Part shown: positions 1 through 41,242 of the stretch, piece by piece | Layout of the letters: every line of letters begins with the position of its first letter | How positions within the stretch are numbered: position 1 is the stretch's first letter | Assembly (NCBI GenBank): GCA_964015055.1 | Contig: CAXHBG010000002.1 | Span: 1-41,242 of the forward strand | DNA: 41,242 nt | DNA from: an uncultured Thermoplasmata archaeon | GTDB lineage: Archaea; Thermoplasmatota; Poseidoniia; MGIII; CG-Epi1 | Reading direction: 5' to 3' | Notes under the pieces: generated by a model | Database searches by the model: none | What the model was told of the DNA's origin: nothing | Seen by the model: only the letters and a program-made list of their open reading frames with translations | Made by a program: the position numbers and the translations under genes

Positions 1-1060
1 AGGTGGGTAGCAAATCCTCAAAATGGAAATTATCTTTATGGTTATATCACAGATTGGGATACTTCAGCCGTTACAGATATGTCAGGATTATTTTCTGATT
101 TCAATATGTTTAATGCCAATGTTTCAGATTGGGACACTTCCAGTGTGACAAATATGAGCAATATCTTCTCTGGAGCAACTAATTTCAATCAAGATATTTC
201 AGGTTGGGATACTTCGAGTGTAACTGACATGAGCGGGATGTTTAACGGCGCTTCGACTTTCAATCAAGACATTTCAGGTTGGGATACATCTAGTGTTACA
301 GATATGGGACATATGCTTTCTGGCGCTTACAATTTTAATCAGGATATTTCAGGTTGGGATACTTCTATCGTGACAGATATGCAAAGCATGTTCGCTTATA
401 CCAATTTCAATCCAGATATTTCAGGTTGGGGTACTTCAAGCGTAACAGATATGGGAGGGATGTTTTTCTATGCATCATATTTCAATCAAGATATTTCAGG
501 TTGGGATACCTCAAGTGTAACAGATATGGGAGGGATGTTTCATTATGCATCAGCTTTCAATCAAGATATTTCAGGTTGGGACACTTCGAGTGTCGTACAT
601 TCAGCTTTCATGTTTTATGGTGCTGTAAGTTTCAATCAGGATCTTTCAGGATGGGACACCTCAAGTGTGACTGATATGAGTTATATGTTTTCTAGTACTA
701 ACTTCAATCCAGACCTTTCAAGTTGGGATACTTCAAGCGTGACTAGCATGGAATACATGTTTTATTCTGCAGAAAGCTTTGTTAGTGACATTTCAAGTTG
801 GGATACTTCAAGCGTAACTAGCATGAAAGGGATGTTCTATCATACGAATTTCAATGGAGACATTTCTGATTGGGATGTTTCAAACGTAACAGATTTGAGT
901 TATATGTTCCGCAGCAATAGCAATTTTAATCAAGATATTTCAGGCTGGGATACATCTAGAGTAACCAAAATGTCCTACATGTTTTATGCTGCTGCCAATT
1001 TTGATCAAGATATTTCACATTGGAACGTGTCTAGTGTAGTTACGTTTGCAACTATGTTTG
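1..1060 (+). repeat. Tandem ~78-bp coding repeats (DUF285 units)
   Basis: Strings such as ttcaatcaagatatttcaggttgggatac recur at ~78-bp spacing throughout the ORF. Confidence 0.8.
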
Positions 1061-1173
1061 ACGGTGCTACTAGCTTATCAGATGATAATAAATGCAGCAT
1101 TCACAACACTTTTAACTCAAATGATTCCTGGGGTTACAATTGGTGGGGCGAGTATTGCTCCTCTGACGAGTAA
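1..1173 (+). CDS. DUF285/BspA-like 26-residue surface-repeat protein, 5' partial
   Basis: 14 tandem copies of a ~26-aa unit (consensus [20 protein letters not shown]). Frame 1 has no stop between nt 1 and the listed ATG at 79 and already encodes a repeat ([16 protein letters not shown]), so the gene starts upstream of the window. Confidence 0.8.
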
Positions 1174-1190
1174 ATGGTGAATAAATTTAG

Positions 1191-1207
1191 AAATTAATAA
1201 ATATTAG
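1191..1207 (+). promoter_or_regulatory. Putative TATA-box promoter for the 1225 gene (leaderless geometry)
   Basis: The A/T box aaattaataaatattag is centred ~26 nt upstream of the ATG at 1225. Confidence 0.35.
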
Positions 1208-1224
1208 AATTTATCTGTACCGAT

Positions 1225-4200
1225 ATGTACAAGATTTTCTTTTTGACAGTCTGCTTGCTTCTTTCACCCTTAATGGGGAATTTTGGAATGGCAATTGGAT
1301 TAGGAAGCGCATCTAACGCACAAACCATTGAAGCCAGTTGGGAATGGTCATCTGTTCTCTCTAATCGCATGAACATCGAATCGGATGACATGGGTACGGA
1401 TTCACAGGGAAATTCCTACATTGTAGGCACTACAGAAGGGCGACCTGATATCAAGGATTCCAGCGTATTCATAGGCGATCAATCGCAACTTGGGAAAAAT
1501 CTCTACGTTGCAAAATTCAACTCCAATGGAAACCTTGTTTGGTTTGCTAATGCAGGTGGGAACGGTGATGATTATGGAAAGGGCATTATTGTAGATGAAG
1601 ACAGCAATGGGAATGTGTTAATCTTCGTGACAGGGCAATTGGAAACACGAGATGTTGACCAGAATCAGGCCCTCATTCAATACAACATACATTTCGGTGA
1701 TGAACTGAATTATACCTCGAATGCTACAGTTGCTCCATTTGTTGCAAAGATTTCCTCGGCAGGGGCTTGGGAATGGGCAAAACTCGGTAAAGGTTTGGGA
1801 ATGAAGGCAGGCATGAGGGATATCGCATTCGATGGAGACAATAGCATCTACATAGGAGGGCGATACAGTGAATCGCTTGCATTCTCTAGTGTGGATAAAT
1901 CTGGAAACGAAATTTGGAATAGAGTATTGAATACATGCTCCGGACAGGCACAAATGGGATTTGTTGCTGCGTTCACTACAGGAGGAGATCATCGATTTAC
2001 TCAACAAACCGGTGGATGTCATACGTGGATTAACGCGGTTGCTGTTAGAGATAATAGCAAACTGTTTGTCGGGGGAGGATATAATCTGGGCGGAACAATA
2101 GGACAACAAACTTACACTGACCATTATTATACCTATCCAAGCGGTGCAACTAGTTCTGTGGGTGAGGAAGCATTCATTGCCACAGTTGATCCATTAACAG
2201 GAGATTGGGATTGGGTACGCAGAATAACAGGATTCAATAAAGATAGAATCAATGATATCGCTATTGATAGTGAGCATGATGCTTTGATTGCAGGAAATCA
2301 TCTTAATAACGTGAGTTTTGAAACGCCTGGTGTAAATTGTTCACCTCAGAGCACAGCATACACAACTAATCAATGTCTTCGATTCTATAACACTGGAGAT
2401 TTTGACATGTTCGTGGCAAAAATTTCGAGCGACGGCGATTGGATGTTTGCAGATTCGTTTGCTGGCGTAAACAATGATGGTATCGGTTCAACAGATTATC
2501 TTCAATCAATTACTCTTGACAGCAGTGATAATTTGTACGTGATGGGATTGTTTGTGAACAATCTTCATCTAGGACTTGACCATTTGCCTAATACGCCACA
2601 AGGACCTAATTATTTTGTGGCCAAAGCTAGCAATAACCCAATTCTTTCAGCTGATGGCGTTACACAAGAGCTTGATTGGATGTGGGCCTGCCAGGCTGGG
2701 CGAGTGGACGGTTACGGTACCGAAGATTTTACAGGTTGGTATTATCAAAAATTTAGCGGCATGGCGTTAGATCCGCAGGGAATTCCAATTATTACAGGAT
2801 TTTTTGAGAGTAGTGTCAAATTTGACCAGGATTACATCTCCGAAACCCCGACCGGAGAAGGCCTCAAGTCCACCTACATTGCTAAACCATCTGCATTTTG
2901 CGCAGACCCGCAGCCAGTACCTCAGCACATTGCTCTATCAAACATCAACAGGGATAATGTCCGTCTTCTTTCCAAATTCACAAATTACTCAAAAGAACAG
3001 GTAACAGATTTTAATTTTGCTGGTAAATTGGTTACAGTCTCCGTAAAGTCACACGGAGGTTATGGTGTTGCCATTGCTGAAGAAGCCTCTGCAAGACACC
3101 ATGGCAGCGATTATGGAGTTCCGATGAAAGGCACTTTGAGTAAACTGACAATCGTTGACGCAGGCAATGATCTCTCCTCACAAGCATTGCTCGATGCTAC
3201 ATATCCCATCGATGATTTTTCAGATTATGGAATCACTTTAGTCTCAGTATCTTCAGATTCATTTTCCAAAAATGAAAATTTTACTGAAAAAGCTAATACA
3301 TTGCAAGAATTGATTGAAAGCGGGATTTTTCCAATTTTTGAAGGTGAAGAGAAAAATGGAGATTCGTCAGATGAAGAGGTAGAAAAAGCACGCAAACCAA
3401 TCAAGGGCTACGTCTATATTCGAAAAACAAATCGAGGCGTTGACACAGGCGAACCAACGGAAATGGGTGTCGTTGCTTGGGGAGTTAAAGAGGCCGGAGA
3501 TGGGAATGGATATGTTGTCGACGATGGATCGCATTCACTGGAAGGAATCAAGTCGGAATGGGCCACTCAGGTCAATTCAGAGGACATTACTGATGTGTGT
3601 CACACATTGTTAACTACCATGGATTTCCTCTCGGAAGAAGATGCTTGCATTTCAGTTCTTGTTGAAGATCTTGAAAAGAGCGTTTCCCAAGATGGCGGAG
3701 GAGAGTGTTACATTACCTCAGTTCCTGTGAAGGACCAGTTTTATCTTGGAAAAGAATCACGAAACGATACAGATGATGGTATGAATATATCAACATCGGT
3801 AAAAAGAGTTGGAGATTTCTCCAAATTCTGCGCGCCTTCAACTGAGCCCGGCGATGAACCTAATAGAGGCTCTCAAAATTGCGGTACTGATGTTGCACTC
3901 TCAGATTTATCAGTTAGTACTGACATGCCATTCTATGAAGTTGGAGATGATGTGACAGTTACTTACGCGATAAATTGCGCCGTTGAACCAACTAACTACA
4001 CGCTCAAAGCAACGACCACTCGTGCATCAAATAACGAAGTTATTAGTGTGCAAGAATATTCGATTGTGGCCTCATCTCTTTCTGAAGCTATTGATGAAAT
4101 TCATATCGATTTAGATGCTGATGTATATTGTGTCGAGGTTTATTTGACTGAAGCAAATTATCCGCAGTTAGACGATGTCTCGACGTGTTTTGTAGTAAGT

Positions 4201-4314
4201 TCACAGGCAACCCCATCCGGAGGAGGTTCTCTTTCAGGCATTGGAATGTTTGTAAGTTTGAGCACCTTACTAGTTGTCGCATTCATTGGACGAAGAATGC
4301 AGATCGATAACTAA
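1225..4314 (+). CDS. Large secreted surface protein with SBBP-type beta-propeller repeats and a C-terminal membrane anchor
   Basis: N-terminal hydrophobic signal (MYKIFFLTVCLLLSPLMG). Recurrent SBBP-like motifs are present (LYVAKFNSNGNLVWF, FVAKISSAGAWEWA, FVAKISSDGDWMFA, YFVAKASNN). The C-terminus is Gly/Ser-rich, then hydrophobic, then RR (GIGMFVSLSTLLVVAFIGRR). Confidence 0.75.
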   Translation: MYKIFFLTVCLLLSPLMGNFGMAIGLGSASNAQTIEASWEWSSVLSNRMNIESDDMGTDSQGNSYIVGTTEGRPDIKDSSVFIGDQSQLGKNLYVAKFNSNGNLVWFANAGGNGDDYGKGIIVDEDSNGNVLIFVTGQLETRDVDQNQALIQYNIHFGDELNYTSNATVAPFVAKISSAGAWEWAKLGKGLGMKAGMRDIAFDGDNSIYIGGRYSESLAFSSVDKSGNEIWNRVLNTCSGQAQMGFVAAFTTGGDHRFTQQTGGCHTWINAVAVRDNSKLFVGGGYNLGGTIGQQTYTDHYYTYPSGATSSVGEEAFIATVDPLTGDWDWVRRITGFNKDRINDIAIDSEHDALIAGNHLNNVSFETPGVNCSPQSTAYTTNQCLRFYNTGDFDMFVAKISSDGDWMFADSFAGVNNDGIGSTDYLQSITLDSSDNLYVMGLFVNNLHLGLDHLPNTPQGPNYFVAKASNNPILSADGVTQELDWMWACQAGRVDGYGTEDFTGWYYQKFSGMALDPQGIPIITGFFESSVKFDQDYISETPTGEGLKSTYIAKPSAFCADPQPVPQHIALSNINRDNVRLLSKFTNYSKEQVTDFNFAGKLVTVSVKSHGGYGVAIAEEASARHHGSDYGVPMKGTLSKLTIVDAGNDLSSQALLDATYPIDDFSDYGITLVSVSSDSFSKNENFTEKANTLQELIESGIFPIFEGEEKNGDSSDEEVEKARKPIKGYVYIRKTNRGVDTGEPTEMGVVAWGVKEAGDGNGYVVDDGSHSLEGIKSEWATQVNSEDITDVCHTLLTTMDFLSEEDACISVLVEDLEKSVSQDGGGECYITSVPVKDQFYLGKESRNDTDDGMNISTSVKRVGDFSKFCAPSTEPGDEPNRGSQNCGTDVALSDLSVSTDMPFYEVGDDVTVTYAINCAVEPTNYTLKATTTRASNNEVISVQEYSIVASSLSEAIDEIHIDLDADVYCVEVYLTEANYPQLDDVSTCFVVSSQATPSGGGSLSGIGMFVSLSTLLVVAFIGRRMQIDN

Positions 4315-4335
4315 CGGTTTCACAGAGCCAATAAA

Positions 4336-4728
4336 TTACTCACATTGAACAATTTCAAGCAGAACACCACCAGTATCTTTAGGGTGAAAAAAGGCAACTA
4401 GTGTATTGTCTGCACCAGGACGAGGAGCTTCCCCAATAGGTTCTAGACCGTTCTTTTTTGCTTTTGCTAAGGATTGTTCAATATCATCAACTTCCAAAGC
4501 TAAATGATGAATTCCAGGCCCTTTTTTGTCAACAAATTTACCAACTGGCGTATCTTTTCCCATTGGTTCTAGTAATTCAATTTCGTAACCACCGACTTTG
4601 ATATGTGCAGTAGTTACTCCTTCGGATTCAACTTCTTCAGTATGATCTAGTTTTAGACCTAGAGATTCCCACATAGGCAATCTTTCCTCAATAGAATCTA
4701 CAGCGATGCCAATGTGTCTTATTTTCAC
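4336..4728 (-). CDS. mce: Methylmalonyl-CoA epimerase (VOC/glyoxalase fold)
   Basis: Full-length match to the MCE pattern (KIRHIGIAV ... ELLEP ... GPGIHHLALEVDDIE ... FFHPKDTGGVLLEIVQ). I place the start at the GTG at 4728 (MKIRHIGIAV). The ORF-track TTG at 4791 would leave only 2 bp to the divergent panD. Confidence 0.85.
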   Translation of the reverse strand: MKIRHIGIAVDSIEERLPMWESLGLKLDHTEEVESEGVTTAHIKVGGYEIELLEPMGKDTPVGKFVDKKGPGIHHLALEVDDIEQSLAKAKKNGLEPIGEAPRPGADNTLVAFFHPKDTGGVLLEIVQCE

Positions 4729-4793
4729 AAATTGCAAACAAAGCGATACTATTTCAAGATTATCAATATTTACCGCCTCCTTAGTAAACAATA

Positions 4794-5153
4794 GTGTCTC
4801 ACAGCATAACCGTATTGAAATCTAAGTTGCACAATGCAAAAGTTACACATGCATTGAAGGACTATGAAGGTTCAGTAGCATTAAGTCCTGAATTAATTAA
4901 ATTGGGGAAATTTTCAATGCATGAACAAGTACATTTGTGGAACATAACACAAGGCACTCGATTAATTACGTACATTATGGAATATGATGGAGATGAAAAA
5001 GGAATAATTTGCGTAAATGGTGCAGCAGCACACAGGGCAAATCCTGGCGATAGAGTAATACTAGCTACTTTTGCCGAAATTGATTCAGAAAAAGCAGATA
5101 ATTGGGAACCTCACATCGTAATTATGAATGAGAATAACACTAAAAAAGAGTAA
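4794..5153 (+). CDS. panD: Aspartate 1-decarboxylase, pyruvoyl-dependent (bacterial PanD type)
   Basis: Collinear with E. coli PanD: KSKLHNAKVTHA, self-cleavage site YEGS, NGAAAH, PGDRVIL. GTG start. Confidence 0.85.
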   Translation: MSHSITVLKSKLHNAKVTHALKDYEGSVALSPELIKLGKFSMHEQVHLWNITQGTRLITYIMEYDGDEKGIICVNGAAAHRANPGDRVILATFAEIDSEKADNWEPHIVIMNENNTKKE

Positions 5154-5169
5154 AATACTAGAAGTTAAC

Positions 5170-5176
5170 TTTTTTT
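5170..5176 (+). terminator. Oligo-T tract downstream of panD (archaeal-type terminator candidate)
   Basis: A T7 run lies 17 nt after the panD stop codon. Confidence 0.3.
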
Positions 5177-5199
5177 AAGAACAACATTAGGCCTTTATT

Positions 5200-7521
5200 A
5201 TGCAACAAAAGGTAGCCCTAGCTATGTTTGCCATTTTACTCATCAGTAATATTGGCGCATCAGCCCCAGCAAATGAGAATGTTTTACACCCCAATATAGT
5301 TAGAGCTATGGACGATGCAGACGCTAATGCACAAATTGAATTCATAGTTCAATATCGTCCTGAACTTACAACTCAGCATTTACAAGTAGCAGAAGAAATT
5401 GGCATTGAAGTTATCAGTACTTTCGAATTTATTGATGGCTTTTTTGGAAAAGCTACAGCTTCACAAATTAGAGATTTAAGCAAACAAGATGATATTTTTT
5501 GGATTGAGCATAATTCACAGATGGAATATTATATGCAAGATACTACCAGAGTAATCAATGCGGTAGAAACCTGGCAAACAGTAATAATCAATGAGAACGA
5601 ACAAGTTATTGCTGATCAAGCTAATCAACATACATACATTGATGGAACAGGAGTAGCTGCCGTAATTATTGACACAGGAGTAGATGCAGGCCATCCTGAT
5701 TTTGATTATGATGAAGGAAAAACAGTTTCTTACAAGTTTGACAGAGCAACAAGAACTTGGATAGAAGCTGAAAATTCCGATACCTCTAGCGGTCATGGAA
5801 CTCACTGTGCAGGAACAGTAGGAGGTAACGGAGATGCATCTGCAGGAGCCAAGAAAGGAGTAGCTCCGGGTGCAACATTAGTTGGAATGGGAGTTGGAGA
5901 CATTGCATTCATTGACAATGCAGTTGAGGCTTTCCAATGGGTTTACGATAATTCAAGGCCAGATGCAAATCCGTTGAATATTCGAGTCACATCTAATTCA
6001 TGGGGAAGTTCAGGTTCAGAATATGATCCATCTAATGCCATTTCACAGGCAGTTCTAAATTTACAATATGATAACAATGTTGTTTCAGTATTTGCAGCAG
6101 GTAATTCAGGAGGAGACGGTAGCGATTTACAAACAAATCCATACGCTAGTATTCCTCTAGTGATTGGAGTTGCAGCACTTGAACACGATGGCTCTGGAAT
6201 TGCAGGATTCTCATCTAGAGGAGACATGACTAAGCCGCAAACATGGCCTGATATTGGAGCGCCCGGAGTAAATATTTGGGCAACAGCCCCTCGAGCCACC
6301 CTAATCGATATACTACAAAGGCCATCAGATGACGATCTTTACTATATGGCAATTTCAGGTACTTCTATGGCAACACCACACATTGCCGGTGTAGCTACTT
6401 TATTGTATCAAGCAGCCCCATCACTAGGAGTTGCAGATTATCTCTATGAAGACCACGAAACCCTTGAAGGTGAATGGTATGGCGACAGAATCGATACTTT
6501 TGTTTCAGAAGCCGAGCTAATTATGGAACTTTCAGGAAGATATATCGAAGGTGGACAATCAAACGCCAATGGAACAGTAAGTAAAACAGGAATGATTCAC
6601 GATTGGGGACAGGGTCATGGATTAATTGATACAAAATATGCAGTCCAGATGGCATTGACTCTAGAAAGTATGAGAAATGCAGATGAAGATGGTGATGGAA
6701 TTCTAGATAATGAAGATGTCACTGTTTTTGATGCAAGAGATGCAATGCTAGGAATATCTCATATCCACAAGGCAAAACAATACACAGATACGCTAAAAGC
6801 AGAATGGAAAGGAGAATGGGCTTATTTTGTAGGTAGCAGCGGAACGTATGTTACAGATTCCACTCACTACTTACATGTCCCAGAGGGAACAGTTAGTGCC
6901 GAAATTGTACTATCTTACCCTCAAGTAAACACAGATAGATTTACCGTTGCAGATTTAGAATTATCAATTGATATTAACAGCGATGGATCAAATGATAACT
7001 CACAGAGCCTAGGAACTAACACTAACGCTAAAGAATACACAATAGCAGTAGATGAGTCCAGTAGCGGTCATCTTTGGGTATTCGGAATTGAAGGAACTGC
7101 AGTAGGAATTAAACCAAATCAAGGAGCAACTCTTGAAGAGTTTTGGGAACCTCGTGTTCCTTACGATGTAAATGTTCGATTGATAATGGGCACAGGAGAT
7201 CACTACGTCGATGAAAATATGACAAATTATGGAGATTATGCTTGTTCCACAGATGGAGTAAATATGAATACACCAAATCAGGCATGCATCTCTAAATTAG
7301 AATTTGGAGAGCCCTCCTCAGCTTACAACGGAACAAATTTCATCGAAATGAATTACAATGCGTTCAATCTAAGTAGATTACAAATGGGAGTTGAAACAAT
7401 ACAAGAAATAGAAGAATCTGCCTGGAATCTCAGAAATGTAGCAATATTCGCCGGAGCTAGCGGAATGATAGGCGGCGGATTGGTATTCATTTTCTCCTCA
7501 CGCCGTATATTCGGAAGCTAA
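5200..7521 (+). CDS. Secreted, membrane-anchored subtilisin-like serine protease (peptidase S8) with I9-like propeptide
   Basis: Signal peptide, then catalytic motifs VIIDTGVD (Asp), HGTHCAGTVGG (His), SNSWG and SGTSMATPHIAG (Ser). Also a DEDGDGILDNEDV calcium-type loop and a C-terminal hydrophobic segment plus RR (GGGLVFIFSSRR). Confidence 0.9.
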   Translation: MQQKVALAMFAILLISNIGASAPANENVLHPNIVRAMDDADANAQIEFIVQYRPELTTQHLQVAEEIGIEVISTFEFIDGFFGKATASQIRDLSKQDDIFWIEHNSQMEYYMQDTTRVINAVETWQTVIINENEQVIADQANQHTYIDGTGVAAVIIDTGVDAGHPDFDYDEGKTVSYKFDRATRTWIEAENSDTSSGHGTHCAGTVGGNGDASAGAKKGVAPGATLVGMGVGDIAFIDNAVEAFQWVYDNSRPDANPLNIRVTSNSWGSSGSEYDPSNAISQAVLNLQYDNNVVSVFAAGNSGGDGSDLQTNPYASIPLVIGVAALEHDGSGIAGFSSRGDMTKPQTWPDIGAPGVNIWATAPRATLIDILQRPSDDDLYYMAISGTSMATPHIAGVATLLYQAAPSLGVADYLYEDHETLEGEWYGDRIDTFVSEAELIMELSGRYIEGGQSNANGTVSKTGMIHDWGQGHGLIDTKYAVQMALTLESMRNADEDGDGILDNEDVTVFDARDAMLGISHIHKAKQYTDTLKAEWKGEWAYFVGSSGTYVTDSTHYLHVPEGTVSAEIVLSYPQVNTDRFTVADLELSIDINSDGSNDNSQSLGTNTNAKEYTIAVDESSSGHLWVFGIEGTAVGIKPNQGATLEEFWEPRVPYDVNVRLIMGTGDHYVDENMTNYGDYACSTDGVNMNTPNQACISKLEFGEPSSAYNGTNFIEMNYNAFNLSRLQMGVETIQEIEESAWNLRNVAIFAGASGMIGGGLVFIFSSRRIFGS

Positions 7522-7535
7522 TACACAAAATTAGT

Positions 7536-7545
7536 AAAGTATATC
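7536..7545 (+). promoter_or_regulatory. Putative TATA box for the 7569 gene
   Basis: aaagtatatc is centred ~28 nt upstream of the ATG at 7569. Confidence 0.35.
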
Positions 7546-7568
7546 AGGCAGCCTGCAAGATAACTAGT

Positions 7569-9050
7569 ATGGGCAAAGAATGGAACTCATTTTTCGCAGT
7601 CATTTTTGTGATGACAACATCGCTTTCAGGCTGTTTAAATGAAGATTCTTCAAATAATTCTCCTATCATCGTAGAAGCAGGACTTCCTGACGGTTTTTTT
7701 GTTACAGATTCAACTGGTAACTATACAGACGTAGCACCATTAGAAATGCAATTTTACTTCAGTAATGTAGGGGAGCAAGGTGCAGAACCTAGTCTGGGCG
7801 TCACTTCTAGCGGCTGTATTTTCTTTATTGCATTTGAAAAACCAATGAGATCATGTGATGGCGGCCTTACTTGGGAAAATACGGCAGATGCTTCTCAAGC
7901 ATTTTTCACAAATGATCCCTACGGTTGGGTAGATCCAATTACTGACCGAGTTTTCAATATTCATATGATGGGACTTTGGACAACGTGGATCGGATGGACC
8001 GATAATGACGGTGAAAGTTGGGAAGCAAATCCTCATGACTCTGGAGCTCCAGTTAACGATCACATCAAACTAGGATCAGGCCCGTGGACTGATGCAGGAT
8101 ATGGAATTGGAGGTGGAGCGACTTCAGGCTTTTATGAAACAGCAGTTTACTTCTGTTACAATAAGCTAGCTTATATTTCATGTTACACTAGTTATGATGG
8201 CGGCGCCTCTTTCGAAGCTGGTGGGAATTTAGTTGGAATAGCTACAGCAAATGGGGGGTTACATGGTGCAATCACAAGTGCACCTGACGGTACAGTTTAT
8301 CTTCCACCTAGAGTAGCAACTCCCGCAATTATCTTCTCTAAAGATAATGGACTCACTTGGGAAGAAAGGACGATGGGGCAAGACGTAGGAACTCCGAATC
8401 CACGTAAGAATGGAGAAGTTGCTACAGACACAGAATCTAATGCTTACAACGTTTGGGTAGGCGGAGATCAAGGAGTTTACATGTCAAGAAGTATTGATTC
8501 TGGAGATACTTGGGATCAAGAAAGTATTCGAGTGAGCCCAGTTGAAGTCATCTCTGCAACTTTTCCACATACTTCTGCAGGAGATCCCGGCAGGATAGCC
8601 ATAGCGTATCTTGGAAGTGAAAATGCTAGTGCACTAGGCCAGCCAGATATAGATGGAAATCCATGGAATGGTAATGCACATTATGCTACTACAAATGTCA
8701 GTCATCACTTATACGTTACATATAGTCTAAATGCTCTTGATGAAAATCCTATATTCCACACTCAAAGACTCACTACAGATCCAGTTCAAGTTGGGAGTAT
8801 CTGTCTTAATAGCGGAGATTGTCGCTCTAATGAAGGCGGTTCTAACCGTAATCTGCTAGACTTTAACGATCTTCACATTGATCTAGAAGGAAGAGTATAC
8901 ATTGCATTTGCAGATGGATGTACTGGAACTTGTGCCTCTGGAGAGGATACTTCGTCATCAAATTCAAGAGATAGATTGGGTTCGGTCTATTACCTTGAAG
9001 CAGGCCCTAGTTTGTACGAATCTGACATTGACCTAATTCCGTTAGTTTAA
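7569..9050 (+). CDS. Secreted BNR/Asp-box repeat protein (sialidase-like beta-propeller fold), probable lipoprotein
   Basis: Lipobox-like LSGC follows the N-terminal hydrophobic segment. Repeated SxDxGxTW Asp-boxes are present (SCDGGLTWE, DNDGESWE, SKDNGLTWE, SIDSGDTWD). Confidence 0.75.
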   Translation: MGKEWNSFFAVIFVMTTSLSGCLNEDSSNNSPIIVEAGLPDGFFVTDSTGNYTDVAPLEMQFYFSNVGEQGAEPSLGVTSSGCIFFIAFEKPMRSCDGGLTWENTADASQAFFTNDPYGWVDPITDRVFNIHMMGLWTTWIGWTDNDGESWEANPHDSGAPVNDHIKLGSGPWTDAGYGIGGGATSGFYETAVYFCYNKLAYISCYTSYDGGASFEAGGNLVGIATANGGLHGAITSAPDGTVYLPPRVATPAIIFSKDNGLTWEERTMGQDVGTPNPRKNGEVATDTESNAYNVWVGGDQGVYMSRSIDSGDTWDQESIRVSPVEVISATFPHTSAGDPGRIAIAYLGSENASALGQPDIDGNPWNGNAHYATTNVSHHLYVTYSLNALDENPIFHTQRLTTDPVQVGSICLNSGDCRSNEGGSNRNLLDFNDLHIDLEGRVYIAFADGCTGTCASGEDTSSSNSRDRLGSVYYLEAGPSLYESDIDLIPLV

Positions 9051-9052
9051 GA

Positions 9053-9805
9053 TTAATTTCTTCTTTTAAAAGCAACACAGATAATGCTGATCAAAGCAAC
9101 CAACAATCCAAATCCAGGAGTATCTTCTTCATAGGTACAAGAACCATCATCCTCGGTTGCGTCGGGGTTATAATTTTCAGCACTTCGGTGAATACATCCA
9201 GGAATTTCTTCTGTAACATTTGTCGGAACGTCTTGTAATGCAGCAGGACATCCATCAGCAGAATCAAAAGGGCAAATATCTACATTATCTTTCACACCAT
9301 CGTTGTCAGAATCGTCAATACAGCCGTCAGCATTTGCATCATAGCCACTAGAATCTTCGTCTGGACATGAGTCCTCATTGTCGATAATACCATCTTTGTC
9401 CGTATCTACTGTACTTCCAACATAGAAAGACCAATTGTGATTGGCCAAAACAGTCTCATTATGATACAATGTAATGTTTGCAGAATGAGTTCCATTATCT
9501 AAATTAGTATGATTCATTTCTAAGTCAGATTCGGATTCGACTGCATTGTAGAAAGAAGGTTGCTTGTAAGCTCCAGTTTCATTATAGATAGAAACAATTG
9601 AATGCGTCCAATTAAGAGACTCATTTGTAATAACTAAAACGGAATGATGAGTCCCATTCATAGTCCATTCGAACCAGTCAGAGTCTGTTAGAATTTCAGT
9701 TTCACTGTCATTATCTTCAGATATAGCATTAGGTAGTGTGCTAATTGATAAAGCAAGTAAAATTGCAAATCCGATACCTACAGCCTTCATTTGTGCTAAT
9801 TTCAT
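9053..9805 (-). CDS. Secreted glycoprotein with thrombospondin type-3 calcium-binding repeats and a PGF-CTERM sorting signal
   Basis: Signal peptide, 11 N-x-S/T sequons, and TSP3 repeats (DTDKDGIIDNEDSCPD, DSDNDGVKDNVDICP). The C-terminal TPGFGLLVALISIICVAFKRRN is the PGF + TM + basic tripartite signal. Confidence 0.8.
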   Translation of the reverse strand: MKLAQMKAVGIGFAILLALSISTLPNAISEDNDSETEILTDSDWFEWTMNGTHHSVLVITNESLNWTHSIVSIYNETGAYKQPSFYNAVESESDLEMNHTNLDNGTHSANITLYHNETVLANHNWSFYVGSTVDTDKDGIIDNEDSCPDEDSSGYDANADGCIDDSDNDGVKDNVDICPFDSADGCPAALQDVPTNVTEEIPGCIHRSAENYNPDATEDDGSCTYEEDTPGFGLLVALISIICVAFKRRN

Positions 9806-9851
9806 AATCGTAAATTAAAATTATACTATTTAACTTAAATCCTAAGAAATT

Positions 9852-9929
9852 TGGTGCTCCCGCCGGGATTTGAACCCGGGTGCTCGGCTCGAGAAGCCGA
9901 AATGATGGGCCGGACTACACTACAGGAGC
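9852..9929 (-). tRNA. tRNA-Glu (anticodon CUC), 3' CCA encoded
   Basis: The reverse complement is GCTCCTGTAGTGTAGTCCGGCCCATCATTTCGGCTTCTCGAGCCGAGCACCCGGGTTCAAATCCCGGCGGGAGCACCA. It has a 7-bp acceptor stem, anticodon loop TTCTCGA, T-loop GGTTCAAATCC and a terminal ACCA. Confidence 0.9.
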
Positions 9930-9938
9930 TTTTCCAAA

Positions 9939-12900
9939 TTATTCAGAGTTCTTGTGAAGCCAAATTGCTGTTTCCTTGATTGCTCTTCGGCTTGTGTATT
10001 GAGGAGTCCATCCATGTTTCATTAACTCTTTGATGTCTAACCTCATAAACTTAACGTCACCTTTCCAACCACGACCCCCATCAACTCCACCGGTGAAGGA
10101 ATATTCTACATCGTTTAATTTCATTGCTTTACAAACTTGATCTGCTAAAGTAATAACATCAATTGCATCTTTAGATCCAACATTAAGCGCAATCATTTCT
10201 CCTTTTTCACAAAGTTCTCCTGGAGCCATATTTAGCATTCCAGAAATACAATCTTCTACATGAAAATAAGATTTCTTTTGTTTTCCGTCGCCAAGAATTT
10301 CCAAATTGTTGTTATCTTTTCGGAGTTTATTGACAAAATCAAACGTAACGCCGTGGTTACTTCTCGGACCTACGCAGTTAGCAAAGCGATAGGAAACTCC
10401 TCTGAAATCATTTTCTTTACAGTATTTTTCGATTAATTTTTCAGCATCTAGCTTACTCGTTCCATACGCAGAGATAGGCTTCAATTCAGCAGTTTCTGGG
10501 GTTGGAATTTTCTCAGCATCTCCATATACTGTTGACGTTGATGTAAATACGATATTTTCACAACCAGTTAATTTCATAGCCTCTAAAACACGCTTCGTAA
10601 CATCTACGTTTTGCTCTTGCATTACTTCAGGTTTAGTAATTCCAAGCTGAACTTCAGGATTAGCAGCTAAATGGTACACAATCTTTGCACCCTCGAGATA
10701 TCCTGCAAAGTCCTCATTTAGTAAATCAATATCAATCAATGTAATGTTTTCAATTGATTCTTCGAGGAATTCTAATTGTCCAGATGAAAAGTTATCTAAG
10801 ACAACAACTTCTTCATCTCTCTTTACTAAACGATCAACTAAGTGAGATCCAATGAAACCTGCACCTCCCGTTACAACAACTCTGCGCTTCATATTTTGCT
10901 CAGCCATAGAAACCAGTACTCCAGATTCTAGCTCGGTGGGTTTAGTATTATCTGCATAGTCAGATTTGTCGTCAGCAAAAGATCCGGCCAAAGAGCCGAA
11001 GAAGTCTCCTGTAGTTTTGGTTATATTTTTACTTGTTTTTCCTACAGCACCGAGTACAGTTCTACTTGTATCTCCTGTTACTTTCAATACGGTTCCTCCA
11101 GCGGTTCCTAGTGCACCTACACTAGCATTGATTGGAGCTCCGATGAGTCCTTCTTTGTGAAGACCAAGAGTTTGTGAAACGCCTCCAATAGTTTGTGAAA
11201 CATCTTCCAACTTGATTTCTTCCCAATGTTGGTACAAATAATAGATAACAAGACATAGCCCAATAAACATTACAGTTACTGCAATTTGTAGAGGAGCTAA
11301 GATAGCTAAGACACCCAATCCATAAACGACAGATGCAGACAATATCAATGAGCCACTTATAGCTCCAATCGCAACTGCAGATAAATTTCTATTTGGTGAT
11401 AAACCAATTGCCCTTCCCAAGATGGTACCTCCGACAGCACCAGACCCTTGGAAAGGAAACATAACAAAAACAACAATACCGACAAAAGAAGCCCTCTCTA
11501 ACCAAGGTAAATCTTTCAACATAGCTTTTCCCTTTATCTGTATACGATTTATTCCACTACCTATGAAGGGTATTTTCTTCGCCAAGTCAAAGTTCCAAGT
11601 TAGGAAAACACCTACTGCAATATCGACAAATGCTGTACAGATTGCAATAGCCCAAGGATCAACTCCACCTGCAATTCCAAGCGGAACAACAGTGCCTTTA
11701 CCAAACGGTGGAACAAAATAAACAAGCATAAGTTGAGAAAGAATTAGGAATTCTCTCTGCCCCATACTCAAGAACATTACAACAAAAAAAGCTCCAGTCA
11801 TAATGAATGGTGAAAGAAACTTGAAAAGTCCCAGCATTGCGCTAGGTCCACCGATAGCATATATCAGAATTCCAAGACCCAATACTGCAATACAATCAAA
11901 TGCAATATTCCACCAAAAAGTAATATCAATATCTTTTGAATCAGAATAAATGTATTCATAATTTAAATTTACTGATAAGTTCCCTGAATTTAATTTTTGA
12001 AAACCTTGACCAGTTACACTTCCAGTCTCCCAACCACCGAATGTCGGAGCAGTTCCAGCAGCTAATCCGCCCAATTTTACTTTAGCATTTCCAAAATAAA
12101 GATGAGCTCCGGCTGCGTATTCATCTTCGACATTTCCTCCTACGACTACAATAGCTTCTCCAAGCTCAATAAATGTATGATCAAAAGTTGAAGTAAGAGG
12201 AACGTCGAAATTATAGTTTATTTTTGAGTCTATGAGATAAAAATCATTGACCTCCAAAGCTCTGAATATAACAACATCCATAGAACTTCGTTGAAATATA
12301 CCATCATTTAGTGATGATTGAGACCACTTAGTTCCTGTAATCTCAGTTTTATCAAAAGTAATAGATGTAAAAGTAGAACTTCGAACTAAAAAAGTATCCA
12401 AAACACTCTTTTCGATTCTGCTGGAATCCATATTTACGTTATTGAATAGTACAGCGTTGAATGTCACATTAGACATGACAGATTTACTAAAGTCCACATC
12501 ATTGAAAGTAACTCTTTCAAATTCGCAGTCAATGAAGAAAGAGTCTGTAAATGAATAATCGGAAAATAAGACATCCGTAAATTTTACGTTGGTGAAAACG
12601 GCTGCGGTTAAGTCAGTATCATTGAAATGTACTCTTTGGAATTCCAATCCGCTGGCAAAATTAATATTCATTTCACTATTATTTTCAGAAAGTACCGGAA
12701 ACAATGATTCAGTAGTTCCAGGTTGTAAAATTTTAAAGCTGTCTCCAGGTGCAACAGCAGGATCTAAACCACTGGGAGGAATAGGATATAATCCATTTTC
12801 AATATCTCCATAGTATCTAATATCAGTTAATTTCCCTTCGATTCTAATTTCATCTCCAGAAGAATATTCTAGATATTGCCGATTATTGAATACAGGGTCA

Positions 12901-13307
12901 AAAGAAGCTTCTAAATCTTCAGGATTTTCAGTAATAGCGTACCAAATTCCAGACTGTTCAACACCAACCAATTCTTGGCCATAGCCAGAAAATGTTACGC
13001 CGATTAATCCAATGAAAATGCCAGTTAACAAAATAGGTCTTGCATTTTTCCAAGAATTTTTTAGAGCTCCCACGAAAGCCCATAAGGTATCCATGACTGC
13101 ATCAATTTCATCTCTTTCTCTTTGACTGACAGTTAGCTTTCCTTTTTTCCTAGGGGTATCTAATTTTGTTTGTTTAGTGGTAGTTTTTTTCTTTTCTATA
13201 TCTTTTTTTGTAGTATTTTTCTTGGGCGTTGCTTTTCTTTTGGCAGGAGATTTCTCAGGCGTACCTTTCTTAAACGCCGTCTCTTTTTTCACAGATTTCT
13301 TTGCCAT
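9939..13307 (-). CDS. Multidomain fusion ORF: Lys-rich N-tail, TM, pentapeptide-repeat beta-helix, polytopic membrane domain (COG2426/small-multidrug-export-like), C-terminal NAD-dependent sugar epimerase/dehydratase
   Basis: Uninterrupted 1122-codon frame. aa 223-362 form 28 consecutive 5-residue repeats with F/L/M/I/V/W at the first position. aa ~463-692 contain about seven hydrophobic helices. aa 801-1122 are a complete SDR epimerase (VTGGAGFIGSHL, YGTSKLDAE). Confidence 0.75.
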   Translation of the reverse strand: MAKKSVKKETAFKKGTPEKSPAKRKATPKKNTTKKDIEKKKTTTKQTKLDTPRKKGKLTVSQRERDEIDAVMDTLWAFVGALKNSWKNARPILLTGIFIGLIGVTFSGYGQELVGVEQSGIWYAITENPEDLEASFDPVFNNRQYLEYSSGDEIRIEGKLTDIRYYGDIENGLYPIPPSGLDPAVAPGDSFKILQPGTTESLFPVLSENNSEMNINFASGLEFQRVHFNDTDLTAAVFTNVKFTDVLFSDYSFTDSFFIDCEFERVTFNDVDFSKSVMSNVTFNAVLFNNVNMDSSRIEKSVLDTFLVRSSTFTSITFDKTEITGTKWSQSSLNDGIFQRSSMDVVIFRALEVNDFYLIDSKINYNFDVPLTSTFDHTFIELGEAIVVVGGNVEDEYAAGAHLYFGNAKVKLGGLAAGTAPTFGGWETGSVTGQGFQKLNSGNLSVNLNYEYIYSDSKDIDITFWWNIAFDCIAVLGLGILIYAIGGPSAMLGLFKFLSPFIMTGAFFVVMFLSMGQREFLILSQLMLVYFVPPFGKGTVVPLGIAGGVDPWAIAICTAFVDIAVGVFLTWNFDLAKKIPFIGSGINRIQIKGKAMLKDLPWLERASFVGIVVFVMFPFQGSGAVGGTILGRAIGLSPNRNLSAVAIGAISGSLILSASVVYGLGVLAILAPLQIAVTVMFIGLCLVIYYLYQHWEEIKLEDVSQTIGGVSQTLGLHKEGLIGAPINASVGALGTAGGTVLKVTGDTSRTVLGAVGKTSKNITKTTGDFFGSLAGSFADDKSDYADNTKPTELESGVLVSMAEQNMKRRVVVTGGAGFIGSHLVDRLVKRDEEVVVLDNFSSGQLEFLEESIENITLIDIDLLNEDFAGYLEGAKIVYHLAANPEVQLGITKPEVMQEQNVDVTKRVLEAMKLTGCENIVFTSTSTVYGDAEKIPTPETAELKPISAYGTSKLDAEKLIEKYCKENDFRGVSYRFANCVGPRSNHGVTFDFVNKLRKDNNNLEILGDGKQKKSYFHVEDCISGMLNMAPGELCEKGEMIALNVGSKDAIDVITLADQVCKAMKLNDVEYSFTGGVDGGRGWKGDVKFMRLDIKELMKHGWTPQYTSRRAIKETAIWLHKNSE

Positions 13308-13360
13308 AATTTAGTAAGCCTTCGGAGCCTATATTCCAGACTAATAAATAATATCGTTTG

Positions 13361-13567
13361 TTATCCACCAGAAGCTACTAGAATAATTCTAATTGGTTTT
13401 TCAGGTAAGGCTGTGACTAAGGGAATAGGTTTCATTTTCTCTTCATCAGTGACAACCAAAACACCATCGGGATGTAAATTCAAATAATTGACAAGATCAT
13501 TAGCTGTACTTCCTTCAGGTAAATCTATAGCTTCTATTTTGTCATCGATTGTAACTTGCCATTCCAT
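13361..13567 (-). CDS. ThiS/MoaD-family ubiquitin-like small protein (SAMP-like) with C-terminal Gly-Gly
   Basis: 68 aa with a beta-grasp-like pattern. It ends ...ILVASGG immediately before the stop codon. Confidence 0.7.
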   Translation of the reverse strand: MEWQVTIDDKIEAIDLPEGSTANDLVNYLNLHPDGVLVVTDEEKMKPIPLVTALPEKPIRIILVASGG

Positions 13568-13639
13568 ATACTTTCAAGTTAGAGAGAGTTCAAAATAGTT
13601 ACCGTGAACATTAAGTTCTAACATATCTGGAGACAAACA

Positions 13640-13726
13640 GCCAGGGTCGCATAGTCCGGTATTGCGGTGGCCTCGAAAGCCACTGGGAGCAATCCCTCGG
13701 GAGTTCAAATCTCTCCCCTGGCGCCA
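13640..13726 (+). tRNA. tRNA-Ser (anticodon CGA), class II with long variable arm, 3' CCA encoded
   Basis: GCCAGGG...CCCTGGC acceptor stem, anticodon stem-loop GTGGC-CTCGAAA-GCCAC, variable-arm hairpin GGGA-GCAA-TCCC, T-loop GTTCAAATC, then GCCA. Confidence 0.9.
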
Positions 13727-13739
13727 GAACTCTTTTAAC

Positions 13740-13895
13740 TTAAATTACACCAGATCTAATTAACTCAATAATTACAATGATAATACAAATTATACTAATT
13801 ATAAAACCGATTCGCCCTTTTTTTAACTTGGAAGATGGCCTGAACCCTAATATGGGTTCGACCTTGTCAGCTAATTTTTTTTCAATTTTACTCAT
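13740..13895 (-). CDS. Small (51 aa) single-pass membrane protein, hypothetical
   Basis: Hand-translated ORF below the track cutoff: MSKIEKKLADKVEPILGFRPSSKLKKGRIGFIISIICIIIVIIELIRSGVI. A tttaaatata box lies ~27 nt upstream of the ATG. Confidence 0.4.
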   Translation of the reverse strand: MSKIEKKLADKVEPILGFRPSSKLKKGRIGFIISIICIIIVIIELIRSGVI

Positions 13896-13975
13896 CGATT
13901 ACAATCCGAGGATCTATATTTAAATTTTATAAAAAATTATTCTACGCCAAAATTTGATTTAAAATTTAATATGAG

Positions 13976-14317
13976 TCACGGCAGGACGGGGAAGTCGTCA
14001 TCATCTTCGTCATCGTCATCGTCGTCATCATCATCATCGTCATCGTCATCATCCTCATCATCTTCGTCTTCATCTTCTTCATCTTCGTCTTCATCTTCTT
14101 CATCTTCGTCATCATCTTCGTCTTCATCATCATCGTCATCATCATCTTCGTCATCTTCATCATCATCTTCGTCATCTTCATCGTCATCATCTTCATCGTC
14201 TTCTATGACTGCGTCTGGGACTTCTTCATTATTAGTATTCTCAGCGAATAAATCACTATTAAACCCTGCAAAAGCTCCTAAAATCAGCATTAAAAAAATA
14301 GCATAGTATTTATTCAC
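13976..14317 (-). CDS. Secreted poly-acidic protein (signal peptide + 70 consecutive Asp/Glu)
   Basis: GTG start and signal-like MNKYYAIFLMLILGAFAGFNS. An unbroken run of 70 D/E follows, ending in FPVLP. It is the only one of three overlapping frames with a sensible N-terminus and an upstream TATA box. Confidence 0.55.
   Translation of the reverse strand: MNKYYAIFLMLILGAFAGFNSDLFAENTNNEEVPDAVIEDDEDDDDEDDEDDDEDDEDDDDDDDEDEDDDEDEEDEDEDEEDEDEDDEDDDDDDDDDDDDDDDEDDDDFPVLP
13994..14213. repeat. Imperfect GAY/GAR trinucleotide low-complexity tract
   Basis: About 220 bp of (tca/tcg/tct)n on the plus strand, equal to (gat/gac/gaa/gag)n on the minus strand. All three overlapping track ORFs derive from it. 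Confidence 0.9.
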
Positions 14318-14340
14318 TAAATTGCATCTGTAAATGTCAT

Positions 14341-14350
14341 ATTTATAATA
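14341..14350 (-). promoter_or_regulatory. Putative TATA box for the poly-acidic protein gene
   Basis: atttataata is centred ~28 nt upstream of the GTG at 14317. Confidence 0.35.
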
Positions 14351-14416
14351 TTCAGTGCATCAATGATGTGCACTAAGGCTAAATTTTTGTCTAAATTTTA
14401 CCCACTAGATTTTAAC

Positions 14417-14426
14417 ATTTATATAG
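14417..14426 (+). promoter_or_regulatory. Putative TATA box for the zinc-ribbon ORF
   Basis: atttatatag is centred ~25 nt upstream of the ATG at 14447. Confidence 0.4.
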
Positions 14427-14446
14427 TGTAGATTTAACAATTGCAT

Positions 14447-14572
14447 ATGTTCAAATCGGCAGTTCGCGAAAAATATCATGCAGCTCTTTGCGAAAAATGT
14501 ATGCAAAATGAATCTACAATAGAAGCAGTGTCTACAGATAATAAATTGATTTATATCTGCGGTAGCTGTTAA
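14447..14572 (+). CDS. Small (41 aa) CxxC...CxxC zinc-ribbon protein, hypothetical
   Basis: Hand-translated: MFKSAVREKYHAALCEKCMQNESTIEAVSTDNKLIYICGSC. It has two CxxC pairs 18 residues apart and a well-placed TATA box. Confidence 0.45.
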   Translation: MFKSAVREKYHAALCEKCMQNESTIEAVSTDNKLIYICGSC

Positions 14573-14584
14573 ACCTAATAGCCA

Positions 14585-15595
14585 CTAGTAGTCTATCTGA
14601 CCGTAGTACCTAAACATTTTTTTACCAATTGGGATTTCACTTTGGAAATTTCTCACGTCCTCTGTGGATATTTCACCCATTGCTAGTTTTAGTGATAAAT
14701 AAGGAGCACAATAGTTCTCTCCGTATATGTATGTCGAAACGCGAGGGTTAATTTCCATCAATATTCCGCCTCTGGTTGATATATCAATACAATAATCCAT
14801 CGGAAGGTGAGTCAACAATTTTTTAGCGTATTCAAGGGCGTTATTGTCTTCAATCATTTCAAATCCCATCGCCAAGCCGGAAGCGAAATTTAACCTATTT
14901 TTAACGGAACAAGTTAGCATGTCACCATCTTTAAGGACTGGATCAATCTTCAACTCCACACCATCTAAATATTCCATTACCATTAGTTCAGGAATTTCTC
15001 TCTCACCGACAGTAGATTTTAGCTCATCCATTGATATATATTTTGCAAAAGGCCTTCCATCAAACAAAAGCTCGTACCTGTTAGATTTTTCGGTCATAAC
15101 TCTTACTCCTCGAGCACCCTTTCCTTCTGGAGGTTTGAATACAACGTCTTTTTCAGGATATCCTAATTTTTCAGCAGCTTTAACTAGTTCAGCCAATGTT
15201 TTAACCAAATAGAATTCAGGAACATCAATTTTCCCTTCAAAGTGTTTGTACATTAGATACTTATTTTCACAAATGGCTACTAGTTCATGTTTTGATGCTA
15301 ATAGTCTACAGTGTTTTTCAATTTCCTTGGCGGATTTCGAAAGATAAAACATCTCCCATGAAGTCTGTGGAAATACAATATCAATATTATTTTTTTTGAT
15401 CAAGTTAATTATAGAATCAACATAATTTTCTTCATAAGCCCAAGGAACAACTGCAAAATCGTCACATAGCCACCTACCGATAGCTTGCTCATTTGCATTT
15501 GTACCTAATATGAAAATATCTTTATCTTGCAATTTTAAGTTCGAAATTAAGGCATGAGCTCCAGGACATCCCACTCCCGTTAATAGAACTCTCAT
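14585..15595 (-). CDS. ATP-grasp family carboxylate-amine ligase
   Basis: Canonical ATP-grasp motifs: VVFKPPEGKGARGVRV (phosphate-binding Lys/Gly loop), MVMEYLDGVE (hinge) and ILMEINPRVS (Mg-binding E-x-N). Confidence 0.8.
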   Translation of the reverse strand: MRVLLTGVGCPGAHALISNLKLQDKDIFILGTNANEQAIGRWLCDDFAVVPWAYEENYVDSIINLIKKNNIDIVFPQTSWEMFYLSKSAKEIEKHCRLLASKHELVAICENKYLMYKHFEGKIDVPEFYLVKTLAELVKAAEKLGYPEKDVVFKPPEGKGARGVRVMTEKSNRYELLFDGRPFAKYISMDELKSTVGEREIPELMVMEYLDGVELKIDPVLKDGDMLTCSVKNRLNFASGLAMGFEMIEDNNALEYAKKLLTHLPMDYCIDISTRGGILMEINPRVSTYIYGENYCAPYLSLKLAMGEISTEDVRNFQSEIPIGKKMFRYYGQIDY

Positions 15596-16734
15596 TGTCC
15601 TTCCTCTTTCAGTAATTCATCATATACTTCGAGCATTTTTTTCTCTTGAAGTTCCCATGAGTAATTCATTTTAAATGCTTTATAGCCATTTTCGCCCATT
15701 TTTTTTCTAAGATCTTTGTCGTTAGCTAAAGTAGTCAGGGCATCAGCCCAATCTTCAGTTACAAGGCCACATTCATATCTTTTAACTATTTTTTGACGAG
15801 CTTCATAGGGCCCTACAATAACCGGAACTTTGTAAGCCATGGAATCTAATAATTTCTTTGGTAAAGCATAGCCTCTCATTCTTTCATCAACATAATGTCC
15901 TACCATTAGAATATCACATGCAGCGTAGCATTCATTCATCATACTATATGGTAAAGGCCCAGTAAACTTAGCGTTAGCACCTTTTTCTAAAGCCAACTCT
16001 TCAAGTTCAGAAATCATATCTGTATATCCTGAATGTCCTTTAGGAGGCCCCCCTACAATTAAAACACTTAATGCATTAACTTTAGACGCAGCATCTAGTA
16101 TTTCTTCTAGAATAGGCTTTCTTAACCCTCCAATATAGCCTGCAACTATACCATCCAAACCGAATTTATCGTGTAAAACTGGTTCTTTGACAGTTTCCAG
16201 TAGCTCAGAATTATACAAAACAGTACCGCCACCTAATCGAAGAGCCAGTTCATCTGAAACAGTGAACATTGCATCTACAGTTCCAATTAATTTTTTCTGT
16301 TTTCTTTCATAATATTTTCCAATAAACCAGTTTTGAACACTTTCCATCATTGGCCAATCTTCATGAGAATCAAAGATAATTTTAGTACCAGTTTTATTCT
16401 TTATATTTACAGCAACATCAAGAACTTCTAAATCGTGAGCATGAACAATATCGGGTTCATACTCAATAACTTTTTCTTCAAGCTTTTTTAGAGCTTTTCT
16501 AAAACTTTTAACTTTGGAAAAGAACCCTCCTTTCAAATCTTCAAAAATTCGAACGACCTTGATTCCGTCTCTCTCAACTTCCCATTTTGTATCATATTTC
16601 TCTAATCGCCTAGACCAACAAAAAACAGTTACTTCATATCCTGCTTTGATTAGGGCTAAAGCTTCTCGATAAACTCTAGTATCTTCATTTGGAATAAGCA
16701 AATCATGACCTAAAACCATTGCAATTTTCGTCAT
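15592..16734 (-). CDS. Glycosyltransferase, GT-B fold, family 4-like
   Basis: Two Rossmann-like halves. The C-terminal half has the typical LPKKLLDSMAYKVPVIV...GLV nucleotide-sugar binding region. 4-nt overlaps with both neighbours. Confidence 0.8.
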   Translation of the reverse strand: MTKIAMVLGHDLLIPNEDTRVYREALALIKAGYEVTVFCWSRRLEKYDTKWEVERDGIKVVRIFEDLKGGFFSKVKSFRKALKKLEEKVIEYEPDIVHAHDLEVLDVAVNIKNKTGTKIIFDSHEDWPMMESVQNWFIGKYYERKQKKLIGTVDAMFTVSDELALRLGGGTVLYNSELLETVKEPVLHDKFGLDGIVAGYIGGLRKPILEEILDAASKVNALSVLIVGGPPKGHSGYTDMISELEELALEKGANAKFTGPLPYSMMNECYAACDILMVGHYVDERMRGYALPKKLLDSMAYKVPVIVGPYEARQKIVKRYECGLVTEDWADALTTLANDKDLRKKMGENGYKAFKMNYSWELQEKKMLEVYDELLKEEGQ

Positions 16735-17501
16735 AATAATTGATCTAACCTCACTTTAATCGTCTCAAATCCTTCAGCAAAAGGGCTTGATAATTGTATA
16801 CCTCTCATTTTTACTACAGATCTAAAAAATTTCTCACTAAAATAAGGGTTATGTTTTTGACTATCGTAGCAATCTAATGCTAATATTTTTTTCTTTATGT
16901 GTCTTTCTTCAAGCGGAATAAAGCAATTTAGTGAAACAGATAGATTATTCCAAGGTAATTCATATCCAAGTAAAGTACAATTTCTGAAAGCTCGTTTAGC
17001 TTCAGCCGTCACCACTCCATGATCTTGGTGAATATCAGTAGTAGTGGGAGTGAAAACTAAATCATAATCTATACTTCTAGAATGGTCGTATAGCGCTTGC
17101 AAAATTTCTTGTCTATCTCTTGGAAAAAATCTAGTATGAAAATCTAAAACTTCATGAGTAATCCCTAATATTTTACCTGAGTTTGCAGCCTCTTCAACTA
17201 AATTAGGATATCTTTCAGCCACAGCACTAAAATAAATTACATGTACTTTCCAACCTTCTTCAATAAGCTTGGCAATTGTCCCCCCACAACCTAACTCTGC
17301 ATCGTCCGTGTGAGGACTAAGGACTAGGGCTTTTTTGGCAGTATTATTCTTTAGTTTCGAACTTACAGTATTTCTTAATAGTTCGCTAATATTTTGGTTA
17401 CTACATTTAGCTTCTTCTTTGAAAGATTTCCAATTATCAGAAAATTCATCAGTTATTGTGAACAGATATTGTTCTGGTTTTTTTCCTTTCTTCCACACCA
17501 T
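16731..17501 (-). CDS. PIG-L/LmbE-family N-acetylglucosaminyl de-N-acetylase with ~55-aa N-terminal extension
   Basis: Motifs LVLSPHTDDAELGCGG and HQDH are typical of PIG-L zinc deacetylases. The extra N-terminal segment is described in the findings. Confidence 0.8.
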   Translation of the reverse strand: MVWKKGKKPEQYLFTITDEFSDNWKSFKEEAKCSNQNISELLRNTVSSKLKNNTAKKALVLSPHTDDAELGCGGTIAKLIEEGWKVHVIYFSAVAERYPNLVEEAANSGKILGITHEVLDFHTRFFPRDRQEILQALYDHSRSIDYDLVFTPTTTDIHQDHGVVTAEAKRAFRNCTLLGYELPWNNLSVSLNCFIPLEERHIKKKILALDCYDSQKHNPYFSEKFFRSVVKMRGIQLSSPFAEGFETIKVRLDQLL

Positions 17502-17552
17502 AAGTTATATATCTTTAAATAAATGGTTATATAACCTTTTTTATGGTTAATT

Positions 17553-18104
17553 ATGGAAGAGATTAAAATAGAAAATTTTGAAGGAGTGTATGAACCTGCA
17601 GAAGATTCCTGGATGGTTTGTAATTATCTTCCAGAAGAACTGGGTTCAGCGTTAGAAATAGGCTGCGGTTCTGGAATTATCTCTATACATTTGGCTAAAA
17701 GAGGAAACACTGTAACTTCCGTTGACATCAATCCTAAAGCCGTAAGTGCTACGAAATTTAATGCTAATCTAAATAAAGTAAACATTGAAGTTTTAGAAGG
17801 AAACATGTTTGAAAAAGTTAAAGGTCGCAAATTTGATTTCATAGTTTGCAACTCTCCCTACCTGCCTCCAACAGAAGATTATAATGATCCAGAATTAGCT
17901 TTAGCAGTCGAAGGAGGTCCTACAGGTTCAGAATTTACAATTGAATTGTTGTCTAAAGCTGAAGAATTTCTTAAGATTGGCGGAAATTTATATCTTATAA
18001 TATCGAGCAAAATGAAAAAGATAAATGTAGATTGGAAAAGAGAAGTTATATGCGAACAGAAATTCTTTTTTGAAAGACTTACTTTAGAACGATTTTGGAA
18101 ATAG
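17553..18104 (+). CDS. HemK/PrmC-related SAM-dependent methyltransferase (archaeal Mtq2-like)
   Basis: SAM motif I EIGCGSGIISI and motif IV VCNSPYLP (NPPY-type). Its ~180-aa size matches archaeal HemK-related methylases. Confidence 0.75.
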   Translation: MEEIKIENFEGVYEPAEDSWMVCNYLPEELGSALEIGCGSGIISIHLAKRGNTVTSVDINPKAVSATKFNANLNKVNIEVLEGNMFEKVKGRKFDFIVCNSPYLPPTEDYNDPELALAVEGGPTGSEFTIELLSKAEEFLKIGGNLYLIISSKMKKINVDWKREVICEQKFFFERLTLERFWK

Positions 18105-18107
18105 CAG

Positions 18108-18767
18108 TTAGTTAACAATTTCAGTTGCTGAATCACTTCCACGGTTTGAGCCAATTTTTAAGACGCGCATAATTATTTGCCCGAAAGGTAATGACAATCC
18201 AGAGTAAACTAAAATCCAATGTGGTAAAATCCATAAATCATCGTCTAAACTATAATTTGGTTCCCAAGGTAAAGAGATTACTTGCAAGTCTAAGCCATTG
18301 ACAAATATTCGTAACCACATAATGATAGGTATCGCTATTATCATTGTGAAAGCCATTGGTTTCATTTGATTAGACATCATCTCACTCTGTAATAGCATAA
18401 TTTGTGGTTGCATTGCAAATAGTTTTTTCATTTTGGCTTCGTTACCGCTTTGTCTTGCTTCTCCCATTGCCTTATTGTACGCTCCCATTTTAGTTTGAAT
18501 TTCAGCCATTTTTTCCCAGTCTATAATGAAGTGGCGGATGATTGTTGTAAAGGAAATCATAATAATTCCTGCAAAGAGAAAAGTAAGTACAGGATATTGA
18601 TGGTCAAATGTTATTCTAGGCTCTAACACTGAACCAGCAGATTCTCCCATAAAATCTCTTAAATCAGGATTAATAATTATCCAAAGCATAAACATCATAG
18701 TTAGAAAAGTCCCTCCGATTGCAGGAGGTTGCACATCTTCTTCAGCATCCAATTTTTCTTCACTCAT
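18108..18767 (-). CDS. DUF106 / archaeal YidC-Oxa1-like membrane protein
   Basis: Three hydrophobic helices flank a Lys/Met-rich coiled segment (KMGAYNKAMGEARQSGNEAKMKKLFAMQPQ). It sits in the conserved position immediately downstream of adk in the archaeal secY cluster. Confidence 0.7.
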   Translation of the reverse strand: MSEEKLDAEEDVQPPAIGGTFLTMMFMLWIIINPDLRDFMGESAGSVLEPRITFDHQYPVLTFLFAGIIMISFTTIIRHFIIDWEKMAEIQTKMGAYNKAMGEARQSGNEAKMKKLFAMQPQIMLLQSEMMSNQMKPMAFTMIIAIPIIMWLRIFVNGLDLQVISLPWEPNYSLDDDLWILPHWILVYSGLSLPFGQIIMRVLKIGSNRGSDSATEIVN

Positions 18768-19300
18768 ATATTAAGAATTTGTTTGAATGCTTCAACAGCT
18801 ACTTCTATTTTATTGTCATTGTTAGGTACAAATCCAACAGTTGCTCCTGTCATAAAAGCTGCAGCAATAGCATACTCTCTGTTTATTCTCTGGTGTAAGC
18901 CGATATCGTCTTTGTCTCGAGCTCTTGAAGCGTCCTTAGTTCGCCTATTTTCAATTTCTTCAGGAAGTGCCTCAACAAGAACAATTGTATTAGGCATAAT
19001 TGCCTTAACGGTCCATTCAGGGAGCCCAGGAAGGTATCCTGAAGGTGTAAGTATTGAAGCATGAGTATCAACTATTACATTATCCATAAGACCTATTTTT
19101 TCACCAGCTTGTTTTTGCAATCTCTTTTGAACGTCAACGGGAAGTTTTCTCAAATCATCTCGATTAGAAACACCTTCTTTCTGGGCTTCTTTAAACATAG
19201 TAGTCCCAAAGTTAACAATATTATAACCAAAATCTTTTGCAGAATTCATGACGGTGCTCTTTCCAACACCAGGGACTCCAGTTACGATAACAATACTCAT
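18764..19300 (-). CDS. adk: Adenylate kinase, archaeal type
   Basis: P-loop VTGVPGVGKST plus VDTH...GYLPGLP, collinear with archaeal AdkA. Confidence 0.9.
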   Translation of the reverse strand: MSIVIVTGVPGVGKSTVMNSAKDFGYNIVNFGTTMFKEAQKEGVSNRDDLRKLPVDVQKRLQKQAGEKIGLMDNVIVDTHASILTPSGYLPGLPEWTVKAIMPNTIVLVEALPEEIENRRTKDASRARDKDDIGLHQRINREYAIAAAFMTGATVGFVPNNDNKIEVAVEAFKQILNI

Positions 19301-19301
19301 T

Positions 19302-19916
19302 TTACGGTCCTAACCTATTAGGTTTTTTTAAATTATCTGGTAGTTTACTAAAAACTGCGGGACATCCTTTTGCCATATGCCATGCAGGAACATCTTTAGT
19401 AACAACAGCACCTCCAGCAATGAATGCCCCTTTTCCAATTGTTAATCCAGGCATTATAGTTGCATTAGACCCAACAGAAACATCGTCCTCAATAGTAATG
19501 GGTTCACAATGGTATTCAGTTCTTAAAGGAATTTTATCATTTGTTAGAGATGCATTTGGACCAAGAAATACTCTATCCCCAATGACAGTTCCAGTTGGAA
19601 TATATGCTCCAGTTTGAAAACTACAATAATTCCCAATAGTACAATTATTATCTACAACAACATTGGTTCCTATTAAGCATCCGTCTCCTACAGTAGTATT
19701 TTCACGAACAAGAAAGTTATGACCAGTTCTAGTTTTTTTACCTAATTTAGCTGTAGAATATACTGACCCAGGTCTTATGATTGATCCGGCCCCAATCACA
19801 CAACCTGCAATTTCTTTAGATTCTTTTTCTAATTCTTTTGAGTGAGGATAACCAATTAAAGCATCTGAATCAATAAAACAATCATCTTCGATAATAGATT
19901 CGCCGTAAATGGGCAT
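19302..19916 (-). CDS. Left-handed beta-helix (hexapeptide-repeat) acyl/acetyltransferase
   Basis: Repeated [LIV]-G-x4 hexapeptides (IGAGSII, VGDGCLIGTNVVV, IGNYCSF, IGDRVFLG, VGSNATI, IGKGAFIAGGAVV). Confidence 0.8.
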   Translation of the reverse strand: MPIYGESIIEDDCFIDSDALIGYPHSKELEKESKEIAGCVIGAGSIIRPGSVYSTAKLGKKTRTGHNFLVRENTTVGDGCLIGTNVVVDNNCTIGNYCSFQTGAYIPTGTVIGDRVFLGPNASLTNDKIPLRTEYHCEPITIEDDVSVGSNATIMPGLTIGKGAFIAGGAVVTKDVPAWHMAKGCPAVFSKLPDNLKKPNRLGP

Positions 19917-21625
19917 TAATCCTCGCCGAAGAAACTTCGAAGAACGGGATGCATTTCCATCATTTGTTCTTTTCCAATTTGCTCATACATACGTATCATA
20001 ATCCCGACAGTAAGTAGCACCCCTGTACCAGACGACTGTCCAACAGTACCAATCATGTCGGCTCCAGCAGCTAAGAATCCAACGACAGCACCACTGAAAA
20101 CAGTAACAGTAGGAATGTATCTTTCCAAAACCTTTTCAACTATTCTTGGGTCTCTACGGAATCCTGGAATTTGCATACCTGAGCCTTGAATTTGCTTGGC
20201 TACAGCTTCAGGACCCATATTTGTCGTTTCGATCCAAAACTTAGCAAAAATAATAGATCCAAAGACCATAATGGACATGTAAATTACAATGTGGGCAACA
20301 AGCTGCCATGGTTCATGATCACCCATGTATGCACCATATTTATCTGGACTTACTAAAGGTAAGAACCAGTCTTGAAGACCAGCCAGCCGATTGACGTAGT
20401 AAGCTAAACCCATTGTTGGTACAGGGTTACTTCCGTCGGTAGTATCAAAAGCTCCCAGTCTCCAATTATGACCCAAAATAGGCCATTTTGACATACTAGG
20501 ATGAGACCAAAACAAAAGAGCAAACATGTTTACGTTTGCTAACAATGCAGCCATCAAAATTACAGGAATGTTACTTGCGTAAATTAATCTAATAGGATAT
20601 CTTCCTCTTGCTCCCCTTACTTTTCCATGGGCTAAAGGCAACTCAATCCTTGAGGATTCTACGTAAACAACAATTAGGAATACAATGAATGTTCCAATTA
20701 AAGCAACTAATGGATTAGGCGGAGCTAACAAAATAGCTTCGTAACCACCTCCACTCAAGTCTTGAGTAGATGAATTTTTAATGTACCACAAAATCATAGG
20801 AAGAGTTCCAGAAGGAGTTTCAGTACCGCTTCCTGGAGCCGGTTCCCAGTTCAAAGTTCCAGTAAATATTGCCTGAGAAACTCCAGCAGCAATGAAAAGA
20901 GAGATACCTGATCCAATACCCCATTTAGATACACTTTCATCCATCAAAAATACTAGATAAGATCCTATTGCTAATTGAGTAATAATCGTCATTCTAGCCC
21001 AAGTAAGTCCGACTTCGGCAACAAGAGAAGAGCTAGGTTCTAAGAAACCAAATACTTGTGGAACAGATTCAACGATAATCATTACAATTACCAATACTTT
21101 TTGAGTTCCTTGGTATATTTCTTTATCTCGTGGGTCTTGTAAGTTTAAGTTAATAATTTTTGCACCGGTAAATAGCTGCATGATAATGCTTCCAGTAACA
21201 ATGGGGCCAATTCCCAAGTGCATTAAACTTCCACTAGCTCCAGCTAAAATTGCACGATATTGACTGAATAAATCAATAGTTTCTCCGCCAAGACCATACA
21301 AAGCTACGTTTGTCATGGCAAAGTATACAATTAGAATTGCCAAGGTCCAGGTCATTTTTGTTCTAAAGTGTACGTGCCCTTCCGGTTTTTGTACGGTAGG
21401 CATTCTTCCAATTATCGGTTTTAGCCCGTGTAACTTTGAACCTTCACCTGAATATGAAGCTCCCATGTAAACTAGCCAAGTGATTCCGATAGTACCTAAT
21501 CCCATAAAGGTTGCAGCAGTAGTTTCGGGAGATTTCCAATTGTACCATAGCACATAGAGGAAAATCATAAACAAACAAGGCAAGATTGCCTGTGCGGGAT
21601 TTCTAGGAATATTTTCTTCAGCCAT
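19916..21625 (-). CDS. secY: Preprotein translocase subunit SecY (with ~66-aa N-terminal extension)
   Basis: Collinear with archaeal SecY from LKPIIGRMPTV onward (GIGPIVTGSIIMQL, WGIGSGISLFIAAGV, IELPLAHGKVRGARGRYPIRLIYASNIPVIL, GTGVLLTVGI). The ATG overlaps the rpl15 stop by 8 nt. Confidence 0.9.
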   Translation of the reverse strand: MAEENIPRNPAQAILPCLFMIFLYVLWYNWKSPETTAATFMGLGTIGITWLVYMGASYSGEGSKLHGLKPIIGRMPTVQKPEGHVHFRTKMTWTLAILIVYFAMTNVALYGLGGETIDLFSQYRAILAGASGSLMHLGIGPIVTGSIIMQLFTGAKIINLNLQDPRDKEIYQGTQKVLVIVMIIVESVPQVFGFLEPSSSLVAEVGLTWARMTIITQLAIGSYLVFLMDESVSKWGIGSGISLFIAAGVSQAIFTGTLNWEPAPGSGTETPSGTLPMILWYIKNSSTQDLSGGGYEAILLAPPNPLVALIGTFIVFLIVVYVESSRIELPLAHGKVRGARGRYPIRLIYASNIPVILMAALLANVNMFALLFWSHPSMSKWPILGHNWRLGAFDTTDGSNPVPTMGLAYYVNRLAGLQDWFLPLVSPDKYGAYMGDHEPWQLVAHIVIYMSIMVFGSIIFAKFWIETTNMGPEAVAKQIQGSGMQIPGFRRDPRIVEKVLERYIPTVTVFSGAVVGFLAAGADMIGTVGQSSGTGVLLTVGIMIRMYEQIGKEQMMEMHPVLRSFFGED

Positions 21626-22040
21626 TTATGACCTCTCCACCAGCCGCCTCAACTTTTTCCACGGCCTTTGCAGAGGCAGCACTTATTGTAATTTTATAAG
21701 CTTGACTAGGTACACCAGTACCTAATAATTTATCATATCCCATTTTCTTCAAGTCAATAGATACAACTTTTCCTTTCTTTGATGCATTTCCTTGATCAAC
21801 CCATTCGGCTGCACTTTCTTCAATAACTTTCAAGTTTATAGCATTGTTAGCCATTACAACAGTTTGTGGTCTCTTGAATCCATGAGCTCCCCAAACTCGG
21901 CCGACACGTTCGTACATAATTCGTTTAGTCTTATGACAACCGGCATTTCCACGGCCGCCTCTTAGTCCAGCACCACGGCCTTTCTTGTGACCGCGACCTC
22001 TAGTTCGACTTCCGGTTTTCAGAGCTTTACGCCTGGGCAT
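21618..22040 (-). CDS. rpl15: 50S ribosomal protein uL15
   Basis: Gly/Arg-rich N-terminus (GRGHKKGRGAGLRGGRGNAG) and conserved operon position before secY. Confidence 0.9.
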   Translation of the reverse strand: MPRRKALKTGSRTRGRGHKKGRGAGLRGGRGNAGCHKTKRIMYERVGRVWGAHGFKRPQTVVMANNAINLKVIEESAAEWVDQGNASKKGKVVSIDLKKMGYDKLLGTGVPSQAYKITISAASAKAVEKVEAAGGEVING

Positions 22041-22500
22041 ATTGCATCCTCCTTAGTAACGCATTAATTTTGTCAGCTCTATATCCTAAAGCACCACCTT
22101 CCTTGAAACTACGTTTAATTCCCTCGTATCCTTTTCGAGGTGGATGTAATCTAAACAAAGGTTTCAAACCAGGCACATCTCTCATAACAGTTTTTCCTTC
22201 AGTTAATCCTTTGGCTAAAGCTTTCATGGTTTTGAAAGAGGTTTCTTTTAAATGTTCTTTAGAGAAATCAGAATTTCCGCTGGTTTTTCCTGAGCTTTGT
22301 AATAATAATTCGGTAGTATCAGAATCAATTTCTCCCCATGTCACGTAATCTTTAATGATGTTAAGCATTCCAGTGTAAGTATCATTCTCTGGAACAATAA
22401 CGCAGTGATTCACACGGTTCAACCTCATTAACTTCATGGTCTCTTTAATTTTTGGATTAACATTAACAGATCCTCTAACTCTAACAACAGCCCAGCTCAT
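22027..22500 (-). CDS. rpl30: 50S ribosomal protein uL30
   Basis: WAVVRVRGSVNVNPKIKETMKLMRL pattern and operon position. Confidence 0.9.
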   Translation of the reverse strand: MSWAVVRVRGSVNVNPKIKETMKLMRLNRVNHCVIVPENDTYTGMLNIIKDYVTWGEIDSDTTELLLQSSGKTSGNSDFSKEHLKETSFKTMKALAKGLTEGKTVMRDVPGLKPLFRLHPPRKGYEGIKRSFKEGGALGYRADKINALLRRMQYAQA

Positions 22501-23297
22501 TCTTGTTTCACTCCTTTAATCATGTTGTGGAATTCTTCTTGACCAGGCAATAATTTAGTAGATTGAGTCTTTTCCAACGCTTTGAACATTGCACTAGCGA
22601 AGTTGTAAATGGTTTGAGTTTGTCCTCTTGTAAATGACCATGCATCTTCTACGCCAGCAAGTTTTAGCATAATTTGTCCAACTTGGTTTGTCACTAATCC
22701 AACACCAGGTGGTGCAGGCTTAATTTTAACTCTAGTAGAACCAGTTCTTCCTGACACTTCAAACGGTAAGGAATTTGGAACTGCAGTAGAGCATTCCCAA
22801 GAACCACTTCCTCTGCGAACTTCAATAATATTTAATTTTGCACGATCGAGTGCTTTGGTAATTGTAGGCCTTACTAATTTTCCAGAAACACGACCCAATC
22901 CAACAACTCCATCTCCATTTCCGACAATAGTGGTAACTGCAAAGCGAACCCTTCTACCAGAATCAGACATTCTTTGGACCATATGAATATCTATAACTTC
23001 TTCCATCATGTCAGTAATAAGTAAATCAACAATTGGAGCTTCTCTTAGGGGCAATCCACTTGCAAGAGCTTCTTTAATGGTAGTGATTTCACCAGAAACG
23101 ACTTTACGTCCTAATTCAGTTTTTGGCGTCCAATTTGAAATTCTTTCTTCGGCAGCCTTTCTGCGTTGTTGGGCCGGAGATAGAGGAGGCCCTCTTTTCT
23201 GTCTATTATCTTTGTTAGGCCCTTTGCCTTCATACCTAGAGTCAGTTTTCTTAGATTCAGATGTTTTATCTTCTGTTTTCTTTACTTCTTCACTCAT
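22497..23297 (-). CDS. rps5: 30S ribosomal protein uS5
   Basis: RVRFAVTTIVGNGDGVVGLG core and operon position. Long basic/acidic N-terminal tail. Confidence 0.9.
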   Translation of the reverse strand: MSEEVKKTEDKTSESKKTDSRYEGKGPNKDNRQKRGPPLSPAQQRRKAAEERISNWTPKTELGRKVVSGEITTIKEALASGLPLREAPIVDLLITDMMEEVIDIHMVQRMSDSGRRVRFAVTTIVGNGDGVVGLGRVSGKLVRPTITKALDRAKLNIIEVRRGSGSWECSTAVPNSLPFEVSGRTGSTRVKIKPAPPGVGLVTNQVGQIMLKLAGVEDAWSFTRGQTQTIYNFASAMFKALEKTQSTKLLPGQEEFHNMIKGVKQE

Positions 23298-23785
23298 TTC
23301 TTACCATCCATTTTTTTCGAAACTTTATCAAAATCTTTTACAATTTTTTCAGAAATATGACTTCCATTAATTCGGTCGTCAGAAGGATATGAACTTTCGG
23401 AATGAGGAATTTCCAAACCTCCATCTACAAGACCTTTTAGAACTGCAAAAGCTCGATTTCCTGAAATAGGAGTAATTCTTCCAATATCCAAAACAGCAGA
23501 TGAAACTCCGGCTTTAATAGCATTTTTAGCAGCCAACTTTCCAGATAAGTATGAGGCAGGAAGGTTTGTTTTTGAGTTTTTCCAACCCATTTTTTCCAAA
23601 TCAGCAGATGTAGCCGAAGCTAATACGCGATCACCTTTACCTTCAAAGTTACTAATTTGAATCATTACTTTGGAATTTGTAAATCTAACCACAGCCCTAG
23701 GAAGTCCAGATTTGAGCAATGCTAATCTTTTGCGATAATTAGTTACGCCTTTTCTTCTGCGAGCAAAGTGCATTCTTTTTGGCAT
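23294..23785 (-). CDS. rpl18: 50S ribosomal protein uL18
   Basis: RRRKGVTNYRKRLALLKSGLPRAVVRFTN pattern and operon position. Confidence 0.9.
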   Translation of the reverse strand: MPKRMHFARRRKGVTNYRKRLALLKSGLPRAVVRFTNSKVMIQISNFEGKGDRVLASATSADLEKMGWKNSKTNLPASYLSGKLAAKNAIKAGVSSAVLDIGRITPISGNRAFAVLKGLVDGGLEIPHSESSYPSDDRINGSHISEKIVKDFDKVSKKMDGKK

Positions 23786-24249
23786 TATTTTTTACCTCCT
23801 AATTTAATTCCATCGATTTCCATATTATATCTTAAGTGGTTTCTTGAATTGTAAACTCCACCTTTCGCTCTACGGTAATACAATCGATATTGAGAAGCAT
23901 CAATAATTTTTTCATCTCTCATCGTATTTAATTCTCTGCGTAGAGCACGTACTTTAGTCATCCATGCTTCTTTCTTTGGAGTCCTTGCCCCACCGTGTCC
24001 TTTTCTTGATCCATGGCCTTTTCGACGTCCTTTAGAACGCTGAACTGCCATAGCTTTTGCACGGCCACGGGAAATACCTTTTTTCTGATGTTTACGTATA
24101 AAGCGTTGGACAATGAGTAATCTTACATCATCTCTTGTCACAGCTTCAGAAATTCTTTCTTGAACTTCAGGACGGTCGTCAATCCAAACGCGATTAACAC
24201 CACACTTTAGTACTGTAGCAGCAACCCTTCTCTGATATGATAAATTCAT
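23785..24249 (-). CDS. rpl19e: 50S ribosomal protein eL19
   Basis: QRRVAATVLKCGVNRVWIDD N-terminus typical of L19e, and operon position. Confidence 0.9.
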   Translation of the reverse strand: MNLSYQRRVAATVLKCGVNRVWIDDRPEVQERISEAVTRDDVRLLIVQRFIRKHQKKGISRGRAKAMAVQRSKGRRKGHGSRKGHGGARTPKKEAWMTKVRALRRELNTMRDEKIIDASQYRLYYRRAKGGVYNSRNHLRYNMEIDGIKLGGKK

Positions 24250-24671
24250 AGATCTCTCCTGTTAAGTACACGTATTTTCAGTTCATCAGCTTTTTGAACA
24301 ATCATTTCACGTTTTTTATCGCCAACTTTACTTGAAATTCGAATAGCTTGAGCTTTAGGGTCAACATTTTCTAAGTTTTTAGGATTATAAACTAAAACTT
24401 CTTCAAAACCAGAAGGATGTAGACCTCTGACACTTGCAGGCCCTCTAAAGCCGACCTGAACTACAGGTATTCTATACTTGAAGTGCCTTCTCATTTTTGA
24501 GTGTATTCCGCGAGGACGCCTCCACTTTTGCCCTAGTCTTTTGTATCTAAACCAGTTCTGTCGTTTAAAATTAGGCCTTTTATGCGACATACGGTTTCGT
24601 TTTGATAAATCAGTTTTTTGTTCTTTAGTCAAAACAGGCTTTTGTCTTGGTTTGTATTCTTCATCGCTCAT
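24246..24671 (-). CDS. rpl32e: 50S ribosomal protein eL32
   Basis: FKRQNWFRYKRLGQKWRRPRGIHSKMR pattern and operon position. Confidence 0.9.
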   Translation of the reverse strand: MSDEEYKPRQKPVLTKEQKTDLSKRNRMSHKRPNFKRQNWFRYKRLGQKWRRPRGIHSKMRRHFKYRIPVVQVGFRGPASVRGLHPSGFEEVLVYNPKNLENVDPKAQAIRISSKVGDKKREMIVQKADELKIRVLNRRDL

Positions 24672-25210
24672 TGTGCGGCTCCCTTAGATACAACATAAAT
24701 TCCATCTTGGAAAACTCGGATATCTCTTCCTTTTACAACAGTAGCACGTTCTAAATTGGCGGCAGTCTGACCAACGTCTTCAACATTGTTTCCTTCAATA
24801 GTTACCTTATCGCCTTTTGCAATAACTTTGGTATCTCCACAAATATTTGCATGCCTAGTAGTTTTTTCCCCTAAGAAATTGGCAATATCTACAACATTTC
24901 CTTTTACAGCAACCTTCATTGGAAAGTGAGCAAAAACAATTTTCATTTCATATAAGAATCCAGAAGAAACACCTTGAGCCATATTCTTCAAGTGAGCTCT
25001 CCAAGTTCCGATTAGAGCTTTTTCTTTTCTTCGTAATTTCTTTCCGACTAGTTTAATATTCCCATTGTCCTCAGACAAAGAAATCATGGAGTGTTTGAAA
25101 ATACGGGTTAAGTCTCCTCGAGGCCCTGAAAGCTTTGCTTCGTCATTATTTATAGAGAAAGTAACGCTTTCTGGCAACTCAACTTCGTAAATTAATTCTT
25201 CAATTAACAT
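24668..25210 (-). CDS. rpl6: 50S ribosomal protein uL6
   Basis: Size, two-domain pattern and position between eL32 and uS8. Confidence 0.88.
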   Translation of the reverse strand: MLIEELIYEVELPESVTFSINNDEAKLSGPRGDLTRIFKHSMISLSEDNGNIKLVGKKLRRKEKALIGTWRAHLKNMAQGVSSGFLYEMKIVFAHFPMKVAVKGNVVDIANFLGEKTTRHANICGDTKVIAKGDKVTIEGNNVEDVGQTAANLERATVVKGRDIRVFQDGIYVVSKGAAQ

Positions 25211-25597
25211 TTAGTAAACGTAAGCTAGTAGCTTCCCTCCTGTTGATGCTTCTTTAGCAGCGTCATTATTCATAACTCCTAAAGGCGTTGTAAGAATTAA
25301 AATACCGAAATCTTTTGCAGGTAAATATCTAGCTTCATGTCTTTCCATTTCTTTTAACTTAACTGAGAATCTAGGCTTAATTGCACCACAACCATTAATC
25401 CTACCATTTAGGGAGATATTGAAAATTCCGCCTTTACCATTGTCCTCATATTCATAATTATTCAGATATCCTTTTTCAGTTAACTGCTTTAGAACATCCC
25501 CAATTAATCTTGAGGCTGGAACAACAGCCGTGTCCTTACCTACGTGGTCAGCATTTTTGATTATTATTAGCGCATCAGATAGTGAATCGTGTCTCAT
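25211..25597 (-). CDS. rps8: 30S ribosomal protein uS8
   Basis: DSLSDALIIIKNA N-terminus and C-terminal GGKLLAYVY. Confidence 0.9.
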   Translation of the reverse strand: MRHDSLSDALIIIKNADHVGKDTAVVPASRLIGDVLKQLTEKGYLNNYEYEDNGKGGIFNISLNGRINGCGAIKPRFSVKLKEMERHEARYLPAKDFGILILTTPLGVMNNDAAKEASTGGKLLAYVY

Positions 25598-25604
25598 TTA
25601 TACC

Positions 25605-25775
25605 TCAATCGTATTTTTTGAAACCAAGTTCGGTGGCTTTGTCTCTAAAGCATTGCCTACACAAATTTAGTCCATGTCTGCGTACAAGTCCGCGTTTTCT
25701 ATCACATAGAACACATCCTATGATGCGTCCACGATAAACTTCTCTGACCTTAATTTTTACGTCATCGATGTTCAT
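25605..25775 (-). CDS. rps14: 30S ribosomal protein uS14 (zinc-binding type Z)
   Basis: [23 protein letters not shown] zinc-ribbon core. I place the start at the ATG at 25775, which forms an ATGA overlap with the rpl5 stop. The longer track ORF would overlap rpl5 by 52 nt. Confidence 0.88.
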
Positions 25776-26284
25776 ACCTTGAATACCTCCAAGTTGAATT
25801 TTTTTGTCATATATTCTTGGCACTCTTCAGCGTTAATACGGTGGTTTTTGCCAATTTTATTGTGCTTAATTTTCCTTCTTGCAACACGATATCCAGGGCG
25901 TTCAAAAGCAACTGCGATATCTAATCCAAATATTCCAATATCAGGATCATAATTTTCATTTTTGTAACCCGTGTAATCGGGTATACCAAAACTAACTCCG
26001 CCGGTTTTTGAGAAGCAGTATGCAGGTAATCTATTTTCTCTTACCCATAATGATTCTTTTAGGAATTTCATTGCGTTTTCTCCTCTTAAAGTAACCTTAC
26101 ATCCGATAGGCATTCCTAATCGAATTCCTAAATCACGGTTAGTTGATTTTGATAAGGTACGAACTGGTTTACATCCGCTCAGTTTTTCAAGAACAGTTTC
26201 AGCTTTACCGAGCCTTTCTCCGGCTTCTCCTACGCCGATATTCAGAACGACTTTTGATATTCTTAATTCTTTCATAGGATTCAT
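25772..26284 (-). CDS. rpl5: 50S ribosomal protein uL5
   Basis: [14 protein letters not shown] pattern and operon position. Confidence 0.9.
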
Positions 26285-26985
26285 ACTTTAACCTCCGGAA
26301 GTGAAATCATTGCTTTCTTTTCACCTACAACAAATGAGTACGGTCTAATGGTTTGGAAATTTTCATACATGACCAAGTTTGGCTTTGTGCTTCTTGTGGT
26401 TTCTTCCCCCATTATTGTTGAAATTGAGCCTACATGGGCTCCACCAATGATTAGTGATTGCGCACCTTTTTTGAATTTTAAAACTTTTTTAACTTTCAAG
26501 TCAGGCAGATTTAATTGCAATACATCCCCAGTTTTTACTTTTTCTTTGGATAAAATATTAGTTCCATCATGGAGGTTAATTTGCGTGTGCCCTCCCTTAA
26601 TATTTCTCTTATTTTCAACTCGCGCAAGTTTCCATTTTGAATCAGCAGCTTTAATTGGAACAAATTCAATTCGACCGTGTTTGTCGAGCATTGCTCTAAC
26701 ATGCAACTTAATTTTTGGAATCGAAATAATATCCATAAGTCCTACAGGATATTTTGGTTTGTTAACGACACGCTGATCAACGAATACATCACGGTTATGA
26801 AGTATAATTTTTGCTTCGCGATTATTATCACAGACCTTCAAATAATCTCTCAAAATTGTTGAAATAGGTAATGCACCTTCCAAAGAGTGCTTTCCAGGCA
26901 TAGGCTTTGTAGTCCACGTTCGCTCTTTTCTAGCTATATTCCAAGAACGAGGGGCAACTAGTCTCTTAAGATGTCCACTACTCAT
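26281..26985 (-). CDS. rps4e: 30S ribosomal protein eS4
   Basis: GHLKRLVAPRSW N-terminus and operon position. Confidence 0.9.
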   Translation of the reverse strand: MSSGHLKRLVAPRSWNIARKERTWTTKPMPGKHSLEGALPISTILRDYLKVCDNNREAKIILHNRDVFVDQRVVNKPKYPVGLMDIISIPKIKLHVRAMLDKHGRIEFVPIKAADSKWKLARVENKRNIKGGHTQINLHDGTNILSKEKVKTGDVLQLNLPDLKVKKVLKFKKGAQSLIIGGAHVGSISTIMGEETTRSTKPNLVMYENFQTIRPYSFVVGEKKAMISLPEVKV

Positions 26986-27638
26986 TTTGAATCTCCTTGC
27001 AATCTTTCAATCAGATCGGCTTTCTTTCCACTAACAGGCAATCCCTTTTCTTTCAATATGTCCTTTAATTCAGCAACAGACATTTTTGAATAATCAGTTT
27101 TTTCAGAAACTTCGTCTTTTTTACTATCATCCGTTTCTTCCTCTGTAACTTCTTCTTCACTACCTTCGTCTTTTTCTTCAGAGGGTTCTACGTTTTCAGC
27201 TTCATACTCGTCTTCTGCAGCTTCAAGGTCTGATATCACTTCATCAGTCCAATCTACAGATTCGTTAATCCGGTTCAATATCTTTCTTCTTCTAATATCA
27301 GACCAGTCAGGATTGATAATAACTAAGTTTGACGCATCAATAGGTCTTTGTAATTCAGTTCCGTCTGATTTGAAATAAGTAAATCCTTCAACATAGACTT
27401 TTCTGGCTTTACGATCAACTAGTGATACGGCGGTGGCAGATTTGGATTTTCCTTCACCTCTAACAATCATAACCCTATCGCCTTTTTTCACAGGCATAGC
27501 TCTTGGGTACATGAATCCTCTTGATAATTGTCTTTCTCTAAGACCTTTATCAATTGGAGAAGACATTTCACGGTGTCTCCTGTGATAAGGCGCCGTATAA
27601 TGGGCTAGTCTCTGTTTTCTTGGTTGTTTTGAACTCAT
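26982..27638 (-). CDS. rpl24: 50S ribosomal protein uL24 with C-terminal acidic linker and SAP-like domain
   Basis: aa 1-~123 are the archaeal uL24/KOW core (KKGDRVMIVRGEGKSK). aa ~124-218 are an extension ending MSVAELKDILKEKGLPVSGKKADLIERLQ. Confidence 0.9.
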   Translation of the reverse strand: MSSKQPRKQRLAHYTAPYHRRHREMSSPIDKGLRERQLSRGFMYPRAMPVKKGDRVMIVRGEGKSKSATAVSLVDRKARKVYVEGFTYFKSDGTELQRPIDASNLVIINPDWSDIRRRKILNRINESVDWTDEVISDLEAAEDEYEAENVEPSEEKDEGSEEEVTEEETDDSKKDEVSEKTDYSKMSVAELKDILKEKGLPVSGKKADLIERLQGDSK

Positions 27639-27645
27639 TTAATCC

Positions 27646-28044
27646 TCATACTATAGTTGTTGCTGCAGCAGCTATACGCGGCCATCTTTCGGCAGCTTCT
27701 CTTGATACAGGCCCTTTAATTCCAGACCCTTTAGTTTCTCCTTGTTCATTTGTTAAGACCGCAGCATTGTCCTCAAACTGGACCATAGTACCGTCAGCTC
27801 TTCTGAAAGGTCTGCGGCATCTTACGATTACAGCTCTAACAAGCTGCCTTCGCATTTCTGGGTTTCCTTTTTTGACAGATGCAATCACCATATCACCGAC
27901 TCCAGCAGCAGGTGATCTTCGGTGTACACCTTTGTAATTTAAAACGGTAACAATTTCTACAATTTTTGCCCCGCTATTATCGACACAATCGATTCTAGCG
28001 CCTTGTGGCAAGCCTCTCATTTGTCTTCCTGCAACCGCCCTCAT
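27646..28044 (-). CDS. rpl14: 50S ribosomal protein uL14
   Basis: VDNSGAK...GDMVIASVKKG pattern and operon position. Confidence 0.9.
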   Translation of the reverse strand: MRAVAGRQMRGLPQGARIDCVDNSGAKIVEIVTVLNYKGVHRRSPAAGVGDMVIASVKKGNPEMRRQLVRAVIVRCRRPFRRADGTMVQFEDNAAVLTNEQGETKGSGIKGPVSREAAERWPRIAAAATTIV

Positions 28045-28382
28045 GGATCTCTCCTTTCAATGACAACGAATGACTTAGTCTTAGACAATGGCCTGCACTC
28101 CATTATAGTCACAGCATCGCCTTCATTTGCTCCAACACTGGCAGGACTGTGAGCGCTAATCTTAGATGAACTTCTAGCATATCTTTCATATTTAGAATCA
28201 TATTTCATTTTATTGATTTGAACAACAACGGTTTTTTGAGCTTTAGCTTTTACAACAATTCCTCGTAGAACTTGACCTCTTACAGAGAGTGTTCCAAAGA
28301 AAGGATCGTTAGTATCTCCATCCCATGGGTTGGCGGGAGCGATAACATCAACTCCTATGTCACGTGGCTTATCTTTACTCAT
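28041..28382 (-). CDS. rps17: 30S ribosomal protein uS17
   Basis: LRGIVVKAKAQKTVVV...GDAVTIMECRPLSKTK pattern and operon position. Confidence 0.9.
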   Translation of the reverse strand: MSKDKPRDIGVDVIAPANPWDGDTNDPFFGTLSVRGQVLRGIVVKAKAQKTVVVQINKMKYDSKYERYARSSSKISAHSPASVGANEGDAVTIMECRPLSKTKSFVVIERRDP

Positions 28383-28621
28383 GCTTTCACCTTTTTAATT
28401 CGGTCTTGGGACCTGTAAGCAATTTTATTTCCTTCAAGTTCTCCACTTTTGAACATGAATTTACCAGGTCGCTTACTGACCATTTTAGCTTTCCCATTTG
28501 AGAAAATAGTAATCGTTTCTCGAGTTTCGTCGACAATTTTCCCAGAGATTCCTTTAATACTTGGATCTGAATGTTCGGATACTGTCACTTGTTCCCCCAT
28601 AAATTCATCTCTTCCATCCAT
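28379..28621 (-). CDS. rnp1: RNase P protein component 1 (Rpp29/Pop4 homologue)
   Basis: Small Sm-like barrel pattern (GISGKIVDETRETITI) in the conserved archaeal slot between SUI1/uL29 and uS17. Confidence 0.8.
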   Translation of the reverse strand: MDGRDEFMGEQVTVSEHSDPSIKGISGKIVDETRETITIFSNGKAKMVSKRPGKFMFKSGELEGNKIAYRSQDRIKKVKA

Positions 28622-28918
28622 TTATTGTACCTCCACTGGGAATCCCATGTCTGTTAAAACTTCATTAACTTTTTTGGTGTGATCTCCTTGCAATTCAATA
28701 ATCCCGCCTTTTGAAGTTCCACCGGTAGCGCATTTAGTTTTGAGCTGTTTTGCTAAATCATTAATGTCTACGCTTTTGCCAATACCATCGACGATAGTAA
28801 CTAATTTTCCATATCTACGCTTCTCAATATGAACCCTAATTGATTGTTGTTCTCTAATTATCTCTTCCATTGCGAGTAATTCTTTAGGAAGACCAGTTAG
28901 AGGATCAATGTCTACCAT
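28622..28918 (-). CDS. Translation initiation factor SUI1 (aIF1)
   Basis: RRYGKLVTIVDGI...LAKQLKTKCATGGTSKGGIIELQGDH is the SUI1 signature. Confidence 0.9.
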   Translation of the reverse strand: MVDIDPLTGLPKELLAMEEIIREQQSIRVHIEKRRYGKLVTIVDGIGKSVDINDLAKQLKTKCATGGTSKGGIIELQGDHTKKVNEVLTDMGFPVEVQ

Positions 28919-29131
28919 CTAAGCTTCTTCCTCCAATTCAATTTCTCTCATAATGGTAGTTAATCGTGCGATTTGCTTTTTCAAAGCTCTCATTCTTCCA
29001 GGTGACGTAGGTTGTCCTCCCATAGATGCAACGCCTCTTTCATTCATTAATTCAGAGCGTAATTCTCTTAATCTAGATTCCCTTTCTTCAGGTTGCATCT
29101 CTCTTAATTCTAAAGGTTTTTTCAAAGTCAT
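28919..29131 (-). CDS. rpl29: 50S ribosomal protein uL29
   Basis: 70-aa helical protein (LRELRSELMNER...) at the operon position after uS3. Confidence 0.88.
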   Translation of the reverse strand: MTLKKPLELREMQPEERESRLRELRSELMNERGVASMGGQPTSPGRMRALKKQIARLTTIMREIELEEEA

Positions 29132-29886
29132 TTGTCATCACCTTTCTTTTCAGATTTTTTCTCTTTTTTATCAGTTTTAGATTTCTTTTCTACCTTAGTA
29201 TCTTCAGCCTTTTCTTCTTTCTTTTCTTCGGTAGTTTCTTCCTCAGTCTCGTCTGTAGATTCTTCCTCTTTGACTTCTACGACAGGTTCAGGAAGTTGAG
29301 TAACTTCTATTTCGTCAGGTAATTTTGCGTCGGGACGCATAATTGCCACCTTAACTCCAATTGTTCCAGGTTTTAGCTTAGCTTGAGCGATTCCAACATC
29401 CATTAATTCAAGAGCAGTTTCGCCACAGAATTTAATATGCCCAGATAAGAATTTTTCAGTTCGGTGCCTTAATCCAGTTAATTTACCGGCAATCGTAATC
29501 TGACATCCTCTTGCTCCAGAATCCATAATTCTCTGCAACATAGAATTCCCAGCTCTTCGGTAATTCCATCCTCTCTCAAGAGCATTTGCTACTTTTGCAG
29601 CCATGATTAATGGGTTAAGAGCAAAATTATTAACTTCGCCAGCTTCAACTTGGAGATTTTCATAACCGAATTTCCTTTCTAATTCTTCAGTTAATTTTTG
29701 AATATCGCTACCTTTTCTTCCGATAACAAGTCCCGGCCTTTCAGCTGCAATTCTAACATGAGTTCCTAGAGGAGTTCTCTGTATTGATAGTCCACCAAAT
29801 CCGGCTCTGCTAGTCTTATTTTGAACGTAATCATGTACTTGCGCTCTGCGTACACGTTCTTTTATCATTTCTTTTACAACGGTCAT
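29128..29886 (-). CDS. rps3: 30S ribosomal protein uS3 (Lys/Glu-rich C-terminal tail)
   Basis: KH-domain core (PGLVIGRKGSDIQKLTEELE) and operon position. Confidence 0.9.
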   Translation of the reverse strand: MTVVKEMIKERVRRAQVHDYVQNKTSRAGFGGLSIQRTPLGTHVRIAAERPGLVIGRKGSDIQKLTEELERKFGYENLQVEAGEVNNFALNPLIMAAKVANALERGWNYRRAGNSMLQRIMDSGARGCQITIAGKLTGLRHRTEKFLSGHIKFCGETALELMDVGIAQAKLKPGTIGVKVAIMRPDAKLPDEIEVTQLPEPVVEVKEEESTDETEEETTEEKKEEKAEDTKVEKKSKTDKKEKKSEKKGDDK

Positions 29887-30335
29887 TTAACTTCCTCCAA
29901 TACCACTTCAACGTTTGCACTTTCGCGCATTTTCGGTGTAGCTCGACCTCTAGCACGTGGGAATCTGCTTTCAAATCTCACTCCGCGAGATGTAGCGATA
30001 TGGGCTATTCTCCAATTTTCAATGTCAATGTGAAGAGCTTCTCCATTGTTTCCTGCAGATTCAATAACTTTTAGGATTGCAGCTGCAGTTTTCACAGGAA
30101 ATCTTCCACTTGAAATTCCTTTACCTTTTCTATGACCGACTTTACCATCATGGCGCTTGAAAGGTACGGCTTGCTCGAGATCCATTACTCTTTCTAAGTA
30201 ACTTTTAGCTTTTTCGAGTTCCATTCCCTTGATAGCATGACAAACTTCTCTAGCAGCTTTAGGAGAGACATTCAATCCAGTTCCGCGAGCAGCAGCATGT
30301 ATTTCGGGGTTGTATGGGTATGAGAATCCTTTCAT
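29883..30335 (-). CDS. rpl22: 50S ribosomal protein uL22
   Basis: AREVCHAIKGMELEKAKSYLERV pattern and operon position. Confidence 0.9.
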   Translation of the reverse strand: MKGFSYPYNPEIHAAARGTGLNVSPKAAREVCHAIKGMELEKAKSYLERVMDLEQAVPFKRHDGKVGHRKGKGISSGRFPVKTAAAILKVIESAGNNGEALHIDIENWRIAHIATSRGVRFESRFPRARGRATPKMRESANVEVVLEEVK

Positions 30336-30339
30336 AATA

Positions 30340-30807
30340 TCACTTCAACGGCATAAATTTAGACGACTTGGTAGCACCGACACCAGGTCCTGTGTGTGTA
30401 GGGGATGTTCTTGTAGGAGCCAATTCTCCAAAGTACAATCCAATCATTTCCGGGAGAATTTCAAGATCTACAAATTCTCTGCCATTGTATACACCAAATT
30501 TTCTTCCTACAAATTGAGGAATGATAATCATTTCTCTACGGTGTGTTCGAATAACTTTATCCGGTTTATTATTAGAATCATTAATAATTTTTGCTTGTTC
30601 CATGCTCAAGCCACGCTTAAAGGACCTTCGTTGTCTCGAAGGTACAATGGCAATAAATTCCTCGAAGGTTAGTTCTTTTAATTTATCTATCGTCATTCCG
30701 CGGTAAGTAAACTCTTTCTTTCTGCGGACTTGAATACCTGCCTTCCTTTTTCTCTCTCTCCTTCTTGCAGCTTTTGGCGTAGCAAGACCTTTTGTTCTTC
30801 GGGCCAT
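30340..30807 (-). CDS. rps19: 30S ribosomal protein uS19
   Basis: KKEFTYRGMTIDKL...PSRQRRSFKRGL...VYNGREF pattern and operon position. Confidence 0.9.
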   Translation of the reverse strand: MARRTKGLATPKAARRRERKRKAGIQVRRKKEFTYRGMTIDKLKELTFEEFIAIVPSRQRRSFKRGLSMEQAKIINDSNNKPDKVIRTHRREMIIIPQFVGRKFGVYNGREFVDLEILPEMIGLYFGELAPTRTSPTHTGPGVGATKSSKFMPLK

Positions 30808-31505
30808 TAACGTTTAGCTCCTGTTCTCTTTGCAGCAATGTGACCAACCTTTCTTCCAGGTGGGGCATTTCTAGAAACTGTAGAATTGATACCGATTGTC
30901 TGCTTTCGTCCACTTCCGTGTGGGTGGTCTACAGCATTCATAGCAACTCCTCTTACCTTAGGCCAAATCTTTGGTCTAGCTCTATTTCTGTAGAAATTCT
31001 TTCCTGCCTTTGCAATAGGTTTTTCACCTCTTCCTGAGCCTGCAACTGAGCCAATGGTGGCTCTACACATATTATCGAATGCTTTTTGAGCTTTGGAAGG
31101 TAAACGAACAATTGTTTTTTTACCGTGGGAAACAATTGTAGCTGCATTTCCAGCAGCTCTTGCTAACTTCCCACCATCTCCAGGCTTCATTTCAATATTA
31201 TAAATTTTAGTACCTTCCGGTATAGAACCGATGTATGCAGTATTTCCAGTATCTAGTTCAGCACCATGTCCTGCACTTACTTCTTGACCGACATGCATTC
31301 CATCATGCGCAATCATAGTATATGTTCCATTTTGATCTTCAACTTTTGCCACAGGCGCAGTCCTACCAGGGTCATGTAATAATTCGACGACCTTTCCACT
31401 GGAAGATTTTGATCTTGGATGACGTGCATCACCCTTGAAACGATTATCAGCTGCCTTGTAGCGACGTCCTCGTCCGCGTCTTCTAGGTATTATTCTCTTT
31501 CCCAT
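30807..31505 (-). CDS. rpl2: 50S ribosomal protein uL2
   Basis: MNAVDHPHGSG and GNTAYIGSIPEGTKIYNIE patterns and operon position. Confidence 0.9.
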   Translation of the reverse strand: MGKRIIPRRRGRGRRYKAADNRFKGDARHPRSKSSSGKVVELLHDPGRTAPVAKVEDQNGTYTMIAHDGMHVGQEVSAGHGAELDTGNTAYIGSIPEGTKIYNIEMKPGDGGKLARAAGNAATIVSHGKKTIVRLPSKAQKAFDNMCRATIGSVAGSGRGEKPIAKAGKNFYRNRARPKIWPKVRGVAMNAVDHPHGSGRKQTIGINSTVSRNAPPGRKVGHIAAKRTGAKR

Positions 31506-31509
31506 TTTA

Positions 31510-31764
31510 TCACAATATTCCTAATCTATTACTCAAATCTTCGGCTGAATGCCCTTCAGCTAATTTAACAATAGCCAACTTACCTTCTTTGGTAATTCGG
31601 GTATTGACTTTACTCACTTCCACTTGGAATAAAGATCTAACAGCACCTTTAATGTCCAATTTGGAAGCAGTTCTTGCAACATAAAATTCTAATTTATTTT
31701 GTTCAAGCATGTACAATGCCCTTTCTTTTGAGCGAGGACTTAGAATTACTTTGTGATCACTCAT
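31510..31764 (-). CDS. rpl23: 50S ribosomal protein uL23
   Basis: Size (84 aa), KLEFYVARTASKLDIKGAV pattern and operon position. Confidence 0.88.
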   Translation of the reverse strand: MSDHKVILSPRSKERALYMLEQNKLEFYVARTASKLDIKGAVRSLFQVEVSKVNTRITKEGKLAIVKLAEGHSAEDLSNRLGIL

Positions 31765-32549
31765 AACCGCTCTCCTAATGCAGAAACTGCAGATTTACTG
31801 AATATTACTAATCTTCCTGGGTCTCCACCAGGAGCTAACAATTCAGTGTTCAAGTTTTTAGACGTAGTAACATCAACTCCGGATAAGTTACGGAAAGCCC
31901 TTTCAGAATCACTATCTTCAGAAAGAACGAGTAGTACAGATTTAGGTGTGCGGTATTTTCTTCCGCGGCTTTTTCCTTTACCTGCCCTTATTCCCTTACC
32001 TTCACGAGCGCGCTTAACATCTCCTAGTAGCCCAAGATCTTCCAATAGTGAAGTTGCTCTCTTGGTGAGAGACCCACCTTCGTTATCCTTGGCTAAGGTT
32101 TCTATTTTGTCTTCAACCACATAAGGCAATGTAGCTTTTTCAGGGATTTGGTGTCCTCTTGCGAGAACATATGATTCCTGTGAGGTAGCAGCTAATGCAG
32201 ATTTGAAAGCTTTCTTATTTTCTTTCGAATTGATTTTTAGTGTCCAGTCTTTTTCAGCTTTTGGTGGATGAGCACGTCTTCCTCCGATTGTGTTCGGAGC
32301 TTGAGCACCGCGACCGCCTCCGCCGTTTTTACGAGGAGTTCTTGCCATACCGCGGCCTTTACCTGGCCATGAAACAGAGTGTCTGAATCCAGCACGATTT
32401 GAGGCGCCGTATGGTTGTCTTCGGTTTGCTCGAGAAGCTCTCACAGCTTTTCTGATTAAATCTAAACGTACAGGCTCATTAAATGCATCAGGCAATTTTG
32501 CCGATTTCTTTGAGGCCTTTCCCTTAATTGAATATATTGGTACTTCCAT
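31761..32549 (-). CDS. rpl4: 50S ribosomal protein uL4
   Basis: GKGRGMARTPR...GGGRGAQAPNTIGGRRAHPPK pattern and operon position. Confidence 0.9.
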   Translation of the reverse strand: MEVPIYSIKGKASKKSAKLPDAFNEPVRLDLIRKAVRASRANRRQPYGASNRAGFRHSVSWPGKGRGMARTPRKNGGGGRGAQAPNTIGGRRAHPPKAEKDWTLKINSKENKKAFKSALAATSQESYVLARGHQIPEKATLPYVVEDKIETLAKDNEGGSLTKRATSLLEDLGLLGDVKRAREGKGIRAGKGKSRGRKYRTPKSVLLVLSEDSDSERAFRNLSGVDVTTSKNLNTELLAPGGDPGRLVIFSKSAVSALGERL

Positions 32550-32551
32550 AA

Positions 32552-33562
32552 CTATACTCCTTGTTGGCTCTCCTGTGAAATCATTGTAATTTCAGGTACA
32601 ACGACAGAATCAGTTTTCTTTCCGTGGAATCGTACAGCTTTTCTAAATCTAATTAGCCTTTTACTTGGCCCAGGTAAGGAACCGTGCAGAAGCGCATAAT
32701 TTCCACGAATTAAACCATAATTCAAAAATCCGCCTTTCGGATTAATTTCGTCTGGATTATCTCCAATTTTTAATAATCTTTTATTGTATTCAGTACGTTG
32801 GTGGTATCCTGTCTGACCTGCTTGCGGTACCGTGGAAACAACATACCCTGGACTGAAAGGACCTAAATTTCCAATCATTCTACGATGTTTGGAGTTTTTA
32901 TGTGTCAATAATTTCACACCCCATCGCTTAACATGCCCTTGGAAACCATATCCCGTTGTTACAGCAATAGCGTCCAACATTTCACCATCTTGTGTAAAAT
33001 CAGACATTGTGAATTCTTTACCCATCATTTCTTTTGCGAATTCAATTTGTGCATCAACAGATCCTCCACCTACAGCCATTTCCATAATTTCGGGTCTTTT
33101 CTTTGGAATTCCAGTCACCATTCGTGGTTGTGTGTGGACTAAAAGTCTAACTTCTTCTAAATCACTATCAGACATTTTCTTCCATGCAGCTTTCGCATCG
33201 TGACTTTTAGGGATAGGTAACGTTCTTTCTAAATCCTTATCAATTTTCTTTTCCCAAGCCTCAGTTAAAGTTCTTAATCCGTAAGTATCCTGAATGTAGC
33301 CCCTTGCTCCAATTACTTTCATTGGCGGAATTTCGACTATGGTTACAGGCATCCTGATTTCTTGTCCTGCAGTGGTAGATTTTTTGCGGTAATCAACAGC
33401 CATGATGTGACTCATACCAACTTTATATCCTGCAAAACCAAGAATTTTCGGATCGTCACCTTCGACAGCAGCCCAACTAGAGACATGAGGCGTTTCAGAG
33501 CGCGCTCTCTTACGAGGGCTGAAAGCCATGGATCCGCGGTTTGGTTTGTTGTGTTTTGGCAT
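32552..33562 (-). CDS. rpl3: 50S ribosomal protein uL3
   Basis: Archaeal uL3 begins MPKHNKPNRGSMAFSPRKRA, the internal ATG at 33562. The 59 upstream codons of the track ORF fall in a GC-rich non-coding leader. Confidence 0.9.
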   Translation of the reverse strand: MPKHNKPNRGSMAFSPRKRARSETPHVSSWAAVEGDDPKILGFAGYKVGMSHIMAVDYRKKSTTAGQEIRMPVTIVEIPPMKVIGARGYIQDTYGLRTLTEAWEKKIDKDLERTLPIPKSHDAKAAWKKMSDSDLEEVRLLVHTQPRMVTGIPKKRPEIMEMAVGGGSVDAQIEFAKEMMGKEFTMSDFTQDGEMLDAIAVTTGYGFQGHVKRWGVKLLTHKNSKHRRMIGNLGPFSPGYVVSTVPQAGQTGYHQRTEYNKRLLKIGDNPDEINPKGGFLNYGLIRGNYALLHGSLPGPSKRLIRFRKAVRFHGKKTDSVVVPEITMISQESQQGV

Positions 33563-33725
33563 TTTATTCTCTCTCCAGATATCGCTAACCGTTGCTAACG
33601 GTGTTGTATACCAGGCGTAATTCCTACAAGTTGCACATCGTACCGTGACGCTGTTTCTCGTCGAGAACGAGTGCCTCGAGAGGTGTAGGGATAATTGCCC
33701 TGAGCGTCTGGTTGCGTGATTGCAG
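33563..33725 (-). promoter_or_regulatory. GC-rich structured 5' leader of the rpl3 operon (candidate ribosomal-protein leader / cis-regulatory RNA)
   Basis: About 52% GC by hand count over nt 33601-33740 in an otherwise AT-rich window. Hairpins lie at 33588-33602 and 33657-33671, and a 6-bp long-range pairing joins 33647-33652 with 33703-33708. Confidence 0.45.
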
Positions 33726-33744
33726 GGTCTCTCGCACAAAGGGA

Positions 33745-33756
33745 CCCTATATAAGG
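33745..33756 (-). promoter_or_regulatory. Putative TATA-box promoter of the ribosomal-protein operon
   Basis: The minus strand reads ccttatataggg ~190 nt upstream of the rpl3 ATG, directly after the stop of the upstream gene. Confidence 0.45.
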
Positions 33757-33763
33757 ACTAGTA

Positions 33764-35107
33764 TTATTTTTCCTCGACAGCAGGAGTAGATTCAGCCATT
33801 ATTTCATTTTTAATCGGAAGTTCTTTGATTCCATACATTGCCCTAGTAATCCAATGCCTTTTCATAATTTCAAAGAATATCCAACAGCCAAAAGTGACTA
33901 TAGCAGTCCCTAAAATTAAAATCATGAGATTGGAATATCCTCTTGCTAAGAAAACTAAAAGTACAACGTAGACGATAGGCTGGTGGACAATGTAAAAGGG
34001 GTAGACTCCTTGGTTAAGATAGGCTAAATATTTACTTGGTTTGTTAAGATATTTAGCACCCCAAGTGAATACAAATAAGCACCAAAACCAGGCGTGAAAA
34101 CTTGTAATAAAGCACGAAATCAAAGTCATATTTGTATGATATTCGATTCCCAATTGCTTGTATTCATCTCCAGCCCACCCTCCCCCAATGTAAGGAATTC
34201 CACTTTTTGTTTCTTCAGATTTAATCCAAATAAACGCCAAAGTAGAAACCACAGTAGCTACAGTAATTTGTATTCTTGAGTTATCAATAAAATAAAAATA
34301 TCTTTCTTTATCAATTATGAAAAGATAACCAAAAAAGAAAATTAGCAAGTACCAGAACCATTCATACCCAAATCCAATTGCTTCTCCCATAATTGGCTTG
34401 AGAATTATGTCAGATATTGATAGAATAACAGGAAGAACTAGTAAAGGTCCAAGTTTGAATGGCATTCTGAAAGTATTTTTGAGTAATCTCGCAATCTTTC
34501 CCTCGGGATAATTTCGCACTACATAAAAAATTGGAAGTAAGAATAATGAGTATTGAAATAAACTCCATATGAACCATAGATGCCCAAGAGAAATTAATCT
34601 AGAAAGAAGTGGAACAATCATGAGTAAAGTCAACACAATCCCTCCTCCAAAGTAAACTATAACACCTTCCAAAAAGTTACTAGGGAAATATTTTGTCGCG
34701 ATCATTAAGGTCAAAGGAGTAATTGTCCAAATTCCTACAAACATAGGGATCAGTAAGCGCCTCGAACGTTCTTTTAAAAATAATTTCCACGTTCTCCGTT
34801 TGAAGGCAAACGCAGTCCCCATTCCACTAATCATGAAAAGTGCAGCAAGCCTCCACTCGTGCATCCATGTCAAAATATGTGAAATGAAATCATCACCAGT
34901 GAAAGAATATACATTGTTCACATCTTCTCCAAGATCACTATTCAAAGCTTCTCGATTTGCGTCTCCTTCAAATTCATGTTCTGGCAGAACAAAATCGTAG
35001 GCTTCCCAATAAACTCCAATTCCAACATGGAACGGAATTAGTAATGCGAAGAGAATAACTCTAAGCCAATCGATATCGTAGCGCCTTATTTTTGGAGGTT
35101 CTTCCAC
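33764..35107 (-). CDS. Integral-membrane acyltransferase family 3 (OafA/OpgC-like)
   Basis: N-terminal RRYDIDWLRVILFALLIPFHV motif and ~10 hydrophobic helices. GTG start. Confidence 0.75.
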   Translation of the reverse strand: MEEPPKIRRYDIDWLRVILFALLIPFHVGIGVYWEAYDFVLPEHEFEGDANREALNSDLGEDVNNVYSFTGDDFISHILTWMHEWRLAALFMISGMGTAFAFKRRTWKLFLKERSRRLLIPMFVGIWTITPLTLMIATKYFPSNFLEGVIVYFGGGIVLTLLMIVPLLSRLISLGHLWFIWSLFQYSLFLLPIFYVVRNYPEGKIARLLKNTFRMPFKLGPLLVLPVILSISDIILKPIMGEAIGFGYEWFWYLLIFFFGYLFIIDKERYFYFIDNSRIQITVATVVSTLAFIWIKSEETKSGIPYIGGGWAGDEYKQLGIEYHTNMTLISCFITSFHAWFWCLFVFTWGAKYLNKPSKYLAYLNQGVYPFYIVHQPIVYVVLLVFLARGYSNLMILILGTAIVTFGCWIFFEIMKRHWITRAMYGIKELPIKNEIMAESTPAVEEK

Positions 35108-35299
35108 ACTTTCCTATAGGGCTTCTAATTTAACACTATTTTGAATTCAAAGCAGGCCAAATCATTGTTGTTGCAATGGTTACAAAGATTTGTATTGCCA
35201 CAAAAATAACTAAGTTAAATCCTATTCCATAAGTAATGTTAATAATTAATGAAATAATTACGGATAGAATTAAACTTCCTACGAATAAGTTTCTGAATC

Positions 35300-36079
35300 C
35301 TACTCTGTCCCAGCTATCTGACGTCCTTCCATCCCTCCTGCAATTTCTATAACTTGACCAGTTATGTGACCAGAGAGAGAGTCTGAAGCTAGCATAATTG
35401 CAGAATTTGCAACGTCTTCAGGCTTACCCAGTTTTTTCAAAGACATAGTTGAAGTAATTCTTTCTACACGTTTTTGATCTAAGCCTTCATCAATTCTTTT
35501 TTGGCTGACAGTCCACCCAGGAGCAATTGCATTAACTCTAACGCCATTTCCAATTAGAGCAGCATCGTTTTTTAGCGTACGTAAGAGTCCTGAAGTTATC
35601 GCACCTTTAGCAGCAGCATAATCAGCATGGCCCGCTTCACCATATATTCCGGCAGTTGATCCGATTAGAACTAACGACCCTTTTTTTGTTTCAGATGCAT
35701 GCTTTAGAAAATATCGAGAAGTATTGAAAGCTAAAGACAGGTTTGTAGAAATGGTATTATCCCATCGACTACTTTCAATTTCCCATAATGGAGCATAATC
35801 TTTAGGGTATTTTCCCGCATTAGCTATACAAATATCAATTTTCCCTTCTTTTTCAATTACATGTTTGAAAAGTTCTTTAGTTTGTTTAGGGTCAGTTAAA
35901 TCAGCGTTAATAGCTAATCCATCAATTTGTTTTGAAATCTTTTCTGCATTATCTTTTGAATTATTATAATGGATTATTACTCTCGCACCTTGTTTGGCGA
36001 AAGATTTGGAGATAACACTTCCTATTCCTCCCGCACCTCCGGTCACTAAGACCACTTTACCTTCTAAATTAGAGTTCAT
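35300..36079 (-). CDS. Short-chain dehydrogenase/reductase (FabG / acetoacetyl-CoA reductase-like)
   Basis: VTGGAGGIGS cofactor motif, YAAAKGA catalytic YxxxK and NAIAPG. 4-nt overlap with the thiolase gene. Confidence 0.85.
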   Translation of the reverse strand: MNSNLEGKVVLVTGGAGGIGSVISKSFAKQGARVIIHYNNSKDNAEKISKQIDGLAINADLTDPKQTKELFKHVIEKEGKIDICIANAGKYPKDYAPLWEIESSRWDNTISTNLSLAFNTSRYFLKHASETKKGSLVLIGSTAGIYGEAGHADYAAAKGAITSGLLRTLKNDAALIGNGVRVNAIAPGWTVSQKRIDEGLDQKRVERITSTMSLKKLGKPEDVANSAIMLASDSLSGHITGQVIEIAGGMEGRQIAGTE

Positions 36080-37248
36080 ATTTCAATTTCTATTGCCGTA
36101 GCCATTCCGCCACCTAAGCACGCGGTAGCAAATCCACGCTTTCCACCCTTTTGGCGAAGTGCGTGAATTAAAGCCAGTACAATTCTACATCCAGAAGCTC
36201 CTAATGGATGGCCCATTGCTACAGCCCCTCCATTAACATTTAATTTTTCGTGCTTCAAGCCTAAACCTTGCATGACTCCTAGGCAGGCAGATGCAAACGC
36301 TTCGTTATGTTCGTATAAATCATAATCTTCTTCACCATTTCTACTATTCATCTTCCATAATTTTTGTACGGTAGGAATTGGAGCAGACATCACATCAGCA
36401 GGAGCAACACCAGTTGCGCAGTATCCTGTTATGGTAGCTAAAGGAGTTAATTCTAATTCTTCAGCCTTCCTCCGGGACATTATCAAGCAGGCAGCAGCTC
36501 CATCAGAGATTTGGCTTGCGTTTCCAGCTGTAACGATTCCATTTTCATCAAACACAGGTTTTAGCTTAGATAAACTTTCTAAGCTAGAATTTGGTCTAAT
36601 TCCCTCGTCAGTTTCTAGTACTCCATCATCGTGTTTTACAGCAACGTGATAATCTTTGAATTTTCCTTTTTTATGTGCATTATAAGCCCTAATATGAGAT
36701 TCAATTGCAAATAAATCAGCTTCATCTCTAGTTATTCCGAATTGCTCTGCAATACGATTTCCAGTTTGAGCCATTACCATTCCATTAAATGGATCAATTA
36801 ACCCATCATGCATCATGCTGTCGACTGGTTTTTCCATGCTGACTTTGCCATCTTGAGATCTAGCAACGGTAAATGGAGATTGAGACATTGATTCCATTCC
36901 TCCAGCAATCAATATTTCAGATTCACCAGCTCTAATCGCGTTAGCAGCCAGCATGATCGCTTTCATACTTGAACCACACATTTTGTTTACAGTAAGTGCA
37001 GGAATTTCTTCAGGAATATCAGCTTTAATTGCAGATTGCCTTGCAGGATGCTGTCCGATTCCAGCTGATAGAACATTCCCCATGATGACTTCTTCTACAA
37101 GCCTAGCATCTAGTTCAACTTGCTTCAGAGTTTCTTTAATTGCAAGGGCGCCCAAATCGACGGCAGAATTATGAAACAAAGAACCTCTAAATTTTCCATG
37201 TGCCGTTCTCACACCTGCTACGATTACGACATCTTTTGGATAATGCAT
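36076..37248 (-). CDS. Acetyl-CoA C-acetyltransferase (thiolase II, bacterial type)
   Basis: NKMCGSSMKAI (acyl-Cys), NEAFAS, GGAVAMGHPLGASG and ACLGGGMATA signatures. Confidence 0.9.
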   Translation of the reverse strand: MHYPKDVVIVAGVRTAHGKFRGSLFHNSAVDLGALAIKETLKQVELDARLVEEVIMGNVLSAGIGQHPARQSAIKADIPEEIPALTVNKMCGSSMKAIMLAANAIRAGESEILIAGGMESMSQSPFTVARSQDGKVSMEKPVDSMMHDGLIDPFNGMVMAQTGNRIAEQFGITRDEADLFAIESHIRAYNAHKKGKFKDYHVAVKHDDGVLETDEGIRPNSSLESLSKLKPVFDENGIVTAGNASQISDGAAACLIMSRRKAEELELTPLATITGYCATGVAPADVMSAPIPTVQKLWKMNSRNGEEDYDLYEHNEAFASACLGVMQGLGLKHEKLNVNGGAVAMGHPLGASGCRIVLALIHALRQKGGKRGFATACLGGGMATAIEIEI

Positions 37249-37332
37249 TGTAAACTTTACATTGTCAAGGGGTTAGTAAAAGGCCTTCGCAAGTATTAAG
37301 AAAAGCCGTACTGAGGTGTTAATACAGGAGAC

Positions 37333-38868
37333 ATGGCTAAACCAAAAATCAAGGAGAAACGCTGGACAGTGGATTTAGAAAAGAAAATCCAGGAGGAGCA
37401 TTTTTCAAACAAAGATAGATATTCCTTTAATCCAAATTCTGAAAAAGAAATTTTTGTCATAGATACACCTCCTCCTTACCCTTCAGGAACTTGGCATATT
37501 GGTGCTGTAGCTCAATATTCAATGATTGATGTAATTGCAAGAAGTCAAAGGTTACTTGGTAAGGAAGTTTATTTTCCATGGGGGGTTGATAGAAACGGAA
37601 TCAATATTGAATTCACGGTGGAGAAAAAAACTGGCCGTAAAATGAAAACATATGATCGAGCAGAATTTCTAGATTTATGTCGTGATGAAATAGAAAAATA
37701 TACCCAAGAAATGAGGAATATTGCGAAAAGGGTTGGACTTTCTTGTGCCTACGAACAAGAGTATTTGACAGATGCACCAGATTATCGTTCGGTTACTCAA
37801 TCAATATTCATTGACTTATTCAAAAAAGGCGCAATTGTTGAGGAGTTAAGGCCAAATTTATACGATCCAGTAGAGGGAACCACGATTGCTGAAGCTGAAG
37901 TTGAAAGATTATCGCGTAAAACTAAACTTGTAGATGTCCGGTGGTCAGTTACGGGCGATTCTAATCACGAACCTGTAATAATTTCAACAACAAGACCCGA
38001 ACTAATTTGCGCTTGTGGGATTGTCCTCGTTCATCCAGATGATTCTAGATACCAGCATTTGGTTGGCAAAAGCCTAGATTTACCATTACCAACCGCAGGG
38101 CGTTCAAAATCTGTAGAAATTAAGGCGCATCCAAGCGTCAATATGGAATTTGGTTCTGGAGTGTTGATGGTTTGTTCTTTCGGAGATCAAAATGACGTGG
38201 CAGTTTTCAGAGAATTAGGATTAACACCATTCCAAGCAATTGACTTAGAGGGTAAAATTACAGAACTAGGAGATTCTCTATCAGGAATGCTAGTTTTAGA
38301 TGCACGAAAGAAAGCCATAGAAATTCTTGAATCTAAAGATAAAATTGAAAATTTAGTTGAAAGGGAACAGGAAATACCAGTATCAGAGCGTGGTAAGAAT
38401 CCAATTGAAATTATACTTCTCAAGGAATGGTATGTCCGTCAAACCCACATTCAGGACCGAATGAAGGAGCTATCAGATGAAATTAACTTTATTCCAAGTA
38501 GAAATAAGCAATTTCTATTAGATTGGATGGAAAACATAACAATTGATTGGCCAGTAAGCCGTCGACGATGGTACCATACAGAAATACCAATCTGGTACTC
38601 AGAAGATCGAACGAAAGTAGTTACTCCGCCTCATGGGACGTATGTACAGCCATGGAAAGATTCTCCACCTTCAGGCTCAATAGTATTAGATAGGGACAGC
38701 CAAAAAGAATTAGGAAAGTATTCGATACTTGGATGGATTCTTCAAATTCTAATCTTTATGTTTCAGGATATTTATCAAATCCGGAATTATTTGAACGAGC
38801 ATTTCCTACAGGAGTTAGGCCACAAGGTAAAGAAATTGTTCGAACCTGGCTGTATTACACTCTCTTGA
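37333..38868 (+). CDS. valS: Valyl-tRNA synthetase, N-terminal part (frame breaks near 38706; last ~50 codons of this ORF are out of frame)
   Basis: FVIDTPPPYPSGTWHIGAV (HIGH-type motif), ISTTRPELI editing-domain motif and DWPVSRRRWYHTEIPIWY. AGGAG lies 4 nt upstream of the ATG. Confidence 0.75.
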   Translation: MAKPKIKEKRWTVDLEKKIQEEHFSNKDRYSFNPNSEKEIFVIDTPPPYPSGTWHIGAVAQYSMIDVIARSQRLLGKEVYFPWGVDRNGINIEFTVEKKTGRKMKTYDRAEFLDLCRDEIEKYTQEMRNIAKRVGLSCAYEQEYLTDAPDYRSVTQSIFIDLFKKGAIVEELRPNLYDPVEGTTIAEAEVERLSRKTKLVDVRWSVTGDSNHEPVIISTTRPELICACGIVLVHPDDSRYQHLVGKSLDLPLPTAGRSKSVEIKAHPSVNMEFGSGVLMVCSFGDQNDVAVFRELGLTPFQAIDLEGKITELGDSLSGMLVLDARKKAIEILESKDKIENLVEREQEIPVSERGKNPIEIILLKEWYVRQTHIQDRMKELSDEINFIPSRNKQFLLDWMENITIDWPVSRRRWYHTEIPIWYSEDRTKVVTPPHGTYVQPWKDSPPSGSIVLDRDSQKELGKYSILGWILQILIFMFQDIYQIRNYLNEHFLQELGHKVKKLFEPGCITLS

Positions 38869-39755
38869 AGTCTACTTTGTTATTAGACAAGCCCGGCTTT
38901 GCAAATGTTTGGATTGATGGGCTAGGCATGGACCCTTGGGGCCGCAAGATGTCTAAATCATTAGGCAATGGGATAGATGCAAGTTCTGTACTGGAATGTG
39001 GTGCCGGAGGGCGCACAGGTTCATGGAAAATCAAAGGTCCTGAAGGAAAACAGGTAGCATTGCAAGCTAAAAAAATTGGTTCAGAATGTTTTAGATTCTG
39101 GAAAGCTGCGGATGCACAAGTAGGCGATGATTTCCAAATTAATCCTGAGCAAATTGAATTGCGATACTTTGGAGTTCTAACTAAGATTTTTAACGTAGGA
39201 AGGTTTGCTTCTCAGTTTGAATTTGATGGAGATTTAGATACAATTCCAGATAGTTTAGAAAATGAAGATAAGTGGATTTTAGCTGAGTTTTCAGATTTAT
39301 TGGAAAAAGCTAAGGCAGGTTATTCAGAATTAGATATTTACACTGCAGCACAGGGAGTTAAGATATTTAGCACAGGCGTTTTTGCTTCACATTGGTTAGA
39401 AATGGCTAAAACCAGATTGTACAATGAAGATGCATCAGCTACTTGGACCTTGCATAGAATCTTTAGAGACTTATTATCTATTTTGTCTCCGGTATGCCCA
39501 TTTTTCACGCATCACCTATCTACCACTCTGTATGAAAAGTCATCAGTAGATGTAGATATTTTCCCACAGTCTCCACTATCAAACGGCGAATCATGGACTG
39601 AAATGACAGAATCGTTAGTGGAGTTTAATTCGATAGTTTGGAAAGCTAAGAAAGACGAAGGCATTTCATTGGCAGCTCCAATTTCAGGTCACAAAGTACC
39701 AGATTCCCTAAAGCTCATCGAGCAGGCCTTAATATCAATGCACAAACTAGAGTAA
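38733..39755 (+). CDS. valS: Valyl-tRNA synthetase, C-terminal part (frame is open from 38694)
   Basis: (VF)DTWMDSS, GKEIVRTWLYY, KMSKSLGNGID and an anticodon-binding helical domain. Confidence 0.75.
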   Translation: MDSSNSNLYVSGYLSNPELFERAFPTGVRPQGKEIVRTWLYYTLLKSTLLLDKPGFANVWIDGLGMDPWGRKMSKSLGNGIDASSVLECGAGGRTGSWKIKGPEGKQVALQAKKIGSECFRFWKAADAQVGDDFQINPEQIELRYFGVLTKIFNVGRFASQFEFDGDLDTIPDSLENEDKWILAEFSDLLEKAKAGYSELDIYTAAQGVKIFSTGVFASHWLEMAKTRLYNEDASATWTLHRIFRDLLSILSPVCPFFTHHLSTTLYEKSSVDVDIFPQSPLSNGESWTEMTESLVEFNSIVWKAKKDEGISLAAPISGHKVPDSLKLIEQALISMHKLE

Positions 39756-39757
39756 AC

Positions 39758-40618
39758 TTAAGTATTTTTTTGTTTTACAAATTCACTTGATATTCTCAAA
39801 ATTGCAAGCCCAAGAATTCCACTTAAGGTAAATAAGATAACTGCAGAGATTCCTGGAGCACTAATTGCTACTCTTAAAATCACTGTAGAGAGTATGAAAC
39901 CAGTATTTCTCGCGAGATTAGCAAAATCTACTGTAAATCTATAAGATAGTAGTAAAATTAGAATATCCGCTAGAATTAAAATTGTAAAAAAGTCTGAAAA
40001 GAAAATTTCTCGATCAACACCGCCTTTCCCTTCTATCACAGACATAGTCCAAGTTGAAAATGAGTAAACCGCCATTATTACGAATGCAGCAAATAACATC
40101 AATGAAATTATTCTCTTAGAATGCACAAAACTGTCTAACTCGCCTTCATCAACAGTGCTTATTTCGGAAACATCGCTTGATCTTCTGTAACTTAACGCAG
40201 TGAAGAACAGAATAAGGAAAGTGATACACTCAAGTAAAATTAATCCTAATTCTCCGTCAAAAACCCATTCGTCTTTGGCATCAAAATCAGCTAATCTTTT
40301 GAAGACATCCCTCACAACAAGTAGAGTAACCACTTCGTATTGCTTTCCAACTGAAGTCGAAAAAGAAGAGGGAAGTGTTCTAATGAGCTGGTAAGTCTCA
40401 TAAGTCAACAGAATTGAAAAAGGAGTGTAAAGTGAAGATAGAGGCGAATTTACGAGAGTCCTTGCTTCTCCATTTATTCTTATAAATTCAAGCTGATATA
40501 ACATGTATATCAACAAATGTCCAATGAAGGCAGTCACGGCAAAAATAAGTACTGCAGTTCTGACTTTATCGTCGGCATCTTTGCCGAGTAATTTTCTGAA
40601 CCAGTAATTAACCTTCAT
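39758..40618 (-). CDS. Polytopic membrane protein, function unknown
   Basis: 286-aa ORF with about six hydrophobic helices. A ctaatataaatcc box lies ~27 nt upstream of the ATG. Confidence 0.65.
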   Translation of the reverse strand: MKVNYWFRKLLGKDADDKVRTAVLIFAVTAFIGHLLIYMLYQLEFIRINGEARTLVNSPLSSLYTPFSILLTYETYQLIRTLPSSFSTSVGKQYEVVTLLVVRDVFKRLADFDAKDEWVFDGELGLILLECITFLILFFTALSYRRSSDVSEISTVDEGELDSFVHSKRIISLMLFAAFVIMAVYSFSTWTMSVIEGKGGVDREIFFSDFFTILILADILILLLSYRFTVDFANLARNTGFILSTVILRVAISAPGISAVILFTLSGILGLAILRISSEFVKQKNT

Positions 40619-40658
40619 AATTCAACTTCTGGAAATGGATTTATATTAGTTGGTTTTT

Positions 40659-40784
40659 TTATAAATTGAAATCAAACCCAATGTAAATCGCAGCAACCAA
40701 GGCTAAAATAACCAATAAAAGTACTTTTTTTGGTATTACAGCTAAAATTATGTCCAACGCTGTTGAAAGTAATCCTAGAATCAT
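40659..40784 (-). CDS. Small (41 aa) hydrophobic protein, hypothetical
   Basis: Hand-translated: MILGLLSTALDIILAVIPKKVLLLVILALVAAIYIGFDFNL. Its ATG lies 1 nt after the stop of the upstream gene. Confidence 0.3.
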   Translation of the reverse strand: MILGLLSTALDIILAVIPKKVLLLVILALVAAIYIGFDFNL

Positions 40785-40785
40785 A

Positions 40786-41242
40786 TTAGTTGTATTCAGC
40801 TACCCACTCAGTGTTCGGCTTATGCCAGTCCCGCAATTGATCAGTCTCTAATAATATCTTGTAATTATCTTCTGTGACTTCGGCATTAATTGTAAAAGGT
40901 ACTGTAATCGAGTTTGTGTTAAAAAAGTCATCAAAGATTACTTCCTCTGAAACTAGAGAGCTGCCATCATACTGTTGAATTGTAACTCTCAAGTGGCATT
41001 GTTGAAAGGATAATCTTTGTGTGCAGTCTTCACTACTACCTTCATGGGTTACTGTGGTTTCTCCTTCAATTGACTTAGCGTCATTTTCAATTTTCAAATC
41101 AATTTGTGTGACTTTTGCAGTTGGGGCACACGTACATTCCATGTTATCTGAAATTACAAACCCATCAAAATTTACGGTAATTTCAGTTTGGTTAGATACT
41201 TCACTTCCGCTAGGAGAAATTACAGTTAGAGTAACTAGGTAT
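40786..41242 (-). CDS. Hypothetical protein, 5' partial (frame open to window edge)
   Basis: No stop lies upstream of the listed ATG at 41142. The frame continues ...YLVTLTVISPSGSEVSNQTEITVNFDGFVISDN-MECTC..., so this is the C-terminal part of a larger, probably extracellular protein. Confidence 0.6.
   Translation of the reverse strand, partial: YLVTLTVISPSGSEVSNQTEITVNFDGFVISDNMECTCAPTAKVTQIDLKIENDAKSIEGETTVTHEGSSEDCTQRLSFQQCHLRVTIQQYDGSSLVSEEVIFDDFFNTNSITVPFTINAEVTEDNYKILLETDQLRDWHKPNTEWVAEYN

Follow-up and report, generated by a model that had tools for sequence, protein, structure and literature searches.

Fusion of a pentapeptide-repeat PF06695 membrane protein to a predicted nucleotide-sugar 4-epimerase in Marine Group III archaea

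A single uninterrupted ORF, free of internal stops, in the window (the whole 41,242-nucleotide stretch of archaeal DNA analysed here) encodes a genuine single polypeptide of 1122 aa from Marine Group III (MGIII) archaea, in which a Lys-rich tail, a TM helix, approximately 29 pentapeptide repeats, a PF06695 domain, a Gly/Thr-rich linker and a GalE-type epimerase follow one another (Table 1). The gene is a lineage-specific fusion of two adjacent genes from an older archaeal cassette, since the cassette is still found unfused in more distant Thermoplasmatota. The pentapeptide, PF06695 and epimerase (PF01370) assignments all pass the curated Pfam cut-offs, which bears out a reading made from the sequence alone that had proposed both the single-ORF fusion and these domains. 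That sequence-only reading knew of no described protein with this architecture, and we likewise found no published description in the literature searched; the same architecture is already present in NCBI, labelled merely as 'NAD-dependent epimerase/dehydratase family protein'.

Table 1. Features of the fusion gene and its upstream region, with positions in the window
Feature	Residues	Position	Strand	Basis
Whole fusion ORF, stop codon included	1122 aa	9939..13307	(-)	full length kept in 47 clusters and 26 genome loci
Lys-rich, predicted disordered cytoplasmic tail	1-57	13137..13307	(-)	40% K/R, pLDDT ~26, family net charge +10
Conserved juxtamembrane helix	58-89	13041..13136	(-)	motif VSQRERDEIDAV.D..W.F; invariant S61, E64, D66-V71, D73
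TM helix 1, predicted inside to outside	90-110	12978..13040	(-)	hydropathy; helix in both models
Acidic, predicted extracellular module with β-rich caps either side of the β-helix	111-462	11922..12977	(-)	charge -33, sequons, pLDDT ~75-98
~29 pentapeptide repeats; predicted ~7-coil right-handed quadrilateral β-helix	216-366	12210..12662	(-)	Pfam, register, model, Foldseek
PF06695 ('Sm_multidrug_ex', DedA-superfamily by published profile analyses) membrane domain	463-694	11226..11921	(-)	Pfam, models, invariant columns
Conserved Gly/Thr/Lys-rich linker	695-805	10893..11225	(-)	11/3 (11-mer) periodicity, in-frame indels, pLDDT ~20
Putative NAD-dependent NDP-hexose 4-epimerase, archaeal GDP-Gal4E subgroup	806-1122	9942..10892	(-)	PF01370, PhGal4E_1 alignment
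Intergenic region with conserved ATATTATTTATTAG element ~38 nt upstream of the ATG		13308..13360	(-)	conserved in all MGIII loci aligned
Ubiquitin-like (SAMP2-like) gene ending ASGG, first in the cassette	68 aa	13361..13567	(-)	conserved upstream of the fusion gene

The domains of the fusion are shared by 47 full-length protein clusters with 53-95% identity, the closest of which contains 297 member sequences. Among 26 species-representative loci of Poseidoniia/MGIII, drawn from MAGs and single-cell genomes of many studies and with identity down to 42%, every ORF uncut by contig ends is 1097-1146 aa long with the epimerase attached, and no stop separating the epimerase from the membrane domain was found at any MGIII locus examined. 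The distant Thermoplasmatota relatives instead possess a split cassette, in which a ubiquitin-like (Ubl) gene ending ASGG is followed by a PF06695 gene and a separate epimerase gene. The latter two follow each other directly at L027, L028, L029, L033, L034, L036/L037, L038, L040 and L043, and their junctions abut or, in several cases, overlap by 4 nt. The sequence-only reading had named such stops in orthologues as evidence against the fusion; they do occur, but as natural split forms and not as the sign of an error in the window. The epimerases of the split loci are 45-63% identical to the fused epimerase domain; for L027-L029, the membrane parts share 44-45% identity with that of the fused protein. 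An adjacent epimerase is absent at four PF06695 relatives (L030, L031, L032 and L035), and the P. furiosus orthologue of the characterised Pyrococcus epimerase has no PF06695 neighbour. The pentapeptide ectodomain is present in some of the PF06695 proteins of split cassettes and absent in others. Taken together, the loci document a stepwise accretion of domains, from the core pair through addition of the ectodomain to the fusion.

The tail contains 21 K and 2 R, matching the Lys/Arg content first estimated for it. The adjoining juxtamembrane helix, modelled at pLDDT ~90, is also found in the unfused relatives P0066 and P0067, and the hydrophobic helix that follows agrees with the TM segment originally placed at aa 91-110. 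The net charge of the tail is +10 as opposed to -33 for the segment 111-462, which carries ~1.9 N-x-S/T sequons per 100 aa (7 observed, 4.6 expected) versus 0.3-0.7 elsewhere. Because of this charge and sequon bias the topology first proposed, with the basic tail and the epimerase in the cytoplasm and the pentapeptide helix outside, is predicted to hold.

Within the repeat region the 5-residue register, with a central F/L/M/I, is unbroken over aa ~221-365. The region is matched by the Pfam models PF13599 (Pentapeptide_4; 48-54 bits vs GA 38), PF00805 (26.7-29 bits vs GA 20.2), PF13576 and PF23894, and its Pfam matches include LD_SV2. AlphaFold2 gives a β-helix here at pLDDT 90-98, and the 34 Foldseek matches in the PDB with E <= 1e-3 are all either pentapeptide-repeat proteins found in nature or engineered repeat solenoids, the top ones being pentapeptide-repeat proteins throughout, including MfpA, AlbG, Qnr, the lumenal Rfr proteins and SV2B. 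By these sequence and fold criteria the region belongs to the pentapeptide-repeat (Rfr fold) proteins. The quadrilateral β-helix of about seven turns that had been envisaged is in agreement with both the model and the structural matches; of the 28 repeats originally counted at aa 223-362 (nt 12222-12641), the coordinates and the unbroken register stand, while the count is closer to 29 and the run slightly longer.

PF06695 (COG2426) is matched at aa 540-654 with 43.9-45 bits (GA 30.7), as well as in 120 of 120 aligned relatives, in line with the resemblance to the COG2426/small-multidrug-export family noticed earlier. The 'multidrug export' of the family name is an annotation only. Clustering at 50% leaves more than 3,000 representatives of the family in the search made here, and it occurs in archaea, bacteria and chloroplast-bearing eukaryotes. 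The confident model of the domain (pLDDT 90.7) displays two Pro/Gly-tipped helical hairpins with a TM helix after each: a TM pair (464-485/490-514) leads into hairpin 517-546, with the tip VPPFGKG (invariant P533, P534, G536 and K537), then a TM helix (551-577), an amphipathic K/R-rich helix (580-599), hairpin 601-633, with the tip FPFQGSG (invariant P618, F619, Q620, G621, S622 and G623), and a second TM pair (638-661/665-693). The approximately seven plain helices first read at aa ~463-692 do form a polytopic membrane domain, but the models resolve them into four to five TM helices, two helix-Pro/Gly-helix hairpins and one amphipathic helix, and the earlier total of eight TM helices for the protein is wrong in detail. 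Residues 464-514 and 638-693 each come out of AlphaFold as one long helix, so that the chain may cross the membrane either 4 or 6 times, the parity being certain. An internal-repeat sequence test pairs the two hairpin tips, with a score of 11 that falls inside the shuffled range of 7-13.

Published profile analyses place PF06695 as a branch of the DedA superfamily with two re-entrant loops, with HHpred/HHsearch probabilities of 98-99% between PF09335 members and PF06695. The DedA core is characterised by a conserved Pro at the turn of both loops and a TM helix after each, which makes a pseudo-inverted repeat. The superfamily includes undecaprenyl-phosphate (UndP) and phospholipid flippases, and ion-coupled transporter-like folds have also been proposed in the DedA literature. 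None of the 120 PF06695 relatives has PF09335, the DedA model, among its listed Pfam matches, and hhalign against five E. coli DedA paralogs yielded a probability below 3%, the same as controls, the five-sequence profile being too thin to decide the matter.

The first half of the linker is the C-terminal tail already present in unfused relatives. Its autocorrelation peaks at lags 4, 8, 11, 15, 19 and 22; homologs share many invariant residues, and all their indels are in frame, several of them being exactly 11 aa. It is predicted to be a flexible or membrane-surface tether. The epimerase that it carries, the best-conserved portion of the fusion protein, matches PF01370 with 166 bits at aa 810-1028 (GDP_Man_Dehyd spans 812-1112), versus just 45 bits for PF02719, and misses the cut-off of the NCBIfam bacterial galE equivalog (137 vs 262 bits). 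Its full length aligns with that of solved archaeal 4-epimerases (E = 2e-85 for 8RDG, 2e-84 for 3EHE and 3e-76 for 3ICP), as befits the complete NAD-dependent epimerase/dehydratase originally delimited at aa 801-1122. Across the whole domain it is 49% identical to PhGal4E_1 (8RDG), with which it shares the motifs GGAGFIGSH, STVYG, PISxYGxSK, HLAANPEV, RSNHGV, GGRGWKGDV and FTGGVDGGRGWKGDV. The NAD-binding GxxGxxG corresponds to GGAGFIGSH at 814-822, STSTVYG lies at 923-929, and the catalytic Tyr-x3-Lys (Y948-G-T-S-K952) aligns with Y145-x3-K of PhGal4E_1. The GDP-Gal4E subgroup of PhGal4E_1 has been shown biochemically to be a promiscuous GDP/UDP-sugar 4-epimerase (PMC12171764). Judged by these residues, the SDR domain is an active-looking NAD-dependent NDP-hexose 4-epimerase with a presumed GDP- or UDP-sugar substrate.

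From the above we infer the substrate of the epimerase, a transport activity, the coupling of the two and the role of the β-helix as follows. The Lys-rich tail and the juxtamembrane helix would be cytoplasmic, and TM1 would lead out to the ~350-aa acidic module around the 7-coil β-helix; the chain would then re-enter the membrane as the PF06695 core, with its two hairpins dipping into the membrane, and end in the cytoplasm with the ~110-aa tether and the epimerase. The latter would produce a 4-epimerised GDP- or UDP-sugar directly at the inner membrane face to supply a lipid-linked sugar pathway, whose product would be a glycolipid or else a sugar or glycan linked to dolichyl phosphate. What the PF06695 core may move across the membrane is either the lipid intermediate or the polyprenyl-phosphate carrier once it is spent, and the rigid external β-helix would act at the cell surface, to keep distance or to offer a platform for docking. 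We would give about an even chance to this best explanation, in which a nucleotide sugar is epimerised at the inner face of the membrane in a step coupled to the translocation of a lipid-linked sugar or carrier. The coupling of nucleotide-sugar modification to an export or flipping step, suggested by the sequence-only reading, is strengthened by the published DedA placement and by the PF06695-epimerase adjacency in unfused relatives, although the coupling itself stays presumptive. A more specific version, which we put forward tentatively, is that PF06695 might be an archaeal lipid-linked-sugar/dolichyl-phosphate translocator complexed with a GDP/UDP-hexose 4-epimerase, non-covalently in most Thermoplasmatota and covalently in MGIII, maybe with the Ubl as a third partner, and that the β-helix added in MGIII hands the lipid-linked sugar to the surface layer or spaces the machine from it.

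The two genes might also have been joined neutrally, through loss of the stop between coupled genes in the MGIII ancestor, which would leave an ordinary GalE, serving the general supply of sugar nucleotides, tethered to a PF06695 protein doing an unrelated job such as ion-coupled transport of a small solute (ion-coupled transporter-like folds being among those proposed in the DedA literature) or membrane homeostasis. Split forms occur widely, the 4-nt gene overlap makes such a stop loss easy, and the linker is a long stretch with predicted disorder. The surroundings of the cassette are housekeeping genes (fibrillarin, the SecY/ribosomal operon, a tRNA synthetase), not a variable glycan island, and its conserved core contains neither a GT, lipid-sugar synthases (GT2/DPM-like) included, nor AglB. 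In favour of the coupled reading, GT4, PIG-L and ATP-grasp genes are found upstream in close relatives, and PGF-CTERM or giant surface-protein genes adjoin the cassette; against it, glycosylation-type neighbours are conserved among close relatives only. Nevertheless, we consider a neutral origin unlikely: the same gene pair stays adjacent in archaea that diverged deeply and whose other neighbouring genes differ, the tail that became the linker is conserved in sequence both before and after fusion, and the fusion is kept down to 42% identity.

It is improbable that the role of the SDR domain is regulatory, with NAD(H) or nucleotide sugars sensed to gate the membrane domain, and not that of a metabolic enzyme. 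Rossmann/SDR-like domains (e.g. NmrA-like) can indeed sense, a weak NmrA match is present here, and where PhGal4E_1 has R83 in its pocket, the fused clade, and it alone, has an invariant Gln (Q887). However, the GxxGxxG, the catalytic Tyr-x3-Lys, RSNHGV and GGRGWKGDV are all kept in a domain that is 49% identical overall to an active enzyme and is the most conserved region of the protein.

No neighbour is more constant than the Ubl gene, which is present upstream at every locus with upstream DNA and also at the split loci L033, L034, L036 and L040, and eight orthologues share an invariant HPDGxLV...ASGG. A ubiquitin-like (SAMP) system could be primary, with the ASGG protein modifying the membrane protein, for instance on its tail (21 Lys within 57 aa), or serving as its sulfur carrier. 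A ThiF/E1-like gene near L035, the sole pentapeptide-PF06695 gene without an adjacent epimerase, and a weak signal for Pfam SAMP2 (PF21965; also flagged weak for the L033 orthologue) point in this direction, but that score is sub-threshold (16.7 bits, E = 0.01, GA 27), and unfused relatives such as P0097 have the Ubl gene and no Lys-rich tail. Furthermore, Ubl genes are housekeeping genes that may be syntenic by descent, and the conserved promoter-like element ATATTATTTATTAG, a candidate archaeal TATA/BRE promoter or else an oligo-T terminator of the upstream gene, lies between the Ubl and fusion genes. We regard a primary role of this system as very improbable.

An assembly or gene-calling artefact, or an epimerase normally made separately from the ATG at 10907 or 10892 as the sequence-only reading had allowed, recalls the separate genes of distant relatives but is largely refuted, as these internal methionines are not conserved (M806 is unique to the window sequence and M801 varies as M/V/L/T/P among homologs), MGIII loci have no stops, and the same uninterrupted ORF recurs in MAGs and single-cell genomes that many studies obtained independently, with 297 members in the closest cluster.

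The fusion and approximately nine independent split cassettes tie PF06695 to a biochemically characterised 4-epimerase subgroup, which is a first functional clue for PF06695 and provides both a concrete hypothesis that can be tested and, for biochemistry, a construct that nature has 'pre-assembled'. The literature counts flippases for lipid-linked sugars and polyprenyl-phosphate carriers among the last enzymes of glycoconjugate pathways still to be identified, and the flippase field accepts gene fusions and synteny as leads. If the translocator complex tentatively proposed above is real, one missing polyprenyl-phosphate/glycolipid flippase would be identified, along with the first function for PF06695. 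The protein also appears to be an archaeal case of an extracytoplasmic pentapeptide β-helix inserted in a transporter-like protein, analogous to SV2.

Among known systems, the bacterial DedA polyprenyl-phosphate flippases (UptA/YngC, PA4029) are, going by published profile analyses, related to the MGIII protein through a membrane core of one superfamily. In contrast to these, the archaeal protein belongs to the PF06695 branch, which has no characterised member, rather than to PF09335, lacks the DedA motifs and bears a large extracellular insertion. DedA-PAP2 fusions and synteny with lipid-carrier-pathway enzymes are taken as functional evidence in the DedA literature; the partner here is a cytoplasmic nucleotide-sugar epimerase and not a phosphatase. 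The epimerase shares its catalytic and nucleotide-binding motifs with PhGal4E_1 of Pyrococcus horikoshii and the GDP-Gal4E subgroup (8RDG/8RDH, 3EHE, 3AW9), but these are soluble stand-alone homodimers, whereas here it is membrane-tethered and has the R83 to Gln change. SV2A/B/C and the lumenal cyanobacterial Rfr proteins (Foldseek matches 9F1R, 2G0Y and 2F3L) likewise hold a pentapeptide β-helix on the non-cytoplasmic side, and SV2 is polytopic and transporter-like; however, it is an MFS transporter with an unrelated membrane domain and no enzyme domain. PglF/WbpM/CapD (PF02719) hold a nucleotide-sugar-modifying SDR at the cytoplasmic membrane face through N-terminal TM helices in surface-glycan pathways, but are 4,6-dehydratases of another SDR subfamily with a simple TM anchor and no transporter-like core or ectodomain. 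HglK of Anabaena, needed for the localisation of heterocyst glycolipids, is bacterial and lacks PF06695 and epimerase domains, yet by description it resembles the MGIII protein in combining TM helices with pentapeptide repeats.

The fusion gene (window 9939-13307, minus strand) is free of internal stops and forms one ORF of 1122 aa, in which Lys and Arg make up 40% of residues 1-57, a hydrophobic helix lies at about aa 90-110, and the central F/L/M/I residues of the pentapeptide repeats keep their 5-residue register without a break from aa ~221 to 365. Re-reading of the ORF and Pfam searches bore out the coordinates that a sequence-only reading had assigned to the gene and its parts, and its three domain assignments, pentapeptide, PF06695 (Sm_multidrug_ex) and epimerase, each pass the curated Pfam cut-off. 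The NCBIfam model of the Hailong effector HalA also matches, at 37 bits where its cut-off is 250 bits; this match is due to the pentapeptide repeats only and was discarded. A search of 5.8 billion proteins recovered 47 clusters of full-length proteins, 1087-1188 aa long and 53-95% identical, each with the same three domains, the closest comprising 297 member sequences; NCBI names the copies only as 'NAD-dependent epimerase/dehydratase family protein [Candidatus Thermoplasmatota archaeon]'. With aa 60-800, the part of the protein outside the epimerase, as query, a scan of 185,579 species-representative genomes yielded 26 loci in Poseidoniia, including the single-cell genomes AG-343-J07, AG-343-N02 and AH-321-L02; the top match, at 97% identity, is in Marine Group III (MGIII) CG-Epi1, which assigns the window to MGIII. 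At these loci all ORFs uncut by a contig end are 1097-1146 aa long and include the epimerase, down to 42-47% identity; the proposed single-ORF fusion is thus upheld by both sets.

Features of the fusion protein, its upstream region and related loci (aa, residues of the fusion protein; nt, window positions unless a locus handle, L027-L044, is given; P0066 and the like denote relative proteins)
Feature	Position	Strand	Basis or remark
Juxtamembrane helix	aa 63-88		model; highly conserved
β-helix with flanking β-rich caps	β-helix aa 216-366		model; after TM1
Membrane helices	aa 464-485/490-514		models
First hairpin, tip VPPFGKG	aa 517-546		models
TM helix	aa 551-577		models
Amphipathic K/R-rich helix	aa 580-599		models
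Second hairpin, tip FPFQGSG	aa 601-633		models
Membrane helices	aa 638-661/665-693		models
Linker	aa 695-805 (nt 10893-11225)	-	pLDDT about 20 (first model)
Pentapeptide_4			Pfam, 48 bits; curated cut-off 38
Sm_multidrug_ex (PF06695)	aa 540-654		Pfam, 43.9 bits; curated cut-off 30.7
Epimerase (PF01370)	aa 810-1028		Pfam, 166 bits, above curated cut-off
GDP_Man_Dehyd	aa 812-1112		Pfam, above curated cut-off
68-aa ubiquitin-like (Ubl) ORF ending ASGG	nt 13361-13567	-	67-93% identity; at every fusion locus with upstream DNA
53-nt spacer with conserved ATATTATTTATTAG	nt 13308-13360	-	all MGIII loci; directly past Ubl stop codon
Split pairs	L027, L028, L029		Thermoplasmata; PF06695 gene of 268-301 aa, then separate ~320-aa epimerase gene, overlapping or abutting
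P0066 locus	L033		80-aa SAMP2-like ORF, P0066, epimerase (4-nt overlap)
P0072 locus	L034		fibrillarin, 71-aa ORF, P0072, epimerase 12 nt on
P0067 loci	L036/L037		76-aa ORF, P0067, epimerase
P0113 locus	L038		P0113, epimerase
P0097 locus	L040		68-aa ORF, P0097 (281 aa), epimerase (4-nt overlap)
P0186 locus	L043		P0186, epimerase (4-nt overlap)
171-aa unannotated polytopic membrane ORF	L044 3480-3995		5 nt before P. furiosus orthologue of PhGal4E_1; ends MoxR/DUF58 operon

When AlphaFold was first run on the full length, from 25 close homologs, the mean pLDDT was 55 and the β-helix alone was usable; a deeper alignment of 120 sequences gave a model of aa 60-700 with a pLDDT of 90.7 and a pTM of 0.78. 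In this better model 464-514 and 638-693 are single long helices, each with an invariant Gly/Pro turn (GGPS and YGLG). Its significant Foldseek matches in the PDB are natural pentapeptide-repeat proteins, lumenal Rfr proteins included, and engineered repeat solenoids, whereas SV2B matches the β-helix model only among hits weaker than E = 1e-3; the same search returned no match for the membrane domain. Net charge is +10 in the tail and -33 in segment 111-462, the loop 574-602 is K/R-rich, and sequons reach 1.9 per 100 aa in segment 111-462 versus 0.3-0.7 elsewhere. With four or six crossings alike, the C-terminus falls on the side of the N-terminus. Parity, charge and sequon bias therefore predict a cytoplasmic tail, linker and epimerase and an extracellular β-helix, which agrees with the sidedness proposed earlier, whereas the models replace the eight TM helices of that proposal with another number.

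The genome scan also yielded stand-alone PF06695 proteins in other archaea. In the split pairs of L027-L029 the epimerase is 48-53% and the membrane part 44-45% identical to the fusion protein. An exhaustive HMM search over 1.84 billion representatives returned 3,056 relatives at E <= 1e-3; among the best 150 of these nearly all are stand-alone proteins of 200-280 aa, and the full fusion makes up one 50%-identity cluster only. Five intermediates of 600-770 aa among the relatives listed (P0066, P0067, P0071-73) combine the tail and TM1 with the pentapeptide ectodomain and the PF06695 core, and lack the epimerase. An adjacent epimerase is absent at four of the PF06695 loci inspected (L030, L031, L032, L035), and the contexts of P0079 and P0143 gave no information, as their contigs are too short. 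Unfused proteins already have, as their C-terminal tail, a counterpart of the first half of the linker seen in MGIII (…GLH.EG.IGA…AVG.TG..I[ST]K…). Together with the split and intermediate contexts, this shows that we are dealing with one cassette in three states: the core pair, the core pair with an N-terminal TM/pentapeptide ectodomain, and the full fusion of MGIII. Stop codons between membrane core and epimerase, previously named as grounds for rejecting the fusion, thus do occur in orthologous loci, but only as evolutionary split forms; the complete MGIII ORFs are fused.

Several neighbours of the cassette were also recorded. In the window, 14585-17501 (minus strand) is an overlapping operon for a de-N-acetylase of the PIG-L family, a glycosyltransferase of family GT4 and an ATP-grasp ligase, kept only in the close CG-Epi1 relatives L001, L002, L007 and L016; by analogy with GPI-like GlcN-lipid or mycothiol/bacillithiol-type pathways, its gene logic would be GlcNAc transfer, deacetylation and amide ligation. 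The gene at 9053-9805 (minus strand) codes for a secreted protein rich in Asn and Asp; it has thrombospondin type-3-like repeats and a PGF-CTERM archaeosortase signal close to threshold, and homologues lie downstream of the fusion gene at L001, L002, L011, L016, L017, L019, L021, L023 and L024. A 113-aa ORF (13976-14317, minus strand; weak relative at L009 only) has an N-terminal hydrophobic segment and then ~80 residues of almost pure Asp/Glu, coded by a GAT/GAA-type trinucleotide-repeat tract whose opposite strand (13971-14306, plus strand) reads as poly-Ser. The region 18108-21625 (minus strand) holds an EMC3/TMCO1-like (YidC/Oxa1-type) insertase near SecY, where the ribosomal-protein operon ends, with genes for an AAA_17-domain (kinase-like) protein and a hexapeptide-repeat transferase between insertase and SecY; this proximity places the cassette in the core, housekeeping part of the genome. 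At 79-1173 (plus strand) this marine archaeon encodes a repeat protein with a strong match, at 415 bits, to DUF285 ('Mycoplasma protein of unknown function'). Next come a β-propeller-repeat protein of 1029 aa, a subtilase and a protein resembling BNR/sialidases, and the four make up a secreted-protein cluster. Elsewhere in Thermoplasmata, giant surface proteins flank the unfused pair (L028 3695-7804 and 9724-14496; L029 7241-11713), with right-handed β-helix/NosD, PKD, He_PIG, Big_9, CARDB and cadherin-like domains; these are likely to be glycosylated cell-surface proteins.

The membrane core is a member of PF06695. Two independent papers place this family in the DedA superfamily, along with TMEM41B, VMP1 and bacterial DedA, and describe a core in which two re-entrant loops, with conserved prolines, face each other; passages of the DedA literature present members as undecaprenyl-phosphate or phospholipid flippases or scramblases. 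The DedA model PF09335 is absent from the Pfam families listed for 120 relatives (scan at E <= 1), hhalign with thin profiles gave probabilities of 0.1-2.8% for five paralogs from E. coli (DedA, YabI, YdjX, YdjZ, YqjA), on a par with controls from unrelated membrane proteins, and an internal pseudo-repeat test of the core scored no higher than shuffles. As to sequence, the DedA link therefore derives from the literature, and the predicted architecture is consistent with this literature-based placement. The Haloferax 'small multidrug export protein' of the literature is EmrE (SMR family) and therefore irrelevant. Our literature search turned up no account of this architecture, of a PF06695-epimerase cassette or of any function for PF06695.

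The most likely reading, in which we place about even confidence, is that the fusion protein is a module in the membrane that serves to assemble surface glycoconjugates or glycolipids. At the inner leaflet, its tethered epimerase would provide a 4-epimerised NDP-sugar; translocation of the lipid-linked sugar, or recycling of the polyprenyl-phosphate carrier, would fall to the PF06695 core, and the β-helix might be a rigid external spacer or docking element. In its favour, close relatives have GT4, PIG-L and ATP-grasp genes upstream, and genes for PGF-CTERM or giant PKD/Ig surface proteins adjoin the cassette; against it, the conserved cassette core lacks both a lipid-sugar synthase and AglB, and the neighbourhood is housekeeping in character. 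A neutral operon collapse, leaving membrane core and epimerase with independent functions, appears rather unlikely.

The closest solved structures to the epimerase domain are PhGal4E_1 of Pyrococcus horikoshii (8RDG/8RDH/8RDI, E = 2e-85; 49% identity), A. fulgidus GalE-1 (3EHE) and P. calidifontis Gal4E (3ICP/3AW9), all of them members of an archaeal subgroup of highly promiscuous GDP-sugar 4-epimerases (PMC12171764). The domain retains GGAGFIGSH, STVYG, PISxYGxSK (with the catalytic Tyr), RSNHGV and FTGGVDGGRGWKGDV, and looks catalytically competent; the PhGal4E_1 pocket residue R83 is replaced by Gln in the fused clade only. That this SDR domain acts instead as a sensor is improbable. The PhGal4E_1 lineage does not share the cassette, as the membrane ORF preceding the P. 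furiosus orthologue is unrelated to PF06695.

The Ubl ORF also heads split loci and is the steadiest neighbour of the PF06695 gene, fused and unfused, across Thermoplasmatota. Its orthologues share HPDGxLV and the invariant C-terminal ASGG; the match to Pfam SAMP2 is sub-threshold (E = 0.01), the L033 orthologue being flagged 'weak'. The ATATTATTTATTAG element, which precedes the start codon of the fusion by about 38 nt, is most simply a candidate archaeal TATA/BRE promoter of the fusion gene, or else a putative oligo-T terminator. A system centred on this ubiquitin-like partner as the main function of the cassette seems quite improbable, and SAMPylation of the Lys-rich tail is retained only at low probability, as Ubl-linked unfused relatives lack the tail. 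P0073 (L035), the sole pentapeptide-PF06695 gene without an adjacent epimerase, has a divergent ThiF/E1-like gene close by (L035 2826-3950, minus strand), which may be another hint linking the membrane protein to a ubiquitin-like system.

The linker has an 11/3 periodicity (autocorrelation peaks at lags 4, 8, 11, 15, 19 and 22), and homologs differ by 11-aa indels. Amphipathic 11-mer repeats bind membrane surfaces in alpha-synuclein and the apolipoproteins, and the composition of the linker, with its Gly/Thr/Lys/Val-rich 11-mers, appears to resemble such repeats. Long tails similar to the linker are borne by the unfused P0113 and P0141. Across homologs every linker indel preserves the reading frame, and invariant residues are numerous; M806 is found in the window sequence alone, and the M801 position is M, V, L, T or P. 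Separate translation of the epimerase from ATG 10907 or 10892, earlier offered as an alternative, was rejected on the ground of these non-conserved Mets. Given also the conserved full-length ORFs and in-frame indels, an assembly or calling artefact or a regular internal start is very unlikely to explain the fusion.

The four domain kinds of this protein are all already known; the fusion itself is un-named in databases. Its main value lies in a gene-fusion clue that makes PF06695 function directly testable, and possibly also a missing archaeal flippase for lipid-linked sugars or their carrier. In the DedA literature, DedA-PAP2 fusions and synteny are taken as functional evidence.

Follow-up and report, generated by a model that had tools for sequence, protein, structure and literature searches.

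A PIG-L deacetylase, GT4 glycosyltransferase and ATP-grasp ligase operon of a Marine Group III archaeon: a candidate pathway to N-aminoacyl-glucosaminides

A Marine Group III (Poseidoniia) archaeon encodes, within the 41,242-nt stretch of DNA analyzed here (the window), a three-gene operon for a PIG-L/LmbE-family zinc N-deacetylase, a GT4 glycosyltransferase and an ATP-grasp carboxylate-amine ligase. The conserved core of this arrangement is the PIG-L/ATP-grasp pair. We tentatively propose that the operon specifies a self-contained, soluble three-enzyme pathway to an N-aminoacyl-glucosaminide, which would follow the logic of bacillithiol and mycothiol biosynthesis with a different ligase and a C3 sulfur acyl donor.

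The PIG-L gene (positions 16731–17501, 256 aa), the gene for the GT4 enzyme (15592–16734, 380 aa; GT-B fold, soluble) and the ATP-grasp gene (14585–15595, 336 aa) are listed, in this order, as intact minus-strand open reading frames. Consecutive genes overlap by 4 nt at ATGA stop/start junctions (...TTATTATGACG... and ...GGACAATGAGA...), in which the GT4 start codon overlaps the PIG-L stop and the ATP-grasp start overlaps the GT4 stop. These junctions and the exact coordinates confirm the operon structure described in an earlier sequence-only reading. A divergent intergenic region of 51 bp (17502–17552, listed on the minus strand) is common to PIG-L and to HemK2/MTQ2 (17553–18104, plus strand). 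It contains a purine-rich stretch and TTATATAA (17534–17527), centered ∼29 nt upstream of the PIG-L ATG, which by known archaeal promoter architecture form a candidate BRE/TATA promoter that could give a leaderless or short-leader operon mRNA. The GC content of the operon (0.34–0.36) is slightly lower than that of its flanks (0.38–0.41), which we count against the proposed pathway.

The enzyme assignments of the sequence-only reading were borne out by Pfam. Membership in the PIG-L family was judged by a Pfam score above the gathering threshold, an H-x-D-D near the N-terminus and a later H-x-x-H. The protein matches PF02585 (E = 7e-18, 65.7 bits against a cut-off of 28.2) and its catalytic motifs, SPHTDDAELGCGGT and HQDH, are intact. 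The signature SPHTDDxExGxGGT (SPHTDDAE) and HQDH are kept in all partner PIG-L proteins, and an N-terminal extension of ∼55 residues is conserved in the Poseidoniia-type loci only. Among solved structures its nearest relatives are TT1542, BshB1 and Dac, at weak E-values (1e-5 to 1e-7); diacetylchitobiose deacetylases are among these weak relatives. An identity with BshB1 (TIGR04001) was rejected at 52.8 bits against a curated equivalog cut-off of 182.5.

The glycosyltransferase has both an N-terminal GT4 domain (PF13439, E = 4e-13, 50.1 bits) and a C-terminal Glycos_transf_1 domain (PF00534, E = 2e-12, 47.5 bits) above threshold, by which the family was defined. It scores 40.4 bits, over its C-terminal half only, against the cut-off of 462.5 for MshA (TIGR03449); the 13 families listed at E≤0.01 include no BshA model. 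The best solved relative is 3c4q ("Predicted glycosyltransferases"), which we take to be MshA of C. glutamicum, with E = 6e-7 in the C-terminal domain only (residues 222–378). The best 120 homologs are all from Poseidoniia, with at least 75% identity and generic names only.

The ligase was assigned by its fold, a conserved ATP-binding lysine and a Mg-binding E-x-N followed by an arginine. It matches PF15632 (E = 3e-11), PF21360 (E = 6e-8) and PF02655 (E = 2e-5), all above the gathering scores, and has the invariant residues K154, E208 and E281-x-N283-P-R285. A confident AlphaFold model (pLDDT 87.8) matches many ATP-grasp enzymes with a Foldseek probability of 1.00. The top matches are 2pn1 (uncharacterised) and the L-amino-acid ligase RizA (4wd3), then PurT, PurK and CPS, at 12–19% sequence identity; the predicted fold is closest to the L-amino-acid ligases, PurT and PurK. 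ATP-grasp enzymes form an acyl-phosphate that is attacked by an amine. Fold and Mg-ATP motifs match those of RizA, BL00235, D-Ala-D-Ala ligase, glutathione synthetase and PurT/PurK. However, at this low identity the protein stands apart from RizA-type ligases in a family of its own, which co-evolves with PIG-L, and its predicted nucleophile is a sugar amine rather than an amino acid. The family comprises 108 clusters at 50% identity (E≤1e-30). In a tree, the window ligase falls within a "type A" Poseidoniia clade. One family member is a WbqC-like/ATP-grasp fusion.

Gene order and syntenic slot of the trio are the same in 16 of 18 type-A Poseidoniia loci; by this check, which the sequence-only reading had called for, relatives keep the three genes together as one unit. 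The slot, which follows SecY-Hexapep-Adk-EMC3 and faces HemK2, does not change between MGII and MGIII, and the genes downstream of it vary. In 72 of 86 loci from two domains, the ATP-grasp gene has a cognate PIG-L (phmmer E-value 1e-37 to 1e-67 against the window protein) no more than ∼3 kb away, and in 48 of the 86 the two are directly adjacent, often with 4-nt overlaps. The pairing occurs in Poseidoniia, Asgard, Bathyarchaeia, Hadarchaeota, Thermoleophilia, Chloroflexota, Verrucomicrobia and Bacteroidota. Given the 16 loci of identical order and slot and the 72 with a paired PIG-L, the three-gene arrangement is far beyond chance. The glycosyltransferase partner differs by lineage (GT4, GT2 or other GT-B enzymes), and the conserved core is the deacetylase/ligase pair. 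In a second MGIII clade (MGIII-B), orthologous PIG-L (E = 1e-146) and GT4 (E = 1e-200) genes are kept, while the type-A ligase has been replaced in situ by a type-B paralog with 35% identity; this swap counts in favor of functional unity of the trio within MGIII. We found no publications on a PIG-L/ATP-grasp cassette in the literature.

In the proposed pathway, the GT4 enzyme would move GlcNAc, presumably from UDP-GlcNAc, onto an acceptor. The PIG-L enzyme would then remove the N-acetyl group to give a free 2-amine, and the ATP-grasp enzyme would activate an amino acid at its carboxylate, in the form of an acyl-phosphate, and join it to this amine. Donor, acceptor and order of steps are inferred. 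Since the glycosyltransferase partner varies between lineages, the order with glycosyl transfer first is a proposal only; the PIG-L/ATP-grasp pair could act on a nucleotide sugar, by analogy with the Wbp/Vim pathway and as the NCBIfam name for VimE implies. Amine exposure by PIG-L followed by re-acylation by the ATP-grasp enzyme, as in the sequence-only reading, is the best fit because from archaea to Actinomycetota the two genes co-evolve, in many cases with translational coupling. The acyl donor would most likely be a C3 sulfur amino acid (L-cysteine, cysteine sulfinate or cysteate), an identity extrapolated for the window organism from its sister clades, as no CDO, CysK-like or sulfonate gene lies within the 41-kb window. 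The product in Poseidoniia would be a low-molecular-weight cytoplasmic conjugate, a thiol or sulfinate/sulfonate analogue of bacillithiol, with a surface-glycan residue as the alternative. A soluble, housekeeping character is suggested by the absence of transmembrane segments from all three proteins and by the fixed housekeeping slot, around which no flippase, polyprenyl-phosphate glycosyltransferase or oligosaccharyltransferase is annotated.

The systems closest in logic are bacillithiol (BshA, BshB, BshC) and mycothiol (MshA-MshD) biosynthesis. Their first two enzymes likewise belong to the GT4 and PIG-L/LmbE families, and they proceed from a GlcNAc-glycoside through a GlcN-glycoside to an N-cysteinyl-GlcN-glycoside, as the proposed pathway would with cysteine as donor. 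They also share soluble proteins, a housekeeping gene setting and the link to cysteine chemistry seen in the sister clades of the operon. However, the ligase here is an ATP-grasp enzyme rather than BshC or the Cys-tRNA-synthetase-like MshC, and no BshC, MshC or MshD is among the annotated open reading frames of the window, the part of the genome examined. The host, moreover, is an archaeon. As the MshA and BshB1 scores fall far below their cut-offs and no BshA model was matched, the resemblance put forward by the sequence-only reading stands for the pathway logic and fails for family membership.

The gene neighborhood of relatives, as read from sequence, points to a sulfur-containing substrate. 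A Poseidoniia sub-clade (L021–L023 and L093–L095) has a four-gene operon of PIG-L, GT4, ATP-grasp and CDO_I, in which the CDO gene starts 3–4 nt past the stop of a ligase 69% identical to that of the window; in L023 the ATP-grasp and CDO genes are still paired, without PIG-L and GT4. The test for a cysteine dioxygenase was a CDO_I cupin domain above the Pfam threshold, a three-His iron site, an arginine for the substrate carboxylate and an H-x-Y motif. The fourth protein, which is encoded outside the window, scores 29.8 bits (threshold 23), carries the NCBI name "cysteine dioxygenase family protein" and aligns best with 3eqe/4qm8 (deposited as putative cysteine dioxygenase/cysteine dioxygenase), presumably the B. 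subtilis enzyme. They have YGR, HDH, LIHxMxNP and LHVY in common, residues that we take to form the iron site, the carboxylate-binding arginine and the H-x-Y motif; the fourth gene is thus a predicted cysteine dioxygenase. In another genome, a more divergent CDO copy lies elsewhere than in the operon.

Other lineages have other sulfur genes. In MGIII-B the type-B ligase came with a flanking PGDH-like gene and a CysK/CBS-family gene. In Promethearchaeota, genes for PAPS reductase, ComDE and a cysteate synthase that scores 549 bits (cut-off 325) lie no more than 3 kb away, and Bathyarchaeia loci contain ComD and ComE, both above cut-off, with a class-III aminotransferase. ComA is found in Hodarchaeales and Heimdall loci, with an additional XcbC-like lyase in one of the latter (L059). 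Beside the type-B ligase, Asgard and Bathyarchaeia loci have members of the coenzyme M/C3-sulfonate modules (cysteate synthase, ComA, ComDE; in bacteria XcbB and XcbC, PMC9457059), above or near cut-off, but these genes are neighbors in relatives only, outside the window operon, and none is present in the window. An SsuA-type ABC importer is directly upstream of the pair in L029, L038 and L056 and ∼3–5.5 kb away in L007/L049 and L072; these loci lack the sulfur genes named above. Taurine-binding models match the SsuA-family binding proteins near the pair more weakly.

These neighbors are heterogeneous (cysteine, cysteine sulfinate, cysteate, sulfoacetaldehyde and sulfoacrylate are all represented) and no single molecule emerges. 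They indicate a free thiol no more strongly than they do an acyl group in oxidised form, such as cysteine sulfinate, cysteate or another C3 sulfonate. This is a further difference from bacillithiol and mycothiol, as such an acyl group might here replace or accompany the thiol. For the sequence-only reading, which named a low-molecular-weight thiol as one possible product, the CDO fourth gene and the PGDH-like and CysK/CBS-like flanks are unexpected support for a cysteine-related compound. ComDE strips the carboxylate that an ATP-grasp enzyme would need, which would instead suit taurine in the role of amine substrate.

A possible, though rather unlikely, alternative is that the same deacetylation and N-acylation act on a sugar bound for a cell-surface polymer, such as an S-layer/N-glycan, exopolysaccharide or O-antigen-like chain. 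The modification might then occur at the nucleotide-sugar stage, which the variable glycosyltransferase partner would fit, or at the lipid-linked stage, with the GT4 enzyme installing the modified or to-be-modified residue. There is precedent for N-aminoacylation after deacetylation in a glycan: in the Wbp/Vim pathway of Porphyromonas gingivalis and Tannerella forsythia, the VimE deacetylase and aminoacyl transfer by VimA lead to 2-N-seryl- or 2-N-glycyl-3-N-acetyl-(gluc/mann)uronic linking sugars (PMC7468200). Like the proposed pathway, this system removes the 2-N-acetyl group of an amino sugar and acylates the amine with an amino acid, and the operon could be an ATP-grasp analogue of the Porphyromonas route to 2-N-seryl-3-N-acetylglucuronamide. 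However, VimE is a CE4 esterase-family rather than a PIG-L enzyme, and VimA is a FemAB/GNAT-like transferase rather than an ATP-grasp ligase. The operon is not the Wbp/Vim pathway itself, which has an LPS context with Wbp genes; the VimE, VimA and WbpA/B/D/E families are absent from the annotated open reading frames of the window.

A glycan setting is seen in relatives. Loci of Thermoleophilia and other Actinomycetota have GT4, PIG-L, ATP-grasp, GT4 and Wzz genes in this order, as well as Bac_transf and DegT, together with a second putative deacetylase/ligase pair of a VimE-like DUF7033 protein and a second ATP-grasp enzyme, a further likeness to Wbp/Vim. The VimE-like gene occurs in bacterial relatives only and, at 111 bits, does not reach its cut-off of 440. 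In L090 the pair is surrounded by an AglH/WecA-type glycosyltransferase, DUF354, a GFO oxidoreductase, GT2 and GT4. Several loci have nucleotide-sugar dehydrogenases and a UDP-GlcNAc 3-dehydrogenase-like gene nearby, Promethearchaeota and Heimdall loci encode an extra membrane protein with 12–15 transmembrane segments, and the WbqC-like fusion may also be counted here. This setting argues for a polymer-bound product, at least in the bacteria and L090. In Poseidoniia, by contrast, the trio stands alone among housekeeping genes, with no polymerase, Wzz, initiating transferase, AglB or flippase annotated in the window, and the proteins lack membrane segments. Its position and sequence are conserved (75–96% identity across many MAGs), unlike the typically hypervariable surface-glycan islands. 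The sequence-only reading would have yielded to a recognizable glycan locus whose known chemistry explains the enzymes; because the pair sits in polysaccharide/glycan clusters in relatives, this is partly the case there, but it is not so in the window, and the pair is not accounted for by any known glycan chemistry.

It is improbable that the ATP-grasp enzyme instead amidates a carboxylate, of a uronic acid or acidic aglycone, with taurine or an amino acid, and that PIG-L performs a separate tailoring step on the same molecule. Glucuronate-amidating ATP-grasp enzymes have been described for Campylobacter capsules. Nucleotide-sugar 6-dehydrogenases, which make uronic acids, adjoin the pair in L006, L007, L029 and L038; the sulfopyruvate decarboxylase and adjacent class-III aminotransferase of Bathyarchaeia would give taurine, an amine rather than a carboxylate, and the weaker taurine-binding matches agree. 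However, this gives no reason why the tailoring enzyme found universally, and in translational coupling, with the ligase should be a deacetylase. The Poseidoniia neighbors (cysteine dioxygenase, CysK/CBS-like and PGDH-like) make carboxylate-bearing α-amino acids, and no uronic-acid-forming dehydrogenase is near the trio in the window.

Much less probable still is an archaeal counterpart of PIG-A and PIG-L that makes a glucosaminyl-archaetidylinositol-type head group, later aminoacylated by the ATP-grasp enzyme. PIG-A is a GT4 enzyme and PIG-L the namesake deacetylase of its family, so that the gene pair matches the first two steps of GPI synthesis. Yet the GT4 protein has no Pfam match to the PIG-A-specific (PIGA) domain, membrane segments are lacking, the window contains no inositol-phosphate or archaetidylinositol synthase gene, the glycosyltransferase partner varies, and the pair is present in bacteria, which have no archaeal lipids. 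That the genes are neighbors without a shared pathway, for instance a chitobiose-type catabolic deacetylase (compare the weak diacetylchitobiose deacetylase matches) beside two unrelated enzymes, is very hard to reconcile with the ATGA overlaps, the pairing in 72 of 86 loci across two domains, the in situ displacement of the ligase by a paralog with PIG-L and GT4 retained, and the lack of a glucosaminidase or chitinase adjoining the operon.

Overall, the sequence-only interpretation is partly supported. Throughout an order-level radiation of highly abundant marine archaea the operon keeps its place beside core housekeeping genes, and its deacetylase/ligase core recurs in Asgard, Bathyarchaeia and soil Actinomycetota beside several non-homologous C3-sulfur routes. 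Few planktonic archaea are more abundant than MGII and MGIII. Redox buffering, osmoprotection and the marine exchange of organic sulfur all depend heavily on low-molecular-weight thiols and sulfonates; to our knowledge, no major thiol has been identified for most archaea or for any uncultured planktonic Euryarchaeota. Should the proposed pathway be correct, Poseidoniia would contain the first archaeal compound of the bacillithiol/mycothiol type, as a thiol or a sulfinate/sulfonate analogue, and the marine sulfur cycle a new organosulfur metabolite. It would also provide a new ligase solution to the amide-forming step of bacillithiol-type pathways; we know of no in vitro reconstitution of this step with BshC. 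More speculatively, and with considerable doubt, MGII/MGIII, Asgard, Bathyarchaeia and Thermoleophilia may all make new sulfur aminoacyl-glucosaminides (Cys-, cysteine-sulfinyl- or cysteoyl-GlcN-X) by means of a PIG-L-partnered ATP-grasp enzyme. These would constitute a new class of sulfur-bearing amino-sugar conjugates and would give a function to the cysteate and sulfopyruvate genes of non-methanogenic archaea.

The three genes lie on the minus strand and encode a PIG-L deacetylase (16731–17501, 256 residues; PF02585, E 7e-18), a GT4 glycosyltransferase (15592–16734, 380 residues; PF13439, 4e-13, and PF00534, 2e-12), and an ATP-grasp ligase (14585–15595, 336 residues; PF15632, PF21360 and PF02655), all with Pfam scores above the gathering thresholds. 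The overlapping genes described in the sequence-only reading were recovered at exactly these coordinates, with an ATGA stop/start overlap at both junctions, and form an intact, translationally coupled operon; of the families that it had listed, PF02585, PF13439, PF00534 and PF02655 were detected. The deacetylase keeps the motifs SPHTDDxExGxGGT and HQDH and, judged by them, looks catalytically competent. The ligase retains the invariant lysine, the E-x-N-P-R motif and further family invariants. Its AlphaFold model (pLDDT 87.8) displays a confident ATP-grasp fold, which Foldseek confirmed, with L-amino-acid ligases, PurT and PurK as the nearest folds; the top match, 2pn1, is an uncharacterised protein, and the search revealed no substrate-specific neighbour. 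Solved structures searched by sequence with all three proteins gave weak and uninformative matches only, and the GT4 homologs among the matches listed were close, generically named Poseidoniia orthologs. No hydrophobic segment compatible with a transmembrane helix is present in any of the three proteins.

The PIG-L gene shares a 51-bp divergent intergenic region with HemK2/MTQ2, its neighbour on the opposite strand. A purine-rich stretch and TTATATAA, ~29 nt ahead of the PIG-L start codon, constitute a candidate archaeal BRE/TATA promoter. A sigma-70 scan returned 22 promoter-like sites against 18.4 expected, using a bacterial model that is uninformative for an archaeon, as is the intrinsic terminator scan, which returned none. 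Residues 1–55 of the deacetylase form an N-terminal extension of ~55 residues that is kept in the PIG-Ls of MGII and MGIII and absent in all other partner PIG-Ls. Its strand-helix-helix appearance resembles a ribbon-helix-helix domain, which is only an impression, since a Pfam scan of the 57-residue extension gave no match and the single-sequence AlphaFold model of the PIG-L is unusable (pLDDT 34.8).

Neighbours of the trio on the same strand are an ortholog (19916–21625) of the SecY gene called in the sampled loci L093–L095, a hexapeptide acyltransferase, an archaeal adenylate kinase, and EMC3/TMCO1; a tRNA-Ser and a 1122-residue fusion protein lie downstream. Among related genomes, Marine Group III (Poseidoniia) MAGs are closest, with ATP-grasp proteins 86–88% identical to that of the window. 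Across the sampled Poseidoniia loci (MGIII and MGIIb), the order SecY, Hexapep, Adk, EMC3, (HemK2), PIG-L, GT4, ATP-grasp is maintained, so that the expected conservation of the trio as a unit in relatives is upheld, and the gene content downstream of the ligase depends on the clade. This fixed housekeeping slot with variable downstream genes indicates that the trio is a self-contained unit rather than part of a larger glycan island. The earlier concern that a larger glycan locus might account for the three enzymes therefore does not apply to the window, and applies in part to relatives, where glycan clusters are found. A nonulosonic-acid pathway was considered and rejected, as NeuB-, PseI- and LegI-type genes were not found near the trio of the window.

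The hexapeptide-repeat acyltransferase (19302–19916, minus strand), flanked by the SecY and adenylate kinase genes, best matches a NeuD/PglB/VioB-like model at 86.6 bits, below the cut-off of 160.8. Its position is kept in all sampled Poseidoniia loci, and it is an unusual member of the archaeal spc-secY-adk cluster. The fusion protein (9939–13307, minus strand) combines pentapeptide repeats, an Sm_multidrug_ex membrane domain and a C-terminal GalE-like NAD-dependent sugar epimerase/dehydratase, and follows the trio only in the closest relatives of the window (L011 and L012). In L009, a Poseidoniia relative, EMC3 and HemK2 are separated by an AbiEii/AbiEi toxin-antitoxin pair, and PIG-L and GT4 by a Methyltransf_24 gene on the opposite strand (insertions at 3138–4606 and 5852–6742). 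Elsewhere in the window, two plus-strand ORFs that overlap in different frames, 37333–38868 (N-terminal part of tRNA-synt_1) and 38733–39755 (C-terminal part of tRNA-synt_1 and Anticodon_1), jointly resemble one class-I aminoacyl-tRNA synthetase, which could stem from a frameshift, from misassembly or from a gene that is truly split. A run of predicted surface or secreted proteins (79–9050, plus strand) comprises a DUF285 repeat protein, a 1029-residue SBBP beta-propeller protein, an S8 subtilase and one BNR-repeat protein.

The ATP-grasp family is of modest size: in a set of 1.84 billion representatives, homologs with E ≤ 1e-30 form 108 clusters at 50% identity. A search across GTDB species genomes identified archaeal carriers in MGII, MGIII, Heimdall-, Hod-, Hermod- and Promethearchaeota, Bathyarchaeia and Hadarchaeota, and many bacterial carriers, mainly Thermoleophilia and other Actinomycetota, but also Chloroflexota, Verrucomicrobia, Bacteroidota and Leptospirales. 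In 72 of 86 loci, a PIG-L like that of the window lies no more than ~3 kb from the ligase, and in 48 it is directly adjacent; independent gene calls gave a 4-nt PIG-L/ligase overlap in several. These partner PIG-Ls are far closer to the window protein than to characterised PIG-Ls (phmmer E 1e-37 to 1e-67). The glycosyltransferase, in contrast, is of the window type in Poseidoniia; Hadarchaeota have a GT4 of moderate similarity (2e-30), and elsewhere the partner is a generic GT4, a GT2 or another GT-B protein. Thus, the evolutionary core is the deacetylase/ligase pair, whose two members co-evolve. Loci with no nearby PIG-L include an N-terminally extended sister clade beside RNA cyclase genes (L001, L003, L027 and L028), two MGII type-B copies (L037 and L039, of the paralogous clade described below), and two Asgard copies (L032 and L059). 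Neighbour genes were clustered with reciprocal coverage, as spurious long antisense ORFs confound the high-GC bacterial loci; two neighbour "families" had no Pfam match. Three fusions were observed within the ATP-grasp family (P0355, 611 residues; P0487, 412; P0481, 416), the partners across them being a WbqC-like domain, a sodium:alanine symporter fragment and a PilS-like 6TM domain.

A neighbour-joining tree places the ligase of the window in a Poseidoniia-specific clade (type A) and all other PIG-L-associated ligases in a paralogous clade (type B). In the same slot, a second MGIII clade (L043, L053, L055, L057, L066 and L068; for example, L066:1432–4360) has PIG-L and GT4 proteins orthologous to those of the window (E 1e-146 and 1e-200). 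In place of the type-A ligase, it carries a PGDH-like gene, a type-B ligase with 35% identity to that of the window, and an opposite-strand CysK/CBS-like gene. That one ligase paralog was exchanged for another while PIG-L and GT4 were retained argues strongly for a single pathway comprising all three activities. L057, labelled Chloroflexota, is clearly an MGIII contig and thus probably mis-binned.

Genes of sulfur-amino-acid or sulfonate metabolism recur in the neighbourhood of the ligase family. In a type-A sub-clade (L021–L023 and L093–L095), whose ligase is 69% identical to that of the window, a fourth gene starts 3–4 nt past the ligase stop and encodes a 225-residue CDO_I cupin (29.8 bits, cut-off 23), named 'cysteine dioxygenase family protein' by NCBI. 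Among solved structures, it aligns best with 3eqe and 4qm8, both cysteine dioxygenase entries, which we take to be the B. subtilis enzyme and with which it has YGR, HDH, LIHxMxNP and LHVY in common. L023 keeps the ligase/dioxygenase pair with no PIG-L or GT4 nearby. Within 3 kb, Promethearchaeota loci contain PAPS reductase, cysteate synthase (549 bits, cut-off 325) and a fused ComDE; these genes diverge from an operon that comprises an AsnC regulator, the ligase, PIG-L and a further ATP-grasp. ComD and ComE, each above cut-off, and a class-III aminotransferase occur in Bathyarchaeia loci, and ComA is close to the pair in Hodarchaeales. An SsuA-type sulfonate ABC importer is directly upstream of the pair in L029, L038 and L056, and within ~3–5.5 kb of it in L007/L049 and L072; the loci with this importer lack the cysteate, Com or CDO-type sulfur genes, and it is frequent in loci of that kind. 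These diverse neighbours point to several non-homologous supply routes for C3 (or C2) sulfur compounds beside this ligase family, and they do not converge on a single molecule.

Heimdall L059 and Promethearchaeota L032, which have no adjacent PIG-L, carry ComA and PAPS reductase. In L059 (6674–12211), the type-B ATP-grasp clusters with these genes, a class I/II aminotransferase-fold PLP enzyme and an XcbC-like lyase (493 bits), of which L032 has a near-identical homolog. Bacterial CoM synthesis opens with the XcbB and XcbC steps (PMC9457059), and the two clusters look like an undescribed C3-sulfonate pathway of non-methanogenic Asgard archaea akin to that start. The ~508-residue neighbours of the ligase are not one family: those of L059 and L032 are the XcbC-like lyase, whereas those of L034, L048 and L007 are an unrelated protein with 12–15 TM segments. 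The latter adjoins the pair in Promethearchaeota and Heimdall loci (L034:10821–12347, L007:3218–4759), has no Pfam match, and is accompanied by GT4 and PF01663 phosphodiesterase genes.

We infer a pathway in which the GT4 would make a GlcNAc-glycoside, the PIG-L would uncover its 2-amine, and the ATP-grasp would turn an amino-acid carboxylate into an acyl-phosphate and then acylate the amine; such activation followed by amine acylation is the established chemistry of the ATP-grasp ligase family. The sugar could instead be modified as a nucleotide sugar, ahead of the GT4 step. Genes of the CDO, CysK-like or sulfonate kind are absent from the window. The genes that hint at the substrate in Poseidoniia, namely those for cysteine dioxygenase and for the PGDH-like and CysK/CBS-like proteins, all relate to cysteine or to compounds derived directly from it, which makes Cys, cysteine sulfinate or cysteate the preferred candidate for the acyl donor. 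Because the Poseidoniia operon encodes soluble proteins, is self-contained and highly conserved, and keeps a fixed position among housekeeping genes, we tentatively favour a small cytoplasmic bacillithiol-type conjugate in Poseidoniia over a surface glycan.

A surface-glycan residue is nevertheless possible as the product, and the bacterial contexts make it a serious rival. Loci of Thermoleophilia and other Actinomycetota have the order GT4, PIG-L, ligase, GT4, Wzz; they also contain Bac_transf and DegT genes and one more putative deacetylase/ligase pair, which consists of a VimE-like DUF7033 protein and a further ATP-grasp. The JGI locus L090 contains an AglH/WecA-type GT, DUF354, a GFO oxidoreductase, GT2 and GT4, and one family member is a WbqC-like/ATP-grasp fusion. 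A precedent is the Porphyromonas Wbp/Vim system, in which deacetylation at sugar N-2 is followed by addition of Ser or Gly (PMC7468200); its logic is parallel, whereas the enzyme families of the window operon are entirely different. The soluble conjugate and the glycan residue could both be true, in different lineages. In L080 (2213–11238; DUF7033 VimE-like score, 111 bits) and other Thermoleophilia polysaccharide clusters, the two putative pairs are flanked by GT4s and Wzz, which suggests glycans with two different N-acyl amino sugars.

A reversed polarity, with the ATP-grasp amidating a carboxylate with taurine or another amine, appears doubtful. A GlcN-inositol-lipid head group is very unlikely for this soluble operon. 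That the trio has no shared pathway is scarcely credible in view of the ligase exchange.

The window operon follows the logic of bacillithiol and mycothiol synthesis, but is itself no member of either system. Its PIG-L scores 52.8 bits against the BshB1 model (cut-off 182.5) and its GT4 40.4 bits against MshA (cut-off 462.5), no BshA model is among the families listed for the GT4, and the ligase belongs to a different superfamily than BshC and MshC. The pathway proposed in the sequence-only reading is partly supported. The analysis sharpens it, in that it centres on the PIG-L/ATP-grasp pair, is linked to sulfur amino acids and has genes that are not of the MshA/BshA type, and the glycan context of the relatives qualifies it. 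In the full-text literature searched, with subscription journals largely outside it, we found no paper describing a PIG-L/ATP-grasp cassette. The same mostly non-subscription literature held none linking ATP-grasp to PIG-L/LmbE, cysteate synthase or taurine-glycans, and none connecting cysteine dioxygenase with Poseidoniales. The operon would combine deacetylation of a GlcNAc-glycoside with N-aminoacylation by a new ligase, and the sulfur-bearing acyl group is probably new as well. The cassette is widespread but uncharacterised, and occurs in very abundant marine archaea; through the product that we infer for it, it opens archaeal low-molecular-weight sulfur compounds to direct testing.
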